Shown here piece after piece: positions 1 through 64,000 of a DNA stretch of 64,000 bases. The notes beneath the pieces were generated by a model. It was not told where the DNA came from, made no database searches, and worked only from the letters and a program-made list of their open reading frames with translations. Source of the stretch: Candidatus Omnitrophota bacterium (lineage in GTDB: Bacteria > Omnitrophota > Gorgyraeia > 2-01-FULL-45-10); the NCBI GenBank assembly GCA_026387175.1, contig JAPLME010000007.1:487-64486 (forward strand), in the 5' to 3' direction. A program made the translations under genes and the position numbers. Within the stretch, counting starts at the first letter, position 1, and each line of letters begins with the position of its first letter.

Positions 1-3000
1 CATCGGCGCGGACGCGGCTGGGGGCGGTATAACCACGGGCGGCACAGGCACGATAACCTTAAGCGGAGTCAATCTTTATACTGGTGCAACCACGATTAAC
101 GCGCTCAGCCATTTGACTTTGGATGGAACGGGCACGATCGCAGCAAGTTCAGGCGTGGCGAACGCAGGCACTCTCACAATTCAAGGGGACAAGGTGGTTC
201 AGAAGATGACAGGCGCTGGCGTAACCGCGCTGGGTGCGAATACCCTGACCATTGGCGATGTCCATAACCTCTCCGGCAACTACACCGGTATAGCAAGCGG
301 CACAGGCGGTATAACTACGGCTGGCACAGGAGTACTAACCCTAAGCGGAGCCAATGATTATACTGGTGCAACCACGATTAACGCGCTCAGCCGTTTGACT
401 TTGGATGGAACGGGCACGATTGAAGGCAGTTCAGGCGTGGCGAACGCAGGCACCCTTACGATTCAAGGGAACAAGACGATTGACTCGATGACCGGCGCCG
501 GCGTAACCACGCTGGGCGCGAATACCCTGACCATTGGCGATGCCACCGGCACTTCCGGCACCTACAGCGGTGTGGCAAGCGGCACAGGCGGTATAACCAA
601 GGCAGGCGCAGGCACGCTAACCCTCTCTGGCGCCAACGACTACACCGGCGTAACCACCTACACAGCCGGCACCGTGAGCGCGAACACTATCGGTAATGGC
701 GGCGCGGCAGGCAGCATCGGCAAAGCCGCGGCAGCGGCCGGGAACCAGGTCCTTAACGGTGGCACTCTATCATATACCGGAAACAATACCACTACGGACC
801 GTGGTTTTACCGTCAATGCCGCTGGCAGCGAGATTGATGTAACGACAGTCGGCCAGACACTCACTATTCAAACAACCGGGATCGTTACAAACGCAGCAGC
901 TGACATTTTGACCATAGGTGGAGCCGGTAATACTGAGATAAAAAGCGCAATCTCCGGTACAGGCGGATTGGCTAAAGATGATGCAGGCACTCTTACTCTA
1001 AGCGGCGTGAACACCTTCACCACCGGTGGGATAGCTCTTAACGCGGGCACGCTGAAGCTCGGTAGCACCACGGCGCTGGGCGGGGCGACTAGCAAGCTCA
1101 CCATTAACGGCGGTACGATTGATAACAGCAACGGCGCCGCTCTCGTAATGGCGAACAACAACCCGGTTGATGTGAAAAGCGACTGGACCTTCACCGGTAC
1201 CAATGATCTCACTTTTGCCGCAGGCGCGTGGACGTTGTATGGTACTGGTACAGTCACGCTTACCACTGCAGGTAAAAACCTGACCGTTGGTGGAATCGTC
1301 GGAGACCTTGGTAATGCCTTTGGCTTGGGTACGGCTGGCGCGGGCACGCTAACCTTGGACAAGGCCAATACTTATACGGGCGCGACCACGATCGGCGCGG
1401 GCAGTACGTTGGCTTTGGACGCAACGGGCACTATTGAAACAAGTTCAGGCGTGGCGAATTCAGGCACCTTTACGACTGCGGCGGCCAAGACGATTCAGTC
1501 GTTGACCGGCGCGGGCGTAACCACGCTGGGAGGCGGCGACTTGACCGTCGGCGATGCCAATAACCGCTCCGGTACCTACAGCGGCGCCATTGGAGACGGT
1601 GGTGGTGCCAGAGGCGTGATCAAGGCCGGCACCGGCACCTGGACGATTTCCGGCGTGAACACTTACACCGGAGCCACAGCAATCAACGCTGGAACATTAG
1701 CGTTAGGAGGCGCTACCACCATTAAAGGCAACATTACGCAGGCTGCCGCCGGCACGCTCGATCTTGGCACCAGCACGTTGACGCTTAATGGAATAGGTGC
1801 GTTGGGTAATTATACGCAGGCCGCCGCTACAACCCTGAATACAACTATCCTGAACGCCACTACGGCGGGTAATATCAATGCCTCAGCCGCAGGCACCGGT
1901 AAAATGACGACACTGGCAGCGTCTGCGCTTAATATTAACGTCGGCTCTGCATACATTCCTAATAATACGACCTGGACGATCCTTGACGGTAAGACAGGAG
2001 CGACAGGCGTTGTCGCGCCTACGACTATTACAACTAATAGTTCTGTCCTCACGTTCACGGCAGCGGCGGCGAACGGCGGCGACGATCTGACTATCACCGC
2101 GAGCCGTGGAACTAACGGTTATCCCGCGCGCGCCTCGAACTCAAATGCAGCAGCGGCAGGAGCGGCGCTTGAAGCGGCGGGCAATGCCGGCGCCACCGGA
2201 GATATGGCGACTGTGCTGGGCACGCTCGACGGCTTATCCGCTTCGCAGGTAAGCGCAGCGCTCAATACGGTTGTCCCGGAGGTCGATGCCGGGGTCATCA
2301 ATACGAGCACGACCGTTCTAAATAACTTCGTCGGGGTCGCTATGGACAGGGTGGAACAAACTCTGAAGGTTGCCAAGGCCGCGGACTCCGCGACCACGGG
2401 TCTCTCAGCGGGAGAGGCGAGTAAAATAAGCGGCGCTTGGGGAAAAGGGTACGGCAGTTATTTGACGCAAGGTACGCGCAATGGTATCGCCGGATATGAA
2501 GCGTGGAATGCCGGCACCGCGCTTGGCGCCGATCACCTCTTCGCGGATCTCGTTACCGTTGGCGTAAGCGGCGGTTACGCGTATGGGAACGTCGACTCGG
2601 ATGTTAATAACGCGAGTACGTATATCAATAGCGCCCAGACCACCGTGTACGGGGGGTATGAAGATAAAAATCTTCCTTTCTTCATCGACGCGGCAGGTTC
2701 CTTCGCATGGAACTGGTATGAAGGCCGGCGCGATATAAATATCGGCGGCGCTATATTAAGGACTGCGAATGCCGCATATGACGGCCAGCAATACGGCGCA
2801 TATTTAGGCGGTGGCTACAGGTTCAATATGACAAAGAATATTGAATTTACGCCTCTCCTGTCGCTTCAGTATAATCACCTTCAGCTGGGGAGTTATACCG
2901 AAACAGAAGCCGGAGCGCTCAATTTAAGCGTCGCGAGCCAGGGCTATGATCAATTACAGTCCGGCCTCGGCGCGCGCATAGCCGCTCCTATAAAGTGTAA

Positions 3001-3265
3001 ATGGGGCACTTTCACTCCGGAAGCTCATGGAAAATGGTTCTATGACTTTATCGGTGATAACATGGCAGTGACATCGAACTTCAACGGCGGCGGTGGGAAC
3101 TTCGGCTCAAACGGCGCTAAACCTGCGCTGAATAGCTTCAATGCCGGAGGTCAGTTGACGTTTAATTTCAAAAACGATATTTCTCTTATAGCGAACTGCG
3201 ATACGGAGATGAAGGACGAGTTCTTTGGTATCTACGGTTCGGCGACGGTCAGGTACAATTTCTAA
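1..3265 (+). CDS. Autotransporter (type Va) outer-membrane protein, 5' end outside the window. The passenger is built from autotransporter-associated beta-strand repeats and is followed by a C-terminal beta-barrel translocator.
   Basis: The frame is open back to position 2 and the upstream sequence continues the repeat. The passenger repeats read 'GTLTLSGANDYTGATTINA..'. The C-terminal ~300 aa carry a classical autotransporter linker and beta-domain (AWGKGYGSY.., alternating aromatic strands) and end in ..RYNF. Confidence 0.8.
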   Translation, partial: IGADAAGGGITTGGTGTITLSGVNLYTGATTINALSHLTLDGTGTIAASSGVANAGTLTIQGDKVVQKMTGAGVTALGANTLTIGDVHNLSGNYTGIASGTGGITTAGTGVLTLSGANDYTGATTINALSRLTLDGTGTIEGSSGVANAGTLTIQGNKTIDSMTGAGVTTLGANTLTIGDATGTSGTYSGVASGTGGITKAGAGTLTLSGANDYTGVTTYTAGTVSANTIGNGGAAGSIGKAAAAAGNQVLNGGTLSYTGNNTTTDRGFTVNAAGSEIDVTTVGQTLTIQTTGIVTNAAADILTIGGAGNTEIKSAISGTGGLAKDDAGTLTLSGVNTFTTGGIALNAGTLKLGSTTALGGATSKLTINGGTIDNSNGAALVMANNNPVDVKSDWTFTGTNDLTFAAGAWTLYGTGTVTLTTAGKNLTVGGIVGDLGNAFGLGTAGAGTLTLDKANTYTGATTIGAGSTLALDATGTIETSSGVANSGTFTTAAAKTIQSLTGAGVTTLGGGDLTVGDANNRSGTYSGAIGDGGGARGVIKAGTGTWTISGVNTYTGATAINAGTLALGGATTIKGNITQAAAGTLDLGTSTLTLNGIGALGNYTQAAATTLNTTILNATTAGNINASAAGTGKMTTLAASALNINVGSAYIPNNTTWTILDGKTGATGVVAPTTITTNSSVLTFTAAAANGGDDLTITASRGTNGYPARASNSNAAAAGAALEAAGNAGATGDMATVLGTLDGLSASQVSAALNTVVPEVDAGVINTSTTVLNNFVGVAMDRVEQTLKVAKAADSATTGLSAGEASKISGAWGKGYGSYLTQGTRNGIAGYEAWNAGTALGADHLFADLVTVGVSGGYAYGNVDSDVNNASTYINSAQTTVYGGYEDKNLPFFIDAAGSFAWNWYEGRRDINIGGAILRTANAAYDGQQYGAYLGGGYRFNMTKNIEFTPLLSLQYNHLQLGSYTETEAGALNLSVASQGYDQLQSGLGARIAAPIKCKWGTFTPEAHGKWFYDFIGDNMAVTSNFNGGGGNFGSNGAKPALNSFNAGGQLTFNFKNDISLIANCDTEMKDEFFGIYGSATVRYNF

Positions 3266-3291
3266 TAAATCCTGACACAGTGATTCACTAC

Positions 3292-3321
3292 AGCCCCGGC
3301 TATCAGCCGGGGCTGTTTTTT
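3292..3321 (+). terminator. Rho-independent terminator after the autotransporter gene
   Basis: A perfect 10-bp stem agccccggct/agccggggct with loop atc, followed by TTTTTT. Confidence 0.7.
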
Positions 3322-3346
3322 AAGAGATAACTCAGGATAATTAACT

Positions 3347-4198
3347 ATGTCGAAAAAATGGTGCCTGCCCCTAATTTTACTGATGTTGGTCTTTGCGAGC
3401 GGCTGCGCGACAATGCCGGAGTTTATGGATAGGGCATATGAAGCACAAAAAACAGCGCGGCAGGCCGGTTTCGATAAAGAATATGTCAAGGCTCCCGGCT
3501 TCGAGCTCATGACCTATCAGCGATTTAAGAAACCCTCTGAAAATATCCGTATCTATATCGAAGGGGACGGAAGGGCCTGGGAGACCAGAAGCAGGCTTTC
3601 CGACGATCCGACCCCGTCGGATCCGATCGCGCTGGGGCTGGCCGTAGTCGACTCTTTCGATAGTGTTGCTTATATCGCGAGGCCGGGTCAATTTCCCGCG
3701 CCGGATTCTGCCGGATGCGACCCGACGTATTGGTCCCAGCGGCGGTTTGCGCCGGAAGTCGTGGAAGCCTTTGACAGGACTATCGACATATTGAAGAAAA
3801 AGTCGGGGGCCAAACATGTGGAACTCGTCGGATATTCCGGAGGCGCGGCGATAGCGGTTCTCGTCGCCGCAAGGCGTGGTGATGTTACTGCGCTTCGCAC
3901 CGTAGCAGGGAACCTTAACCCGAAGGCATTGTGCAGCTACCACCATGTGAGCCGGCTCGATGGGTCGATGGATCCGCTCGATCTCGCGCAAAAGGTGGCC
4001 CATATACCCCAGCGCCACTTTGTCGGATCGAAAGATAGAATCGTCCCCTCATCGATAGCCGAATCCTTCGTGAAAAAAGAGGGTGATACAAATTGCGAGA
4101 GCATTACTATCGTGGATGGCGCCGCACATAGGGACGGCTGGCGCGAACGTTGGAAAGAACTTCTGTCGATATCCCTTCTCAACGATCTCCCGCATTAA
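3347..4198 (+). CDS. Lipoprotein, alpha/beta-hydrolase-fold esterase/lipase-like
   Basis: Signal peptide with lipobox (LVFASGC). GYSGG nucleophile-elbow motif (GxSxG). Confidence 0.55.
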   Translation: MSKKWCLPLILLMLVFASGCATMPEFMDRAYEAQKTARQAGFDKEYVKAPGFELMTYQRFKKPSENIRIYIEGDGRAWETRSRLSDDPTPSDPIALGLAVVDSFDSVAYIARPGQFPAPDSAGCDPTYWSQRRFAPEVVEAFDRTIDILKKKSGAKHVELVGYSGGAAIAVLVAARRGDVTALRTVAGNLNPKALCSYHHVSRLDGSMDPLDLAQKVAHIPQRHFVGSKDRIVPSSIAESFVKKEGDTNCESITIVDGAAHRDGWRERWKELLSISLLNDLPH

Positions 4199-4233
4199 AA
4201 CCCTTGATATAATATTTCCGCGCGTATATAATA

Positions 4234-4917
4234 TTGCTTGTGAAAAATAATAATCAAAGATCGATGATCGGCCTTCACGCGCACACGTTATTCAGTGACG
4301 GCGCGCTCTTGCCGAGCGAGATAGTTAGGCGCGCTGAGGCAAAAGGCTATAAGGCTTTCGCGCTCACCGATCACGTCGACTCTTCAAACATAGATTTTGT
4401 CCTTCCGCGTATCGTGAAGGTCTGTAAGGCATTGAATAAATTCTGGGCTATCCGCGCCATACCGGGCGTAGAGATCACTCATGCGCCTGTTCAGGAGATC
4501 AAATCCCTTGTAAAATTCGCGAGAAAGAACGGAGCTAAGATCGTAGTGGTGCACGGCGAGACGGTCTCGGAGCCTGTCCTGAAAGGTACTAACAGGGCCG
4601 GCATAGAGGCCGGTTGTGATATATTGGCTCATCCCGGGACCATATCTATAGAGGACGTGAGGCTGGCTAAGGCCAGGGGGGTGGCCCTGGAGCTCACGAC
4701 CAGAAAGAACCACGCTGTCACCAATAAGCGCGTCTTTAAGATGGCAAAGTCCGTAGGCGCGAAGCTTGTCCTGAACACCGATGCGCACGATGAATGCGAT
4801 GTAGCGACATATAGTCAAGCGGTGAGAGTGCTTAAAGGTATAGGAATGACCGGCGCCGATATAGAGAAAGTATTTGAAAATTCCAGGGAATTAGTAAAGA
4901 GGTTAAGTACCTATTGA
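4234..4917 (+). CDS. PHP-domain (histidinol-phosphatase-like) metal-dependent phosphoesterase
   Basis: N-terminal HAHTLFSDG motif, then His/Asp-rich motifs (LTDHVD, HGE, NTDAHD) typical of the PHP domain. Confidence 0.6.
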   Translation: MLVKNNNQRSMIGLHAHTLFSDGALLPSEIVRRAEAKGYKAFALTDHVDSSNIDFVLPRIVKVCKALNKFWAIRAIPGVEITHAPVQEIKSLVKFARKNGAKIVVVHGETVSEPVLKGTNRAGIEAGCDILAHPGTISIEDVRLAKARGVALELTTRKNHAVTNKRVFKMAKSVGAKLVLNTDAHDECDVATYSQAVRVLKGIGMTGADIEKVFENSRELVKRLSTY

Positions 4918-4941
4918 CAAAAGTTAGATATATGGTATACT
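4914..4941 (+). promoter_or_regulatory. Sigma-70-like promoter: TTGACA, 16-nt spacer, extended -10 TGgTATACT
   Basis: Consensus -35 and near-consensus -10 read directly. About 240 nt upstream of the OMP start codon. Confidence 0.5.
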
Positions 4942-5183
4942 TTGCGTTAAGTACAGAAAGGTAGTTCCCGAACGACTATAACACCATAGATAATTTAAAT
5001 CTTGGCGAAAGAGGAGGTGGTGGACCAAATAGCCTTGGGTTATCAACACGTGGTGATGTAGATAAGAAATAAAATGCAATATATATATAGAGGGCTTAAG
5101 AGTTAAGCTAGTTTTTATGAAGTAAAAAGCCCTTACTTAAAATATAGTAGAAATTGAATTTGAAATTACCCTTAGGAGGTAAC

Positions 5184-6749
5184 ATGAAGTTTGTAAAATT
5201 AGCTTTAGTTTTAGCGATGGCGCTCTGCCTCACGGCAAGTGTTTACGCTGAGACGCAGAGCGTAAAAGTCAGCGGAGACCTCACGGTTAGAGGTATCTGG
5301 AGAAACGCTTACGATTACAGGAACAACGGCCCTCGGGACACCGCCACCGCGGTTGCCACCAGAACCGGCCTGTCTTCTGATAATACCGGAATGCTCAATC
5401 CGGCAGTGAGCTCGAACCAAGCGTCATCATCTCAGTCATGGTTTATGAGCACGGCTGAAGTGCAGGTGGATGCGGATCTGACAGATAATGTCGCGACTTG
5501 CATCAGAATCCTGAACGAGAGGGATTGGAGCCGGACGAGCAAGAATATTGTTCAAGGTACCACTCTTGCTCCGAATGGCCTTGGCGGATATACGCCTGAT
5601 GCCGAGGATTTCAACGTTCAGCTGGATCTGGCATATGTAAAGTTGAAAAACTTTATTTATAGCCCTCTTACAGTTACCATCGGTCGTCAGGATCTCTGGT
5701 TCGGTAAGGGCTTCGTAGTCGGGTCCAATCAGGTCTTCAACAACTATGCGAATACAAATAACCTCAACAACTTCCAGTTGTCTGCACCGGAATACACCGC
5801 TCAGACTGCCTTTGATTCAGTGAAGGCGGTATTGGATTACGATCCATGGGCGATCACGGCTGTTTACTCCAAGCTATGGGAAAATGCCATCTCCGCTGAT
5901 GATGACGTTGACCTGTATGGCGTAAACGTCGGTTACAAGTTCGACAACTACAAGGCCGAAGCGGAAGCATATTGGTTCTTCAAAATGGACCATAGTATGG
6001 AAACTTGGGCCTCCAACAAGAATAGCCGTAACAATGACGTCCACACTATCGGTATGAGAGGCAGTTTTGATCCGATAGATACCGTTACGGTTGCCGGTGA
6101 AGGCGCGTATCAGTTCGGTTCTTACTCAGGCAATAGATCGGACAACTACCAAAGATCTCGCGCAGCATACGCTCTCGATTTCTCAGCTGAGTGGAGAGGT
6201 CTGATGGATAAATGCGCCTGGAAGCCGAAAGTCGCCGCTGAGTATATCCTTTACTCAGGCCAGAAGTATAATGAAGTCAATCAGGGCGATATTCAACAGG
6301 GGTGCACATACACCGGTTGGGATCCGATGTTCAGAGGCAAGTTCGATTCAGCGATCCGCGAGTTCGTTGGAACTTATTATGCTTCATACGCTTATCCGGT
6401 TAATCCTAACTCAAGAAATAGCTGTCAGGATGCTTCATTTACCAACCAGAATCAGATAATGTTCTCCGGCAGCGTTACGCCGATGGAGAGCCTGACGCTG
6501 AAGGGTAACGTGAATATGTTCATGACAGCCAACGATTATGCTATACCTGATCCCGCTCTACCGGGGAAAGCCTTCTTCCGTGGCGGATATATAGGCACGG
6601 AATTTGACGGCCAGGCGATATGGGACTACACCGAAGATGTCAGCTTCGGAGTTCTATATGCCTTCTTTGTCCCGGGCGGCGATGTGTACTACGGCGGTAA
6701 TAACGACGTAGCTACGGACTTCGTTGGTACGGTAAAGGTAAGCTTCTAA
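5184..6749 (+). CDS. Outer-membrane beta-barrel protein (porin-like)
   Basis: The AGGAGG RBS sits 6 nt before the ATG at 5184, so the ORF-track start at 5154 is probably too long. Signal peptide ..SVYA/ETQ. Amphipathic beta-strand pattern with a C-terminal ..VKVSF aromatic terminus. Confidence 0.55.
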   Translation: MKFVKLALVLAMALCLTASVYAETQSVKVSGDLTVRGIWRNAYDYRNNGPRDTATAVATRTGLSSDNTGMLNPAVSSNQASSSQSWFMSTAEVQVDADLTDNVATCIRILNERDWSRTSKNIVQGTTLAPNGLGGYTPDAEDFNVQLDLAYVKLKNFIYSPLTVTIGRQDLWFGKGFVVGSNQVFNNYANTNNLNNFQLSAPEYTAQTAFDSVKAVLDYDPWAITAVYSKLWENAISADDDVDLYGVNVGYKFDNYKAEAEAYWFFKMDHSMETWASNKNSRNNDVHTIGMRGSFDPIDTVTVAGEGAYQFGSYSGNRSDNYQRSRAAYALDFSAEWRGLMDKCAWKPKVAAEYILYSGQKYNEVNQGDIQQGCTYTGWDPMFRGKFDSAIREFVGTYYASYAYPVNPNSRNSCQDASFTNQNQIMFSGSVTPMESLTLKGNVNMFMTANDYAIPDPALPGKAFFRGGYIGTEFDGQAIWDYTEDVSFGVLYAFFVPGGDVYYGGNNDVATDFVGTVKVSF

Positions 6750-6771
6750 GTAGTCTGTTGTTTGATAAGAG

Positions 6772-6807
6772 ACCCCCGTTCTCGAAAGAGGCCGGGGGTT
6801 TCTTATT
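6772..6807 (+). terminator. Rho-independent terminator after the OMP gene
   Basis: Stem acccccg/cgggggt with an inner ctc-gaaa-gag hairpin, followed by a U-run tttcttatt. Confidence 0.6.
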
Positions 6808-6845
6808 GACTTTTTCTATCTATCAAAATATAATTGACAGTTAAT

Positions 6846-7565
6846 ATGCGCCGGAATTTAATTATTTTATCAGCTGTCTTAGTCGCGTTAATCCTTGGGC
6901 TTATATTAACGCTTCGATCCATACCCTGGTGGAAAGCAGGAGTAGCCAAGGGGAAGGCCGTGACGCTCGTAAAACTCTTTTCGTTCTCCAGCGATGATGC
7001 CTTGAAAGAATGGGAAGATAAGATTTTTAAGGGCAAGGTCGTATATAAGATCGAAAAGGATAAAGACCTTTCGTATGTGCAGGCGCATAGCACGGGAAGC
7101 GCCTCCGCCCTGTATTATAAGATAAAGTTAGACGCGAAGAACAGGCAGCCTGTCCTAAGATGGAAGTGGCATGCCGAAAGGTTTCCTGTGAAGAGCGCCC
7201 CGGAAAGCCTGGAGGCCCCGGGCGAGGATGATTTTGCCGGAAGAGTGTATGTTATCTTTCCGGCCATGTTTATCCTGAACTCAAATGTGATCGAGTATAT
7301 ATGGGCCGAAAAACTGCCCGTCGGCACTACAGGGACAAGCCCCTATTCGAAGAATATAAAACTTATGGTCCTGGAGAGCGGGCCCGCTAAAGACGGCAAA
7401 TTTGTTTCGGAGGAGAGGGATGTGGTCGCGGATTATCTTAAAGTTTTTGGAAAACCGCCCGAACATAATATAGGCGCAGTGGCGTTCATGACTAACGCCG
7501 AGCACACTAATACGAGCGCGGACGCGATGTATGATGAGATAGAGCTCGGATATAAGGAGAAATAG
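6846..7565 (+). CDS. Hypothetical protein with an N-terminal membrane anchor
   Basis: ATG at 6846 followed by one TM helix (LIILSAVLVALILGLILTL). No motif I recognise with confidence. Confidence 0.4.
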   Translation: MRRNLIILSAVLVALILGLILTLRSIPWWKAGVAKGKAVTLVKLFSFSSDDALKEWEDKIFKGKVVYKIEKDKDLSYVQAHSTGSASALYYKIKLDAKNRQPVLRWKWHAERFPVKSAPESLEAPGEDDFAGRVYVIFPAMFILNSNVIEYIWAEKLPVGTTGTSPYSKNIKLMVLESGPAKDGKFVSEERDVVADYLKVFGKPPEHNIGAVAFMTNAEHTNTSADAMYDEIELGYKEK

Positions 7566-7568
7566 ACG

Positions 7569-8009
7569 ATGATACGAGTCAAATTTTTAAGGACCAGATA
7601 TCTGACCGGAAGCCATATCCAGATAAAATATCTGTCCCTTCTTCTCATCTCTATGGCGGTGCCGCTCATCCTTGTCGGATGCTGCCTCTATTACCTGATA
7701 TTTACGCTTATGGGCGAACAGATAGGCATACCCGAATATATCGCGTACCATCTCTCTCCCGTTGTGAGCAAGATAAATATGATGCTTTTGATAGGCGTAC
7801 CGCCGTTATTTTTACTGCTTACGCTGTGGGGGATAGTGCTCTCTCACCGTTTTGCCGGCCCCCTCGAGAGGCTGGAGAAAGAATTGCATGAGATTTCGGA
7901 AGGCAAGCATCACAGACACAGGATAACGCTGCGCAAACATGACGATATCAGGCCCATCGCCGACGCCATAAATAAGTTGTTGGCCAAGCATGAGGAAAGG
8001 AAAGGATGA
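7569..8009 (+). CDS. Small membrane protein with a HAMP-like linker
   Basis: Two TM helices, then an amphipathic segment (FAGPLERLEKELHEISEG..) resembling a HAMP domain. 4-bp overlap with lpxA. Confidence 0.4.
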   Translation: MIRVKFLRTRYLTGSHIQIKYLSLLLISMAVPLILVGCCLYYLIFTLMGEQIGIPEYIAYHLSPVVSKINMMLLIGVPPLFLLLTLWGIVLSHRFAGPLERLEKELHEISEGKHHRHRITLRKHDDIRPIADAINKLLAKHEERKG

Positions 8010-8806
8010 ACAAGATAAGCAACCTTGCCGTAGTGAGCAAGAACGCGCGAATAGCCGAGGGCGTTGAGATAGGCCCGTTCTCCATAATAGAGGATGAAGT
8101 GGAGATCGGAGCCAATGTCAGGATCCTGCCGCATGCCTGTATCTGCAAAGGGACCTCTATCGGGGAGAACACGCAGGTCCATATGGGCGCGGTGATTGGA
8201 AATATTCCACAGGACCTGGGGTTCGACGCGAATAAAAAGACATATACCAGGATAGGCAAGAATACCGTAATAAGGGAGTACGCCACCATACATAGGGCGA
8301 CCGAAGAGGGCTCGGCTACGGTTGTGGGAGACAATTGTTATCTGATGGCCGTATCTCATATAGGCCATGACTGTCATATCGGCAATAACGTTATAATAGC
8401 CAACGGCGCGCTCCTGGCCGGGCATGTCAGCGTCGGGGATTACGCCTTCATATCCGGCAATGTCGTCATGCATCAATTCTGCCGCATAGGAACGCTTGCC
8501 ATGATAGGAGGTTTCACCGGGATCAATAAAGACGTGCCGCCGTATATGCTGGTCAGAGGGCCGTCGGTGATACGCGGCGTGAACCTGGTCGGATTACGCA
8601 GGTTAAAAATCCCGCGCGAGGTTATCGGTGAAATAAAAGAAGCTTATAAGTTGATATTTATGTCAAATCTGAATACCGCTCAGGCCGTGGAAGGTATTAA
8701 GAAACTTAAACCTTCAAAGGAGCTTGATCATTTGGTGGATTTTATTCAAACTTCCAAGCGGGGCATATGTAAGTATAAATATAGCGATGACGAATATTTC
8801 GAATGA
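8006..8806 (+). CDS. lpxA: UDP-N-acetylglucosamine O-acyltransferase
   Basis: Hexapeptide-repeat left-handed beta-helix throughout and characteristic LpxA length (266 aa). Motifs include MHQFCRIG and GINKDVPPY. Confidence 0.9.
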   Translation: MNKISNLAVVSKNARIAEGVEIGPFSIIEDEVEIGANVRILPHACICKGTSIGENTQVHMGAVIGNIPQDLGFDANKKTYTRIGKNTVIREYATIHRATEEGSATVVGDNCYLMAVSHIGHDCHIGNNVIIANGALLAGHVSVGDYAFISGNVVMHQFCRIGTLAMIGGFTGINKDVPPYMLVRGPSVIRGVNLVGLRRLKIPREVIGEIKEAYKLIFMSNLNTAQAVEGIKKLKPSKELDHLVDFIQTSKRGICKYKYSDDEYFE

Positions 8807-8818
8807 TCGGAGGCGTTA

Positions 8819-9181
8819 ATGGCAGTTAAGAAAAAGAAATCGGTTCGTAAGGGCGCCAGGCCGGCAAAGGCTAAAGCGAAGAAGGCTGTGAAGAAGACGA
8901 AGATTAAGCCTGTAGCGAAGCCGCCTGAGATTAAATTTGAAAAGATAGGAGAAGTTACGCACTACTTCCCGCACGTCAAAGCGGCGGCGGTCAAGCTTAT
9001 AAAGAGCGGTATGGCGGTGGGGGATAAGATATATATAAAGGGCCACACTACTGATTTTAAAGAGAATGTCCGGTCCATACAGCTTGATCATGTGTCGATA
9101 GTGAAAGGCAAGAAAGGGCAGGAGATCGGATTATTTGTTAAGTCCCGGGTTAGAATAGGGGACAGCATATATAAGGTATAA
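8819..9181 (+). CDS. Basic protein with a lysine/alanine-rich histone-H1-like N-terminus and a small beta-rich C-terminal domain
   Basis: N-terminal 35 aa are KKKKSVRKGARPAKAKAKKAVKKTKIKPVAKP. GGAGG RBS. Confidence 0.45.
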   Translation: MAVKKKKSVRKGARPAKAKAKKAVKKTKIKPVAKPPEIKFEKIGEVTHYFPHVKAAAVKLIKSGMAVGDKIYIKGHTTDFKENVRSIQLDHVSIVKGKKGQEIGLFVKSRVRIGDSIYKV

Positions 9182-9185
9182 TACT

Positions 9186-9440
9186 ATGACCAGAATTTAC
9201 AAAAAAATACTATTAGGACTGGGCCTTGACAGCAAGGACGGCCACGTGCGCGTAACGAAGGGCAAGAACTTCCGTCTTTACGGAGGGAGCGAAGAGACTC
9301 ACGAAACTATGCAGGAGAAGGCGGTAAAGTTCAATGAGCAACTCGACAAGCGTAGCAAGACGATAGATGATATTAATAAAGAAGAGTTTAGAGAGATAGC
9401 GGCGAAAGTGGGCCTGGAGATACCGAAGGACGATAAATAA
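9186..9440 (+). CDS. Hypothetical small protein
   Basis: 84-aa ORF tightly packed between neighbours. No recognisable motif. Confidence 0.35.
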   Translation: MTRIYKKILLGLGLDSKDGHVRVTKGKNFRLYGGSEETHETMQEKAVKFNEQLDKRSKTIDDINKEEFREIAAKVGLEIPKDDK

Positions 9441-9442
9441 AG

Positions 9443-10009
9443 ATGAAGGTTATCGGAATAAGCGCCAGCCCCAGAAGATCCGGTAACAGCGAGATCCTTC
9501 TGGATAGGGCTCTCGAGGGCGCCATGTCGGCGGGAGCCGACGTAGAGAAGATCGTGTTAAATGAGCTCGACTTCAAAGCGTGTCAGGAGTGCGGCGGGTG
9601 TGAAAGAAGCGGCGTATGCGTTATCCGTGACGGTATGAGCCATCTTTATAAAGAACTGGATAAGGCCGACGCCATTATTGTATCGTCCCCAATATTCTTC
9701 GCTTCACTAAGCGCTCAGGCAAAAATGATGATAGACCGTTTCCAATGCGCCTGGGTGGCAAAGTATATTTTAAAGAATCGTGCTAAGGCAAAGAAGCGTA
9801 AAGGTATATTCATAAGCGTAGCCGGCTCTTACAGGAAAGATTCTTTTGACAATGCAAAGAGCATAATCAAAGCGTTTTTCGCGACGCTCGACATTGAATA
9901 CGCCGACGAATTATTTTGCGGCGGTATCGAGAAGATGAAAGATATAGATCAGGATGAGAAGGTTCTGAACAGAGCATATACTTTAGGGGTTGGTTTAGTT
10001 AAAATATAA
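9443..10009 (+). CDS. Iron-sulfur flavoprotein (Isf) / NADPH-dependent FMN reductase family
   Basis: Flavodoxin-like N-terminus (VIGISASPRRSGNS) plus the compact Cys motif CQECGGCERSGVC (C-x2-C-x2-C-x5-C) typical of Isf. Confidence 0.7.
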   Translation: MKVIGISASPRRSGNSEILLDRALEGAMSAGADVEKIVLNELDFKACQECGGCERSGVCVIRDGMSHLYKELDKADAIIVSSPIFFASLSAQAKMMIDRFQCAWVAKYILKNRAKAKKRKGIFISVAGSYRKDSFDNAKSIIKAFFATLDIEYADELFCGGIEKMKDIDQDEKVLNRAYTLGVGLVKI

Positions 10010-10028
10010 AATAGTTATATTTTAAATG

Positions 10029-10057
10029 TTGACACATAACAAACGTTGATATATACT
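10029..10057 (+). promoter_or_regulatory. Sigma-70-like promoter: TTGACA, 17-nt spacer, TATACT
   Basis: Read directly. Lies 26 nt upstream of the ATG at 10084. Confidence 0.5.
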
Positions 10058-10083
10058 ATGTGGTGCAAATAAAAAGGTGGAAT

Positions 10084-10446
10084 GTTATGAGATTTAAAAC
10101 TACAATTCAATTAGTATCAGATGCACAGGACAAGAGCGAAGCATTAGATCTGGTCGAAGAATATCTCGCAGGCAATATAGTTTCCGGCGTAGATATGAGA
10201 TGCGTAACTAAACCGGTTTACAAGTCAAACATAGTATGTGTGGCGGCAATTTCATTGGCTATAGTTACCGGCATACTTGTAGGGTCGCATATCAAACATC
10301 CGCAAAACATGATACAGACAATCCCCGGCACAAGCGCTATCCAGTCACCCCTCAAGACCTCCGATATTACGCATAGTAAACCGGAGTTTAAGAAAGAATG
10401 GCAGGACAGGCAGACGAAAGAAGCGTTGGATCAGATTAGCCGGTAA
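10084..10446 (+). CDS. Hypothetical membrane-anchored protein
   Basis: The ATG at 10084 has an upstream RBS (aaaggtgg), whereas the ORF-track GTG start at 10060 lies inside the promoter. One TM helix. Confidence 0.4.
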   Translation, partial: VMRFKTTIQLVSDAQDKSEALDLVEEYLAGNIVSGVDMRCVTKPVYKSNIVCVAAISLAIVTGILVGSHIKHPQNMIQTIPGTSAIQSPLKTSDITHSKPEFKKEWQDRQTKEALDQISR

Positions 10447-10525
10447 TTCGCGGCGGTTCCCTCCTGATTTATCTTGAAATTTCAAAAATTCATTGTATAC
10501 TACTCCTATAGCTAAAGGAGAACGC

Positions 10526-11002
10526 ATGAAGATTTTGACGTATATTCTGATATTAGGGCTTGTTCTTTCGATGGGCGTTCCCGCCGTATGCGCGCGTGAT
10601 AATAACGATGATGATTCCGGTGATGAAGGCGGAAGCTCTACCTTGGGCAGCGCTATAATGGGCGGCCTTCTTGGCGGCGGCCTGGGTGCCGCTATAGGCA
10701 GCGGTAGCGGTAACGCAGGGAAAGGGGCATTGATAGGGGCCGGGATCGGAGCTGTCGGCGGCACGCTTATGGGAGCGGCAAAGGACGATCAGAGAAATAA
10801 AGACCGTCAGTATAAACGCGAGGCGCAGATGGAACAGCAGAGGTATGAAAAGGAGCAATATCTGCAGGAACCTGTTCCTGTTCAAGTGCAAGCGCCGGCT
10901 CAAGCGCAAGCTATGGAAACGTCGCCAATCAAGAAAAAGATCGTGCGCCAGTACGATTCCAACGGCAACGTGGTTTCGGAGAAGGAAGTCCCTGTCAACT
11001 GA
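10526..11002 (+). CDS. Secreted glycine-zipper (YMGG / 17-kDa-antigen-like) protein with a Gln-rich tail
   Basis: RBS aaaggag before the ATG at 10526. Signal peptide. G-x3-G-x3-G zipper (GGLLGGGLGAAIGSGSGNAGKGALIGAGIGAVGG). C-terminal motif KKKIVRQYDSNGNVVSE shared with the paralog at 12561. Confidence 0.55.
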   Translation: MKILTYILILGLVLSMGVPAVCARDNNDDDSGDEGGSSTLGSAIMGGLLGGGLGAAIGSGSGNAGKGALIGAGIGAVGGTLMGAAKDDQRNKDRQYKREAQMEQQRYEKEQYLQEPVPVQVQAPAQAQAMETSPIKKKIVRQYDSNGNVVSEKEVPVN

Positions 11003-11079
11003 TAACTAAAAAAGATCCCGACATTTTAAAGTCCTACCTGGAGGATAGCTCAAACCTCAAAGGCGGCCACGCCGAAGAG

Positions 11080-12489
11080 GTGGCGATTCCGGAGAACATC
11101 GAAGAGCTTTCCGATTTCCTGAAAAAATCGAATTTCGAGAAGTTGCCCGTGACGATATCGGGTGGAGGTACCGCTACGACAGGTTCGCGCGTGCCATTCG
11201 GCGGCGCCGTGATCTCAATGGAGAAATTCAACAGGATATTGAAGATATCGAAGAAAGATATGTCAGCCACGCTTGGGGCCGGTGTGATGGTCGATGAGCT
11301 TAAGAAGGCCGCTGAGAGGGAAGGCCTCTTTTATACGTGCCACCCTACGGAAAGTTCCGCGTTTGTAGGAGGGACCATCTCCACTAATGCCTCAGGCTCA
11401 AGATCGTTTAAGTACGGACCCACCCGAAATTATGTGAAAAGGCTTAAGATGGTGCTCGCTGACGGCGCTGTAATGGACCTGCGTCGCGGCGAGGTTTTTC
11501 TGTCGCGCGAGAGTTCCAAAGTTAAAATGCCGGGCCGCACTGAAATAGTTGTGCCATTGCCGCATTACAGGATGCCCGACGTAAAAAGCTCTTCCGGCTA
11601 TTTCGCGAAAGACGGCATGGATCTGATAGATCTATTCATAGGACAGGAGGGGACCCTCTCCGTTATAGTCGAGGCCGAACTTGCGCTTGTTAAGAGGCCG
11701 CTTAAAATATTAAGCTCGTTCGTTTTTTTTAATAGAGAGGAAGACGCCTGGAGCTTCGCCTTCGAGGCCCGCGATCTTTCAAAGAAGAAGAGGGCCTCTC
11801 CCGGGAATTTAATGTTAGACGCTCTTTCGATAGAATATTTCGACTCAAATGCGCTTGCCATTTTAAGGGAGGCCAAAGCGAATATTCCTTCTAATGCGCG
11901 GGCCGCCATATTTTTTGAACAGGAGACGGTCACCGGCAAAGATGGAGATAAGGTTCTGGATGAATGGCTCGGGCTTATCTCGAAGCATGGGGCGCCGCTC
12001 GATGATACATGGGTCGCCATGAACGAGAAGGAAGCGGCGAAATTCGCAGAATTCCGGCATGCCGTTCCGGAGGCTGTCAATGATCTTGTAAGGGAATACG
12101 GTTACCATAAGTTCAGCACGGATATAGCGGTGCCTGATGGCAGGGCGCTGGAAATGCTGGAGTTCTATACCGGGACATTGAGGAACCAAAAGCTCAGGCA
12201 CGTTATGTTCGGCCATATAGGAGAAAGCCACGTTCATGTCAATATCCTGCCCAGGTCCGAGGAAGAGTTAACAGCGGCCAGGGAAATTGTTCTAAGATTC
12301 GTGAGGAAAGGCGTTTCGGTGGGCGGGGCCGTATCTGCCGAACACGGTATAGGTAAGATAAAGCACAAATATCTGGAAGAGATGTATGGAACTTCCGGTG
12401 TGTTGGAGATGTCTAAGATAAAGAAGGCGTTTGACCCTAATTGCATCCTGGGGCTCGATAATATATTTCCGAGAGAGCTGTTGAAATGA
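11080..12489 (+). CDS. FAD-binding oxidoreductase (FAD-linked oxidase family, GlcD / D-lactate-dehydrogenase-like)
   Basis: FAD_binding_4-type N-terminal domain (PVTISGGGTATTGSRVPFGGAVISMEKFNRIL) and C-terminal oxidase domain. The listed start is GTG, and the frame stays open and coding-like upstream to about 11005. Confidence 0.8.
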   Translation: MAIPENIEELSDFLKKSNFEKLPVTISGGGTATTGSRVPFGGAVISMEKFNRILKISKKDMSATLGAGVMVDELKKAAEREGLFYTCHPTESSAFVGGTISTNASGSRSFKYGPTRNYVKRLKMVLADGAVMDLRRGEVFLSRESSKVKMPGRTEIVVPLPHYRMPDVKSSSGYFAKDGMDLIDLFIGQEGTLSVIVEAELALVKRPLKILSSFVFFNREEDAWSFAFEARDLSKKKRASPGNLMLDALSIEYFDSNALAILREAKANIPSNARAAIFFEQETVTGKDGDKVLDEWLGLISKHGAPLDDTWVAMNEKEAAKFAEFRHAVPEAVNDLVREYGYHKFSTDIAVPDGRALEMLEFYTGTLRNQKLRHVMFGHIGESHVHVNILPRSEEELTAAREIVLRFVRKGVSVGGAVSAEHGIGKIKHKYLEEMYGTSGVLEMSKIKKAFDPNCILGLDNIFPRELLK

Positions 12490-12560
12490 AATGAGCTTGA
12501 ATTTTATAAAATATAGGAGTATTATTAATCCATACTTTATAAAATGAGGGGGAACGACGG

Positions 12561-13313
12561 ATGAATATTAGAAAATCGGGATCATGTCTTATAGCTGTAT
12601 TATTTATATGTGTTTTATTTGTTGCTTTCACTTACGGGCAAGACGATGATAATACCCGAAACGTGTTAAAACAGGGCCTGCTTGGAGCGGGAGTCGGCGC
12701 CATATCGTCCTCGGCATCGGGCGGAAACGCTGGACAGGGCGCGTTGATAGGCGCCGGAACGTCGGTCATAGGCAGCGCTCTCTTAGACGCTATTACCGGC
12801 CCTTCATCCTCATCTTCTTCGCGCAGGAGCGCGCCGCCACCGGATAACTATTATTACGCGGATTCGCCCCAGGATTATTACTATGAAGAGGAACCTCCCC
12901 AGGAATCCGGCACATCTAAGATATTGAAGCAGGGGCTTGTTGGCGCGGGCACCGGGGCCCTGGCCTCCGGTATGTCCGGTGGTGACGCCGGCAAAGGCGC
13001 GTTAATAGGCGCCGGAACCTCGGTCATAGGCAATGCTCTTCTGGACGCGATAACCCAGCCGCCGCAGCAGAGGAGAAAAGTATACAGGCGCGCGCCGCCG
13101 CCACAGCAGTATCCTCCGCAGCAGCAGTATCCGCCGCAGGCTTATCAACAGCAGTACCAGCCTCAACAGCAATATCAGCCTCAGGCCCAACCCCAGCCTC
13201 AGAACATCCAGGTCTCGGAAGAGCCGACAGGATCGGGCGAGGGGAAGAAGAAGATCGTCAAAAAATATGACGCTAACGGAAAACTGGTTTCAGAGGAAGA
13301 GATATATTACTAG
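12561..13313 (+). CDS. Secreted glycine-zipper protein with a Pro/Gln-rich low-complexity region (paralog of 10526..11002)
   Basis: Signal peptide. Two copies of ILKQGL(L/V)GAG.GA..S..SGG.AG.GALIGAGTSVIG.ALLDAIT. A PPQQQYPPQ.. tract. C-terminal KKKIVKKYDANGKLVSEEE motif. Confidence 0.55.
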   Translation: MNIRKSGSCLIAVLFICVLFVAFTYGQDDDNTRNVLKQGLLGAGVGAISSSASGGNAGQGALIGAGTSVIGSALLDAITGPSSSSSSRRSAPPPDNYYYADSPQDYYYEEEPPQESGTSKILKQGLVGAGTGALASGMSGGDAGKGALIGAGTSVIGNALLDAITQPPQQRRKVYRRAPPPQQYPPQQQYPPQAYQQQYQPQQQYQPQAQPQPQNIQVSEEPTGSGEGKKKIVKKYDANGKLVSEEEIYY

Positions 13314-13387
13314 CCGATGAAAAGGCCGATGCCAGAGACATCGGCACTTAGCCTGCAATACGGCTGAATAAACTAGGAGCGTATAGT

Positions 13388-13636
13388 ATGAAGAATATAA
13401 GTTGGGTGGCGGTAGTTCTTATATTGGCTGTTTTGTTTATCCTCGAGTTTCGCTATACAGTTGTGGTCCATTCCCCGATCGTGGCAAAGGTAGACCGTCT
13501 TACCGGCGATGTATGGATAGCCAATTCCGGAATGTGGCTAAAGGTGCAGCATTCCGTAAAAGACAAGGCTGTTCCACAGGCCGCGAGTTCTGTCCAGAAA
13601 CCGGCTAAAGATGCCTCGCAGGAAAAATCCAAATAA
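13388..13636 (+). CDS. Hypothetical small membrane-anchored protein
   Basis: RBS aggag. N-terminal TM helix. Confidence 0.35.
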   Translation: MKNISWVAVVLILAVLFILEFRYTVVVHSPIVAKVDRLTGDVWIANSGMWLKVQHSVKDKAVPQAASSVQKPAKDASQEKSK

Positions 13637-13658
13637 AGTCGTAATAGCCTAGCCAAAA

Positions 13659-14201
13659 ATGCCGAAAGAGCTTAAGTATATCCAGGTTGCCGCGCTTCTC
13701 ATAGCAGCGATAATTTATCTGGGTATAAAAAATTACCCGTTTACCAAAAGCACATCCGGAACAGATAAAACCGAATTTTATTATGTCGCGCGGGTAGTCG
13801 ACGGCGATACGTTAAAGCTTTCTTCGGGTGAAAAGATCAGGCTTATCGGGATGGATACGCCGGAGGTATATTACAGTAATAAACTTTTGAGAGACTCGAA
13901 AAGAAGCGGCACAGATATAAAGACGATACAGTCCTTGGGCGCCAAGGCATCCAAATTCACTAAAGATCTCTGTCTCGGCAAGAGAGTGCGGCTTGAATAT
14001 GATGCTGTAAAACATGATCGATACGGCAGAACGCTGGCATACGTATATCTGGAAGACGGCACATTTGTAAACGCGAAGATCGTAGAAGAGGGTTATGGAC
14101 AGATTATGACCGTGCCTCCCAATGTAAAATATGCCGACTATTTCCTGAAACTGGAAAGGCAGGCAAGGGAGGGCAAGAAAGGGCTCTGGAAATTTAAATG
14201 A
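13659..14201 (+). CDS. Thermonuclease (staphylococcal/micrococcal nuclease, SNase-like), membrane-anchored
   Basis: N-terminal TM helix. SNase motifs DGDTLKL..IRLIGMDTPE and RYGRTLAYVY...AKIVEEGYG. Confidence 0.8.
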   Translation: MPKELKYIQVAALLIAAIIYLGIKNYPFTKSTSGTDKTEFYYVARVVDGDTLKLSSGEKIRLIGMDTPEVYYSNKLLRDSKRSGTDIKTIQSLGAKASKFTKDLCLGKRVRLEYDAVKHDRYGRTLAYVYLEDGTFVNAKIVEEGYGQIMTVPPNVKYADYFLKLERQAREGKKGLWKFK

Positions 14202-14229
14202 AAATGGGTTATAATTAAAAACGGATATT

Positions 14230-15150
14230 ATGGAAGAGTTTAAAATTCTTAAAAATGTGGAGTTAACAAATCCCGTCATGATCGCGGGCTGGCCCGGTAT
14301 GGGCAGCGTAGCGCTCGGTGTCGTAGACTATTTGCGCAAGACTCTCGATGCGAATCCGCTGGCCGAGATAAGATTGGATCCCATGGCGACGGTAGATTCC
14401 GTGGTAGTTGAAAACGGCATAGCGAGCCTGCCTCCGGGACCTAAGAACACTTTATACTATACGAAAAATCCCGATCTGATAATCCTGGAAGGAGAAGTGC
14501 AGCTTGCGGGGCCTGCCGGTATAGCCTTATTGAACAAGATTCTGGATCTGGCCGTAAAATTTAAAGTGAAGGCTATATATACAGGCGCGGCATTCCCTTT
14601 GCCCATAAGTCATAAGGAGGATCCTGATATCTATGGCGCGGTCAATAAAAAGTCGCTTACCGGAATGCTCTCAGGACTTGACATAAAGGCCATGGAAGAA
14701 GGCCATATATCCGGCCTCAACGGCCTTATCCTTGGGCTTGCTAAAGAAAGAGATATAGACGCCGTCTGCCTACTGGCGACGATGCCCCAATACGCGATAA
14801 GCCTCCCTAATCCTAAGGCGTCCGGCGCTATTATCGAGACTCTCGAGAAGATACTGAATTTCGTGGTATCCCTGGAAGAGATGGACGAGTATATAAGGGA
14901 GATGGATGAGAAGATGTCCGCCATAGAGGAGAAGGTCAAGGATGTGATGACGATAGAGAATAAAGAACTTCACTCTACTCCGGAAGCGAAGAAGGTACCC
15001 GGTTATATAGTGGAGAAGATAGAGAAGCTATTTCAGGAAGCTAAGAAGGACAAATCTAAGGCGAAAGCGCTGAAGAAGGAACTGGATCGGTGGGATCTGT
15101 ATAAGCTCTATGAGGACAGGTTTCTCGACCTGTTCAAAGACAGCCAATGA
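14230..15150 (+). CDS. PAC2-family (proteasome-assembly-chaperone-like) protein with a C-terminal coiled-coil extension
   Basis: The N-terminus (NPVMIAGWPGMGSVALGVVDYL) matches the PAC2 signature (..P.LI.G.PG.G.VG..A.DYL). A second Gly-rich block and overall size (~210 aa) also fit. Then a charged helical tail. Confidence 0.5.
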   Translation: MEEFKILKNVELTNPVMIAGWPGMGSVALGVVDYLRKTLDANPLAEIRLDPMATVDSVVVENGIASLPPGPKNTLYYTKNPDLIILEGEVQLAGPAGIALLNKILDLAVKFKVKAIYTGAAFPLPISHKEDPDIYGAVNKKSLTGMLSGLDIKAMEEGHISGLNGLILGLAKERDIDAVCLLATMPQYAISLPNPKASGAIIETLEKILNFVVSLEEMDEYIREMDEKMSAIEEKVKDVMTIENKELHSTPEAKKVPGYIVEKIEKLFQEAKKDKSKAKALKKELDRWDLYKLYEDRFLDLFKDSQ

Positions 15151-16400
15151 TAAAATCAGCCTCCCCCTATAAAAAGATATTTATCATAGTTATATCCCTA
15201 ACCATATTGGCCGTCGTGGGCCTATTTATAGGCAGGTATCAAATCCTTCAATATTCCACTGAAAAGATAGTCAGAAAGTTATTGCCTGATTATATCGTAG
15301 TAGAAAAAATGAACTTCAATTATAGGGATAGTAAGATAATTTTTAGCGCTTTTAAAATCCTGAATCCTCCAAATTTCTCAAACAAATACCTGATAGAGAT
15401 CGGCGAGATGGAGTGCCGGTATAAAATGAAAGGCAAGAACATACTGGATGGGATCGAGATTTTGGAGCCGGTATTTAAAAAACCGGTATTATTTATAGAG
15501 AGGTTGGCTGGCGGGCGGACGAACCTTCAGGAGATGACCAGTCTTTTACAGAAAAAAGATCAAGAAGCTAAGATTCTTAAGCCGGCTGCTGCTGCAGGAT
15601 CTCAAATGGCTGCGGATAGCCGGATGGCAGGGGGGAGTAACTTATCCAAAATCGTGAAGTTGCCGGAAAATTTTATCATAAAGGACGGCAGAGTTGTTTT
15701 TCTGGATGGGATGGTCCGGCCGGGGACGTATACGATCACTCTTGATAATGTTGATGCCGCCTTGCGCCTCGCCCTCGACAGCTCTTATACCAGAGCTCTC
15801 AGTATCTCTACGACCGGCATGGGCATCGTTAACGGCAGGCCCGGCGAAACCATAAAATGGGATACTAAATTCGATCCTACGGCGCGCGAGCTTACTATGT
15901 CTAACAGGTTCAACGTCTCAGGCGTAGACATCCTGGCTTTTCGACCGTATTATGATAGGTATTCGCCTCTTGTTTTCAATAGTGGCTATTTCTCAGGCTC
16001 GCTTATATTCGATTTTGATAATGGCAGCATAGGCTCGACAAATGAGGTGCTCCTGTCGAAGATATCATTTTCCATAAAGAGAGGGTATGAGAACGCGCAG
16101 TTTTTGGAGACTACAGTGCCCGACCTTGTGAAATATTTTACTTCAGCAAGCGGCGACATCATATTCGATTTTAAGATAAAGGGCCGGATGTCGGACCCCC
16201 AGTTTTACCTGGGCCCGATCTCTAAACAGGCAGTAGCCGCGATGGCGATAGATAAGATCACCCAGGCATTATCGAATGCGGCCAAAGGCCAGGCGAGTCC
16301 GCAAAGCGCCGGGGCCATTGGGACCGGGAAAAGCAGTGATATCGAGAAGGCCTCGGAGTATATTAATATGTTCAAAGGACTGCTGAAGGAAAAACAATAG
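15147..16400 (+). CDS. Hypothetical membrane-anchored protein
   Basis: N-terminal TM helix and a large soluble domain with no motif I can place. 4-bp overlap with the upstream gene. Confidence 0.4.
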   Translation: MIKSASPYKKIFIIVISLTILAVVGLFIGRYQILQYSTEKIVRKLLPDYIVVEKMNFNYRDSKIIFSAFKILNPPNFSNKYLIEIGEMECRYKMKGKNILDGIEILEPVFKKPVLFIERLAGGRTNLQEMTSLLQKKDQEAKILKPAAAAGSQMAADSRMAGGSNLSKIVKLPENFIIKDGRVVFLDGMVRPGTYTITLDNVDAALRLALDSSYTRALSISTTGMGIVNGRPGETIKWDTKFDPTARELTMSNRFNVSGVDILAFRPYYDRYSPLVFNSGYFSGSLIFDFDNGSIGSTNEVLLSKISFSIKRGYENAQFLETTVPDLVKYFTSASGDIIFDFKIKGRMSDPQFYLGPISKQAVAAMAIDKITQALSNAAKGQASPQSAGAIGTGKSSDIEKASEYINMFKGLLKEKQ

Positions 16401-16401
16401 A

Positions 16402-17625
16402 ATGGGGAAGATAGAGCGAAATTTTTTATGGCTGACAGCTGCCAATATTGCAGGCAGCTTTTTTACTGTCATACTATTCATCTATCTGGCCAGGATCCTT
16501 GAAGCAGCGAACTTCGGATATCTTTCGTATGCCAGCGCTTTAGTATTTTACCTTTTTAATTTCATAGATTTGGGGCTTTCGACATACGGCATAAGAGAGA
16601 TCGCTAAGGATAAATCCGCGGTGTCCGAATATGTGTCAAATATAGTCTCTTTTAAGTTAATACTTGCGGTCATCCTCTTCATAGGCTTTGCCCTGATAAG
16701 CTTTTTAACGCATCAGTTTGCGCTTACGAGGATCCTTATGCTGGAGTTATCACTGATGTTTTTTGTATCAGCCTTAGCCTCCGAATGGGCGTTCCAGGGA
16801 CTTGAAAAGATGCATATGGTCTTTGTGTCGCTTGGGGTTACGTCTTTTCTTCAGCTCTTACTGAACATTCTTCTGGTAAAGCACCCCGGCGATGTCTTAA
16901 AGGTACCGCTTATTAACTTCTTAGCGTCAATGCCTGTAATAGTATTCTTTTTGCACCGGCTAAGGTTCAGGTTCCGTTTATTTTCACTTGATTTAAAAAA
17001 GATCCGGCTCTACCTGTCGAGCGCCATCGTAATATGGTCGATATCGATCTTCGCTCAAGTCTATAACGGCCTGGACATAGTGATACTTGGTTTCTTCAGG
17101 CCGCCCCAGGAAGTCGGTTATTTCAGCGTCGCAAGGCGCATCGTAGGCGGCGTAACGCTCTTGCTGACGTTTCTGGCCAGCGCTGTGCTGCCGCACCTGT
17201 CATGTACGTTTAAAGACGATATGCCCGGTTTCCGGCAGGGTACACGTAAATTTTTAAAAATGTCAGGCATAATATTGGTACTCGTATTCGTGCCTGTAAT
17301 GTTATTCAGCGGCCGGATCATATCACTTACCGTCGGGAGCGAGTATCTGCCCGCCAGCGTCCCGTTGAAGATAATGATAATGGCGATCATTCTGGTGACA
17401 TTCAATCTGCCGTATTCAACAGGCCTGATAGCGGCGTGCATGGAAAGAGAGGTGCTGAAGCAGGCCTCGGCCAGCGCGGCCTTGAGCGTATTTTTAAATT
17501 TCCTACTTATACCGAGATATGGTATGATAGGCGCATCCGTATCATTCTTATTTGCTGAGCTATTGGCGCTTGTTTGGATCCTTTGGGTTTATAATAACAA
17601 GATCCGCGCTCGTAGAAAGGCATAA
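16402..17625 (+). CDS. Polysaccharide biosynthesis protein / oligosaccharide flippase (Wzx-like, MOP superfamily)
   Basis: About 12 predicted TM helices. N-terminal signature ..NFLWLTAANIAGSFFTVILFIYLARIL..FGYLSYA typical of Wzx/RfbX flippases. Confidence 0.7.
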   Translation: MGKIERNFLWLTAANIAGSFFTVILFIYLARILEAANFGYLSYASALVFYLFNFIDLGLSTYGIREIAKDKSAVSEYVSNIVSFKLILAVILFIGFALISFLTHQFALTRILMLELSLMFFVSALASEWAFQGLEKMHMVFVSLGVTSFLQLLLNILLVKHPGDVLKVPLINFLASMPVIVFFLHRLRFRFRLFSLDLKKIRLYLSSAIVIWSISIFAQVYNGLDIVILGFFRPPQEVGYFSVARRIVGGVTLLLTFLASAVLPHLSCTFKDDMPGFRQGTRKFLKMSGIILVLVFVPVMLFSGRIISLTVGSEYLPASVPLKIMIMAIILVTFNLPYSTGLIAACMEREVLKQASASAALSVFLNFLLIPRYGMIGASVSFLFAELLALVWILWVYNNKIRARRKA

Positions 17626-17638
17626 AAAGGGAGGCAGC

Positions 17639-17812
17639 ATGGCAGAGATATCGAGAACCGAATTTAAGGGTAAGCCGGTCCTGGTAATAAAAAGGGACGC
17701 AGAAGATAAGTATCCGTTCAGCTTTGGCCTGACAAAAGCGAAACTTATCCTGGAAAATCTTGAAGAGATAAAGAGGTTTGTCGAGGATAATTCAAAAGAA
17801 GCCGGCGAATAA
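17639..17812 (+). CDS. Hypothetical small protein
   Basis: GGGAGG RBS 6 nt before the ATG at 17639. The ORF-track start at 17552 would overlap the flippase 3' end. Confidence 0.4.
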   Translation: MAEISRTEFKGKPVLVIKRDAEDKYPFSFGLTKAKLILENLEEIKRFVEDNSKEAGE

Positions 17813-17821
17813 TATCGTTTG

Positions 17822-18142
17822 ATGCGTTTTTTGAACAGGCTGTTATTTTTTATAGGCTGGCTCTTATCGCCGTTTACTACCTGGAACGACATATTTATAA
17901 ATATCCCTTTGGCGTATCTTGCGGCCAGCCTATTTTTTAAAATATTTCCTAACAATTTCGCTCTGCAGGTAATAATTTTTTACTGGCTCAGTAACGGTCT
18001 CGGATTATTATTGATGTACACGACGGGCCGTAACGTATTAAAAGAAAAACGCCTGAGTTTCAGATCGATCCTCAGCACACTCCTAATCTACAGCATTATT
18101 TTATTTCTGCTCGATAAATTTGTTAATCTCCGTCCTGTGTAA
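17822..18142 (+). CDS. Hypothetical small integral membrane protein
   Basis: Three hydrophobic helices. No known motif. Confidence 0.4.
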   Translation: MRFLNRLLFFIGWLLSPFTTWNDIFINIPLAYLAASLFFKIFPNNFALQVIIFYWLSNGLGLLLMYTTGRNVLKEKRLSFRSILSTLLIYSIILFLLDKFVNLRPV

Positions 18143-18192
18143 GGCGAAAAAGCTAACTTTCGTTAGGCCTTAAAAAAGTTTGTATTTAGCTA

Positions 18193-18220
18193 TTGACACT
18201 TTTAAAATCTGTGATATACT
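18193..18220 (+). promoter_or_regulatory. Sigma-70-like promoter: TTGACA, 16-nt spacer, TATACT
   Basis: Read directly. Lies about 215 nt upstream of the first giant GLUG-repeat gene. Confidence 0.55.
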
Positions 18221-18391
18221 CGAACTGTAGCTTCGATAAAGGCAAAGCCGTCGAAAGACGGTGGCGTTCCCTGAAGTGGAGAAGGGGACTGCGGCCTAAG
18301 AGAAAATAGGCCGTAGCAAAGCCAAGGATCTAGAAAATTAACTAGATAGCCTGGTTACCGAAAAGCGGTTTCGGAAACCAGGCTTTTTTAT
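18221..18391 (+). promoter_or_regulatory. Structured leader RNA of about 170 nt, ending in an intrinsic terminator 43 nt before the start codon. Candidate riboswitch or attenuator.
   Basis: Several local hairpins, including ccguc-GAAA-gacgg and cggccu..aggccg. The leader then runs into a 14-bp terminator stem plus U6. Confidence 0.45.
18350..18391 (+). terminator. Rho-independent terminator inside the leader (the attenuator 'OFF' element)
   Basis: Stem cctggttaccgaaa/tttcggaaaccagg (13 of 14 bp paired, loop agcgg), followed by cTTTTTTatt. Confidence 0.7.
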
Positions 18392-18433
18392 TACGGTGGT
18401 AGTGAGGCTTCAATAACCAAAAGGGGGTACTCC

Positions 18434-21391
18434 ATGAACGCCCTGGCGATAACCAAAAAGACCTTATCAGTCCTTCTCATCTGCACTTTTATCACGAGCC
18501 AGGCGGCCTATCCCGTAACAGAAAACACCCAAACTAAAACTACCTACGAACAGAGTGTGCCCGGATCTTCCGTAGAAAAGACAATAAGCGCCGCCGCCGC
18601 TCTTACCTCTATGATAGAGGCCAAGAATGCCCTGATCTCCGCGCCTGTCGTTAGCAACCCCGCGGCACAGCAGATCATCATACACAGTGTATTCGAATTA
18701 CAGAACATCTCACAAAACCTCACCGCACATTATGCTCTCGCCAATGACATCGACGCCTCTATTACTAAAACATGGAACGGCGGATTAGGGTTTAATCCTA
18801 TTGATGGCTTTGCCGGTATATTCGATGGCCAGGGATACACGATCTCCAGCCTATATATAAATAGAGATACGCTAAATTTACTTGGGAGAAGGGATAACAT
18901 AGGACTTTTTGGTAAAACTGCTATTAATGCATGGGAAACCAGAATTATAAACACACATCTCGAGTCTGTTTTCATAACTGCTAATAGCTCTGCCGGAGGG
19001 TTGGTGGGCTTTTTCGCTAGTGGTGTAATCGAAAACTGCTCGGTAACGGGAACGATAAATATGGTGAATAGTAGTAGCGTTGGCGGCGGCCTTGTGGGCT
19101 GGAATGAGGGAGAGATATATAACTCCTCGGCGGAGGTAGCCGTGACCAGCTATAGCGAAGGCGGCGGCCTTGTCGGACAAAATAACGGATTAATTTACGG
19201 CTCTTACGCCGCAGGCATACTCGACGGCGCTTTATATACCGGCGGTCTCGCAGGCCGGAACGATGGGCGGATATATTACTCCACGGCTACGGGATCTGTG
19301 AATTGCTATCAATATGGCGGTGGCCTTGTAGGCTGGAACGAGGGGGAGATATACAGCTCCACGGCAGCGGGAGCCGTGAATGGCTATTATGGCATGGGCG
19401 GCCTCGTAGGCCGGAACAAGGGAGATATATATTACTCCATGGCTACGGGAGATGTAAACAAGAACTATTACGGTTCTTTCGATGCCGGCGGTCTTGTAGG
19501 CTGGAACGATGGAGAGATATACAGCTCCACGGCTGCTGGAACCGTTCGTGGTCGTTACAGCCCCGGTGGCTTCGTAGGGTCTAACAACGGGCAGATATAC
19601 TATTCCGCGGCAACGGGAACTGTGGAAGGATATGAGGGTGCTGGCGGTTTCGCGGGATTAAACGGTAATATCGGTACGATCTCAGGCTGTTACGCCACAG
19701 GTATCGTCACCAGTACTTCTGGTACCGATTACAGTACCAAGCGCACTGGTGGCTTTGTTGGTATGAACTATCGTTCCGGCATAACCGGTATAACCAATTC
19801 ATATGCGTCTAAGTTATATAACGTCCTCGACCTACAGCTTATTAAGTACAGGCCGACCGGTACATTTACAGTAATGCAGGACATCGATGCCATCGATACA
19901 AAAAACTGGAACGGGGGGCAGGGGTTCGAGTCGATCGCGAACTTCAATGGGATTTTCGACGGTAAGAACAAGGTCATCTCCAACCTCTATATAAACAGGC
20001 CCACCGAGAATAGTATAGGGCTTTTCGGATGGAATATGGGCACCATCATAAATACAGCCCTCAGCTGGGCAAATGTAAATGGTAGTTGCTACATTGGGGC
20101 GCTTGTAGGCATGAATTATGGCCAGATATCTAACTCTTGGGCAAACGGCGTGATAAAAGGAGCCTATTACCTTGGCGGCCTCGTTGGCATGAATTATGGC
20201 CAAATATGTAACTCCTGGACAAGCGGAACAATAAACGGCTATTACGGCGTAGGCGGCCTCGTCGGATACAATTACGGACTAATCCGGAGTTCTAATGCAT
20301 CGACCACTGTAAATGGCACTTACTATGTAGGCGGCCTCGCCGGCATGAACTATGCCCAGATATATAGCTCCACAGCAATAGGGATAATAAGCGGCTATTA
20401 CGGTATCGGCGGCCTCGCCGGATATAACTATGGTTTGATCTGGGGTTCTACCGCGTCGCCCACTGTAAATGGCACTTACTATGTCGGCGGCCTCGCCGGC
20501 ATGAGCTACGGCCAAATATATAACTCCACGGCGGTAGCGACGGTGAACGGCTATTACGGCGTCGGCGGCCTCGCAGGATATAATTATGGCTTAATCTGGG
20601 GTTCTTACGCCGCATGTGCTGTAAAAGGTACTTACTATGTCGGCGGCCTCGCCGGCATGAACTACAGCCAGATATATAATTCAACGACATGGGGAGTAAT
20701 AAACGGTTATTCCGGCATCGGTGGACTTGTCGGATATAACTACGGATTGATATATGGTTCCAGCGCATACGCCAATGTCACAGGCACCTGCTATGTCGGC
20801 GGCCTCGCCGGCATGAATTATGGCCAGATATATAACTCCTGGGCCAGTGGAATAGTAAATGGCTGGAACTACATCGGCGGGCTTGTCGGGGTAAATAGCG
20901 GCACTATCTCGGGATCCTCGGCACGGGGAGCCGTAACAGGCTATTACGGTACAGGCGGGCTTTGTGGATTGAATTACAGTGTTATCTCATCCTGTTATGC
21001 CACAGGCGCTGTCGCAGGCACTTACTATGCCGGCGGCCTTACCGGCATGAACTATGGCCAGATATCTTACTCTACCGCATATGGAGCCGTGAACGGCTTT
21101 TACGGTATCGGCGGCCTGGTCGGATATAACGCCGGCGTGATCTTAAACTCTTACGCCGTAGGCGCAGTTTCAGGAACTTACGATGTCGGCGGTCTTGTCG
21201 GTTTGAATATGTATACCGGCAAGATATATAATTCCGCGGCAACAGGAGGAGTAAATGGCTATGCCTATGTCGGCGGCCTCGTAGGCGCCAACTATGGCTT
21301 AATATCGAAGTGCTGGGCTATTGGACGTGTATTTGGTTCATACTATGTTGGTCAGTTAGTCGGTTATAACGCAGGGACCATAATATATTGA
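18434..21391 (+). CDS. Giant secreted GLUG-motif beta-solenoid repeat protein, first gene of the pair (985 aa)
   Basis: Signal peptide (..FITSQA/AYP). A ~110-aa N-terminal module (ANDIDASITKTWNGGLGFNPIDGFAGIFDG.GYTIS.LYINR) that recurs internally. More than 25 tandem ~26-aa repeats YVGGL(V/A)G.NYG.I.NS.A.G.V.G, which I read as the GLUG motif (PF07581-like). A conserved C-terminal tail. Confidence 0.75.
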   Translation: MNALAITKKTLSVLLICTFITSQAAYPVTENTQTKTTYEQSVPGSSVEKTISAAAALTSMIEAKNALISAPVVSNPAAQQIIIHSVFELQNISQNLTAHYALANDIDASITKTWNGGLGFNPIDGFAGIFDGQGYTISSLYINRDTLNLLGRRDNIGLFGKTAINAWETRIINTHLESVFITANSSAGGLVGFFASGVIENCSVTGTINMVNSSSVGGGLVGWNEGEIYNSSAEVAVTSYSEGGGLVGQNNGLIYGSYAAGILDGALYTGGLAGRNDGRIYYSTATGSVNCYQYGGGLVGWNEGEIYSSTAAGAVNGYYGMGGLVGRNKGDIYYSMATGDVNKNYYGSFDAGGLVGWNDGEIYSSTAAGTVRGRYSPGGFVGSNNGQIYYSAATGTVEGYEGAGGFAGLNGNIGTISGCYATGIVTSTSGTDYSTKRTGGFVGMNYRSGITGITNSYASKLYNVLDLQLIKYRPTGTFTVMQDIDAIDTKNWNGGQGFESIANFNGIFDGKNKVISNLYINRPTENSIGLFGWNMGTIINTALSWANVNGSCYIGALVGMNYGQISNSWANGVIKGAYYLGGLVGMNYGQICNSWTSGTINGYYGVGGLVGYNYGLIRSSNASTTVNGTYYVGGLAGMNYAQIYSSTAIGIISGYYGIGGLAGYNYGLIWGSTASPTVNGTYYVGGLAGMSYGQIYNSTAVATVNGYYGVGGLAGYNYGLIWGSYAACAVKGTYYVGGLAGMNYSQIYNSTTWGVINGYSGIGGLVGYNYGLIYGSSAYANVTGTCYVGGLAGMNYGQIYNSWASGIVNGWNYIGGLVGVNSGTISGSSARGAVTGYYGTGGLCGLNYSVISSCYATGAVAGTYYAGGLTGMNYGQISYSTAYGAVNGFYGIGGLVGYNAGVILNSYAVGAVSGTYDVGGLVGLNMYTGKIYNSAATGGVNGYAYVGGLVGANYGLISKCWAIGRVFGSYYVGQLVGYNAGTIIY

Positions 21392-21442
21392 AGAGCAATA
21401 TGATAGGGTAGGCAATTTTCAATAACGATAGGGAGGTGTCCC

Positions 21443-24400
21443 ATGAACACCCTGGCCGTAATGAAGAAAACAGTATCGGTATTTCTCATATGCACTTTTA
21501 TCACGAGCCAGGCGGCCTACCCTGTATTAGAAAACACCCAAACTAACACATCCTACGAACAGAGTGTGCCCGGAACCTCCGTAGAAAAGACATTAAGCAC
21601 TACAGCTGCTCTTACCTCTATGATAGATGCCAAGAACGCTCTCCTGGGGCCGACGCCTGTGGCCAGTAACCCTGCTGCGCAATAGGTTGCCAGTACTACC
21701 ACCGTTCAACCCACTATCGTTATACACAGCGTATTCGAACTGCAAAATATTTCACAGAACCTCACCGCGCATTATACCCTCGCCAATGACATTGATGCTT
21801 CTATCACTAACACATGGAATGGTGGTCTAGGATTCAACCCTATAGACAATTTTGCCGGTATCTTCGATGGCGGTGGATATACCATCTCCAACCTCTATAT
21901 AAATAGGCCCAACGAAGACTTTATAGGGTTATTCGGTAGTACGGTCATAAGTAAATGGGATACCAGGATAATGAATGTGCGGCTCGAATCGGTTTCTATA
22001 ACCGGATTAAATGCTGTAAGCGGTCTTTGCGGATATAATGCAGGGACAATCTTAGCTTCTTATGTCACTGGGTCTGTTATTGGCTATACCGCTGCGGGGG
22101 GGCTGGTAGGAATAAATGATGGCAAAATAGATAATTGCCAAGTGACTGGAACAGTAAGTGGCCGTCCCGGTGAAACTTCTGGTATCGGCGGTCTTGTAGG
22201 TGAAAACTACGGCACGATCTCAAACTCACAAACGGGTGGGACTGTGGAAGGGACTTTAGGTAATAAAGCCCTTTGTGCTGGTGGCCTTGTCGGATTTAAT
22301 GAAGGTATAATTTCAACTTCTTATTCCACGAGTAATGTTGGCGGAAGTGACTTTCTCGGCGGATTCGTAGGTATAAATGGCGGTAAAATATATAATTCCT
22401 CTGCAATGGGAACAGTAATTGGCCCGCACTCTGAAGGTATAGGTGGATTTGCTGGTGGAAATTGGGGAGAGATCTTTAGTTCACGGGCAAGCGGAGCCGT
22501 GAACGGATATGGAGATGTCGGCGGCCTGTGCGGCGGAGTCGCGATAGGTGGGATGGTTTTCGATTCTTACGCTACAGGTATTGTTACAGGTGTTGAAGTT
22601 GTCGGTGGTCTCGCAGGCATAAGTTATGGAAATGTAACTAATTCCAGGGCAACTGGAACAATAAGCGGTAAGACATGTATTGGCGGTCTCATAGGTAGCA
22701 ATATTGGCTTGATATCGGAATCTTGGGCGAGTGGCGTTGTAAGTGGCGACTGGACGATTATCGGCGGCCTGTGCGGGTACAATGGTGATGGCGGTACAAT
22801 TAAAGCCTCTTATGCTAAAGGAAGCGTCACTTGTAATGACACTTATAACTATTATACCAGTAGCGATGATGTTGGCGGATTGGTGGGTGATAATTTTGGC
22901 ACAATTTCAGATTCTTGGGCAGCTGGTACGGTAAAAGGTGCTGAAGGTGTTGGCGGTCTATGCGGGTATACCGGTGGTATAATATCCGCCTCATATTCTT
23001 TAGGCAACGTTATCGGTAAATCTAAAGTCGGTGGGTTTTCCGGTGCTACCTCTGGGGACATATCTAACTCTTGGGCGACAGGAGCAGTGACTGGTGGCAA
23101 CAGTACCGGCGGGTTCTCGGGTTTAAATTTCGGTTCAGTATCCGATTCCTGGGCAAGCGGAGTTGTGAAGGGGTCTTCATATGTAGGTGGTTTTGTGGGT
23201 AGTAATGGTTATGAAGGCACGATCTCAAACTCCTGGGCAAGCGGAGCTGTGGATGGAGTTTCATATGTTGGCGGTTTATGTGGATACAATGTTTACGGCA
23301 TGATAGCGTCCTCTTACGCCTTAGGCAACATCACTGGAACCGACCACGTAGGCGGACTTGTAGGCATGAATATTAGCAAGATATATAACTCCTGGACAAG
23401 CGGAGCTGTGAATGGATCTTTATATGTTGGCGGCATAGCTGGATATAATATGAATTACGACATAGGTGGCATAATTTTATCGACTGGCATAATCTCAGGC
23501 TCTTGTGCCACAGGCGTTGTCACCGGCACCAACTTTGTCGGCGGCCTTGTCGGCAAAAACGATAAATCCGGCATAACCGGTATTACCAATTCCTATGCAT
23601 TGAACTTGTATAACGTCCTCGACCTCCAGCTTATGAAGTACAAGCTGGACGGCACATTTACGGTGATGGGTGACATCGACGCCTCCGACACCAAAAACTG
23701 GAATGGGGGAAAGGGGTTCGAGTCGATCGCAAACTTTGCGGGTATTTTCGACGGCAAGAACAAGGTCATCTCCAACCTCTATATAAATAGGCCTACTGAG
23801 ACCAATATAGGATTCTTCGGCAGTACAGCTATAGGTCCGTGGGAAGTCAAGATCATGAATACGCGGCTTGAGTCGGTTTCTGTGACTGGTAATGGTTCCG
23901 TTGGTGGTCTTGTTGGCTGTTTGTCAGCAAATGGCACAATAGAGCGCTCTTTGGTAACGGGAACTATAAACGGTCTCGGCTACTATATAGGCGGCCTTGT
24001 TGGTGGCAACTTTGAAGGAACCATTCGACAGTCATTTGCATCCGCGACAGTAACTGCCCCCGGCCTTGTTGGCGGTTTAGTTGGTATGAATACCGGAGAT
24101 ATTTATGATTCATATTCGACCTCCGATGTCAGCGGCAATTATTGGGCTGGCGGACTTGTCGGATTTAACAATGCCCAGTGGCAATATGCATATGGCCCAC
24201 ACGGTACGCGCATCCCTTATTTGGCATATGCCGGTAATGTTTACCGCAGCTATTCTACGGGCAGAGTTACTGGTTCTGACATTTATAATGGCGGGCTTAT
24301 AGGGTGCTCATGGGGTGGTACTATCTCCGACTCATACTGGAATATGAATACTTCCGGCATGAGTACAAGCGGTGGTGGCATGGGGAAGACCACAGCTCAG

Positions 24401-26866
24401 ATGATGGACGCCTCGACGTTTACGGGATGGGATATTTCATATAATTCCGGGCACACGTGGATCATGGCTGGGTATCCGCATCTGCAGTGGGAGTGGACCG
24501 ACAAGATAACCAACGCCTCCCAGCTCCAGATGGTGACGCTCAATACTAGCGCTAACTATACCATCGCTAATAACATCGATGCCTTCGCCACTAAAGGATG
24601 GAATGGCGGGTTGGGTTTTAACCCTATCGATGATTTTGCGGGCATTTTTGATGGCAAGAACAAGGTCATCTCCAACCTCTATATAAATAGGCCTAGTGAG
24701 TACTATGTAGGCCTTTTTGGCAGCATAGGTACAGGTTCGCAGGAAGCCAGGATTACGAATACAAGGCTCGAGTCGGTTTCTATAACCGGCGATAGTGATG
24801 TGGGCGGCCTCGTCGGTAGTCTATCAAATAAAGGCGTGATTGAGAATTGCTCCGTAACCGGAACGGTAAAAGGCTATAATTACACTATAGGTGGACTGGT
24901 CGGTTATAATGGTATTTACGGAACTATCCTGCAGTCATTCACGTCCGCGATAGTAAGCGCTGTTTATGGTTATGGCTACATAGTGGGCGGTCTTGTGGGC
25001 ATGAATGTCGGTAATATTTATAATTCATACTCGACATCCGCTGTAAACAATGGTTATAAATATACCGGCGGACTTGTAGGTTCCAATGCCGGTAATATTT
25101 ATAATTCCTGGGCAACAGGGACGGTAAGCAGCAATATCAGTAGTAATGTCACCGGCAATATCAGCAGTAGCGATGGTGCTGGTGGACTTGTGGGCGCGAA
25201 CTCCGGAGGAATATACGGTTCCTGGGCAAGCGGAGCAGTAATAGGAGGCGCATATGGATCTTCGCATCTCGGCGGCCTGATCTCGGCCTCGTATGCGATA
25301 GGTAGTATTATAGGGCGTAACGCTTTCCGTATCGGCGGCCTTGTAGGAGAGAACCAGGGCAAAATATATAATTCCTGGGCAAGCGGAGCTGTGAACAGTG
25401 TATATAGCTATGCCGGAGGTCTCGTCGGATACAATGCAGCTAATGGTTTGATATCGGCTTCTTATGCCATAGGTAATGTCACGGCCAGCTCATCTATCGG
25501 CGGCCTCGCAGGTTTTAACGACAACGGCACTATCTCGGACTCATGGGCAAGCGGAACTATCGCTGGAGCTAGCAATATAGGCGGCCTAGTAGGAGATAAT
25601 ACAGGAACGATTTCTAACTCTTATGCTAAAGGGAGCCTTAAGAATGGCTGTGTTGCCGGCGGACTTGTCGGTGAAAACAAGGGCTCCGGCAAAATATATA
25701 ACTCTTGGGCCACCGGAGCTGTGGATGGGAGCTCATGTGCCGGCGGCCTTGTGGGGCTTAACAACATCGGAGCCATGATTTCGAACTCATGGGCAAGCGG
25801 CGCCATAAAGGGATATGCGTATTATTCTTCAGGCCTCGGCGGCCTGGTCGGGACCAACGCCGGTATAATTTCGGCCTCGTATGCTACAGGTAGTGTTATC
25901 GGTGCGCTCAATGCAGTTCGTCTCGGCGGCCTTGTAGGAAATAACTGCGGCAAAATATATAGCTCATGGGCGAGAGGAGCCATAACCGGCGCATATACCT
26001 ATGCCGGTGGATTAGTCGGATATAACGAAGTTAATAGTTTGATTTCATACTGTTATGCGCTAGGCGCTGTTACCGGCACCTACTTTGCCGGCGGACTTGT
26101 AGGCCAGAACCGCGGCACGATCTTGAGTTCCCGGGCAAACGGCGTTGTAAATGGACAATCACTTGCCGGCGGCCTCGTTGGAGATAATTATGGCGTAATT
26201 TCCGCCTCTTATGCCACAGGCAGTGTCACCAGTACTGGTGCCGACATCGGCGGACTTGTAGGCCAGAACCGCGGCACGATCTTGAGTTCCTGGGCAAGCG
26301 GAGCCGTGAAGGGGAGATCTGAAGTCGGCGGCCTCGTCGGATGGAATGACGGACTGATCTCGGCCTCGTATGCTTTGGGCAATGTTATTGGCTCTGCTAT
26401 TCTTGGCGGCCTTGTAGGCGACAATTATTATTCCGGCACGATCTCGAATTCATGGGCCGGGGGAGCCGTAACCGGGGATACAAATGTTCTATCTTTTCAA
26501 TCCTTTGCCGGCGGATTGGTGGGAAATAATCATGGCTTGATCTCAACCTCCTGCGCCACCGGTAATGTTACCACAGCCTCTTCCTGGATCGGCGGGCTTG
26601 TGGGTATAAATTACGGCAAAATATATAATTCCTGGGCGTCGGGAATAGTAAAAGGATATGATTTCGTTGGCGGGCTCACAGGTTTTAATAATAACACGAT
26701 CTCTAATTCCTGGGCGAGGGGAACTGTAAGCGGGCATTACTACGTCGGCGGCCTGGTGGGCGCCAACTACGGCCTGATATACAAGTGCCGGGCATTTGGC
26801 CGCGTATTCGGTTCACGTTATGTAGGTTGGCTAGTCGGTTATAACGCTGGGACCATAATATACTAG
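21443..26866 (+). pseudogene. Second giant GLUG-repeat protein, interrupted by one in-frame TAG at 21683-21685. As a single frame it would encode about 1807 aa.
   Basis: ORFs 21443..21685 and 21971..26866 share a frame, and I translated 21686..21970 with no further stop. The N-terminal 80 codons are highly similar to the 18434 paralog, including its signal peptide. The ORF-track alternative is a 1631-aa product from the internal ATG at 21971, which would lack a signal peptide. Confidence 0.6.
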
Positions 26867-26914
26867 AGGCAGTAACCGCATTTGCCGGGCCTCCACTCCC
26901 GGCAGATGTATTAT

Positions 26915-26960
26915 CCCCATGTCGATTGACGCTGTCGGCATGGGGATTTTTTTGTTTTTG
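26915..26960 (+). terminator. Rho-independent terminator after the giant gene pair
   Basis: Stem ccccatg/catgggg followed by TTTTTTTGTTTTTGTTTT. A second short hairpin gccggg/cccggc lies just upstream (26884-26903). Confidence 0.7.
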
Positions 26961-26967
26961 TTTTAAT

Positions 26968-26996
26968 TTGACTATCAACTTCTCCTGTGGTATATA
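26968..26996 (+). promoter_or_regulatory. Sigma-70-like promoter: TTGACT, 17-nt spacer, extended -10 TGgTATATA
   Basis: Read directly. Lies about 60 nt upstream of the DUF134 gene. Confidence 0.5.
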
Positions 26997-27055
26997 TGGG
27001 TATACACTCATAAAATAAGCTGTGGATAGATTTTGTAAAATGGGGGTTTAATTTT

Positions 27056-27385
27056 ATGCCGATGGGAAAGGATAGCGAAAAACCGGTAAAAAAAGGCCGG
27101 CCTATCAAGGCCAGGATAGTGCATAGGGAGCCGGGGACAAAACAATTTAGCCCTCGCGGCAGGCGAGGGAGGCCGGGCTATAACGCTCTGAAGCACGAGG
27201 AGTTGGAGGCTATAAGATTGGCCGATTTTACAGGCTTGAAACAGGCCGAGGCTGCCGAGCAGATGAACATAAGCCAGCAGACGTTTTCCAGGGTCTTGAG
27301 ATCCGGCCGGAAATGCCTGGCGGAGGCCATTGTATTGGGCCATATAATAAAGGTCGATGGGGGAGACTTCAAGCTTGAAAAATAA
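27056..27385 (+). CDS. DUF134 / UPF0251-family predicted DNA-binding protein
   Basis: Basic N-terminus, then ..ALKHEELEAIRLADFTGLKQAEAAEQMNISQQTFSRVL.. This matches the sigma-70 region-4-like HTH signature of COG1342/DUF134. Confidence 0.65.
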   Translation: MPMGKDSEKPVKKGRPIKARIVHREPGTKQFSPRGRRGRPGYNALKHEELEAIRLADFTGLKQAEAAEQMNISQQTFSRVLRSGRKCLAEAIVLGHIIKVDGGDFKLEK

Positions 27386-27451
27386 GCTAAAATCCATATA
27401 ACGTCCTAAGTTAACATTGATGTTTAGTGCGATTTGTGATATGGTTATGGT

Positions 27452-28315
27452 ATGGCTAAAGGGTTAAGAACAAGATTGAACCAGGAAGAGTTGCGCAGGC
27501 TATATCTTGTAGAGAAAAAATCTCTCGAGGATATCGCGCGGCTACATGGTGCATCCAGGGTTGCCGTGTGGAAGTATTGTAATGCCGAGGGCTTGACGAG
27601 GCGCACCAGGTCGGCCGCCAGATTGGAAGCCCAGAAAAAAGGAAAAGTTCCCCAGGGCTTCTTCGAAATAAATGATAATTTTTTCAGTAATTGGTCTCCG
27701 GAAATGGCGTATGTTTTGGGATTAATCGCCACCGATGGTTGCGTTTCTAAATCCGGTACCGTGTCGCTCTGTATAAACGATAAAGATCTATTAGAAAAAG
27801 TAAGACTGGTTATGGATTCCGAGCATAAGATATGCCGGTCAAAGTATCAAGAAGGGTTATATTCTTTTCATTTTGCAAGGCCCCGGTTAGTTAAGGACTT
27901 GGCAGCGCTTGGTATTCTGCCCAGGAAGAGCCTGAATATTAAGTTTCCGGCAGTTCCGGATGCTTTTTTGATTGATTTTGTCAGAGGAGTTTTTGATGGT
28001 GACGGCTCCGTGTATTTTGAAAAACGAAGCGAACGCTATCCTTTAAGAACGACATTTGTCAGCAGCTCGCAAGAGTTCATTGAAAAACTGGAGATCGTTC
28101 TGCGGCAAATGGGGTTACCTGAACGTGTAATACACAGGCAAACTACGAAAAACGGATTACATTTTAAGATCAGATATAGTCATAAAGATAGCGCGAAACT
28201 GTTTCATTTGATGTACAATGACACTGCCAATTCCTTGTTTTTGGGGCGTAAATATAATAAATTTTTGGATGGTTTTCAGAAAGAAAATAGCGGAGCTGAA
28301 TATAATGGAAAATGA
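27452..28315 (+). CDS. Free-standing LAGLIDADG-family endonuclease-like protein (two LAGLIDADG motifs) with an N-terminal HTH extension
   Basis: The N-terminal ~65 aa form an HTH (SLEDIARLHGASRVAVWKYC). Motif 1 is YVLGLIATDGCVS and motif 2 is FVRGVFDGDGSVY, both keeping the acidic residue. The ~110-aa spacing is typical of single-chain LAGLIDADG enzymes. Confidence 0.65.
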   Translation: MAKGLRTRLNQEELRRLYLVEKKSLEDIARLHGASRVAVWKYCNAEGLTRRTRSAARLEAQKKGKVPQGFFEINDNFFSNWSPEMAYVLGLIATDGCVSKSGTVSLCINDKDLLEKVRLVMDSEHKICRSKYQEGLYSFHFARPRLVKDLAALGILPRKSLNIKFPAVPDAFLIDFVRGVFDGDGSVYFEKRSERYPLRTTFVSSSQEFIEKLEIVLRQMGLPERVIHRQTTKNGLHFKIRYSHKDSAKLFHLMYNDTANSLFLGRKYNKFLDGFQKENSGAEYNGK

Positions 28316-28517
28316 GCTAGAGGCATGGCGCAAAGCGCATAAATTTTACTCATGTAGCGCCTATTTGACGAAAGATTTAGCAGCATATCTAAAAGTCTCA
28401 CCCAGGACGGTTCAGAGGTGGCTAAAAGGAAAGACGCATCCCAAAGAAACGCAATTAGGCCTTATCAAAAAATATCTATCCGAAAACTCCAAAAATACCA
28501 CCAAAAGCGAAATATAG
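28305..28517 (+). CDS. Small HTH DNA-binding protein
   Basis: ATG at 28305 overlaps the upstream stop (ATGGAAAATGA), implying translational coupling. HTH segment TKDLAAYLKVSPRTVQRWLKGK. Confidence 0.5.
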   Translation: MENELEAWRKAHKFYSCSAYLTKDLAAYLKVSPRTVQRWLKGKTHPKETQLGLIKKYLSENSKNTTKSEI

Positions 28518-28746
28518 AGTTAAATATTAATCCGCTGACCCAATAGAAGGCGCCTAAGGACAGTTGTTTGTTTCCCTTCATATATGTCGCACTGCGCCCG
28601 ATAATATATCTTATGTTAACTTGCCAAGCACAAAGTAATTGATATAAGATATTGATGTACAATGTCTTCTGTGTTTATGCGGTTTTCCTGTTGATAAGTG
28701 TATCTCTGCGGGAATCCATTCAACTAACTGCAGTATTGACTTGCGG

Positions 28747-29097
28747 CTAAGTCTTTTCAACTTCTATTGAATCGACCAGGAATTCTTTATTATATATGAT
28801 ATCCAGGTCTGAATCATTGCATTTAACGCATCTGGTGGTCGGTTTATCTACTGAAAAAGTATGTTTGCAAGAACGGCATTTTATTTCGAGCTGCAACACC
28901 TTGATATTAAGAGCTGTATTCTCGAATTTCGTGCCTTTTGTCATGGCCTTGAAGGTCTCGGTAAGGGTTTCGGGTTTGACATGGCTTAAAGGGCTTAATG
29001 CGGCATTTACAGTGATGATTTTAGAGCCTTTTGGTATAGTATTCAGCTTATCATTAAGAGCATTCAATATCTCTTTAGTAAACATCAAATCATGCAT
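28747..29097 (-). CDS. hypA: Hydrogenase nickel-insertion / maturation factor HypA-like zinc-ribbon protein
   Basis: MHD.. N-terminus (HypA starts MHE). About 115 aa. C-terminal CxxC-x13-CxxC (CRSC...CVKC). Confidence 0.5.
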   Translation of the reverse strand: MHDLMFTKEILNALNDKLNTIPKGSKIITVNAALSPLSHVKPETLTETFKAMTKGTKFENTALNIKVLQLEIKCRSCKHTFSVDKPTTRCVKCNDSDLDIIYNKEFLVDSIEVEKT

Positions 29098-29108
29098 TTA
29101 TAGGCTTT

Positions 29109-29501
29109 CTATAGCTGTATTTTTGACCGGATCTCTTCAGGTATTCTGGTCGGCTTCAAATTACCATTTACGCAGGCCCAAACTGCCTTGCAGATAAGTA
29201 AAGTGGTCTCTCCCCTTTTGATCTCCTGTATAAAATTAAGAGAGGCATTTCCTACTTTTTCAGGTCTGGTAAATATACGGATTATATCACCGTATCTGGC
29301 GGGACATTTATAGTCTATTTCCAGGTGTACTACGGGAAATATTATGCCGTTTTTCGCGTATTCTACAAGGTCTACGCCGATATTGCAAAAGTACTCTGTG
29401 CGGGCTTCCTCAAGATGCTTTAGATAGGCGCCGTAATACACAACGCCTCCCGCATCCGTATCATGATAGTACATCTTTTTTTGCAGGTAGAAATCTTTCA
29501 T
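29109..29501 (-). CDS. Acyl-CoA thioesterase, hotdog fold (YbgC/4HBT family)
   Basis: N-terminal YHDTDAGGVVYYGAYLKHLEEARTEYF, the 4HBT signature with a catalytic Asp. Confidence 0.65.
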   Translation of the reverse strand: MKDFYLQKKMYYHDTDAGGVVYYGAYLKHLEEARTEYFCNIGVDLVEYAKNGIIFPVVHLEIDYKCPARYGDIIRIFTRPEKVGNASLNFIQEIKRGETTLLICKAVWACVNGNLKPTRIPEEIRSKIQL

Positions 29502-29505
29502 GTTC

Positions 29506-30132
29506 TTATATCCTCAGAGCAAATTTTATGAATGCCAGTATGACATTCTCCGCTGATATTATAATCGGATTTAGTATTCCTGTAAACAATAAAGCGAACA
29601 GTATTAGCAGGCTATACGGTTCAATCTTTGCCAGCATCGCTTGGCCCTCTTCCGGCAATATACCATAAAGTATTCTTGAGCCGTCCAATGGCGGTATTGG
29701 GATAAGGTTGAACGCTCCTAATATAATATTGATCTTGGCCATGACCACCAGAATTACGGGAACCATCGGAATTGCGGTTATCGTTTTGAACTGGAGCAGC
29801 AGAATGGATAAAGTCGCGATGGCGATATTAGTCACGCAGCCGGCCAGTGATACACAGATCAAGCCAAGCCTGAAATTTCTTAAATTCGAATATACAATTG
29901 GCACAGGCTTTGCCCATCCGAACCCCACCAGGAATAACGCGAGCGTTCCTACCGGGTCCAGATGAACTAACGGGTTTAGCGAAAGCCTTCCGGTGCGTTT
30001 TGCGGTATCGTCGCCGAAAAGATACGCTATCCAGCCATGGGATATTTCATGCAATATTATCGAGTATAAGAGCGGGATGGCGAGGATGGCGAACGCGATC
30101 GGATCCTTAAATAATAGTGAGGCCAGCCCCAT
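29506..30132 (-). CDS. Site-2 protease family zinc metalloprotease (M50)
   Basis: HExxH in a TM helix (ILHEISHGWIAY). Multi-pass membrane protein. LDGSR motif. Confidence 0.7.
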   Translation of the reverse strand: MGLASLLFKDPIAFAILAIPLLYSIILHEISHGWIAYLFGDDTAKRTGRLSLNPLVHLDPVGTLALFLVGFGWAKPVPIVYSNLRNFRLGLICVSLAGCVTNIAIATLSILLLQFKTITAIPMVPVILVVMAKINIILGAFNLIPIPPLDGSRILYGILPEEGQAMLAKIEPYSLLILFALLFTGILNPIIISAENVILAFIKFALRI

Positions 30133-30147
30133 GAGTATATAAACCCG

Positions 30148-30837
30148 TTATTTTCTGGGATATTTGCTCAATATCTCGAGCAATGAATCTGCCGATTTAG
30201 GCATTTTTGCCATCTCTTCAAGCAGTATCTGTCTTGCTGAAAAACTCTTACCGTACAACGCAAAGTTACCGTCCCATTCTTGCGTTATCACGGCGCCCTC
30301 CAGCTTTACGCCAGCGAATAACCCGCGGCTTCTGGAATATGAAAGTATGCCGCCTTTCATCTGTATATCCGTTGAAGCTTCAGCGGCCCTGCCTACAGGC
30401 CCTGCCGCGACCGATGCATCGGCGCCAAGCTTAAATTTTCCATCCAGTATTCCGTCAACGCTTCTTCGATTCATTATAAGCAGGACGAAGTCCGTGCCCT
30501 GGATACCTATCTGCCATCCGAAACTGCCGCCGGCCATTGTAAACGCGGCTGGTGGCGACCACTGGCCGGTCTTTTCATCCCGTACCATAATAATACCCTG
30601 GCCGTATTTGCCGCCGAATATAAAACCGGCTGAGACGGTGTTCGGGAATATGCATATGGCATGGCAGCTTCTCATGAGATCTTCAGGTATCGACTGATCG
30701 GGCATCTGCTGTATCTCGCCGAGCACATGCCCGGCTTCCTCGACCAGTCTCCCCCACCTCGATTCAGCATATACAAAAGGGCTCGCGCAAGACGCAATTA
30801 CCATAAAACTTAACACTGCAAGAGCCAATTTTTTCAT
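30148..30837 (-). CDS. Lipid-binding SYLF (Ysc84/DUF500) domain protein, secreted
   Basis: GGAGG RBS before the ATG at 30837. The ORF-track start at 31098 would overlap the PiT gene. Signal peptide. SYLF-like core GFIFGGKYGQGI...GGSFGWQIG. Confidence 0.55.
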   Translation of the reverse strand: MKKLALAVLSFMVIASCASPFVYAESRWGRLVEEAGHVLGEIQQMPDQSIPEDLMRSCHAICIFPNTVSAGFIFGGKYGQGIIMVRDEKTGQWSPPAAFTMAGGSFGWQIGIQGTDFVLLIMNRRSVDGILDGKFKLGADASVAAGPVGRAAEASTDIQMKGGILSYSRSRGLFAGVKLEGAVITQEWDGNFALYGKSFSARQILLEEMAKMPKSADSLLEILSKYPRK

Positions 30838-30866
30838 GAAAACCTCCTTTTTATTTTCTTGCAACA

Positions 30867-31856
30867 CTACCTTTTCAAACTGGTTGCGTAGTATGCCATG
30901 GCAGATAATAACGCAGAACATGGTATGGTTAATACCCATGCCCACACAATTTGCCCGGCTACGCCCCACTTTACCGCGCTCATGCGTTTTAAGGAGCCCA
31001 CGCCGACAATGGAACCCGTTATAGTGTGTGTGGTGCTTACCGGGATTCCGAATGCGGACGATACGAAAAGAGTTATGGCTGCGCCAAATTCCGCGCAAAA
31101 CCCATCGACTGGTTTTAATTTTGAGATCTTCTGCCCCATCGTCTTGACAATACGCCAGCCGCCGAACATTGTGCCGACTGAGATCGCGCTATAGCATGCT
31201 ATGACCACCCATGAAGGCGTATGATAAGTGCCGCCTAAAAGACCGGCGCTGAATAGAAGACTTGCGATGATCCCCATCGTCTTCTGGGCGTCATTTCCGC
31301 CATGGCCCATGCTGTAGAAAGCCGCGGATACCAGCTGTCCTTTCCTGAAGATGTGATCGACCTGCATGGGCGAGCTTTTTCGGAATAGCCAGTAGACCGC
31401 TATGCCGATGCCAAGGCCGAGAACCAGACCTAAAGCCGGAGAGATGAATATGAAAGAGACGGTTTTTAGAATGCCTTTCCAAACGAGGGTCTTTGGGCCG
31501 GCTTTTATCAGGGCCGAACCGATCATTCCTCCTATAAGCGCGTGCGAAGAACTTGTGGGGAGACCGAAATACCATGTGATTATATTCCAGCCGCATGCTC
31601 CCACAAGAGCGCCGAATATTATGTGCTTGTCGATAATATGTATATCGATTATGCCTGTGCCGATCGTATTTGCGACATGAAGGCCGAAGAACGCGAATGC
31701 GATAAAATTGAAGAATGCCGCCCATATGATGGCTATGCTGGGCGAGAGTACGCGGGTGGATACTACAGTCGCTATGGAGTTAGCGGAGTCGTGAAAGCCG
31801 TTCAAAAAATCAAAAGCCAGGGCGAGGATGATCAGTAATATGATGCTGAGGGTCAT
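30867..31856 (-). CDS. Inorganic phosphate transporter, PiT family
   Basis: N-terminal GFHDSANSIAT and a second repeat GHGGNDAQKTMG. About 10 TM helices. Confidence 0.85.
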   Translation of the reverse strand: MTLSIILLIILALAFDFLNGFHDSANSIATVVSTRVLSPSIAIIWAAFFNFIAFAFFGLHVANTIGTGIIDIHIIDKHIIFGALVGACGWNIITWYFGLPTSSSHALIGGMIGSALIKAGPKTLVWKGILKTVSFIFISPALGLVLGLGIGIAVYWLFRKSSPMQVDHIFRKGQLVSAAFYSMGHGGNDAQKTMGIIASLLFSAGLLGGTYHTPSWVVIACYSAISVGTMFGGWRIVKTMGQKISKLKPVDGFCAEFGAAITLFVSSAFGIPVSTTHTITGSIVGVGSLKRMSAVKWGVAGQIVWAWVLTIPCSALLSAMAYYATSLKR

Positions 31857-31859
31857 TTA

Positions 31860-32489
31860 TCAGGCCTGTTTAACGAGTATGGACTGGACCACATGCGCGA
31901 CGTCTTCGCATATATCAAGCACCGTCTCCGCGTCCTGGTAGATCTCTTTACGCTTTATTACGTCTATCGGGTCCTTTGAGGTCTCAAAAAGCTCTGCAAG
32001 GACATCATCTCTCATTGTGTCGCCCACGTTTTCGAGCCGGTGCACCTCTACGCAGGATTCCTTTACGACTTTTAAATTTTTACTGTTGCGCAAGCCCCTA
32101 ACGGCGCATGCCACCGCGCGCGTCGATTCCTCGATCACCTTGGAGAATTCGATAAGATTTTTGTCCGCGCCGAGTGTCTTATATGTTTTCATGCGATTGA
32201 CGATAGTGTAGAGCATGTCGACTATATCGTCGAGCTCCTTAGCGAGGGCATGGATGTCTTCGCGGTCGAAAGGGGTTATAAACGTCTTGTCCAGGCGATT
32301 GAGGATATCGTGCGCGATCTCGTCTCCGCGATGCTCGAGGTCATGCATCTTTTTGAGTGATTTCTCATCCAGGACCTCCGGTTTGGTTACCAGCTCCCTG
32401 AAATTAGCCGCCGCCTCTACCGCGCAGGCGGCCTGCTTTTCGAAAAGGTCGTAAAAATTGAATTCTTTAGGAAGAAAACTAAAGCCCAT
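31860..32489 (-). CDS. DUF47 (PhoU-like) phosphate-transport regulator, partner of PiT
   Basis: Typical DUF47 N-terminus (LPKE.NFYDLFE..A) and LE..GDEI motif. Immediately upstream of the PiT gene, as is usual. Confidence 0.75.
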   Translation of the reverse strand: MGFSFLPKEFNFYDLFEKQAACAVEAAANFRELVTKPEVLDEKSLKKMHDLEHRGDEIAHDILNRLDKTFITPFDREDIHALAKELDDIVDMLYTIVNRMKTYKTLGADKNLIEFSKVIEESTRAVACAVRGLRNSKNLKVVKESCVEVHRLENVGDTMRDDVLAELFETSKDPIDVIKRKEIYQDAETVLDICEDVAHVVQSILVKQA

Positions 32490-32648
32490 AACGCTCCTTT
32501 TATTATTTTATTATTAGTCCTGTTTAGCACATTATAGATGGTGAAAGGCGTTTGTGTCAAGACGTTATAATCTTCTTTGAGGCCCTGCTCTTGCCTTTGG
32601 TTATTAGTATGATATAATTGATAAAACAAAACATAAGGAAAGGGTATA

Positions 32649-33899
32649 ATGAAAAGAGTCATAGCGCTTATTTTAGGCGGCGGACAAGGTAAAAGGCTTT
32701 TCCCTCTCACCGAATACCGGTCCAAGCCGGCGGTTCCGATAGCGGCAAAGTACCGGCTCATAGATATTCCTGTATCAAACTGCCTCCACTCCGGGATTAA
32801 GGACATATATGTGCTTACGCAATTTAACTCTGAATCCCTGAACAACCATATAAATAATACATACCGGTTCGACTATTTTTCCAGGGCGTTCGTAAGGATA
32901 CTTGCCGCAGAGCAGACGGTCGATAATACGAACTGGTTCCAGGGGACAGCTGATGCCGTGAGGAGAAATCTGTTTCATCTTAACCTTGAGGGCGATGAGA
33001 TGATACTTATTCTCTCGGGCGACCATCTTTATAACATGGACTATCGAAAGTTCATAACTTTTCACACGAAGCATGGAGCTGATTTCACTTTATCCGCGAT
33101 ACCGATAAAGACGAATGAGGCCGGTGAGTTCGGAGTTATAAAACTGAATCGGGATAACAGGATCATCGGATTTAAGGAAAAGCCCAGGAACAGGACTGAG
33201 CTTAAAGGCTACGTTTTTAAAGGCGATATGCATGGTGTGAGGACTCTGCCGGGAGCGTACTGTCTCGCCTCTATGGGCGTGTACGTATTTAACGCAAATG
33301 CCCTGATGAAAGTCCTGGAAGGCAATGACGCGGATTTCGGAAAAGAGGTCATCCCGAATTCTATAAAAAATTATACAGGGGCGGGTTATGTGTTCGATGG
33401 TTACTGGAAGGACGTCGGCACGATAAAATCATATTATGATGTAAATATGGATCTCGCTAGCGGAAAACAGTACATGTCATTCTTCTACGACGGGTCGGTA
33501 TTTACGAGGCCCCGCTTCCTTCCTGTGGCGAGGATATCCAACTGTAAGCTGGAAAAATCGCTGGTGGCCGAAGGGTCCGTAATAACGGATGCCAGCATAT
33601 CCCACTCGATCGTGGGCGTGCGCTCTATCGTCGGTAAAAACTGCAGAATATCGAGAACGGTGCTTATAGGCGCCGATTTCTATGAGGCGCCGGGTAGCTC
33701 CGAGCCGATAAAGATAGGCGTCGGTGACGGTACGGTTATAGACAAGACCATCGTGGATAAGAACGCCAGGATCGGCAGGAATGTCGTTATAAGAAATATT
33801 AATAAACTGAAAAATTACGATGGCGGGAACTATTTCATCAGAGACGGCATCGTGGTTATTCCGAAGAACGCGAAGATCAAGGACGGCACGCGCATTTAA
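32649..33899 (+). CDS. glgC: Glucose-1-phosphate adenylyltransferase
   Basis: LILGGGQGKRLFPLT..SKPAVP..YRLIDIPVSNC N-terminal nucleotidyltransferase signature, and a C-terminal left-handed beta-helix. Confidence 0.9.
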   Translation: MKRVIALILGGGQGKRLFPLTEYRSKPAVPIAAKYRLIDIPVSNCLHSGIKDIYVLTQFNSESLNNHINNTYRFDYFSRAFVRILAAEQTVDNTNWFQGTADAVRRNLFHLNLEGDEMILILSGDHLYNMDYRKFITFHTKHGADFTLSAIPIKTNEAGEFGVIKLNRDNRIIGFKEKPRNRTELKGYVFKGDMHGVRTLPGAYCLASMGVYVFNANALMKVLEGNDADFGKEVIPNSIKNYTGAGYVFDGYWKDVGTIKSYYDVNMDLASGKQYMSFFYDGSVFTRPRFLPVARISNCKLEKSLVAEGSVITDASISHSIVGVRSIVGKNCRISRTVLIGADFYEAPGSSEPIKIGVGDGTVIDKTIVDKNARIGRNVVIRNINKLKNYDGGNYFIRDGIVVIPKNAKIKDGTRI

Positions 33900-34770
33900 T
33901 CCCCTGGCAGCTTTCTCTCTTCATTAAGGTCTCTTTTATCTTTTGGATCGTCCCCGGCTTGTCGAGCGCCCAGAGCGGGGCAATATGGTCTGGCCTCTTC
34001 CCCTGGCCCGTAAGGCGATGTATTATGATGCCATCAGAAAGGTTCTCTAGGAAATCGCAGACAAGCTCTACATATTCTTCCTGGGCCAGGACTCTTATAT
34101 CGCCATTTTTATAGAGTTTTTCGAATTCGCTTCCCTTAAGAATGTGCAAGAGATGTATCTTCACGCCATCGACCTTCAGCTCGGTGAGCTTCCGTGCGGT
34201 CCCGACGATCTCCTCTTTTGTCTCGCCGGGAAGGCCGATTATTACATGTACGCATACAGGTATCGATAATTTTTTCGTATCGTCGTAGGCCCTTAAAAAG
34301 TCACTAAAGTTATGGCCGCGGTCTATGGTTTTAAGGGTTCGGTCGTGTATCGATTGAAGTCCATACTCCAGCCAGACCTCGTATCTGTCTTTGTACGAAG
34401 ATATCAATTTTAACTTATCAGCGTCTACGCAGTCGGGACGCGTCCCTATAGATAAGCCTATTATCTCTTCAAAAGGCAATATCTGGTCATAGATCTCTTT
34501 TAACCGGTTTACGGGAGAGTTGGTGTTAGTGAAGGCCTGGAAGTATGCGACGAATTTTGACGCATCCCCGGACTTCTTCAAATATTCTATCCGGCCTGAA
34601 AGTTGTTCCGTAATGGATTTTTTCGGGTCCGCGTAAGATGAGCGTGAGCCGTCTTCGTTGCAATAGAGGCAGCGATGAGGACATGAAAATCCGGCATCGA
34701 GCCCGATGCGATAGACCTTAGTGCCGTATCTTTCCTTCAGGTATGAGCCGTAGTCGTTGTAAAGTTTCAT
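33877..34770 (-). CDS. TIGR01212-family radical SAM protein (YhcC-like)
   Basis: CPHRCLYC radical SAM cluster motif near the N-terminus. Size and motifs match TIGR01212. The 3' end overlaps glgC convergently by 23 bp. Confidence 0.7.
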
Positions 34771-36560
34771 TTTGACCTTCTCGCGCTGTCCAGGTATATC
34801 ATAAGGATGGATATGGCGGCGGGCGTAACGCCGGATATGCGCGATGCCTGGCCAAGGTTTATCGGCCTGGCCCTTGAGAGTTTCTCTTTTATTTCCGAGG
34901 AGAGGCAGTTTATTTTTTTGTAATCCAGGCCCTCCGGGATCTTTATCCTTTCTATCTTGCCGAGCCGGCCGACCTCTTTAAGCTGTCTTTTTATAAATCC
35001 CTCATATTTTATCTCTATCTCCACGACTTTTGCTTCCTCCTCCGAGATATTTATCCTGTCTTCCGCCGGCACGACTTCTTCATATGACGCGCCGGGCCGC
35101 CGTAATTTTTTTTCAAGGCGCGTCATTTTAAGCCTGTTTATTTCGGAGCCGATCCTGGCATTTTTAGCTACAGCTTTTTTATACGTTGCCTCGTTAACCA
35201 GGCCGATATTATATCCGATAGGAGTAAGCCGTAAGTCGGTATTGTCTTCCCGCAGGATGAGACGGTATTCAACCCGTGAAGTGAACATTCTGTACGGCTC
35301 GTTAGTTCCCTTTGTTACCAGGTCATCTATCAGGACCCCGATATATGCCTGTGACCGCTCCAGGACCAGCGGTTTTTTGCCTTGAGTTTTCAGGGCGGCG
35401 TTTATTCCGGCCATGAGGCCGAGCGCCGCGGCCTCTTCGTATCCGGTGGTGCCGTTTATCTGGCCGGCGAGATACAGGCCGGAGACAGCTTTCGTCTCAA
35501 GCGTCGGATAAAGTTCGGTAGGATCGACATAATCATATTCGATTCCATAGCCGGGCCTGACTATATTTGCTTTCTCAAGGCCCTCAATGGATCTCACCAT
35601 CTTTTCCTGCACATCCAAAGGCAGGCTCGTCGATATGCCGTTGGGATAACACTGTGTTGTGCCGAGGCCTTCCGGCTCGATAAATACATGGTGCCGGTCG
35701 CGTCCGGGAAATCTATGGATCTTATCCTCTATCGATGGGCAGTATCGGACGCCCGTACCCTTTATCACTCCTGTAAAGAGCGGTGACCGATTGAGGTTTG
35801 ACAATATTATGTCGTGGGTATTTTTGTTTGTGTATGTTATATAACAGGGAAGCTGCTCTCTCGCTATTTTTTTAGTCTGGAATGAGAACGGCGTTATCCG
35901 CTCATCGCCGTATTGAACGGCCATCTTTTTAAAATTTATTGTCCTGCCGTCCAATCTTGCGCAGGTGCCGGTCTTGAGACGGCCCGTTCTAAAGCCGAGG
36001 CTTTTTATAGCGCTCGATAATCCTTTGGAGTTATCTTCCCCTATCCTCCCGCCGGCCCAATTTTTAAGCCCTATATGGATCAAGCCATTAAGGAATGTGC
36101 CGGGCGTGATTATTACGCATTTTGCGTGGAATATTTCACCTGATGCCGTTTTCACTCCCTCTATGCGGCCATTTTTAACTATAAGGTCTTCAACCATCCC
36201 CTCCCGCACCTGAAGTCCGGCCTGGCCCAGGATAGCTGTCTTCATGTATATCCGGTAAGCTTCGATGTCTACCTGGGCCCTGGTCGATCTCACGGCGGGG
36301 CCCTTTTTAGTGTTCAAGATACGGAATTGCACAGCGCTTGCGTCGGTAGCTTTCGCCATTTCGCCGCCCAGGGCATCGATCTCCTTTACAAGCTGGCCCT
36401 TCGCGAGGCCTCCTACGGCGGGGTTGCATGACATCAGGCCTATCGTGTCGATGCTCATAGTTATGAGCAGAGTCTTCCGGCCGAGCCGACTCCCCGCAAG
36501 CGCTGCCTCACAGCCGGCATGTCCTGAGCCTATTACTAATATGTCGAATTTACTGGCCAT
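34767..36560 (-). CDS. mnmG: tRNA uridine-5-carboxymethylaminomethyl modification enzyme MnmG (GidA)
   Basis: FAD-binding [17 protein letters not shown]-terminus. GGLAKGQ and [10 protein letters not shown] motifs. 597 aa. Confidence 0.9.
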
Positions 36561-36603
36561 AGATTATATTGTAACACGCTCTTGTTTTTTTAGAAATATA
36601 AGG

Positions 36604-36732
36604 TATACTTAACATTGGATGACAACGGCTCACTGACCCGTTCTCGGGTTCATGGTACACCGTACCGCAAGATGCTGTTGCCATCCGGACTTCTTCCCGC
36701 CATTAAGGAAAATGGCGGGTTTTTTATTTTTA
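36604..36732 (+). ncRNA. Candidate small structured RNA (about 115 nt) ending in an intrinsic terminator, in the mnmG / response-regulator intergenic region
   Basis: A TATACT -10-like hexamer at 36604-36609. A long-range stem ggatgacaacgg..ctgttgccatcc enclosing two hairpins. Then a terminator. No + strand CDS is present. Confidence 0.25.
36696..36732 (+). terminator. Rho-independent terminator, + strand orientation only
   Basis: Stem cccgccat/atggcggg with loop taaggaaa, followed by TTTTTTATTTTT. The opposite strand has no U-run after the hairpin. Confidence 0.6.
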
Positions 36733-36766
36733 CGCTCAAGCTAATTTATTAATATGGCGGGAGAGC

Positions 36767-37144
36767 TTATTTCTTGCGCAGCGGCGCAAGAGAAAGCATT
36801 ATCTGCAGCGCTTTCAATGCCTCTTCAAGATTGATCGGTTTCGTTATGTAGTAATCCGCTTCAAAGGCATATCCCTTCATTATGTTGACAGGCTCTGAAA
36901 TCGCGCTTACTATTATCACCGGCACCCATTTCCTCGACGATCTTATCTCTTCGAGAAACGCGAAACCGTCTTTTTTAGGCATCCTTATATCGCACATGAC
37001 TATGTCGGGATTATCGGAATCGAATTTCTTTATTCCATCCTCGCCGTCACATGCCTTTGATACTGCGTAGCCGCGAGCGGTAAAAAAATCCGAGAGCGTA
37101 TCTACGATATCTTTCTCGTCGTCGATTATCAATATTTTCTGCAT
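36767..37144 (-). CDS. Single-domain response regulator (CheY-like receiver)
   Basis: ILIIDDEKD acidic pocket, phospho-acceptor D in VMCDIRMP, and a conserved K. No output domain. Confidence 0.8.
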   Translation of the reverse strand: MQKILIIDDEKDIVDTLSDFFTARGYAVSKACDGEDGIKKFDSDNPDIVMCDIRMPKKDGFAFLEEIRSSRKWVPVIIVSAISEPVNIMKGYAFEADYYITKPINLEEALKALQIMLSLAPLRKK

Positions 37145-37193
37145 ATAGGCATAGCCTTACTTTTGCTGATCAGATCTTTCCGGAAATCGCCTT

Positions 37194-38414
37194 TTAAAGG
37201 CTTATTATCGAGTCGAACGTGCCGAAAGAGTTCTGTTCGCGCTCCTTATTCTGAGAATCCGATATCCATTCGCCGTCGATAATGAATTTGTATTTATGCC
37301 TGCCTGCGGTTAATCCCAGCTTCTTTTCCCATCTGCCGTTATCAAGCCTCGAGAGACGGCAGTCTTCGGTGATCTTCCAGTTATTGAAATCACCGACAAC
37401 GTATATCTCCTTTGCGCTCGGCGCGTCTACGTTAAAGAGTATATCCCTCGGAGAGGTCGTCGACTCTTCAATATTATTGGTAACTCCTCTGGGCAAGTTC
37501 ATGACCGGCGCGGCGCTTTCGCGCGCGACGTCACTTACCGTTTCTTCTATTCTTGAGCCGGATGATGGCAGGACGGCTTCGGCACTCCGGGCGGTCTCTG
37601 TAGCCGCCGTCGGCGATACGGCGTTCAACGCCTTTTCGAATTCAAGGGCTCCATCCGCCCTAAGCATCTCCTGAGCCAAGGCCATATAATCCTTCGCGCC
37701 GATAGAGTCCTTATTGAACCGGGTAATACATACCCCTTTGGCGGCGGCTTTTTTCAGGTCTACATTCATTCTTATCACGGTCGATAGTAACTGGTCCTTA
37801 AAGAACGCTTTTATCTCGTTATACATGACCTCAGAGTATTTTGTCCTCCTGTCATAGAGAGTGGCGAGCGCGTTTACCTGAGGCGAATGGAATATCTTTA
37901 TCTTTATCAGTTCCAGCATACCAAGAAGCTTTCCGACGCCCATCAAAGAGAGCGCGCTCATGTCTATCGGAACTATTACCTGGTCGCAAGCGCGTAATGC
38001 GTTAAATGTCAAGAACCCCAGGCTCGGCGGGCAGTCTATGACCATATAATCGTAGTCCAGATGGCTCATCGTCAGCGCCTGGTGCAATTTTGATACCGCG
38101 TCTTCCTTGTCCTTTAATTCCTGTTCAAGGGTGCTTAATAGTATATTCGCGGGCACTATATCCAGATTAGGAGAAACGTTGACTATGCAATCTTTTATGG
38201 GGCGGTTCTTTTCCGGATTATCCGTCAGGACGTTGTAGACAGAGCGGTCCATGCTCTGATTCGTCCGGTTGAGGCTGAAGCTCGCATGAGCCTGAGGGTC
38301 GAGATCCACCACCAGGGTCTTTTTACCCGTCTCCGCAAGTGCGCCTGCGAGATTTATGGCCGTCGTGGTCTTACCGCAACCGCCCTTTTGATTGGCTATT
38401 GCTATTTTCTTCAT
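37194..38414 (-). CDS. ParA/MinD-family ATPase fused to a C-terminal CBM48 / AMPK-beta-type glycogen-binding domain
   Basis: Deviant Walker A KGGCGKTT near the N-terminus, then a ParA-like fold to about aa 250. A Ser/Ala/Thr-rich linker follows. C-terminal IYVVGDFNNWK..HKYKFIIDGEWISD..NSFGTFDSIISL. Confidence 0.75.
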   Translation of the reverse strand: MKKIAIANQKGGCGKTTTAINLAGALAETGKKTLVVDLDPQAHASFSLNRTNQSMDRSVYNVLTDNPEKNRPIKDCIVNVSPNLDIVPANILLSTLEQELKDKEDAVSKLHQALTMSHLDYDYMVIDCPPSLGFLTFNALRACDQVIVPIDMSALSLMGVGKLLGMLELIKIKIFHSPQVNALATLYDRRTKYSEVMYNEIKAFFKDQLLSTVIRMNVDLKKAAAKGVCITRFNKDSIGAKDYMALAQEMLRADGALEFEKALNAVSPTAATETARSAEAVLPSSGSRIEETVSDVARESAAPVMNLPRGVTNNIEESTTSPRDILFNVDAPSAKEIYVVGDFNNWKITEDCRLSRLDNGRWEKKLGLTAGRHKYKFIIDGEWISDSQNKEREQNSFGTFDSIISL

Positions 38415-38459
38415 TATCAGTATCCCCTTTCTGTAATGTGGCCGCTATAAAAGGATATC

Positions 38460-39263
38460 CTATAAATATTTTTTGGCGTAACGTACGCCATTTTTAAAGA
38501 TAGCGAATCCGTCGCCATCTGTTTTTTTCTTATTCCTGGTCCAGCTCGGATGCTGGTAGGCTCTTATGTGCCGTTCAGGATGAGGCATCAGGCCGAATAT
38601 GCGGCCGCTGGGATCGCATATCCCGGCTATATTCTCTATCGAACCGTTCGGACAATATGGATAAGGCGCCCTCTTCCCCGCGCTATCGACATACTCGAAG
38701 ACCACCAGGCCTTTATCCTTCATTCTCTTCAATACGTTTTTATCTTTCGGGATGAATTTGCCTTCGCCGTGCGCTACCGGAAGCTGTATGATCTTATCTA
38801 TGCCTTCGGTCCAAACGCATCCGGCCCCCGCTCCCCGGCCCCCAACCTTTTTCAGGTATACCCATCTGTCTTCAAATTTGTCCGAATCATTCAATGTAAG
38901 GGTCGACTCTATCGTTTGGGCGTCGCCGGCAAGGTTAGGCAGGAGCCCGGCCTTGACCAGGACCTGGAAACCATTGCATATTCCGATGATAAGTTTACCG
39001 CTATTTATGAATTTTCGCAAGGGCCCGCCGATCTTGTACTTCAGCTCATTGGCAAGGATCTTGCCGCTGGCTATATCGTCGCCATAAGTGAACCCGCCGG
39101 GTATCGCCATGATATGGTAACTATCCAGGCTCTTCTCTTTTCGCGTCAGTTCATTAATGTGCACCAGCTCGCTCTCGGCACCCGCTTCCTCGAAAGCGAA
39201 CGCCGTCTCCTTATCGCAATTTGTTCCGGCGGTCCTTAGCACTATGACTCTTATCTTACCCAT
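38460..39263 (-). CDS. purQ: Phosphoribosylformylglycinamidine synthase subunit PurQ (glutaminase)
   Basis: N-terminal KIRVIVLRTAGTNCDKE. Class-I glutamine amidotransferase Cys (GICNGFQ) and His/Glu. Confidence 0.85.
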   Translation of the reverse strand: MGKIRVIVLRTAGTNCDKETAFAFEEAGAESELVHINELTRKEKSLDSYHIMAIPGGFTYGDDIASGKILANELKYKIGGPLRKFINSGKLIIGICNGFQVLVKAGLLPNLAGDAQTIESTLTLNDSDKFEDRWVYLKKVGGRGAGAGCVWTEGIDKIIQLPVAHGEGKFIPKDKNVLKRMKDKGLVVFEYVDSAGKRAPYPYCPNGSIENIAGICDPSGRIFGLMPHPERHIRAYQHPSWTRNKKKTDGDGFAIFKNGVRYAKKYL

Positions 39264-42121
39264 TACATATCCTCGAACGGCCCGCTCCAGGCGGCTTTAA
39301 GTACCTTCGTATCTGAATTAATTATGAGTTTTCCTTCGAAGTCGTAAACCTTAAACGAAGTATCTTTACGGGCTTTTCCGAGCTTCCAGACGCTTAAAGC
39401 CCCCATCGCTTTCAAGAATTTATCTTCATCCGCGACTTCTACGATGAAACGGGTATTGGATTCAGAAAATAATTGCACATCGCTTACCAATAGTTCCTGT
39501 CCTGCGGGCATTGCGTACGGGTCCAGTCTTATATCCATGCCGAGCCCTCCGGCAAAAGACATTTCAGCGAGCGCCACCGCCATGCCGCCGTCCGAACAGT
39601 CATGGCATGAAACGACCAGGCCCTTTCTGATGGCCTTAGTAAGAGAGCCCATCAGCTTCCTGCCGCTTACGGGGTCGACTCTCGGGACGTCATTTCCTAC
39701 GGCGCCGCGCATCTTGTAGTACTGAGATCCGCCTAGCTCATCGAACGTCAGGCCGACCATATATATCGGATTGCCGGGTTTTTTAACATCCATCGTGATA
39801 GCCTTCGAAACATCATCCATTACGGATATTGCCGATATCAGGAGCGTCGGAGGTATGGATATGGTCTCCTTGCCGTCCGAGTATTCATTGTTCAAGCTGT
39901 CCTTGCCGGAGATGAACGGAACGCCGTAAGCCTTCGCGATATCGTAACAGGCATATGAGGCTCTCACGAGGCCGCCGAGCCTGTCAGGTTTATTGGTATT
40001 GCCCCAGCAGAAGTTATCCAGAATGGCGCACTTGTTTATGTCGCCGCCTACGGATACGATCTGTCTCAGTGCCTCATCTATGGCGCTTGCGGCCATCCAG
40101 TAAGGGTCTATCTTGCCGTAGTCAGGATTTATGCCGCATCCGAGCACAATGCCTTTCCGCGAGCCGAACACGGGAACGGTTACGCATGCGTCGCCTGGCC
40201 CCTGGTTTGGTCCATGCAGGGGTTTGACCACGCTTCCTCCCTGTACCTCATGGTCGTATTGGCGTATTATCCATTCCTTGCTTGCGATATTGAGGTTCGA
40301 GAGCAGTTTTAACAGGTCACCGGTAAGGTCCTTTTTTGTTTTTTTACGAGGTTCCTTAAAATTCGGCTTTCGCCAGACGGCTTTACGCGTAACGCGGGGC
40401 AGTCCGTTATGCAGGAACTTCATGTTCATATCGGCGACGAGAGCGCCGTCATAGAAGAGTTTCAGCTTTTTAGCATTCGTGAATTTTCCTATGACCGTCG
40501 CCTCAACATTCTCACGCTCGAATACGGCCTTAAGCTTATCGATCTTCGCCGGGTCCACCGCGAGGACCATCCGTTCCTGGGCCTCCGATATCCATATCTC
40601 CGTGTAGCTCAGGCCTTTGTATTTGATGGGTACGGCCTCGAGATTAACTTCGGCGCCTATCTCCTCAGCCATCTCACCGACGGCGCTTGATAGCCCGCCC
40701 GCGCCGCAGTCCGTGATAGCGGTATATAAGTTCAGGTCCCTGGCCTGGATGATCGTATCGGCCACTTTCTTTTCCTGTATCGGGTTGCCTATCTGGACCG
40801 CCGAGCCAGATACGCTCTCCGATTCGTGGGTGAGCTCTCCCGATGAGAATGTGGCGCCGTGAATTCCGTCGCGGCCGGTCCTGCCTCCGACTACAACTAT
40901 CAGGTCTCCGGGCCTCGATCTCTTTTCGCATTTATTTCTCGGCAGTATCCCTACGTTGCCGGCGAATACGAGAGGGTTTCCCACAAAGTCGTCGTCGAAG
41001 AGCACGGCTCCATTCGAAGTCGGTATGCCCATCCTGTTGCCATAGTCCCTGACGCCGGCTACGACGCCCTTCATGATCCTTTTGGGATGAAGGCTGCCTT
41101 TGGGTAATCTATTGTACGGATAGTCGGGATTTCCAAAGCAGAATACATCCGTATTTATTATCGGTCTCGCGCCGAGCCCTGTGCCGAGCGGATCGCGGAT
41201 GACCCCGCCTATACCTGTGCCCGCGCCGCCGTAGGGTTCGAGCGCCGACGGGTGGTTGTGCGTCTCGACCTTAAAGCAGATATTATTCTTTTCGTCAAAC
41301 CTGATGATGCCGGAGTTATCCTTAAAGACAGATACGCACCAGGGTTTATTCAATTCATCCGTAACTTTCATTACGGTATTCTTCAATAGATTATTAATGA
41401 TTGCGCCTTCATATTCAATAAGCCCCCTGAAGGTCTTATGCTTGCAGTGCTCGCTCCAGGTCTGGGCGAGCGTCTCGAGTTCGCAATCGGTGGGGTTTCT
41501 TCCCAATTTGACGAAATATTTTTTTATGACGCGCATCTCGTCTAATGACAGGAAGAGCTGCCCCTCCTTCGATAATTTTTTCAGCTTTTGGTCGTTCGCG
41601 CCCAGGATATAGATGTGTTTTAACGCGAAACGGTATGGCGGCGGCTCAAGAGGTATTTCGGAGGAGCCCTTTACGGCATGCTGGATCACTTTATTGTAAA
41701 GTATTTTCTCGGCTATGGAGTGGATCTGGCTGTAGGATAAATTCCCCTTGATCAGGTATTTCTTCGCGGTCTTTACAGCGGAGACGCCGGATACGCCCAG
41801 ATCCCTGATCGCCTTCCTTGCGCTCTCCTCGACAGGATCCATAACGCCGGCATTATACGCGACCTCGACGGCCTTGAAGGACCTTTCGTCGAGCACATTG
41901 CCGCGGTAACTGTACTTTTGCGTTATCGGATCGATTAAAAGATTTTCGCAGATCTTCTTTACGCTATACTCGTCGATCGTGCCATCCAGCAGATAGACCT
42001 GCACCGTCTTGACTTCTTTGACCTTACAGTTTATCCTGAGGTCGCGTATGTCGTGTTTTACGCTCTCGCCCACAGCATCGTAAAAACCGTCTTTTTCGGC
42101 CACTTCAATTCGCCAGGACAT
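39263..42121 (-). CDS. purL: Fused PurS-PurS-PurL (FGAM synthase II with two N-terminal PurS-like modules)
   Basis: Two ~80-aa PurS-like segments in the first ~170 aa. The PurL body follows (SEHCKHKTF, two AIRS-like domains). Start overlaps the purQ stop. Confidence 0.8.
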   Translation of the reverse strand: MSWRIEVAEKDGFYDAVGESVKHDIRDLRINCKVKEVKTVQVYLLDGTIDEYSVKKICENLLIDPITQKYSYRGNVLDERSFKAVEVAYNAGVMDPVEESARKAIRDLGVSGVSAVKTAKKYLIKGNLSYSQIHSIAEKILYNKVIQHAVKGSSEIPLEPPPYRFALKHIYILGANDQKLKKLSKEGQLFLSLDEMRVIKKYFVKLGRNPTDCELETLAQTWSEHCKHKTFRGLIEYEGAIINNLLKNTVMKVTDELNKPWCVSVFKDNSGIIRFDEKNNICFKVETHNHPSALEPYGGAGTGIGGVIRDPLGTGLGARPIINTDVFCFGNPDYPYNRLPKGSLHPKRIMKGVVAGVRDYGNRMGIPTSNGAVLFDDDFVGNPLVFAGNVGILPRNKCEKRSRPGDLIVVVGGRTGRDGIHGATFSSGELTHESESVSGSAVQIGNPIQEKKVADTIIQARDLNLYTAITDCGAGGLSSAVGEMAEEIGAEVNLEAVPIKYKGLSYTEIWISEAQERMVLAVDPAKIDKLKAVFERENVEATVIGKFTNAKKLKLFYDGALVADMNMKFLHNGLPRVTRKAVWRKPNFKEPRKKTKKDLTGDLLKLLSNLNIASKEWIIRQYDHEVQGGSVVKPLHGPNQGPGDACVTVPVFGSRKGIVLGCGINPDYGKIDPYWMAASAIDEALRQIVSVGGDINKCAILDNFCWGNTNKPDRLGGLVRASYACYDIAKAYGVPFISGKDSLNNEYSDGKETISIPPTLLISAISVMDDVSKAITMDVKKPGNPIYMVGLTFDELGGSQYYKMRGAVGNDVPRVDPVSGRKLMGSLTKAIRKGLVVSCHDCSDGGMAVALAEMSFAGGLGMDIRLDPYAMPAGQELLVSDVQLFSESNTRFIVEVADEDKFLKAMGALSVWKLGKARKDTSFKVYDFEGKLIINSDTKVLKAAWSGPFEDM

Positions 42122-43666
42122 TTACTCCCACTCTATGGTTGAGGGCGGCTTAGAGCTTATATCGTAAGCGACCCTGTTTACGCCCTTGACCTCGTTTATG
42201 ATCCTGTTGGATATCTTTCCCAGCACGTCGTACGGTATCCTGGCCCAGTCGGCGGTCATGCCGTCGACCGAGGTCACAGCTCTTATGGCGACCACGTTCT
42301 CATAGGTGCGTTCATCGCCCATCACCCCTACCGATTTCACGGGTAAGAGCACCGCGAATGCCTGCCATATCTCGTCATAGAGATCTTCGCGTTTTAATGT
42401 GCTGATGAAGCGGTCATCGACTTCGCGCAATATATCACAGCGTTCCTTGGTCACATCGCCCAGGATCCTTACGGCCAGGCCCGGCCCCGGAAAAGGATGC
42501 CGTCCAAGCACCTCAGGCGGCATTCCGAGTTCTTTCCCTACCTTCCTCACCTCATCCTTGAAAAGATATTTTAAGGGTTCGATCAGTTTCAGGTTCATCT
42601 TCTTCGGTAATCCGCCGACGTTATGGTGCGTCTTTATGGTCGCGCTGGGCCCGCCGAACGCGGACCGGGACTCTATCAGGTCCGGATAGAGCGTACCCTG
42701 GGCGAGATATTTTACGTTACCCACCGATTTAGCCGCGCGATCGAACACTTTTATGAATGTGTGGCCTATTATCTTTCTCTTTTTTTCAGGTTCGGTGACG
42801 CCCCGCAGGTTTTTCAAAAACTCTTCAGAAGCGTCTACGGAGCGAAGGTTAAGCTTAAAATGCTTCTGGAACACTTCCCTGACGGCCTTTCCTTCGCTCT
42901 TACGCAGTAAACCGTTATCGACAAAGATGCAGACCAGCCTCCGGCCTATGGCCTTATTTATTAGGACGGCCGCTACCGAGGAGTCTACTCCCCCGGAAAG
43001 CCCCAGTATGACCCTGTCGTTCGGCCCCGCGGCCTTGCGTATATCCGATACGGTTTCATTTATGAAAGACTTCATCGACCAGTCGCCGCGACAGCGGCAT
43101 ATCTGCCTGACAAAGTTCTTTATGACCGTCTTTCCGGCCTGAGTGTGGGCCACTTCGGGATGGAACTGGACGCCGAAGAAATTCCTCCTGAAATCCGCGA
43201 AAGCGGCTATCGAAGTATTTCCGCTTCTCGCGACACGGACAAACCCCTTAGGCATCTTCCTCACTTTATCGCCGTGGCTCATCCATGAAACGCTTGTCTT
43301 CGGGACGTCTTTAAATAATAGCTTGTGGTTCGTTATTTCGAGAGGCGCCCTGCCGTATTCCCTGTGGCGTGACTTGGCGACATCTCCGCCGAGCATCTTA
43401 GCCATGAGCTGCATTCCGTAGCATATCCCCAGTATCGGGATACCGAGGGAGAAGACCCTGCTATCGCAGTGCGGAGCGCCCTTCGAATATACGCTTGCCG
43501 GGCCGCCCGAGAATATTATGCCCTTTATCTCTTTCGGGTCTATCGATTCGATGGAAAAGTCCGGAGGCAGGATCTCGCAGAATACGTTTAGCTCCCTCAC
43601 CTTTCGGGCTATGAGCTGGTTATACTGTGAACCGAAATCTATTATCAGTATCTTCTCTCTGGACAT
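42122..43666 (-). CDS. guaA: GMP synthase (glutamine-hydrolysing)
   Basis: N-terminal GATase ([23 protein letters not shown]). ATP-PPase SGGVDSSV motif. C-terminal dimerisation domain ending IEWE. Confidence 0.9.
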
Positions 43667-43667
43667 A

Positions 43668-45077
43668 TTACGCTTTCTTCATTCCGGCGCACCTCGTCTT
43701 TTCAAGGGCCTTCTTGGACGGAGGCCGGCATATCGTCGTAGGATAGTTTCCGGTGAAGCATGCGGTGCAGAACTCTTCTTTGGGCAGAGTCATCGAGCTA
43801 AGCATGCCCTCAAGAGATATAAATTTTAAGCTGTCGACCCCTATGAACTCTCTTATCTCTTCGACGGAGTGGCTCGACGCGATCAGCTCTTTTTTGGTCG
43901 GGAAATCTATTCCGTAAAAACATGGTGAGATAAGCGGCGGACAGCTCACTCTCATATGTATCTCTTTGGCGCCAGACGCCCGCAGCGCCCTGACCCTGCC
44001 TCTGGAGGTCGTGCCCCGCACGATGGAGTCCTCCACTATGACTATCCTCTTACCTTTCAGGGCGTCTTTTACGGGGTTCAACTTGACCTTCACCTTGAAA
44101 TCCCTTATGAGCTGGCTTGGCTGGATGAAGGTCCTGCCTATATAATGGTTCCTGACGAAAGCTATTTCCAGCGGCAGCTTGGATTCCTCGGCAAATCCGA
44201 GCGCCGCGCATGTGCCGGAATCGGGAATGGGCATTACCATGTCCGCATTGGCGGGATGCTCTCTAGCTAGCGTCTTGCCGAGGTTCTTCCTCGCAAGGTA
44301 TACGCTCTGGGTGAATATGTTGGAATCCGGCCGTGAGAAGTAAATGTATTCAAATATGCAGAATGCGTGCTTTTTGGATTCGGGCTGTTTCAGGGATCTT
44401 ATGCCGTTCTTGTCGATTATTACGATCTCCCCCGGCTCGACATCCCTTACGTAGGATGCCTCGACCATGTCCAGCGCGCATGTCTCGCTCGCGACGATAT
44501 ACGCGTCGCCCATCTTTCCTATGCAAAGCGGCCTGAATCCGTGAGGGTCGCGCATCGCGTAGATCGCGTCATTTATCATTATCACGAACGAAAACGCGCC
44601 CTCGAGCCTGTCCATTATCGGCAATAGTTTCCCCGAGTAATTATTCTGGTGGTCCTTCACCAGGAGATGCAGTATAAGTTCCGAGTCCATCGTGGTCTGT
44701 AATATGGAGCCGGCGTCTTCGAGCTCATTTCTCAAGGCGACCGAATTTGTGAGGTTGCCGTTATGGGCGACGGCTATGAAACCTTTTTTATGGTTGATCA
44801 AGAGCGGCTGGACGTTCTTTGCCGTCGAGGAGCCTGTGGTGGAATAGCGGACGTGCCCGATCGCGAGATGGCCTTTAAGCTTCTTGAGATTTTCCTCTTT
44901 GAAGACATTGCCGACCAGCCCCTGCCCCTTATGCATATATATCTTCTTCTTGTCGAAGCTTACGATGCCGGTCGATTCTTCGCCGCGGTGCTGCAGCGCG
45001 TAGAGGGCCAGGTAGGCAAGCTGCGCGGCGTTCTTATGCCCGTATATCCCGACCACACCGCAATAATCTTTCATCAT
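43668..45077 (-). CDS. purF: Amidophosphoribosyltransferase
   Basis: Ntn Cys in [13 protein letters not shown]. PRTase motif ([13 protein letters not shown]). C-terminal Cys cluster. Confidence 0.9.
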
Positions 45078-46651
45078 GATTTGAGCTCTTTATGATATTC
45101 CTGCAGGCTCTTTACGGAAACATTTGGTTTTTTTATCATATGTTCAATTCCGTTCACGGAAGCTTGCGCTCCGGAAACTGTAGTGATAAGAGGCACATTG
45201 TAAAGCGTAGCGTGTGAACGTATCTTCACCTCATCCGCCTTAGTTACTTTGCCGGAAGGAGTGTTGATGATCAGATCCACCTTTCCGTCTTTCATCAGGT
45301 CGAGCACATTGGGGCGGCCCTCATTGAGTTTCGGCAGGACCTGCACGTCGACATCATTACTCTTCAGCGCGTCCGCTGTGCCGGATGTCGCCATGATATT
45401 AAATCCAAGGTCCTCCAGCTTCTTCGCGACGAATACGATATTGCGCTTATCCTGGTTCTTGACGCTTATGAATACGTTCCCTTTTATCGGGAGCCTCTGC
45501 CCCGCGGCGATCTGGCTCTTGGCGTATGCGGCGCCGAAGGTGGCGTCTATGCCCATCACCTCGCCGGTAGATTTCATCTCAGGGCCCAGTATCGCGTCTA
45601 CCCCCGGGAATTTTATGAAAGGAAATACCGATTCTTTTACCGCGACGCACCCTACCTTCTTTTCTTTGGTGAAGCCGAGTTCCTTCAGGCTCTTGCCGAG
45701 CATTACTTTTGTCGCGAGTTTTGCCAGCGGCGCACCTATGGCTTTACTTACGAAAGGGATCGTCCTGGAGGCTCTCGGGTTCACCTCAAGCACATATACG
45801 ATATTGTTTTTGACGGCGTATTGCACGTTCATCAGACCCTTGACATTCAATTCCATCGCCATCGCGAACGTATTCTTTCTTATGGTTTCCAGGATGTCTT
45901 TACCCAGGGTGTGAGGCGGAATGACCATAGCGCTGTCGCCGGAATGGATGCCTGCCTCTTCTATATGTTCCAGTATTCCGCCTATGACGCAAATTTCGCC
46001 GTCGGCTATGGCATCGACGTCTACCTCGATGGCATCCTCGAGAAATTTATCGATAAGTATCGGATGTTCGGGAGACGCCTCCACCGCCTTCGCCATGTAA
46101 TCGGCGAGGCTCTTCTCGTCGTACACTATCTCCATCGCGCGTCCGCCCAACACAAAAGACGGCCTTACTACTACAGGATAGCCTATGCGCCCGGCCACCT
46201 CTTGCGCCTCGTCAAATGAAGTGGCTGTTCCATTGTCCGGCTGGATCAGCTTCAGCTTCTTCAGCATCAGCTGGAACAATTTTCTGTCCTCAGCCATGCT
46301 GATCGACTCGGGGCTAGTGCCCAGTATCTTAAGCCCTTTACTGGAAAGAGCGTTTGAGATATTGAGCGGCGTCTGGCCCCCGAATTGCACTATTGCCCCT
46401 ATGGGGTCTTCTATGGCCACTATATTCATTACGTCTTCTACCGTGAGCGGCTCGAAGTAAAGCCTGTCCGATGTGTCATAATCCGTTGAGACCGTTTCGG
46501 GGTTGCAGTTGATCATTATGCTCTCGAAGCCTTCTTCCCGAAGGGCATAAGAAGCATGACAGCAGCAGTAATCAAATTCGATACCCTGGCCTATTCGGTT
46601 AGGGCCGCCGCCAAGTATAAGAACCTTCTTATTATCGTTCTTTTTAAGCAT
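45074..46651 (-). CDS. carB: Carbamoyl-phosphate synthase large subunit, C-terminal half (second ATP-grasp plus MGS-like domain)
   Basis: Starts at the second CPSase repeat (KVLILGGGPNRIGQGIEFDYCC) and ends with an MGS-like allosteric domain. Complemented by the N-terminal half at 54195..55862. Confidence 0.8.
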   Translation of the reverse strand: MLKKNDNKKVLILGGGPNRIGQGIEFDYCCCHASYALREEGFESIMINCNPETVSTDYDTSDRLYFEPLTVEDVMNIVAIEDPIGAIVQFGGQTPLNISNALSSKGLKILGTSPESISMAEDRKLFQLMLKKLKLIQPDNGTATSFDEAQEVAGRIGYPVVVRPSFVLGGRAMEIVYDEKSLADYMAKAVEASPEHPILIDKFLEDAIEVDVDAIADGEICVIGGILEHIEEAGIHSGDSAMVIPPHTLGKDILETIRKNTFAMAMELNVKGLMNVQYAVKNNIVYVLEVNPRASRTIPFVSKAIGAPLAKLATKVMLGKSLKELGFTKEKKVGCVAVKESVFPFIKFPGVDAILGPEMKSTGEVMGIDATFGAAYAKSQIAAGQRLPIKGNVFISVKNQDKRNIVFVAKKLEDLGFNIMATSGTADALKSNDVDVQVLPKLNEGRPNVLDLMKDGKVDLIINTPSGKVTKADEVKIRSHATLYNVPLITTVSGAQASVNGIEHMIKKPNVSVKSLQEYHKELKS

Positions 46652-46924
46652 ATATTCCGGTTAAAATAAAAAAACCGGCAGAGACGACTGTCCCTCCGGC
46701 CTGAAAATCAGGAGCCACAATGTGAGGATTACTCGCCTTGTACGCGCTCCCGCTTGCTGCAGACATTGAGTTTAGTATCCATAATCTTATAATATAACAT
46801 ATAATATCATCACATCCGTTTAAGCGGATGTGCTTTTCTTTGCTGACGAAATTTTAGCATGGGCCAATGCCGGTGTCAAGAGATTTTGAGACAGGTAATG
46901 GGATGACAAGGTAAAAACCGCGCG

Positions 46925-48733
46925 TTATTTCGACTTACTGTTAATAACCCCCAGATTAAGGCGCGCATTCGTATGGGCAGGATTTATCTCCAGAGCTCTC
47001 TTGTACATGGCGATAGCCTCTCCCACTTTCCCCATCCCAAAGTATGCATTACCAAGGTTATTATATGCTTCGGCGTAATTGGGATTGATCTCTATCGCTT
47101 TCTTATACATGGCGGTAGCCTCTTCCTCCCTGCCAATTCCATGGTATGCTACGCCAAGGTTAATATACGCAGGGGCAAAATTGGGATTGATCTCGATTGA
47201 TTTTTCATACATGGCGATAGCCTCTTCTTTCCTGCCCGTCTCATTATATCTGTTAGCGAGGTTACTATATGCAGGGGCGTAATTGGGATTGATCTCTATC
47301 GCTTTCTTATACATGGCGATAGCCTCTTCTTTCCTGCCTGCCTCATTATATCTGTTAGCGAGGTTACTGTATGCTTCGGCGTAATTGGGATTGATCTCTA
47401 TCGCTTTCTTATACATGGCGATAGCCTCTTCTTTCCTGCCCGCCTCATCATATATGCTAGCGAGGTTATTATATACTTTCGGGCTACCGGGAGCGTATTT
47501 CAATATTCTTTCATAAAATGGTACCGGCTCTCTCCATGTATCATTTTGTATGATGGTCAGGTATGAGTAAAAGGCCAGGAGTAATACTGCGAGTGTTATT
47601 GTGAGTATCCTGTATCTTTCTTTTCTGTAAGCTTCTATTAAGAATCTCGATAGGATGAGGAAGAACCCTATTGAGGGCAGATACAGCCAGTTCTCTGCCA
47701 TATAGGCATTTATCGGATAGAGGTTGGATACGGGAATAAGTGTTACGAGAAACCACAATATTGAGAATGATGTCAGTCTATTTGTTTTCACTGTCTTTAC
47801 GGCGAGGAATATCAACGTGATTAGTATGGCTATGCCGCATATCACTTTAGGGTCTATAAAGCTGAATATGGGGGCTCCGTATTCCATGTGCAGGCCAATG
47901 GGTAAGAAGGGTAGTTTTATGTAGTCAGTTATAGCAGCGAAGAAGCCGGGAATCCTCTGAAGTAGAGTGCTGTTAGATATGGAGCCGGTCATTAAATATT
48001 TTAAAACAGTCACTCTTAATAGTATGTAAATAAACGTTATGCCTGATATGGAGAGAAACTCTTTTAATCTTATCTTCTCCTTGAAGGTATAGTGATAGAG
48101 GAGTATTAAAGCTGGGAGGATGAGGCTGTTCTCTTTTGAAAGGAGCGCCAATAAATAGCTTGATGCCATGATGATGTAGTGTATCGCGTTATTGGCTCTT
48201 GAGGATTTGATGTAGAATATCAAAGAGATGAGCATGAAGAATAGGTACATGGGGTCGGCGCGGCTTGATATGTAATTGACTACCCCTGTATGTAGGGGGT
48301 GAACTACGAAAAAAATGGCGGTGAGAAATGAAAGGGTCTTATCGTTAAACAGGATGTCGATGAGCCAGTAGATGCATAATGCTACAAGGATATGCAGAAG
48401 TATGCTGGTGAGATGATATCCGATTACGCTTAACTTCCATGAGTGGTAGTTCATAGCATAGGTGATCATCTGCAAGGGGCGGTAGAAAGAGGATTTCATG
48501 TAGCCGGATATTCCGAAGCCCGTGGTGAACAACTTAAGGCTGATTGGCCATTCTCTAATGAGCGCGTTGTCCTTCACCAAGATATGATCATCGTAAACAA
48601 ACTTGCCGTTTAGAGAGTTGGCGTAAACCGCGATACCCAGGATTATTATAAGGGCAATGGAAGCCAATATTATTGGTTTTTTAACTGGAGCGGGCTTAGC
48701 GGGGGTATTCTTTATGTTTTTAGGGTTCATCAA
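46925..48733 (-). CDS. Multi-pass membrane protein with C-terminal TPR repeats (TMTC/PMT-like putative glycosyltransferase)
   Basis: About 11 TM helices in the first 400 aa, then 6 TPR units. Five of the TPR units are near-identical 34-mers (AIAMYKKAIEINPNYAEAYSNLANRYNEAGRKEE). Confidence 0.55.
   Translation of the reverse strand: MMNPKNIKNTPAKPAPVKKPIILASIALIIILGIAVYANSLNGKFVYDDHILVKDNALIREWPISLKLFTTGFGISGYMKSSFYRPLQMITYAMNYHSWKLSVIGYHLTSILLHILVALCIYWLIDILFNDKTLSFLTAIFFVVHPLHTGVVNYISSRADPMYLFFMLISLIFYIKSSRANNAIHYIIMASSYLLALLSKENSLILPALILLYHYTFKEKIRLKEFLSISGITFIYILLRVTVLKYLMTGSISNSTLLQRIPGFFAAITDYIKLPFLPIGLHMEYGAPIFSFIDPKVICGIAILITLIFLAVKTVKTNRLTSFSILWFLVTLIPVSNLYPINAYMAENWLYLPSIGFFLILSRFLIEAYRKERYRILTITLAVLLLAFYSYLTIIQNDTWREPVPFYERILKYAPGSPKVYNNLASIYDEAGRKEEAIAMYKKAIEINPNYAEAYSNLANRYNEAGRKEEAIAMYKKAIEINPNYAPAYSNLANRYNETGRKEEAIAMYEKSIEINPNFAPAYINLGVAYHGIGREEEATAMYKKAIEINPNYAEAYNNLGNAYFGMGKVGEAIAMYKRALEINPAHTNARLNLGVINSKSK
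46990..47460. repeat. Near-identical 102-bp tandem DNA repeats (about 4.5 copies) encoding the TPR units
   Basis: Direct inspection: ..gggattgatctctatcgctttcttatacatggcgatagcctcttctttcctgcc.. recurs with 1-5 mismatches per unit. Confidence 0.75.
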
Positions 48734-48740
48734 ACATTAA

Positions 48741-50270
48741 CTACGTTACGAATAGATTATGCGAGGAAAACTTGCCATCGGTGGTTACGTTTAAGCCTAT
48801 CATCTTTAATCCGACTTCATCGCCCGGGGTGGCGATATGGGTCATATGCATCTCACAGTCGCGCAGTCCGCTCAGCTTCTTCATGGCTATCTCGGCGGTG
48901 TGATTGGTGGTGGCGCTTATGGATAGCGCGATCAGTATCTCTTCGAGATCCAGGCTCTCCGGATTCCCTTTCAAGATATCCTCTTTAAGAACTGCAATCT
49001 GTTTAATGATCTGCGGAGATATCAGGAGTATCTCATCCGGTATTTTAGCAATTATCTTAACGGCGTTAAGGATGAGGCTGGAGGCCGCATGCATAAGCTT
49101 TGAGTTTTTTCCCGTGACAATTCTCCCGTCCTCCAGTTCAAGCGCCGCACCGCAGTATATTCCATCAAAACCCTTGCCGCTCGATTCCGCTTCATCCGCG
49201 GTCTTCCTGGCATGCGCAACAACGGAGCGGTCTGTAACCTTTACATCCATCTCCTCCATCAGCATCTTGACTCTGGTCACGGTCTCCTTGCTCTCTATGC
49301 CAAGGACATACTCCTGATTGTAACGAAAGTATCTTCTTATGAGCTCTTGTTTTGCGGCATTTTGCACTATGGCATCATTCACTATTCCGTAGCCCGCCCT
49401 GTTCACGCCCATATCTGTGGGCGAATTGTACATCGGAAGGGCCGCGGCCTTATCCACGATCTTCATAAGCATCAGTTTCAATATCGGAAAACTGTCGACG
49501 TCGCGGTTGTAATTTATAGCCGTTTCACCGTATTTCGATAAATGGAACGGGTCGACCAGATTAAAATCGAGGATATCCGCGGTCGCGGCTTCATAGGCGA
49601 CATTAACAGGGTGTTTCAGCGGCAGGTTCCATATAGGGAATGTCTCGAATTTTGCGTAGCCGGCATTGATGCCGCGCCTGTGTTCATGATACAGCTGCGA
49701 AAGGCAGACGGACAGCTTCCCGCTATTCGGTCCGGGAGCGGTGACGACCACTATCGGTTTATTGGTCTCTATATAATCGTTTTTGCCGAATCCGTTGTCG
49801 CTCGCCACATGATCGGTGTTTGTGGAATACCCCTCTATGGGATAGTGGAGGTATACCGTAACGCCGCGGCGCTCAAGCTTATTCCTAAATATAATCGCGG
49901 ACGGCTGATTCGTAAACCGCGTGATGACCACCGAAGATATGTCGAGCCCCCATCTTCTGAGATCGTCGATAAGTTTAAATGTGGCGGCGTCGTATGTTAT
50001 ACCGAAGTCCCCCCTCACCCTTCCCTTTTCGATATCGCCGGCGAATATCGCCAGCACTATCTCGATTTTATCCTTAAGGGCCTGCAGGAGCCTTATCTTG
50101 ACGTTCGGATCGTAACCCGGCAGGACGCGCGCGGCGTGATAGTCGAAGCAGAGCTTTCCGCCGAACTCCAGATAGAGTTTATTGCCAAATTTTTTGACAC
50201 GATCCAGTATCGCGGCGGTCTGTTCTCTTAGGTACTTTTCGTTATCGAAACCGGTTTTATCCGGGGTCAT
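48741..50270 (-). CDS. DUF1846 / UPF0371-family protein
   Basis: N-terminus FDNEKYLREQTAAILDRV..KLYLEFGGKL.FDYHAARVLPGYD matches the UPF0371 signature. About 500 aa. Confidence 0.6.
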   Translation of the reverse strand: MTPDKTGFDNEKYLREQTAAILDRVKKFGNKLYLEFGGKLCFDYHAARVLPGYDPNVKIRLLQALKDKIEIVLAIFAGDIEKGRVRGDFGITYDAATFKLIDDLRRWGLDISSVVITRFTNQPSAIIFRNKLERRGVTVYLHYPIEGYSTNTDHVASDNGFGKNDYIETNKPIVVVTAPGPNSGKLSVCLSQLYHEHRRGINAGYAKFETFPIWNLPLKHPVNVAYEAATADILDFNLVDPFHLSKYGETAINYNRDVDSFPILKLMLMKIVDKAAALPMYNSPTDMGVNRAGYGIVNDAIVQNAAKQELIRRYFRYNQEYVLGIESKETVTRVKMLMEEMDVKVTDRSVVAHARKTADEAESSGKGFDGIYCGAALELEDGRIVTGKNSKLMHAASSLILNAVKIIAKIPDEILLISPQIIKQIAVLKEDILKGNPESLDLEEILIALSISATTNHTAEIAMKKLSGLRDCEMHMTHIATPGDEVGLKMIGLNVTTDGKFSSHNLFVT

Positions 50271-50656
50271 TTTATCACTTTGACATTTGCCTGGACGCTA
50301 TTCTTAAAATCTTCATTCGCTTTTTTGAAAATCTCAGGATTTGATTCCCACCCTTTATATTGAGGCCGGCTATTGACCCATTCCTCGAAAAGCGCCCATC
50401 TAAAATGAGCCGCTGTGACATCATTCGATTCCAGGCCGATCCTGTCGCTCTTTCGATCCGTGACGGTCTTATTTATTGTTTTTCCTTTGTATGCGGTGAT
50501 CGGGACGGCTTTACCGGTGAGTATATTATATCTGGCCGGTATGTCGATGCCCCCGATGTTGTAGTTTACTGTTCTTATGAACAGGGTACGATAGATGAAG
50601 AATATGCCCATTATGACCAGTGTGGTTACGAGCGCGATCTTTAAATTTTTATTCAC
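50267..50656 (-). CDS. Hypothetical membrane-anchored protein
   Basis: One N-terminal TM helix. Overlapping start/stop codons with its neighbours suggest operon coupling. Confidence 0.35.
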   Translation of the reverse strand: MNKNLKIALVTTLVIMGIFFIYRTLFIRTVNYNIGGIDIPARYNILTGKAVPITAYKGKTINKTVTDRKSDRIGLESNDVTAAHFRWALFEEWVNSRPQYKGWESNPEIFKKANEDFKNSVQANVKVIK

Positions 50657-51120
50657 TTATGCTCCTCCTTGTCTTGATCTTTATCTACTACCTGGCCTTC
50701 GACGTCAATAACATCATCATAAGTCTTGCGGGGCCTTTCGCTATTTTTCAGGATATTAAATTTCAGGCTAGTGTTGGTATTGGGAACGAGTATGAGGCTC
50801 AGGATGAAGCTTAAGATGCTGAACAATAACGCGGCCATGAACGCGCTCCAGAAACTTGCCACGGTGAAACCGATTACGAATTTTGAGGCAAGATAAAACA
50901 TGAATGCGTTTATGATGAGCGTGAATAAACCGAGTGAAAATATCGTGAACGGCAGTGTCAGCAGTATCAGGACGGGCCTTAGAAACGCGTTTAAGAGCCC
51001 TATGACCAGAGCGGCAATGATCACTACATTGGAGTTGGCCGCGCTTACGCCCGCTATTGTATGTATCACGACAAAGAGAGCGATGATATTCACGAGCCAC
51101 TTTACGAAAAATGACAGCAC
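50653..51120 (-). CDS. Membrane protein of the PF04020 ('phage holin family 4' / YvlD-like) type
   Basis: Four TM helices. N-terminal WLVNIIALFVV..LLNAFLRPVL pattern typical of this family. Confidence 0.45.
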   Translation of the reverse strand: MLSFFVKWLVNIIALFVVIHTIAGVSAANSNVVIIAALVIGLLNAFLRPVLILLTLPFTIFSLGLFTLIINAFMFYLASKFVIGFTVASFWSAFMAALLFSILSFILSLILVPNTNTSLKFNILKNSERPRKTYDDVIDVEGQVVDKDQDKEEHK

Positions 51121-51125
51121 CTTTA

Positions 51126-51542
51126 TTATTCCCCTATTATCTTTACCAGGACGCGTTTACGGCGTTGTCCGTCAAATTCGCCGTAAAATATCCGCTCCCA
51201 CGGCCCGAAGTCAAGCTGCCCTCCGGTTATCGCCACAACGACTTCCCTGCCCATGATGGTCCTCTTCAGGTGCGCGTCGCCGTTATCCTCGCCCATCAGA
51301 TTATGGCTATATTTATCTTTTCCGTATGGCGCCAGTTTCTCCAGCCATAGCAGGAAGTCCTTATGCAGTCCCGGCTCATTGTCGTTTATAAAGACGCTTG
51401 AGGTTATATGCATCGCGTTTACCAGGCAGAGGCCCTCTTTCACGCCGCTTTTTTTGACGGCGTCCTCGACCTGAGAGTTAATATTTACTATTTCCCGCCG
51501 GTTTTTTGTGTTTAATTGAATATATTCGGTATAGGATTTCAT
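51126..51542 (-). CDS. YjbQ / UPF0047-family protein (secondary thiamine-phosphate synthase fold)
   Basis: Conserved blocks [26 protein letters not shown] and [30 protein letters not shown]. Confidence 0.8.
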
Positions 51543-51546
51543 AATA

Positions 51547-52512
51547 TCAGTTAAAAGAATCGATTAATTCTAACATCTTTTCGTAGCTTCTTACAAGAGA
51601 TATCTCTCCGCGCATACTCCTGGCGCCCGGAAACGATCTTAAATACCACAGGGCGGTCTTTCTCATTACGCCCACCTTTCCCGGATCGCTGCATTCCATA
51701 TACTTATACATGTAAGAAAGATGGCGTTTGGCGACCGTTTTTATTGTCGACAGATCTTTCTGCCTTGGCAAAGTACCGTCTTTCATATATTCCCCAATTT
51801 CGTTGAATATCCAGGGGTTCCCGAGGGCGCCTCTGGCCACGAGTATTGCGTCGCAAGACGTTTCGTCGAACATCTTCTTTGCTAACTGGGCCGAGAGCAC
51901 GTCGCCGCTTCCGATAACGGGTATCTTCACCGAGTCTTTTATCGCGTGTATGGCCTCATAATTAACCGTCCCGGCGTAATGCTGCAGTCTTGTCCTGCCA
52001 TGTATGAATATCGCCGAAGCGCCGCTTGATTCGCATCGTTTTGCGAGATGTGTGATATCGGCGAGGGTCTCTTTTTCATGGCCCAGCCTCATCTTGACGG
52101 TGATGGGCAGCTTCAGGGATGACGCCAGCAGTTTTATCGTTTCACAAAGCATGTCCCCATTTTTCAATAGATACGCGCCCGCCTTCTTCTTCATTACTTT
52201 CTTTACCGGACATGCGGCGTTTATATCAAGAAACGCCGCTTTCGTAAATGGGAGCACTGTCTTTGCCGCGCTTAATATTATCCGCGGGTCATTACCAAGA
52301 AGCTGCAGGGCTATGGGCTGGTCTTGCTCAATAGTCTTAAGCATCGCGAATGTTTTCTGGCGGTGGTGAGTAACTGAATGCGCGTCGATCATTTCGAAGA
52401 AACAGAACTTTGCGCCATGCTCGCGGGCTATCAGCCTGAACGGCAGGTCTGTGCAGCCCGACATGGGCGCGAGCAGCGCTTTGGTGCGGATATCGCAGGA
52501 GCCTATCTTCAT
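51547..52512 (-). CDS. tRNA-dihydrouridine synthase
   Basis: [14 protein letters not shown]-terminus, INAACP motif, TIM-barrel FMN-binding blocks, C-terminal helical domain. Confidence 0.85.
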
Positions 52513-54176
52513 CTCGGTAAATTTACGGTTTTTTCAATAATGAAGTTATTTTCAAAATCGGCGTCTGCGGTTAACTCAGGAGCCTTGAACTGTCCTTCGC
52601 CTGCTGCGCTCTTGGCCGTTTTTCTGGCGCGATAATCTTCAAATGAACCCGGTTTCAGAATTTTCATTACGGGAGAGTCTAATAGCTGGGCCTGTCGGAC
52701 ATAATCGTATTCCCTGTTTTGCTTTCGAAGGGCTTCTTCTATTGATACGAGGATCCTTATAGTATCTTTATCCGCCGGCTGAGGGTCGGAAAATTCCACC
52801 ATAAACGTATAGCGCGGCCCTTCCAGAGGCTTTGCGACTGCGCAGAAAAATACCATGCGGATCTTCTCTTTTTCCAGGACTTTCGTCATTGCCTCGCTCA
52901 CATGCGACTCGTAGAGCTTCTCGCCGGCAAGCGATGTAGCGCCGAGGCCCTTCTGGACAAACTCTATCATGGGGGTTTGCTTAAAGAAACCGGTGACCTT
53001 TATTATATCGTCTATATTATATCTATATAGCCCGCCGGCGGTAGTGACTATTATAAAATATTCCCTGCCCATTTCGAGTTCATTGCAGAGAAGGGTGCGC
53101 TTTTTTTTATTGGTTATATCTTCTTTCGGAATGAACTCATAAAAATTAGTCCGGATCGCCAGGACGCCGCTTGATGTATCGTCGCTTATAGGTATGGAGC
53201 TCCTGGCTTCCGTAGATACGCAGCCGATGTCGCGTTTAGGTATTGCGCCAAAATAGTCCTCGAGTTCTTTCAGGTATAATTTCATCATGCCGCCCTGCCA
53301 GCACTCGATAAGCTCCATGTTTGGCCAGAAGTCCTTTGGCAGGAGCCTTCCGCGGTCTTTCAGTATCTTTTTCAGCTCGTCCGCCTTTTTGGAATTGGGC
53401 TTAAAGGACTTCTCGAGTATCGCGCGGATCTCTGGTGATATTTCAAACTTTTCGGAAAGCTTGCCGAGAGATATGTCGTCTATTATCAGATCCTGCCACT
53501 TCTCTATCTTGCGCATGAGCAGAACTATCGTATTCGGGTTAAGCGTCGCGATATTGGTGATATTCTGTTCTATGCTTATTCTGAGCATAGTGTAATGGCG
53601 GGCCTCATAGTTCTCTATCTCGAATACCTCGTAAGGAAGCGAGTATAGCTCTATGATGAGTTTCGGCAGGGCCCGGTAGCTGTAACCGCTCTCGGCGCCG
53701 AACGGAATACCGGCTTCCGTAGCACCTTCGGTCTCCGGGCTTACGATGGCGAGTATCTTACCATCGAGTACACCAGGATGGTCGCGGGATATGTAGTAGC
53801 TCCATAGGTCCAGGAGGGCATTCTTGATCTTTTCCGAATAACCTGTTGTGGGGATCAGTTTTGGTTTATCTGTGGTGCCGCTTGTAGCGCCAAAGAATTC
53901 GACTTTATCTTTGGTGAGGATATTCTGCTCGCCCGAAGCGATCTTATCGACGTACGGGCGGATGGCCTCGTAGGTATTGATCGGCACCAAGCGCCTGTAA
54001 TCATCTATCGATCGTATCGCACCGAAATTATATTTACGGCCGTACTCCGTATCCTTATTGCGCCGCAGGTATTTCAGGAGGGTCTTTTCCTGGGCTTTAA
54101 GCGGATCTTCTGTCGATGCCTCGAAGACGATTCGTCTGGGCTCGAGATACTTCAGCAAAAGAGTTATTATGCTCAT
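52509..54176 (-). CDS. GH3-family (auxin-responsive-GH3-like) acyl-adenylate-forming enzyme
   Basis: N-terminal ..FEASTEDPLKAQEKTLLKYLRRNKDTEYGRKY and FGATSGTTDKPKLIPTT (GH3 P-loop). About 555 aa. Confidence 0.7.
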   Translation of the reverse strand: MSIITLLLKYLEPRRIVFEASTEDPLKAQEKTLLKYLRRNKDTEYGRKYNFGAIRSIDDYRRLVPINTYEAIRPYVDKIASGEQNILTKDKVEFFGATSGTTDKPKLIPTTGYSEKIKNALLDLWSYYISRDHPGVLDGKILAIVSPETEGATEAGIPFGAESGYSYRALPKLIIELYSLPYEVFEIENYEARHYTMLRISIEQNITNIATLNPNTIVLLMRKIEKWQDLIIDDISLGKLSEKFEISPEIRAILEKSFKPNSKKADELKKILKDRGRLLPKDFWPNMELIECWQGGMMKLYLKELEDYFGAIPKRDIGCVSTEARSSIPISDDTSSGVLAIRTNFYEFIPKEDITNKKKRTLLCNELEMGREYFIIVTTAGGLYRYNIDDIIKVTGFFKQTPMIEFVQKGLGATSLAGEKLYESHVSEAMTKVLEKEKIRMVFFCAVAKPLEGPRYTFMVEFSDPQPADKDTIRILVSIEEALRKQNREYDYVRQAQLLDSPVMKILKPGSFEDYRARKTAKSAAGEGQFKAPELTADADFENNFIIEKTVNLPR

Positions 54177-54194
54177 AAGCCTTTAGAGACCTTA

Positions 54195-55862
54195 TTACTG
54201 ACTGTCGTAGGTGGAGTAATAGTACGGCGTGTATGCCTGAAATTCCGCAGCGCAGGTGTCGACCAGCTTATAGTCCGGTTTAATGTTGTGGGTCTTTCTC
54301 AAGGCGGAGATCTCATCCTCGGTAACTCCGGTCAGGAGCGCTATCTGGCGGTCGCTGAAACCGAACTCTTTTGCTGTCTTTAGCAGTTTTGCGGTGATGG
54401 GGCTCCCTTTCCGGGTGATCTCTTTTTCGAGTTCAATTATCTCTTTTATGTTATACAGGAACCACCTGTCGATACAGGTCAACTCATAGATCTTGTCTAT
54501 AGACACTCCGGCTCTTATGGCATCCCCGATATAGAATATCCTGTCGCAGTTGGGTTTTCTCAGCTTTTCATAGATGATGTTCAATGTGTCGTCGTCGGCC
54601 TTTATCTCCCGAGGATAATTTTTAAAGAGCAGGCTTTCAAGACCGCTCTTCTTTATTTCAAGAGATCTCAGGCCCTTCTGCAGGGACTCCTTGAAGGTCC
54701 TGCCGATCGACATCGCCTCCCCTACGGATTTCATCGATATAGTTAGCGTCGGATCGGCCGCAGGGAACTTTTCGAAAGTGAAGCGCGGTATCTTCACGAC
54801 GCAGTAATCGATCGACGGTTCAAAACATGCGGGAGTCTCTTTAGTGATATCGTTAGGTATCTCATCGAGCGTGTATCCGACCGCGAGCTTAGCCGCGATC
54901 TTCGCTATGGGAAAGCCCGTTGCCTTTGAGGCCAGCGCTGAGCTTCTTGAAACGCGGGGGTTCATCTCTATTACGACCATACGTCCGTTATCGGGGTTTA
55001 TGGCAAACTGTATGTTGGATCCGCCGGTTTCGACGCCTATCTCCCTTATGCAGGCTATTGCCGCGTTCCTCATGACCTGGTATTCCTTGTCGGTCAACGT
55101 TTGGGCCGGCGCGACAGTTATCGAATCTCCGGTATGCACGCCCATAGGATCAAAGTTCTCTATAGAGCATATGACGACGACATTATCCTTCTTGTCTCTC
55201 ATGACCTCGAGCTCAAACTCTTTCCAGCCGATCACGGATTCCTCGATGAGCACTTCGCTTATCATGCTGGAGTCCAGCCCTATCTTCGCCAGTTCCCTGA
55301 ACTCTTCCATGTTATAAGCGACAGCCCCGCCCGTTCCGCCCAGAGTGAAGCTCGGCCTTATTATTATAGGAAAACCGATCTTTTCGGCGACCGAGATCGC
55401 CTCATTAAGGTTATAGGCCTTACCGCTCTCCGGAAGGTCCAGCCCTATCTTCTGCATGGCCTCTTTAAAGAGATGCCTGTCTTCCGCCTTCTTTATCGCT
55501 TTTATATTGGCACCTATCATAGTGACCCTGTATTTTTTCAAAACTCCGGCTTTATCAAGCCCCACTGCGACGTTCAACGCTGTCTGTCCGCCCAGAGTCG
55601 GAAGAAGAGCGTCGGGCCGCTCTCTTTCGATGATCTTCCTTATCGCGTCCACGGTGATCGGTTCGATGTAAGTTTTATCCGCAAGCTCGGGATCCGTCAT
55701 GATAGTCGCGGGGTTAGAATTTATCAGGATCACTTTGTAACCTTCCTGCCTCAGGACCTTACAGGCCTGTGAGCCGGAATAGTCGAACTCGCAGGCCTGC
55801 CCTATCACTATGGGGCCGGAGCCTATTATCAATATCTTTTTCAGGTCTGTGCGTTTTGGCAT
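54195..55862 (-). CDS. carB: Carbamoyl-phosphate synthase large subunit, N-terminal half (first ATP-grasp plus oligomerisation domain)
   Basis: [26 protein letters not shown].. start and a complete first CPSase repeat. Stops after the oligomerisation domain at 555 aa. Confidence 0.85.
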
Positions 55863-55863
55863 A

Positions 55864-56940
55864 TCAGTTCTTCTTCATCAATTCTACGAATCTTCCGAAC
55901 AGGTATTCAGCGTCCTTGGGGCCCGGGCACGCCTCCGGGTGAAACTGTACAGAAAATATCGGGAGTTTCTTATGTCTGATGCCTTCAAGAGTCTCATCGT
56001 TCAGGTTTATATGCGTGATCTCGAGCTCTTTTGTATTCAATGTGTTGATATCGACGCAGAATCCGTGGTTTTGGACGGTGATGGCTACCTTGCCGGTCTT
56101 CAGGTCCTTGACCGGCTGATTTCCCCCATGGTGCCCGAATTTTAACTTGTAGGTCTTTCCGCCGAATGCCTGGCCGAGCATCTGGTGTCCGAGGCATATT
56201 CCGAAGATCGGCAATTTACCGATCAGGCCCTGTACTGTCTTTACAATGTAAGGAAGCGCTCCGGGATCGCCGGGGCCGTTAGACAGCATTATGCCGTGAG
56301 GCTTCAGGTCCAATATCTCTTTTGCGCTCGTAGTGGCGGGGACTACCGTTACTTTGCAGTCATTACGCGCAAGCTCGCGCATTATATTAAATTTGGCTCC
56401 GCAGTCGAGAACGATGACTTTAAAGCGCCCTTTGGCGTTCCACTCGTAAGGCTTAGATGGGATAACTTCTTTTATCAGGTCTATACCGACGAGCCCCGGC
56501 GATGCCTTTGCCTTTTTAATGAGATTTGTTTCATTCAGGTCTTCGGTGGACAGGACCGCCTTCATGGCGCCGGATTGCCTTATATGCATAGTAAGGCTGC
56601 GCGTATCGATGCCTTCTATGCCCAGAATGTTGTTGTCTTTGAGGTAGTCCCCGAGCGTCTTTTTACTGCGCCAGTTAGATGCGATCTTCGAACACTCTTT
56701 TACTACGAAGCCTTCAAGGAACGGTTTGCGGGATTCGGAGTCTTCATCATTGATGCCGTAATTACCTATCAGCGGATACGTCATCGTGACGATCTGGCCT
56801 TTGTAAGATGGATCTGTCAGCACTTCCTGGTAACCGGCCATGCTGGTATTAAAGACGACTTCGCCGTAACTTTCGCCTTTGGCGCCGAAAGATTGGCCCT
56901 TGAATATACGGCCGTCCTCTAAAGCTAATATAGCTTCCAT
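55864..56940 (-). CDS. carA: Carbamoyl-phosphate synthase small subunit (glutaminase)
   Basis: CPSase_sm N-domain ([14 protein letters not shown]..) and a GATase domain with GICLGHQ. Confidence 0.9.
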
Positions 56941-57011
56941 CTCACACTCCTGCCTTATTTCAGCGATTATATATTACCGGCTGGTAAAAGTCAAAGCACA
57001 AATCGAGCGGG

Positions 57012-58610
57012 CTATTTTTTGAGCGCGGCTTTGATGAAGTCGCGGAATAGCGGATGCGGCCTATCCGGCTTTGACTTGAATTCAGGGTGGTACTGGACGG
57101 CTATAAAGTAAGGATGGCCTTTTATCTCGACCATCTCTACGAGATTCTTATTCGGATATATGCCGGAGAAGACCATGCCGTTTTTGGAGAAGAGATCCCT
57201 GTATTTATTATTGAACTCATATCTATGGCGGTGGCGCTCCAGGACGAGGTCCTTACCGTATGCTTTGAATGCGGCGGAAGGCCTCTTTATCTCGCACGGG
57301 TAGACGCCCAATCTCATGGTTCCGCCCATGTCTTTTATGCCCTTCTGCTCCTCGAGCAAGCTGATCACAGGATCTTTTGTGTCCGGTTCGAATTCGGTGG
57401 AATTGGCGCTTTTCAGGCCGCACTTGTTTCGCGCGAATTCTATCACCGCGCACTGCATTCCCAGACACAGCCCGAAGAATGGTATTTTGTGCTCTCTGGC
57501 GTATTTTATGGTTTTGATCTTGCCTTCTATACCGCGGTAGCCGAAGCCCCCCGGCACAAGTATACCGGATACGCCGCCAAGCAGCCTGTCCGCTCCAATT
57601 CTCTCTACATCTTCAGAGTCAACCTTTTTTATGATCACCTTAGTGTTATTAGATATACCCGCGTGTACGAGAGATTCATAAATGGATTTGTAGGCATCCT
57701 GCAAACCAATATACTTACCTACCACGGCAACGGTCACCTTCTCTTTTGGTTTCAGGATCCTGTCCACAACCATTGTGCGCCACTTCTTAAGGTTAGTGGA
57801 TTTGCATTTGATATTGAAGTGGTTCAGCAGTATCTTGTCAAGCCCCTGGTCCTTGAATATCAGGGGCACTTCATATATCGTTTCGGCGTCAGGCGCCTCG
57901 ATGACAGCCCCTTTGCGGACATTGCAGAATAGAGATATCTTATCTTTTATGTCGTCGGAAAGCGGTTTTTCCGTGCGGCACAGCAAGACGTCTGGCTGTA
58001 TGCCTATTTCGCGTAGTTTACCTACAGAGTGCTGAGTGGGTTTTGTCTTTATTTCGCCGGCCGAGCGCACATATGGGATCAGCGTCAGGTGTATATATAG
58101 AGCGTTATTATAACCGACATCGAGGCGGAATTGTCTGGCGGCTTCCAGGAACGGAAGGCTTTCGATGTCACCGACGGTGCCGCCTATCTCCACTATTAAA
58201 ATATCAGCGTCAGATACCTGAGCCGCTTTCTTTATCCGTTCCTTTATTTCGTCGGTTATATGCGGAATGACCTGGATGGTCTTGCCGAGGTAGTCTCCGC
58301 GCCTCTCTTTGAGTATTACAGTATTGTAAACCTGGCCGGTGGTGACGTTATTAAATTTTGTCATCTGAGCGCTTGTGAAACGTTCATAATGGCCGAGATC
58401 GAGATCCGTCTCGGCGCCGTCTTCCGTGACGTAGACCTCTCCATGCTGATACGGATTCATGGTGCCGGGGTCTACGTTTATATAAGGATCGAGCTTAATG
58501 AGAGAGACTTTAAGGCCTCTTGACTCCAAAATCTTGGCTATAGACGCTGAGGCGATTCCTTTACCTAGACTCGAAATCACACCGCCAGTGGTGAATATAT
58601 ATTTTGTCAT
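57012..58610 (-). CDS. pyrG: CTP synthase
   Basis: RBS AGAGGAGAG before the ATG at 58610 ([19 protein letters not shown]..). C-terminal GATase with GLCLGMQ. Confidence 0.9.
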
Positions 58611-58632
58611 GCTCTCCTCTTTTATTAAAAAC

Positions 58633-58690
58633 AACAAGGACGCTTTGAGCGCCGATAGTACGGCTTCAAAACGTCCTTGTTTTTTGAGGT
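58633..58690. terminator. Bidirectional hairpin terminator between the GltB-like gene and pyrG
   Basis: 8-bp stem caaggacg/cgtccttg with a long loop. T-runs on both sides: ttttttg on +, ttgtttttaat on the - strand reading. Confidence 0.45.
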
Positions 58691-58717
58691 ATTCTACGCT
58701 GAGCTACCTACAGCGGA

Positions 58718-60358
58718 TTATACCATAACCCTGGTTCGTGTCAAGGAAGTTTTCGATTGCTTCGATGTCTTCCCATCCAGAACCATTTCAGCCTCTTTCC
58801 TGTAGGCATCCATAACACAAGAGATGCCGGAGACTTTTGCGGCTTCTTCCGTCAGGGCCATCAGGTCTTTTCTCGATATCGTGTTTAACGAGAAGTTTCT
58901 CGACCCTGCCATAAGCTGCTGCAGGCCCACCTTTATCCGCTGAGAGAACGTGTAAATTCCGACCGCTCCGAGAGGTATGTCCTTCATGTCGCTGCCATAC
59001 TTTTCTTTAAGCTCGTCGTATGTTACGAAGATCTCTTCCGGTTTCATTCCAAACTCCGCAATGTTCGGCGGCAGTTTACCGTCTTTGATCCAGGTTTCGA
59101 TATTCTTTCCGACGAAGCCGGGGATCATCAGAGCCCTGCCCATGCAGACGGCTTTCACGTAAGGCGCGCCCATCGCGAGCACTTTGAATACATGATCCTC
59201 GAGGGCGAATCCGCCGGCGATAGCTATGCTGGGGATCCTCGCCTTCTTCTTCGACAGCTTTTCGCAGAACTCATATGCGAGAGACTGCAGATAGAATGTC
59301 GGTATTCCCCATTCCTGCATCATCCTCCAGGGGCTCATGCCCGTTCCGCCGGAAGAGCCGTCTATCGTCAGAAGGTCGATCTTCGCCTCGGACGAGAATT
59401 TAATGGCCTGCGCGAGTTCTACCATCGAGTAGGCGCCGGTCTTAAGCGTGATGCGTTTGAATCCTATATTTCTTAATCGTTTGACCTCATCCATGAACCC
59501 GTCATAAGAAACGAACCCGAGTCTTGAATGCCTCTCGAACTCTTTTATGGCGCCGTCCTTGAATGCCATCTGGTTCGAATGCACGGTCGGGTCGGGAGTA
59601 ACGATATAACCGCGCTTCTTAAGCTCTTTTGCTCTGTCGAGCGAATTGACTTTGATCTCACCGCCGATGCACTTCGCTCCCTGTCCCCACTTAAGCTCTA
59701 TAGTGTCGAGCTTATGCTTTTTGTGGACGTATTCGGCGACCCCCAGTCTCGTATCCTCGACGTTCATCTGAACGAGTATTTCGCCATAGCCTTCCTGGAA
59801 CCGTCTGTACAGCTCTATGCGCCTGTCCATATCCGGCGCGCTTGTGATCTTGCCTTTTGAGTCGAGCTCCAGCTTAGGGTCGATCCCGCAGACGTTTTCA
59901 CCGCATACAAGCGTAACGCCGGAAATAGCGGCTCCGACGGCGAAATGTTCCCAGTTCTTCCTCGCTATCTCGGTCGAGCCGAGCGCGCCGGTGAAGATCG
60001 GAAGGCGCATCTTCACTTTTTTGTCCCAGCCGTACTCTGTCTCAGTGTTTACTGAAGGAAAGGTGGCCGTATCAGGATTACCTTCCACGCCTTTAGGCAG
60101 CCCTTTTGCGCCGGAGGCGTATCCCTGAATATTTAGATGTGAATAATCTACCGGATAATCCTTGTCCCCGCCCGCTGTCATTTCACCGAAGGGCCCGGGG
60201 TAGATAACTTCCCTGCCTCTGAACGAGGACTTAAATACTTCGCAATTTCCGCGGCATGCTTCAAGGCATCTTGAACATAGACCTGAACTTGGCACGACGT
60301 TCTTTGAGCGGTTGAACGTGCGGCTTGCATCGTTTCCACCCGGACAACGCAGGTTCAT
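58718..60358 (-). CDS. FMN-binding glutamate-synthase-family protein (archaeal-type GltB domain-2 homolog) with an N-terminal Cys-rich segment
   Basis: Conserved SSGGTGMSPW..EWGIPT and FMN/TIM-barrel blocks. N-terminal C-x2-C..C-x3-C. Confidence 0.7.
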   Translation of the reverse strand: MNLRCPGGNDASRTFNRSKNVVPSSGLCSRCLEACRGNCEVFKSSFRGREVIYPGPFGEMTAGGDKDYPVDYSHLNIQGYASGAKGLPKGVEGNPDTATFPSVNTETEYGWDKKVKMRLPIFTGALGSTEIARKNWEHFAVGAAISGVTLVCGENVCGIDPKLELDSKGKITSAPDMDRRIELYRRFQEGYGEILVQMNVEDTRLGVAEYVHKKHKLDTIELKWGQGAKCIGGEIKVNSLDRAKELKKRGYIVTPDPTVHSNQMAFKDGAIKEFERHSRLGFVSYDGFMDEVKRLRNIGFKRITLKTGAYSMVELAQAIKFSSEAKIDLLTIDGSSGGTGMSPWRMMQEWGIPTFYLQSLAYEFCEKLSKKKARIPSIAIAGGFALEDHVFKVLAMGAPYVKAVCMGRALMIPGFVGKNIETWIKDGKLPPNIAEFGMKPEEIFVTYDELKEKYGSDMKDIPLGAVGIYTFSQRIKVGLQQLMAGSRNFSLNTISRKDLMALTEEAAKVSGISCVMDAYRKEAEMVLDGKTSKQSKTSLTRTRVMV

Positions 60359-60580
60359 AGATCCTCCCCTTGTTTGTTATTTTTTTTGCATCATTTGCCT
60401 GTTTTTAAGGCTCACCAATGCAAAAAAATATATGCCTCCATTGGCTATTTTAGGACGTCTCTGTCCCCGGGCCCATAGCGTCATCGGTAAGGGCGGGAGG
60501 CTGCTTAATTATATGTAATTATACGCACAAATGCCGGATATTTCTACAAATATATTTTATTTGGATTTTACTTATTTGTT

Positions 60581-61186
60581 TTATTCTTTCGGTTTCATAA
60601 TGAGCCAGGCTATACTTAAGATGCATATCAGGAGATATCCGTACATAGTCTGCCATAGTCCATTTTCGATTGCGATCTGGACGGGAAGCTTGGAAAGATC
60701 CGTCGACATTAATTTGTATAGCCCGCCAATACCTATGGCTCCTCCAATAAGGGCTGTCGCTATAGCCGATACTTTATATTTAAAGCCTATTACGGCCAGG
60801 ATAATGCATACTATCGCAAATAACGGCAGAAGATAAACCAGCATGCTCTTCTTATCCAGGTCCTTGGCATCTTTGAAGAGTATCTGCGCAAGCTGAATGG
60901 CTATATTTGAAGATTTCTTGTTTATCAGGGTCGGAATATCATAACCGCTTACTGTGGTCTTCACCTCTATGTCACCGAGATTACCTATGGCATTCGTTGC
61001 CTTGTCGAATTCTTTGACAAACTTCCCGGCAAAAGACGTATTCTGGAGCTTGCCGCTTGCGGAATCTGCCAGATTCTTCGCTACTTTAGTCGCATTAACC
61101 GACGCCCTGGCCCAAGGCATGAAAAATGAAACTATTATGATAGCCGCGCACGCAACGATCGAACCTGCGAATACTATTTTTTTCAT
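60581..61186 (-). CDS. Hypothetical membrane protein (N- and C-terminal TM helices)
   Basis: RBS gggagg. Hydrophobic termini. No recognisable motif. Confidence 0.4.
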   Translation of the reverse strand: MKKIVFAGSIVACAAIIIVSFFMPWARASVNATKVAKNLADSASGKLQNTSFAGKFVKEFDKATNAIGNLGDIEVKTTVSGYDIPTLINKKSSNIAIQLAQILFKDAKDLDKKSMLVYLLPLFAIVCIILAVIGFKYKVSAIATALIGGAIGIGGLYKLMSTDLSKLPVQIAIENGLWQTMYGYLLICILSIAWLIMKPKE

Positions 61187-61223
61187 CTTTTTCCTCCCGT
61201 TTATTATCTTTTAACGCCGATTT

Positions 61224-62984
61224 TCATTCCTTAAATTTTTTAGGGAATTGTTTTACAAGACCATCCACCAACATACCTGAAAACATTACCATGTGGGCAC
61301 GGTCTTTTTCGTAATAGTCCAAGTCCTTTATCCCATCTTTTGTAAGTATAGCTTCGATATCGCTCCAGGTAAGATCCAAGTGCTTATATAACAGATCTGT
61401 CAAATCTTTCTTGGTCTGGTTATGCGGGATGGAGAAGAAACCCGCCAAGCCGCGCGCATTCTCATACCATTCTTTCTTGGCCCGTTCCAGCGCTTCTTCT
61501 TTGGACTTCTTGGCCCGTTCCAGCGCTTCTTTCCTGGCCTTCTCAGTCATCTCCATGGCCATTTCCTTGGCCTTCTTAATCAGATCCATGGCCATTTCCT
61601 TGGCCTTCTTAATCAGATCCATGGCCATTTCCTTGGCCTTCTCATTCAGATCCAGGGCCTCTTTATTGCCTTTCTCAGTTAGATCCAGGGTTTTTTTATT
61701 GCTTTTCTCAGTCAGATCCAGGGCTTTTTCCTTGGCCTTCTCAGTCAGTCCCAGGGCTTTTTCCTTGGCCTTCTCAGTAGTTTCTTTATTGCCTTTTTCA
61801 GTCAGTCCCAGGGCTTTTTCCTTGGCCTTCTCACTCAGTCCCAGGGCTTTTTCCTTGGCCTTCTCAGTCATATCCAGGGCTTCTTTATTGCCTTTCTCAC
61901 TCAGATCCAGGGCTTTTTCCTTGGCCTTCTCAGTCATATCCAGGGCTTTTTCCTTGGCCTTCTCAGTCAGTCCCAGGGCTTCTCCTTTGGCCTTCTCAGT
62001 CATATCCAGGGCTTTTTCCTTGGCCTTCTCATTCAGATCCAGGGCTTCTTTATCGCTTTTTTCAGTCAGTCCCAGAGCTTCTTCCTTGGCCTTCTCAGTC
62101 ATATCCAGGGCTTTTTCCTTAGCCTTTTCAGTCAGTCCAAGAGCTTCTTCTTTGGCCTTCTCAGTCATATCCAGGGCTTCTTTATCGCCTTTTTCAGTCA
62201 GTCCCAGGGCTTTTTCCTTGGCCTTCTCATTCAGATCCAGGGCTTCTTCCTTGGCCTTCTCAGTCAGACCAAGAGCTTCTTCCTTGGCCTTCTCAGTTAG
62301 TCCCAGAGCTTCTTTATTGCCTTTCTCAGTCAGACCAAGAGCTTCTCCTTTGGCCTTCTCAGTTAGTCCCAGGGCTTCTCCTTTGGCCTTCTCAGTCAGA
62401 CCAAGAGCTTCTCCTTTGGCCTTCTCAGTTAGTCCCAGGGCTTCTCCTTTGGCCTTCTCATCTCCTTTGGCCTTCTCAGTCAGACCAAGAGCTTCTCCTT
62501 TGGCCTTCTCAGTTAGTCCCAGGGCTTCTCCTTTGGCCTTCTCAGTCAGACCAAGAGCTTCTTCTTTGGCCTTCTTAATCAGATCCAGAGCCTCTTCCTT
62601 GCCTGCCTTGACGGCTTTAATAACTTTTTCAGTAAGCTTCACATCATTTTTAAGATAACCGGTCAAAATGGCACTTGCCCAACCTCCGTAATATGGCTTA
62701 ATTGTGTCTCCGAGATTACTCGCATTCTTAAGGAGTTTATCTCTGGCCTGATCCGTATCTGTCGAATCATTCATTTCGCTTACAATGTAAGCTCGTGATA
62801 AAGTTGCGCGTGACTCCCATAGCGTTCTCATGGATGATCTTAACTCAGCTTCCGACTTAGACATGATCTTAGCCGTCACTTCTTTATCCGCTACTTTAAT
62901 CTTCACGTCTTCAGCGCGTAGAAAGTCTCTTATGGCTACCGCGCAAAGTAAAGATAAAATTAGTATTAGAAATATCTTTTTCAT
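61224..62984 (-). CDS. Secreted protein composed of about 35 tandem 11-residue repeats (EALGLTEKAKG / KALDMTEKAKE), flanked by unique N- and C-terminal domains
   Basis: Signal peptide. The 11-mer periodicity is obvious in the translation and as 33-bp DNA repeats. Confidence 0.6.
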   Translation of the reverse strand: MKKIFLILILSLLCAVAIRDFLRAEDVKIKVADKEVTAKIMSKSEAELRSSMRTLWESRATLSRAYIVSEMNDSTDTDQARDKLLKNASNLGDTIKPYYGGWASAILTGYLKNDVKLTEKVIKAVKAGKEEALDLIKKAKEEALGLTEKAKGEALGLTEKAKGEALGLTEKAKGDEKAKGEALGLTEKAKGEALGLTEKAKGEALGLTEKAKGEALGLTEKGNKEALGLTEKAKEEALGLTEKAKEEALDLNEKAKEKALGLTEKGDKEALDMTEKAKEEALGLTEKAKEKALDMTEKAKEEALGLTEKSDKEALDLNEKAKEKALDMTEKAKGEALGLTEKAKEKALDMTEKAKEKALDLSEKGNKEALDMTEKAKEKALGLSEKAKEKALGLTEKGNKETTEKAKEKALGLTEKAKEKALDLTEKSNKKTLDLTEKGNKEALDLNEKAKEMAMDLIKKAKEMAMDLIKKAKEMAMEMTEKARKEALERAKKSKEEALERAKKEWYENARGLAGFFSIPHNQTKKDLTDLLYKHLDLTWSDIEAILTKDGIKDLDYYEKDRAHMVMFSGMLVDGLVKQFPKKFKE

Positions 62985-62997
62985 ATGTAGCTGGGAT

Positions 62998-63384
62998 TTA
63001 TCTTAATTTTGATTCTCTCTTCGCATCTCCTTGCTTCGAATGCGTCTCTCTCTGTAGCTTTTCGCAAAATGTGATCTCCTTGGTAACGTCAATGGCGTAC
63101 TTATTTCCGAGCTCTTTCAGCGTGAAGATGGCGCTTTCCAGATACGATTCCGCGGTGGCATAAAACTCCGCTGCCCTCTGAGGTTGGTGCACGCCGTCAC
63201 CATTCTCAATCCATGGTATGGCTTTTTTATAAAGCTCATTTGCTTCGCCAAGTTTTGGGTTATCGGTTAATTCTTGTTGATATTTCTGCCTCCACGCAAA
63301 ACAGTCTGCGGGATTTATCGAGCTGACAACTAGCATCGCCAGCATTATCAGGCTGCAAATTCCGATATATTTTTTCATTTTCAT
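62998..63384 (-). CDS. Hypothetical secreted protein
   Basis: AGGAGG RBS before MKMKKY. The ORF-track start at 63435 lies upstream of the RBS. Signal peptide. Confidence 0.4.
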   Translation of the reverse strand: MKMKKYIGICSLIMLAMLVVSSINPADCFAWRQKYQQELTDNPKLGEANELYKKAIPWIENGDGVHQPQRAAEFYATAESYLESAIFTLKELGNKYAIDVTKEITFCEKLQRETHSKQGDAKRESKLR

Positions 63385-63418
63385 CCTCCTTTTTTTCATG
63401 AACTTTAGCCGATTAAAG

Positions 63419-63586
63419 CTATTTCTTCTTGCCAAGTAGAAAATAGAGAACCATGCCGATAACAGGTAAAACGATTATCAGAATGAGCCATAATGCTTTA
63501 TTGCCTGTATCCGCAGAGCTTTTCAGGATATCGACAATGGCAATAATATCCAGAACCAAAACTATAAGCGCAACTATTCCTGTCAT
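63419..63586 (-). CDS. Small membrane protein, PLDc_N-like (cardiolipin-synthase N-terminal-domain-like), 55 aa
   Basis: Not in the ORF track because it is under 60 aa. GGAGGAGGA RBS. Sequence MTGIVALIVLVLDIIAIVDILKS...ALWLILIIVLPVIGMVLYFLLGKKK fits the PLDc_N pattern. Confidence 0.45.
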   Translation of the reverse strand: MTGIVALIVLVLDIIAIVDILKSSADTGNKALWLILIIVLPVIGMVLYFLLGKKK

Positions 63587-63661
63587 ACATCCTCCTCCTC
63601 TTTAATTATATTACAGTTCCGCTGCTATTTCAATAAGTGCGGATTGACGTAATATATTTTT

Positions 63662-64000
63662 TCATTCGGTTTTTTCCGGGCCTTCATCCTCCGCTGCGTA
63701 TCCGGGCGGCGTCTTATGCCACTTGTACCCGTTCACCGCGTCATCATATCCGCGCTTGAAGAGCCTCTGCATTTCTTGTTTATCGAATAACTCTTTCGGA
63801 TGAGGTTTAAAATCGGCTGGAATATATGCTAAATTAAAATCCAGGCCTCTTCTTTTAGCAGTGGCATAGAGCCTGTAAATATCTCCGTTATTTGCGGCTG
63901 CCACCACCGTGTCAAGAGAACGTATGCTTATATCTACCAGGCTGTCTTTTACCTGTTGCCTGTTCGGCGACATATAAGAATTACTTAAAACATAGATTTG
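63662..64000 (-). CDS. Hypothetical protein, 3' portion
   Basis: The frame is open from 63973 to the window edge with no stop upstream of the listed Met. No family assignment I can support. Confidence 0.35.
   Translation of the reverse strand, partial: QIYVLSNSYMSPNRQQVKDSLVDISIRSLDTVVAAANNGDIYRLYATAKRRGLDFNLAYIPADFKPHPKELFDKQEMQRLFKRGYDDAVNGYKWHKTPPGYAAEDEGPEKTE

Follow-up and report, generated by a model that had tools for sequence, protein, structure and literature searches.

The window analysed here, a stretch of 64,000 nucleotides from an uncultured Omnitrophota bacterium, carries on its minus strand a complete single open reading frame (37194 to 38414; 406 codons plus stop) whose product joins three parts, namely a ParA/Soj-type ATPase, a linker and a C-terminal CBM48 module. 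The 406-residue translation contains the motifs NQKGGCGKTT, IYVVGDFNNWK, GRHKYKFIIDGEWISD and NSFGTFDSIISL, all as quoted in the initial annotation of this DNA, which had also correctly placed the gene and a second frame of 125 codons (36767 to 37144, minus strand) 49 nt downstream of it. This second frame encodes an intact stand-alone CheY-like receiver (PF00072, Response_reg; 1.9e-27, 96 bits), with D8/D9, D52, S80 and K102 readable in the translation, and it is probably co-transcribed with the ParA-CBM48 gene in the window. On the other side, purQ (38460 to 39263, minus strand; identified from its translation) lies directly upstream across a 45-nt gap, such that purQ and purL precede the fusion on the same strand, and relatives carry a GATase_5 gene at the position orthologous to purQ. 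Between the receiver and mnmG, a 206-nt gap holds a GC-rich hairpin (36696 to 36719) with a 9-bp stem, a T-run on the plus strand and an A-run before the hairpin on the minus strand; as a consensus match only, it marks a possible end of a transcription unit comprising the pur genes, ParA-CBM48 and the receiver. Further away, at 3.3 kb and on the opposite strand, lies glgC, encoding ADP-glucose pyrophosphorylase (32649 to 33899, plus strand; NTP_transferase 1e-59, LbH_GLGC 6e-41).

A fusion of two otherwise familiar domains first raises the question of whether the gene is real. The probability that an assembly error or frameshift joined parA to a separate CBM gene is practically nil: nothing counts in favour of such an artefact, and it is ruled out by nine independent contigs, from different sequencing runs, that carry the identical 406-residue protein and the same order of purQ, ParA-CBM, receiver and mnmG, as well as by the homologues. 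Specifically, each of the 120 top-ranking database homologues, at 56-89% identity, carries both domains, as does every one of the 84 ParA proteins called among 85 related loci (L001-L085, each readable to about 20 kb) and each of the 120 best matches from a branch labelled Thermodesulfobacteriota. The hosts of the 85 related loci are Omnitrophota and one branch labelled Thermodesulfobacteriota/Syntrophales/Binatia, and the fusion has survived both deep divergence (identity down to 41%) and an apparent transfer to another phylum. In the Thermodesulfobacteriota-labelled branch, the gene sits in an island-like cassette with transposases on both flanks; a plasmid-borne ParA-CBM was not found, and the plasmid search returned only weak CBM matches, for instance to GlgB. 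The ParA-CBM48 fusion is thereby established as a conserved family. The initial annotation had supposed that no such system had been described, and the searchable literature on the fusion itself, on glycogen- or carbohydrate-linked ParA-family ATPases and on partition and glycogen genes in Omnitrophota indeed yielded no description of it.

The first of the three parts, residues 1-254 (37653 to 38414, minus strand), is a ParA/Soj-type ATPase domain by Pfam, by its matches to solved structures and by Foldseek. Pfam AAA_31 covers residues 1-173 (E 1e-51, 175.8 bits against a cut-off of 27) and CbiA matches as well (E 6e-21, 75.1 bits against a cut-off of 25.4), so that the ParA-type ATPase first read from the motif KGGCGKTT is real. 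The catalytic motifs comprise NQK10GGCGK15TT, a deviant Walker A with its signature lysine, together with D37/D39 (Walker A') and D127 (Walker B); K10, K15 and D39 occur in 82 of 83 family sequences, the one exception being gapped in a 5'-truncated frame, and D127 occurs in all 83. ParA-CBM48 is, as such, a member of the deviant-Walker-A ParA/MinD ATPase superfamily with its motifs intact. Within that superfamily, its sequence matches the solved structures of Myxococcus xanthus ParA (8RAY, 4e-43; 151 bits) and Thermus thermophilus Soj (4e-35; 125 bits), whereas McdA reaches about 50 bits, MipZ 29 and MinD at most about 41, compared with 114-151 bits for Soj. Foldseek likewise aligns the model with ParA/Soj (E 1e-19, target-normalised TM-score 0.84-0.86, or 0.81-0.86 over the chromosomal ParA/Soj set), and identity to chromosomal ParA/Soj is 34-39%. 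The value for B. subtilis Soj is 38.8%, obtained with a query sequence that, like the one for Spo0J, may not be free of errors, although the Soj query did pick up the fusion gene in all the sequences to which it was applied. The scores of two NCBIfam models, ParA_partition (NF041546; 109.1 bits, cut-off 180) and minD_bact (50 bits, cut-off 213), fall below threshold.

The ATPase domain is followed by a low-complexity linker of about 65 residues (residues 255-321; 37452 to 37652, minus strand), described as such from the outset and flexible by both structure prediction and comparison. An AlphaFold2 model built on a 35-sequence alignment starts with a ParA fold, continues with a stretch that is disordered (pLDDT below 50 for residues 267-319) and ends in an all-beta C-terminal domain, and among the homologues in alignment A1 the linker varies from about 25 to 140 residues, with neither length nor sequence conserved. 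Such disorder and length variation are what would be expected of a tether.

The third part, residues 322-406 (37197 to 37451, minus strand), is a CBM48 module of the AMPK-beta type, recognised by two Pfam families, by phmmer and in the AlphaFold2 model. The glycogen-binding domain proposed in the initial annotation is borne out by AMPK1_CBM (PF16561; residues 333-402, E 3.7e-11, 43.5 bits against a cut-off of 26.8) and CBM_48 (PF02922; 26.0 bits against 22.4), the scores rising to 47.2 and 29.4 bits, respectively, when the C-terminal domain is scanned alone. The C-terminal 93 residues match the solved CBMs of AMPK beta1 and beta2 at E ~2e-8 by phmmer, and AlphaFold2 folds residues 323-405 into seven beta strands at pLDDT 90-95, in keeping with the expected beta-sandwich; the top 50 Foldseek hits of the full-length model were all ParA-type and thus uninformative on the CBM. 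In the alignment with AMPK beta1, residues W346, K376, W383, G398 and T399 correspond to W100, K126, W133, G147 and T148, at which mutation abolishes or weakens glycogen binding (PMC6274970). Four of these residues (W346, K376, W383 and G398) never vary in alignment A1 and T399 varies only rarely, its position becoming glycine in deeper clades. By sequence, the domain is most closely related to tandem CBMs found in secreted proteins, in some cases joined to alpha-amylase, which places it among binders of starch and glycogen. The ligand of the present protein must be cytoplasmic, because the protein has no signal peptide and begins at the Walker A strand. Judged by sequence, the C-terminal module is a real AMPK-beta/CBM48 domain that has kept its glycan-contact residues, from which we infer that it binds glycogen.

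A beta-sandwich of this kind might also have lost its glucan ligand and serve as a module for protein-protein contacts or another ligand, in a family unrelated to storage polysaccharide. Such a change of function could be read from two replacements relative to AMPK (N150 to Asp and L146 to Phe) and from the glutamine that occupies the K126 position in two sequences of the branch labelled Thermodesulfobacteriota/Syntrophaceae; it would also suit the fact that CBM48-type modules in AMPK contact protein as well, and the lack of a consistent genomic link to glycogen genes. Set against the identity of all five AMPK glycogen-binding residues, four of them invariant, and against the starch-binding company that the domain keeps, a module that no longer binds glycogen is very improbable.

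The genomic link to glycogen metabolism deserves a closer look, since the proximity of glgC had been offered as a pointer to function. The distance of 3.3 kb is correct, but the functional connection does not hold up: glgC lies within four genes of the fusion in 10 of 82 loci and keeps its position only inside the purQ...mnmG synteny block, while the other contexts outside this block show neither a glycogen gene nor a second CBM48 frame near the fusion. The closeness of glgC is therefore dismissed as inherited synteny of one Omnitrophota block. In favour of a glycogen-related function, on the other hand, genes for glycogen synthesis have been reported in Omnitrophota metagenome-assembled genomes (PMC8542988) and glgC itself is present in the window; in the same publication, the Ace Lake genera Kappaea, Aadella and Orphnella are given as trehalose-only. 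The receiver fares similarly. It had been suggested as a regulatory input, but of 82 non-redundant loci only 9 have a receiver within four genes of the fusion. Most of these 9 belong to the window's own subclade, and the receiver is missing at the loci of close relatives (for example L003 and L005), which removes it as a core or conserved partner.

Which kind of ParA system this is can be narrowed down from what surrounds the gene. Neither a ParB (by motif scan and tblastn) nor a second ParA was found within 10 kb of the gene, be it in the window or at any of the loci L001-L085, and these sequences, 1.3 Mb in all, contain no parS site even with up to two mismatches allowed. A canonical parABS locus is dismissed on these grounds, and ParA-CBM48 is, at the loci examined and within 10 kb, an orphan ParA. 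It nonetheless has much in common with chromosomal ParA/Soj proteins (B. subtilis Soj, T. thermophilus Soj 1WCV, M. xanthus ParA 8RAY and Helicobacter pylori Soj 6IUB), including the fold, the motifs, the equivalent of the B. subtilis Soj (BsSoj) residue R189 and most of the hydrophobic pocket that receives the partner peptide, of which five of the six residues defined in M. xanthus ParA are still hydrophobic (the pocket here comprises Q98, L132, F134, F137, L169 and I174). It differs from them in the missing ParB and parS, in the loss of the equivalents of BsSoj R215 and R218, and in the added linker and 85-residue C-terminal CBM48.

These likenesses give some weight to a second explanation, in which ParA-CBM48 is a chromosomal Soj-like or cell-cycle ParA whose CBM48 senses glycogen status, as in AMPK. 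Sequestration on glycogen, or release from it, would then make chromosome segregation, the control of replication or cell division depend on the carbon reserves. The bit scores point this way, as the ATPase is nearest to chromosomal ParA/Soj and distant from cargo-positioning ParAs such as McdA and MipZ, and so do the AMPK-beta subtype of the CBM (PF16561), the position of the gene in one large Omnitrophota block near mnmG/gidA, a classical neighbour of chromosomal parAB, and several DNA-acting neighbours found in other Omnitrophota contexts (a UvrD/AddA-like helicase-nuclease, RmuC and an HhH-GPD glycosylase). We consider a glycogen-sensing regulator unlikely, however, given the missing ParB and parS across the 85 loci and the window, a ParA_partition score well short of its cut-off, the loss of a key DNA-binding arginine, and the transposase-flanked cassette of the Thermodesulfobacteriota-labelled branch, which has the look of an accessory element and not of a core segregation machine.

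The state of the DNA-binding patch bears on more than one reading. Two of the four basic-patch residues of Soj are retained: the equivalent of BsSoj R189 is R190, which is invariant, and that of K201 is K202, which is lysine or arginine in 63 of 83 sequences. The other two are lost, with M216 at the position of BsSoj R215, and D219 at the position of BsSoj R218 and M. xanthus ParA R238 (A, T, S or D across the family and V once); in M. xanthus ParA, the R238E substitution abolishes DNA binding. Binding to the nucleoid is not secured because of these two losses. Close to the lost sites, however, R215 never varies and K221/K222 vary only rarely, and these residues might compensate. The nucleoid matrix assumed in the initial annotation is thus weakened by the aspartate at the critical arginine position, though the invariant R190 still speaks for it.

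An eroded patch would be at home in a third explanation, in which glycogen itself is the matrix. Following the logic of MinD, the CBM48 would replace the amphipathic membrane-targeting helix, ATP-bound dimers would coat the surface of the glycogen particle, and the coated particle would recruit, exclude or pattern a partner, such as the membrane protein c1 or enzymes of glycogen metabolism. As in MinD, the element that would bind the surface forms the very C-terminus, here behind a linker, and its bivalent display upon ATP-driven dimerisation would control binding; the mostly retained partner-peptide pocket fits this arrangement, as does the candidate partner encoded directly upstream in many loci, whose N-terminal peptide is conserved. 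Unlike MinD, ParA-CBM48 has no amphipathic helix and its sequence is far nearer Soj, and no minC or minE is found among its annotated neighbours. Moreover, R190, K202, R215 and K221/K222 could still make up a DNA-binding patch, a single CBM48 would bind glycogen in any nucleotide state, which leaves control by ATP to avidity alone, and the window lacks a gene for any of the partners searched (c1, h141 and LOG). A glycogen-coating ATPase therefore appears distinctly unlikely, somewhat more so than the glycogen-sensing regulator.

The candidate partner, c1, is the commonest neighbour of the fusion. The gene for this uncharacterised membrane protein directly precedes the fusion in 39 of 80 loci, which span at least four distinct genomic contexts; neither c1 nor h141 nor c13, the last a candidate partner in the Thermodesulfobacteriota-labelled branch, matched a Pfam family, and an hmmsearch of six-frame ORFs recovered no homologue of c1, h141 or LOG in the window. 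The N-terminal peptide of c1 (MxKTIExLKKP...YFYQK) is strongly conserved and cytoplasmic, while its folded domain is predicted to lie outside the cytoplasm. The peptide is a candidate regulator of the ATPase in many relatives. A membrane protein with a predicted extracytoplasmic domain does not fit well into a simple picture of nucleoid and glycogen. It also qualifies the proposal of an adaptor-less system: the cargo module is indeed fused directly to the ATPase, but with c1 so often upstream that picture is incomplete.

Comparison with ParAs that handle objects other than DNA helps to place the family. Like those of the McdA-McdB (carboxysomes), PomZ-PomXY, ParC-ParP and PpfA systems, ParA-CBM48 is an orphan ParA apparently devoted to a non-DNA component, and in many genomes a small uncharacterised partner gene adjoins it. 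In contrast to these systems, the cargo module is located on the ATPase itself and not on an ATPase-stimulating adaptor, and the predicted cargo is a polysaccharide, whereas theirs is a protein assembly. The similarity to McdA in particular is low, no carboxysome genes are present, and the neighbours are purQ and the receiver here and c1 elsewhere; McdB is a small, largely disordered cytoplasmic protein, whereas c1 is a membrane protein. With AMPK beta and other CBM48 proteins (SEX4/LSF, PTST, and the N-termini of GlgB and GlgX), the module shares Pfam families, glycan-contact residues and the predicted beta-sandwich, but its fusion partner is a P-loop ATPase instead of a kinase scaffold, phosphatase, coiled coil or glycoside hydrolase. 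In plants, the CBM48 of PTST proteins brings a non-catalytic partner to the glucan particle, and the module of ParA-CBM48 would do likewise. For PHB granules, it is adaptors of the PhaM/PhaF type that provide the attachment to the nucleoid; to speak of ParA-like positioning of PHB, as the initial annotation did, is imprecise.

The reading that we prefer, with a confidence that falls only just short of calling it probable, is that ParA-CBM48 tethers or positions glycogen in the cytoplasm under the control of ATP. In this model, the ATPase domain would dimerise upon binding ATP, as all deviant-Walker-A ATPases do, and the dimer would display two CBM48 modules on flexible tethers, which would give it a bivalent hold on glycogen particles, with the body of the ATPase resting on a matrix, most probably the nucleoid. 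Hydrolysis of ATP, whether through the protein's intrinsic activity or upon stimulation by a partner peptide, would return the protein to monomers that hold glycogen weakly. The outcome would be the ATP-gated tethering and spreading of glycogen through the cell and, upon division, to both daughters. In many relatives, the N-terminal peptide of c1 could act as the regulator of hydrolysis, and in the window, where c1 is missing, the adjacent receiver would be a lineage-specific input at most. Positioning by a diffusion ratchet requires that the ATPase is stimulated at the cargo. Tethering is the easier of the two outcomes to justify, because a directly fused cargo binder gives no such cargo-localised stimulation.

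ParA/MinD ATPases are a general bacterial answer to the positioning of large cellular objects. To our knowledge, the organisation and inheritance of glycogen particles in bacteria are essentially unstudied, and a 2024 review of the ParA/MinD family nowhere mentions glycogen, granules or storage. Against this background, ParA-CBM48 may represent the first ParA/MinD ATPase system with a storage polysaccharide as its cargo or working surface, with c1 supplying the ATPase-stimulating peptide, although we would lean somewhat against this fuller claim rather than for it. If it were true, bivalent CBM48 dimers would share out glycogen particles between daughter cells with no need of a separate adaptor or, alternatively, the granule surface would join the nucleoid and the membrane as a third type of matrix for ParA/MinD proteins. 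The family thereby offers a natural test of whether a ParA can work with a fused cargo binder, or with a polysaccharide as its surface. As an intact ParA engine joined to an intact glycogen-binding module across a phylum, it also provides a concrete and clonable candidate for the organisation of glycogen. As a minor observation, the isolated ParA-CBM48 protein is small and soluble-looking.

The fusion of a ParA ATPase with a C-terminal CBM48 module, ParA-CBM, is encoded by one uninterrupted open reading frame of 406 codons (37194..38414, minus strand). It is followed 49 nt downstream by a 125-codon frame (36767..37144, minus strand) that Pfam recognizes as a complete receiver domain. The initial annotation was correct in its coordinates, motifs and distances, including this 49-nt gap, the 3.3 kb to glgC and the location of purQ and purL on the same strand. 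Specifically, residues 1-254 match AAA_31 (1e-51), CbiA and other ParA/MinD models in Pfam, and residues from about 324 to 402 exceed the cut-offs for both proposed carbohydrate-binding families, AMPK1_CBM (43.5 bits, cut-off 26.8) and CBM_48 (26.0 bits, cut-off 22.4). An AlphaFold2 model built from 35 homologues shows a ParA fold at the N-terminal side, disorder at residues 267-319 (pLDDT below 50) and, as had been anticipated, a seven-stranded all-beta domain at residues 323-405 (pLDDT 90-95).

The fusion is real and conserved as a family. An identical protein has been deposited from a Candidatus Omnitrophica MAG and recurs, with the order purQ / ParA-CBM / receiver / mnmG, on nine contigs from independent runs; PF13614 and PF16561 are both present in the best 120 database matches (56-89% identity), and the C-terminal module is found in 84/84 ParA proteins called in the related loci.

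The CBM module aligns with the solved CBMs of AMPK beta1 and beta2 (phmmer, about 2e-8), such that FNNW346 corresponds to W100 of beta1, YK376F to K126, DGEW383 to W133, FG398T399 to L146-G147-T148 and D401 to N150. In AMPK beta1, glycogen binding is abolished by W100G and K126Q and weakened by W133L and G147R, and mutation of W100, W133, K126 and T148 relieves AMPK of inhibition by glycogen (PMC6274970). W346, K376, W383 and G398 are invariant in a 35-sequence alignment, and deeper clades retain the same core with T replaced by G; two sequences of the branch labelled Thermodesulfobacteriota carry Q at the K126 position. When 1.84 billion representatives were searched exhaustively with the domain alone, 7292 matched; the best matches carry the module in 3-18 tandem copies, along with signal peptides and, in some, an alpha-amylase. 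Among the nearest relatives, the secreted database proteins P0128, P0131, P0145 and P0160 (about 400-490 aa) combine signal peptides with four AMPK1_CBM modules in tandem and lack a catalytic domain. These proteins are apparently uncharacterized binders of starch outside the cell, and the fused module therefore falls within a lineage of functional glucan-binding modules; we consider it very unlikely that it no longer binds glycogen. ParA-CBM itself has no signal peptide, which places the ligand in the cytoplasm. Glycogen synthesis is reported to be encoded in Omnitrophota MAGs (PMC8542988), and glgC is present within the window.

Sequence searches identify chromosomal ParAs as the nearest solved structures to the ATPase domain, namely M. 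xanthus ParA (8RAY, 4e-43), T. thermophilus Soj (4e-35) and H. pylori Soj (9e-32), whereas McdA, MinD and MipZ score far lower. Foldseek comparison with the model gives target-normalized TM-scores of 0.84-0.86 for the M. xanthus and T. thermophilus structures and 0.81-0.82 for H. pylori Soj. All NCBIfam ParA/MinD equivalogs remain below threshold (ParA_partition, 109 bits against a cut-off of 180), and membership among chromosomal ParABS ParAs, McdA or MinD is not demonstrable. The signature lysine K10, the P-loop K15, D39 and D127 occur in all family sequences with residues at those columns.

The surface through which such an ATPase would contact its matrix is partly remodeled. The DNA-binding patch of B. 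subtilis Soj comprises R189, K201, R215 and R218 (PMC6393308). The first corresponds to R190, which is invariant across the family, and the second to K202, which is K or R in 63/83 sequences; at the third, M216, the family has hydrophobic residues or Q, and at the fourth, D219, it has A, T, S or D (V once). R218 aligns with R238 of M. xanthus ParA, whose R238E variant lacks non-specific DNA binding (PMC12462528). The invariant R215 and the nearly invariant K221/K222 of ParA-CBM adjoin M216/D219 and might restore its basic character. A MinD-like arrangement with glycogen as the matrix seems distinctly improbable.

The best-supported reading, held tentatively and at somewhat less than even odds, is that ParA-CBM acts as an ATP-gated bivalent glycogen tether. 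ATP would dimerize the ATPase domain, two CBM48 modules on flexible linkers of 25-140 residues would grip glycogen particles while the ATPase body occupies its matrix, most likely the nucleoid, and ATP hydrolysis would let the complex go. As no cargo-borne stimulator of the kind needed for ratchet-type positioning was seen, tethering or spreading is better justified than active transport.

A candidate partner is encoded by the most frequent neighbor, c1, an unannotated gene that directly precedes ParA-CBM, in the same orientation, in 39/80 loci (for instance L005:9287-9997, L012, L013 and L017). Ahead of it stand purQ, an M23 peptidase, RmuC, a PC4-like gene or a UvrD/AddA-like helicase, giving at least four contexts. 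The protein of about 240 aa has no Pfam match and begins with a strongly conserved 32-aa peptide, MxKTIExLKKPxxKxDVLxxHIADTYFYQKxR, which gives way to a basic stretch. In its model, a long helix containing the one membrane span leads into a beta jelly-roll (pLDDT above 90) resembling CBM30, CBM11, CBM29 and CBM4 modules (Foldseek E about 1e-6). The positive-inside rule would put the peptide in the cytoplasm and the jelly-roll outside it. The hydrophobic ParB-peptide pocket of M. xanthus ParA (V116, L150, L152, L155, L187, L192) aligns with Q98, L132, F134, F137, L169 and I174; it is largely kept, yet altered, and could suit another peptide, for instance the c1 tail, as partner. The gene is absent from the 64-kb window and its nearest relatives.

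Open reading frames were called and clustered for all 85 loci of the main set (L001-L085). In the window's part of the tree, the order purF / guaA / purL / purQ / ParA-CBM / [variable] / mnmG / radical-SAM / glgC (glgC on the reverse strand) is conserved, which reflects shared ancestry and so does not count as independent support for a connection with glycogen. The functional significance initially given to glgC proximity is not borne out, as glgC lies within four genes of ParA-CBM in only 10/82 loci, and no locus examined contains a second CBM48 frame. Nor is the receiver a conserved regulatory partner, being within four genes in 9/82 loci and missing from L003 and L005. In the close relatives L004 and, similarly, L006 and L008-L010, two genes (L004:11214-11642 and 11639-12283) separate ParA-CBM from the receiver, encoding the 140-aa membrane protein h141, without Pfam match, and a LOG/lysine-decarboxylase-like protein; the window has neither, and its receiver follows directly. 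No ParB, second ParA or parS site (up to 2 mismatches) was found in the window or loci examined, 1.3 Mb in all, which places ParA-CBM outside any canonical parABS locus. That the fusion works as an AMPK-like glycogen sensor on a cell-cycle ParA is unlikely, though less so than the other alternatives to the tether considered.

With one genome scanned per GTDB species, 118 stretches were found to encode the fusion, and 80 loci were retained from them. They are mostly from Omnitrophota, several under the wrong label "uncultured Planctomycetia", and one set is labelled Thermodesulfobacteriota, Syntrophales, Syntrophorhabdales, "delta proteobacterium" or Binatia. In a crude, single-outgroup neighbor-joining tree of the ATPase domain, this set forms one clade nested within Omnitrophota diversity. 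Its branch is abundant in metagenomes and fused in every case, and in L086 ParA-CBM sits within a cassette flanked by DDE transposases; together, these features suggest that the whole fusion was laterally transferred once, to this branch. There, c13, a 145-190-aa protein without Pfam match and unlike c1, is always encoded 3' of ParA-CBM (L035-L046, L050, L052, L053, L086:11285-11722). Six loci of the branch share a short conserved upstream frame (cluster 33), which may be a non-coding element and not a gene. The Omnitrophota MAG JADHVZ01 has two ParA-CBM genes on separate contigs (L063, L079), c1 preceding only one; paralogy or a bin of mixed strains could account for the pair. As receiver, glgC, c1 and c13 vary between loci, the sole universal feature is the fusion itself.

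In the literature searched, no paper connects ATPases of the ParA family with glycogen or CBM48, in line with the initial claim that no such system is described, and a 2024 review of the ParA/MinD family makes no mention of glycogen, granules or storage. The ParA engine and the CBM48 module are each familiar; the way they are combined is not, nor are a polysaccharide as the implied cargo or matrix and c1 as the candidate partner. As such, ParA-CBM is of high interest to the ParA/MinD field, tempered by carriers that are all uncultured and a function that we infer.

The window holds further features. Cumulative GC skew peaks at 27000-34000, where a long plus-strand block (113-26866) gives way to a long minus-strand block (28747-63435) and genes converge. 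Such an arrangement is expected around a replication terminus and lies about 9 kb from ParA-CBM, but it could also be a local effect. A LAGLIDADG_3 homing-endonuclease-like frame lies at the strand switch (27452-28315, plus strand), adjoining the lowest GC of the window (28001-30000, 0.41 versus about 0.48 elsewhere). The carbamoyl-phosphate synthase large subunit is encoded in two halves about 7.5 kb apart, an N-half with the oligomerization domain and a C-half with the MGS domain (54195-55862 and 45074-46651, both minus strand); the relative L001 has one undivided carB of 1090 aa. Large surface-type proteins are encoded on the plus strand at 113-3265, 18434-21391 and 21971-26866, comprising an autotransporter with PATR repeats and two GLUG-motif proteins (985 and 1631 aa).
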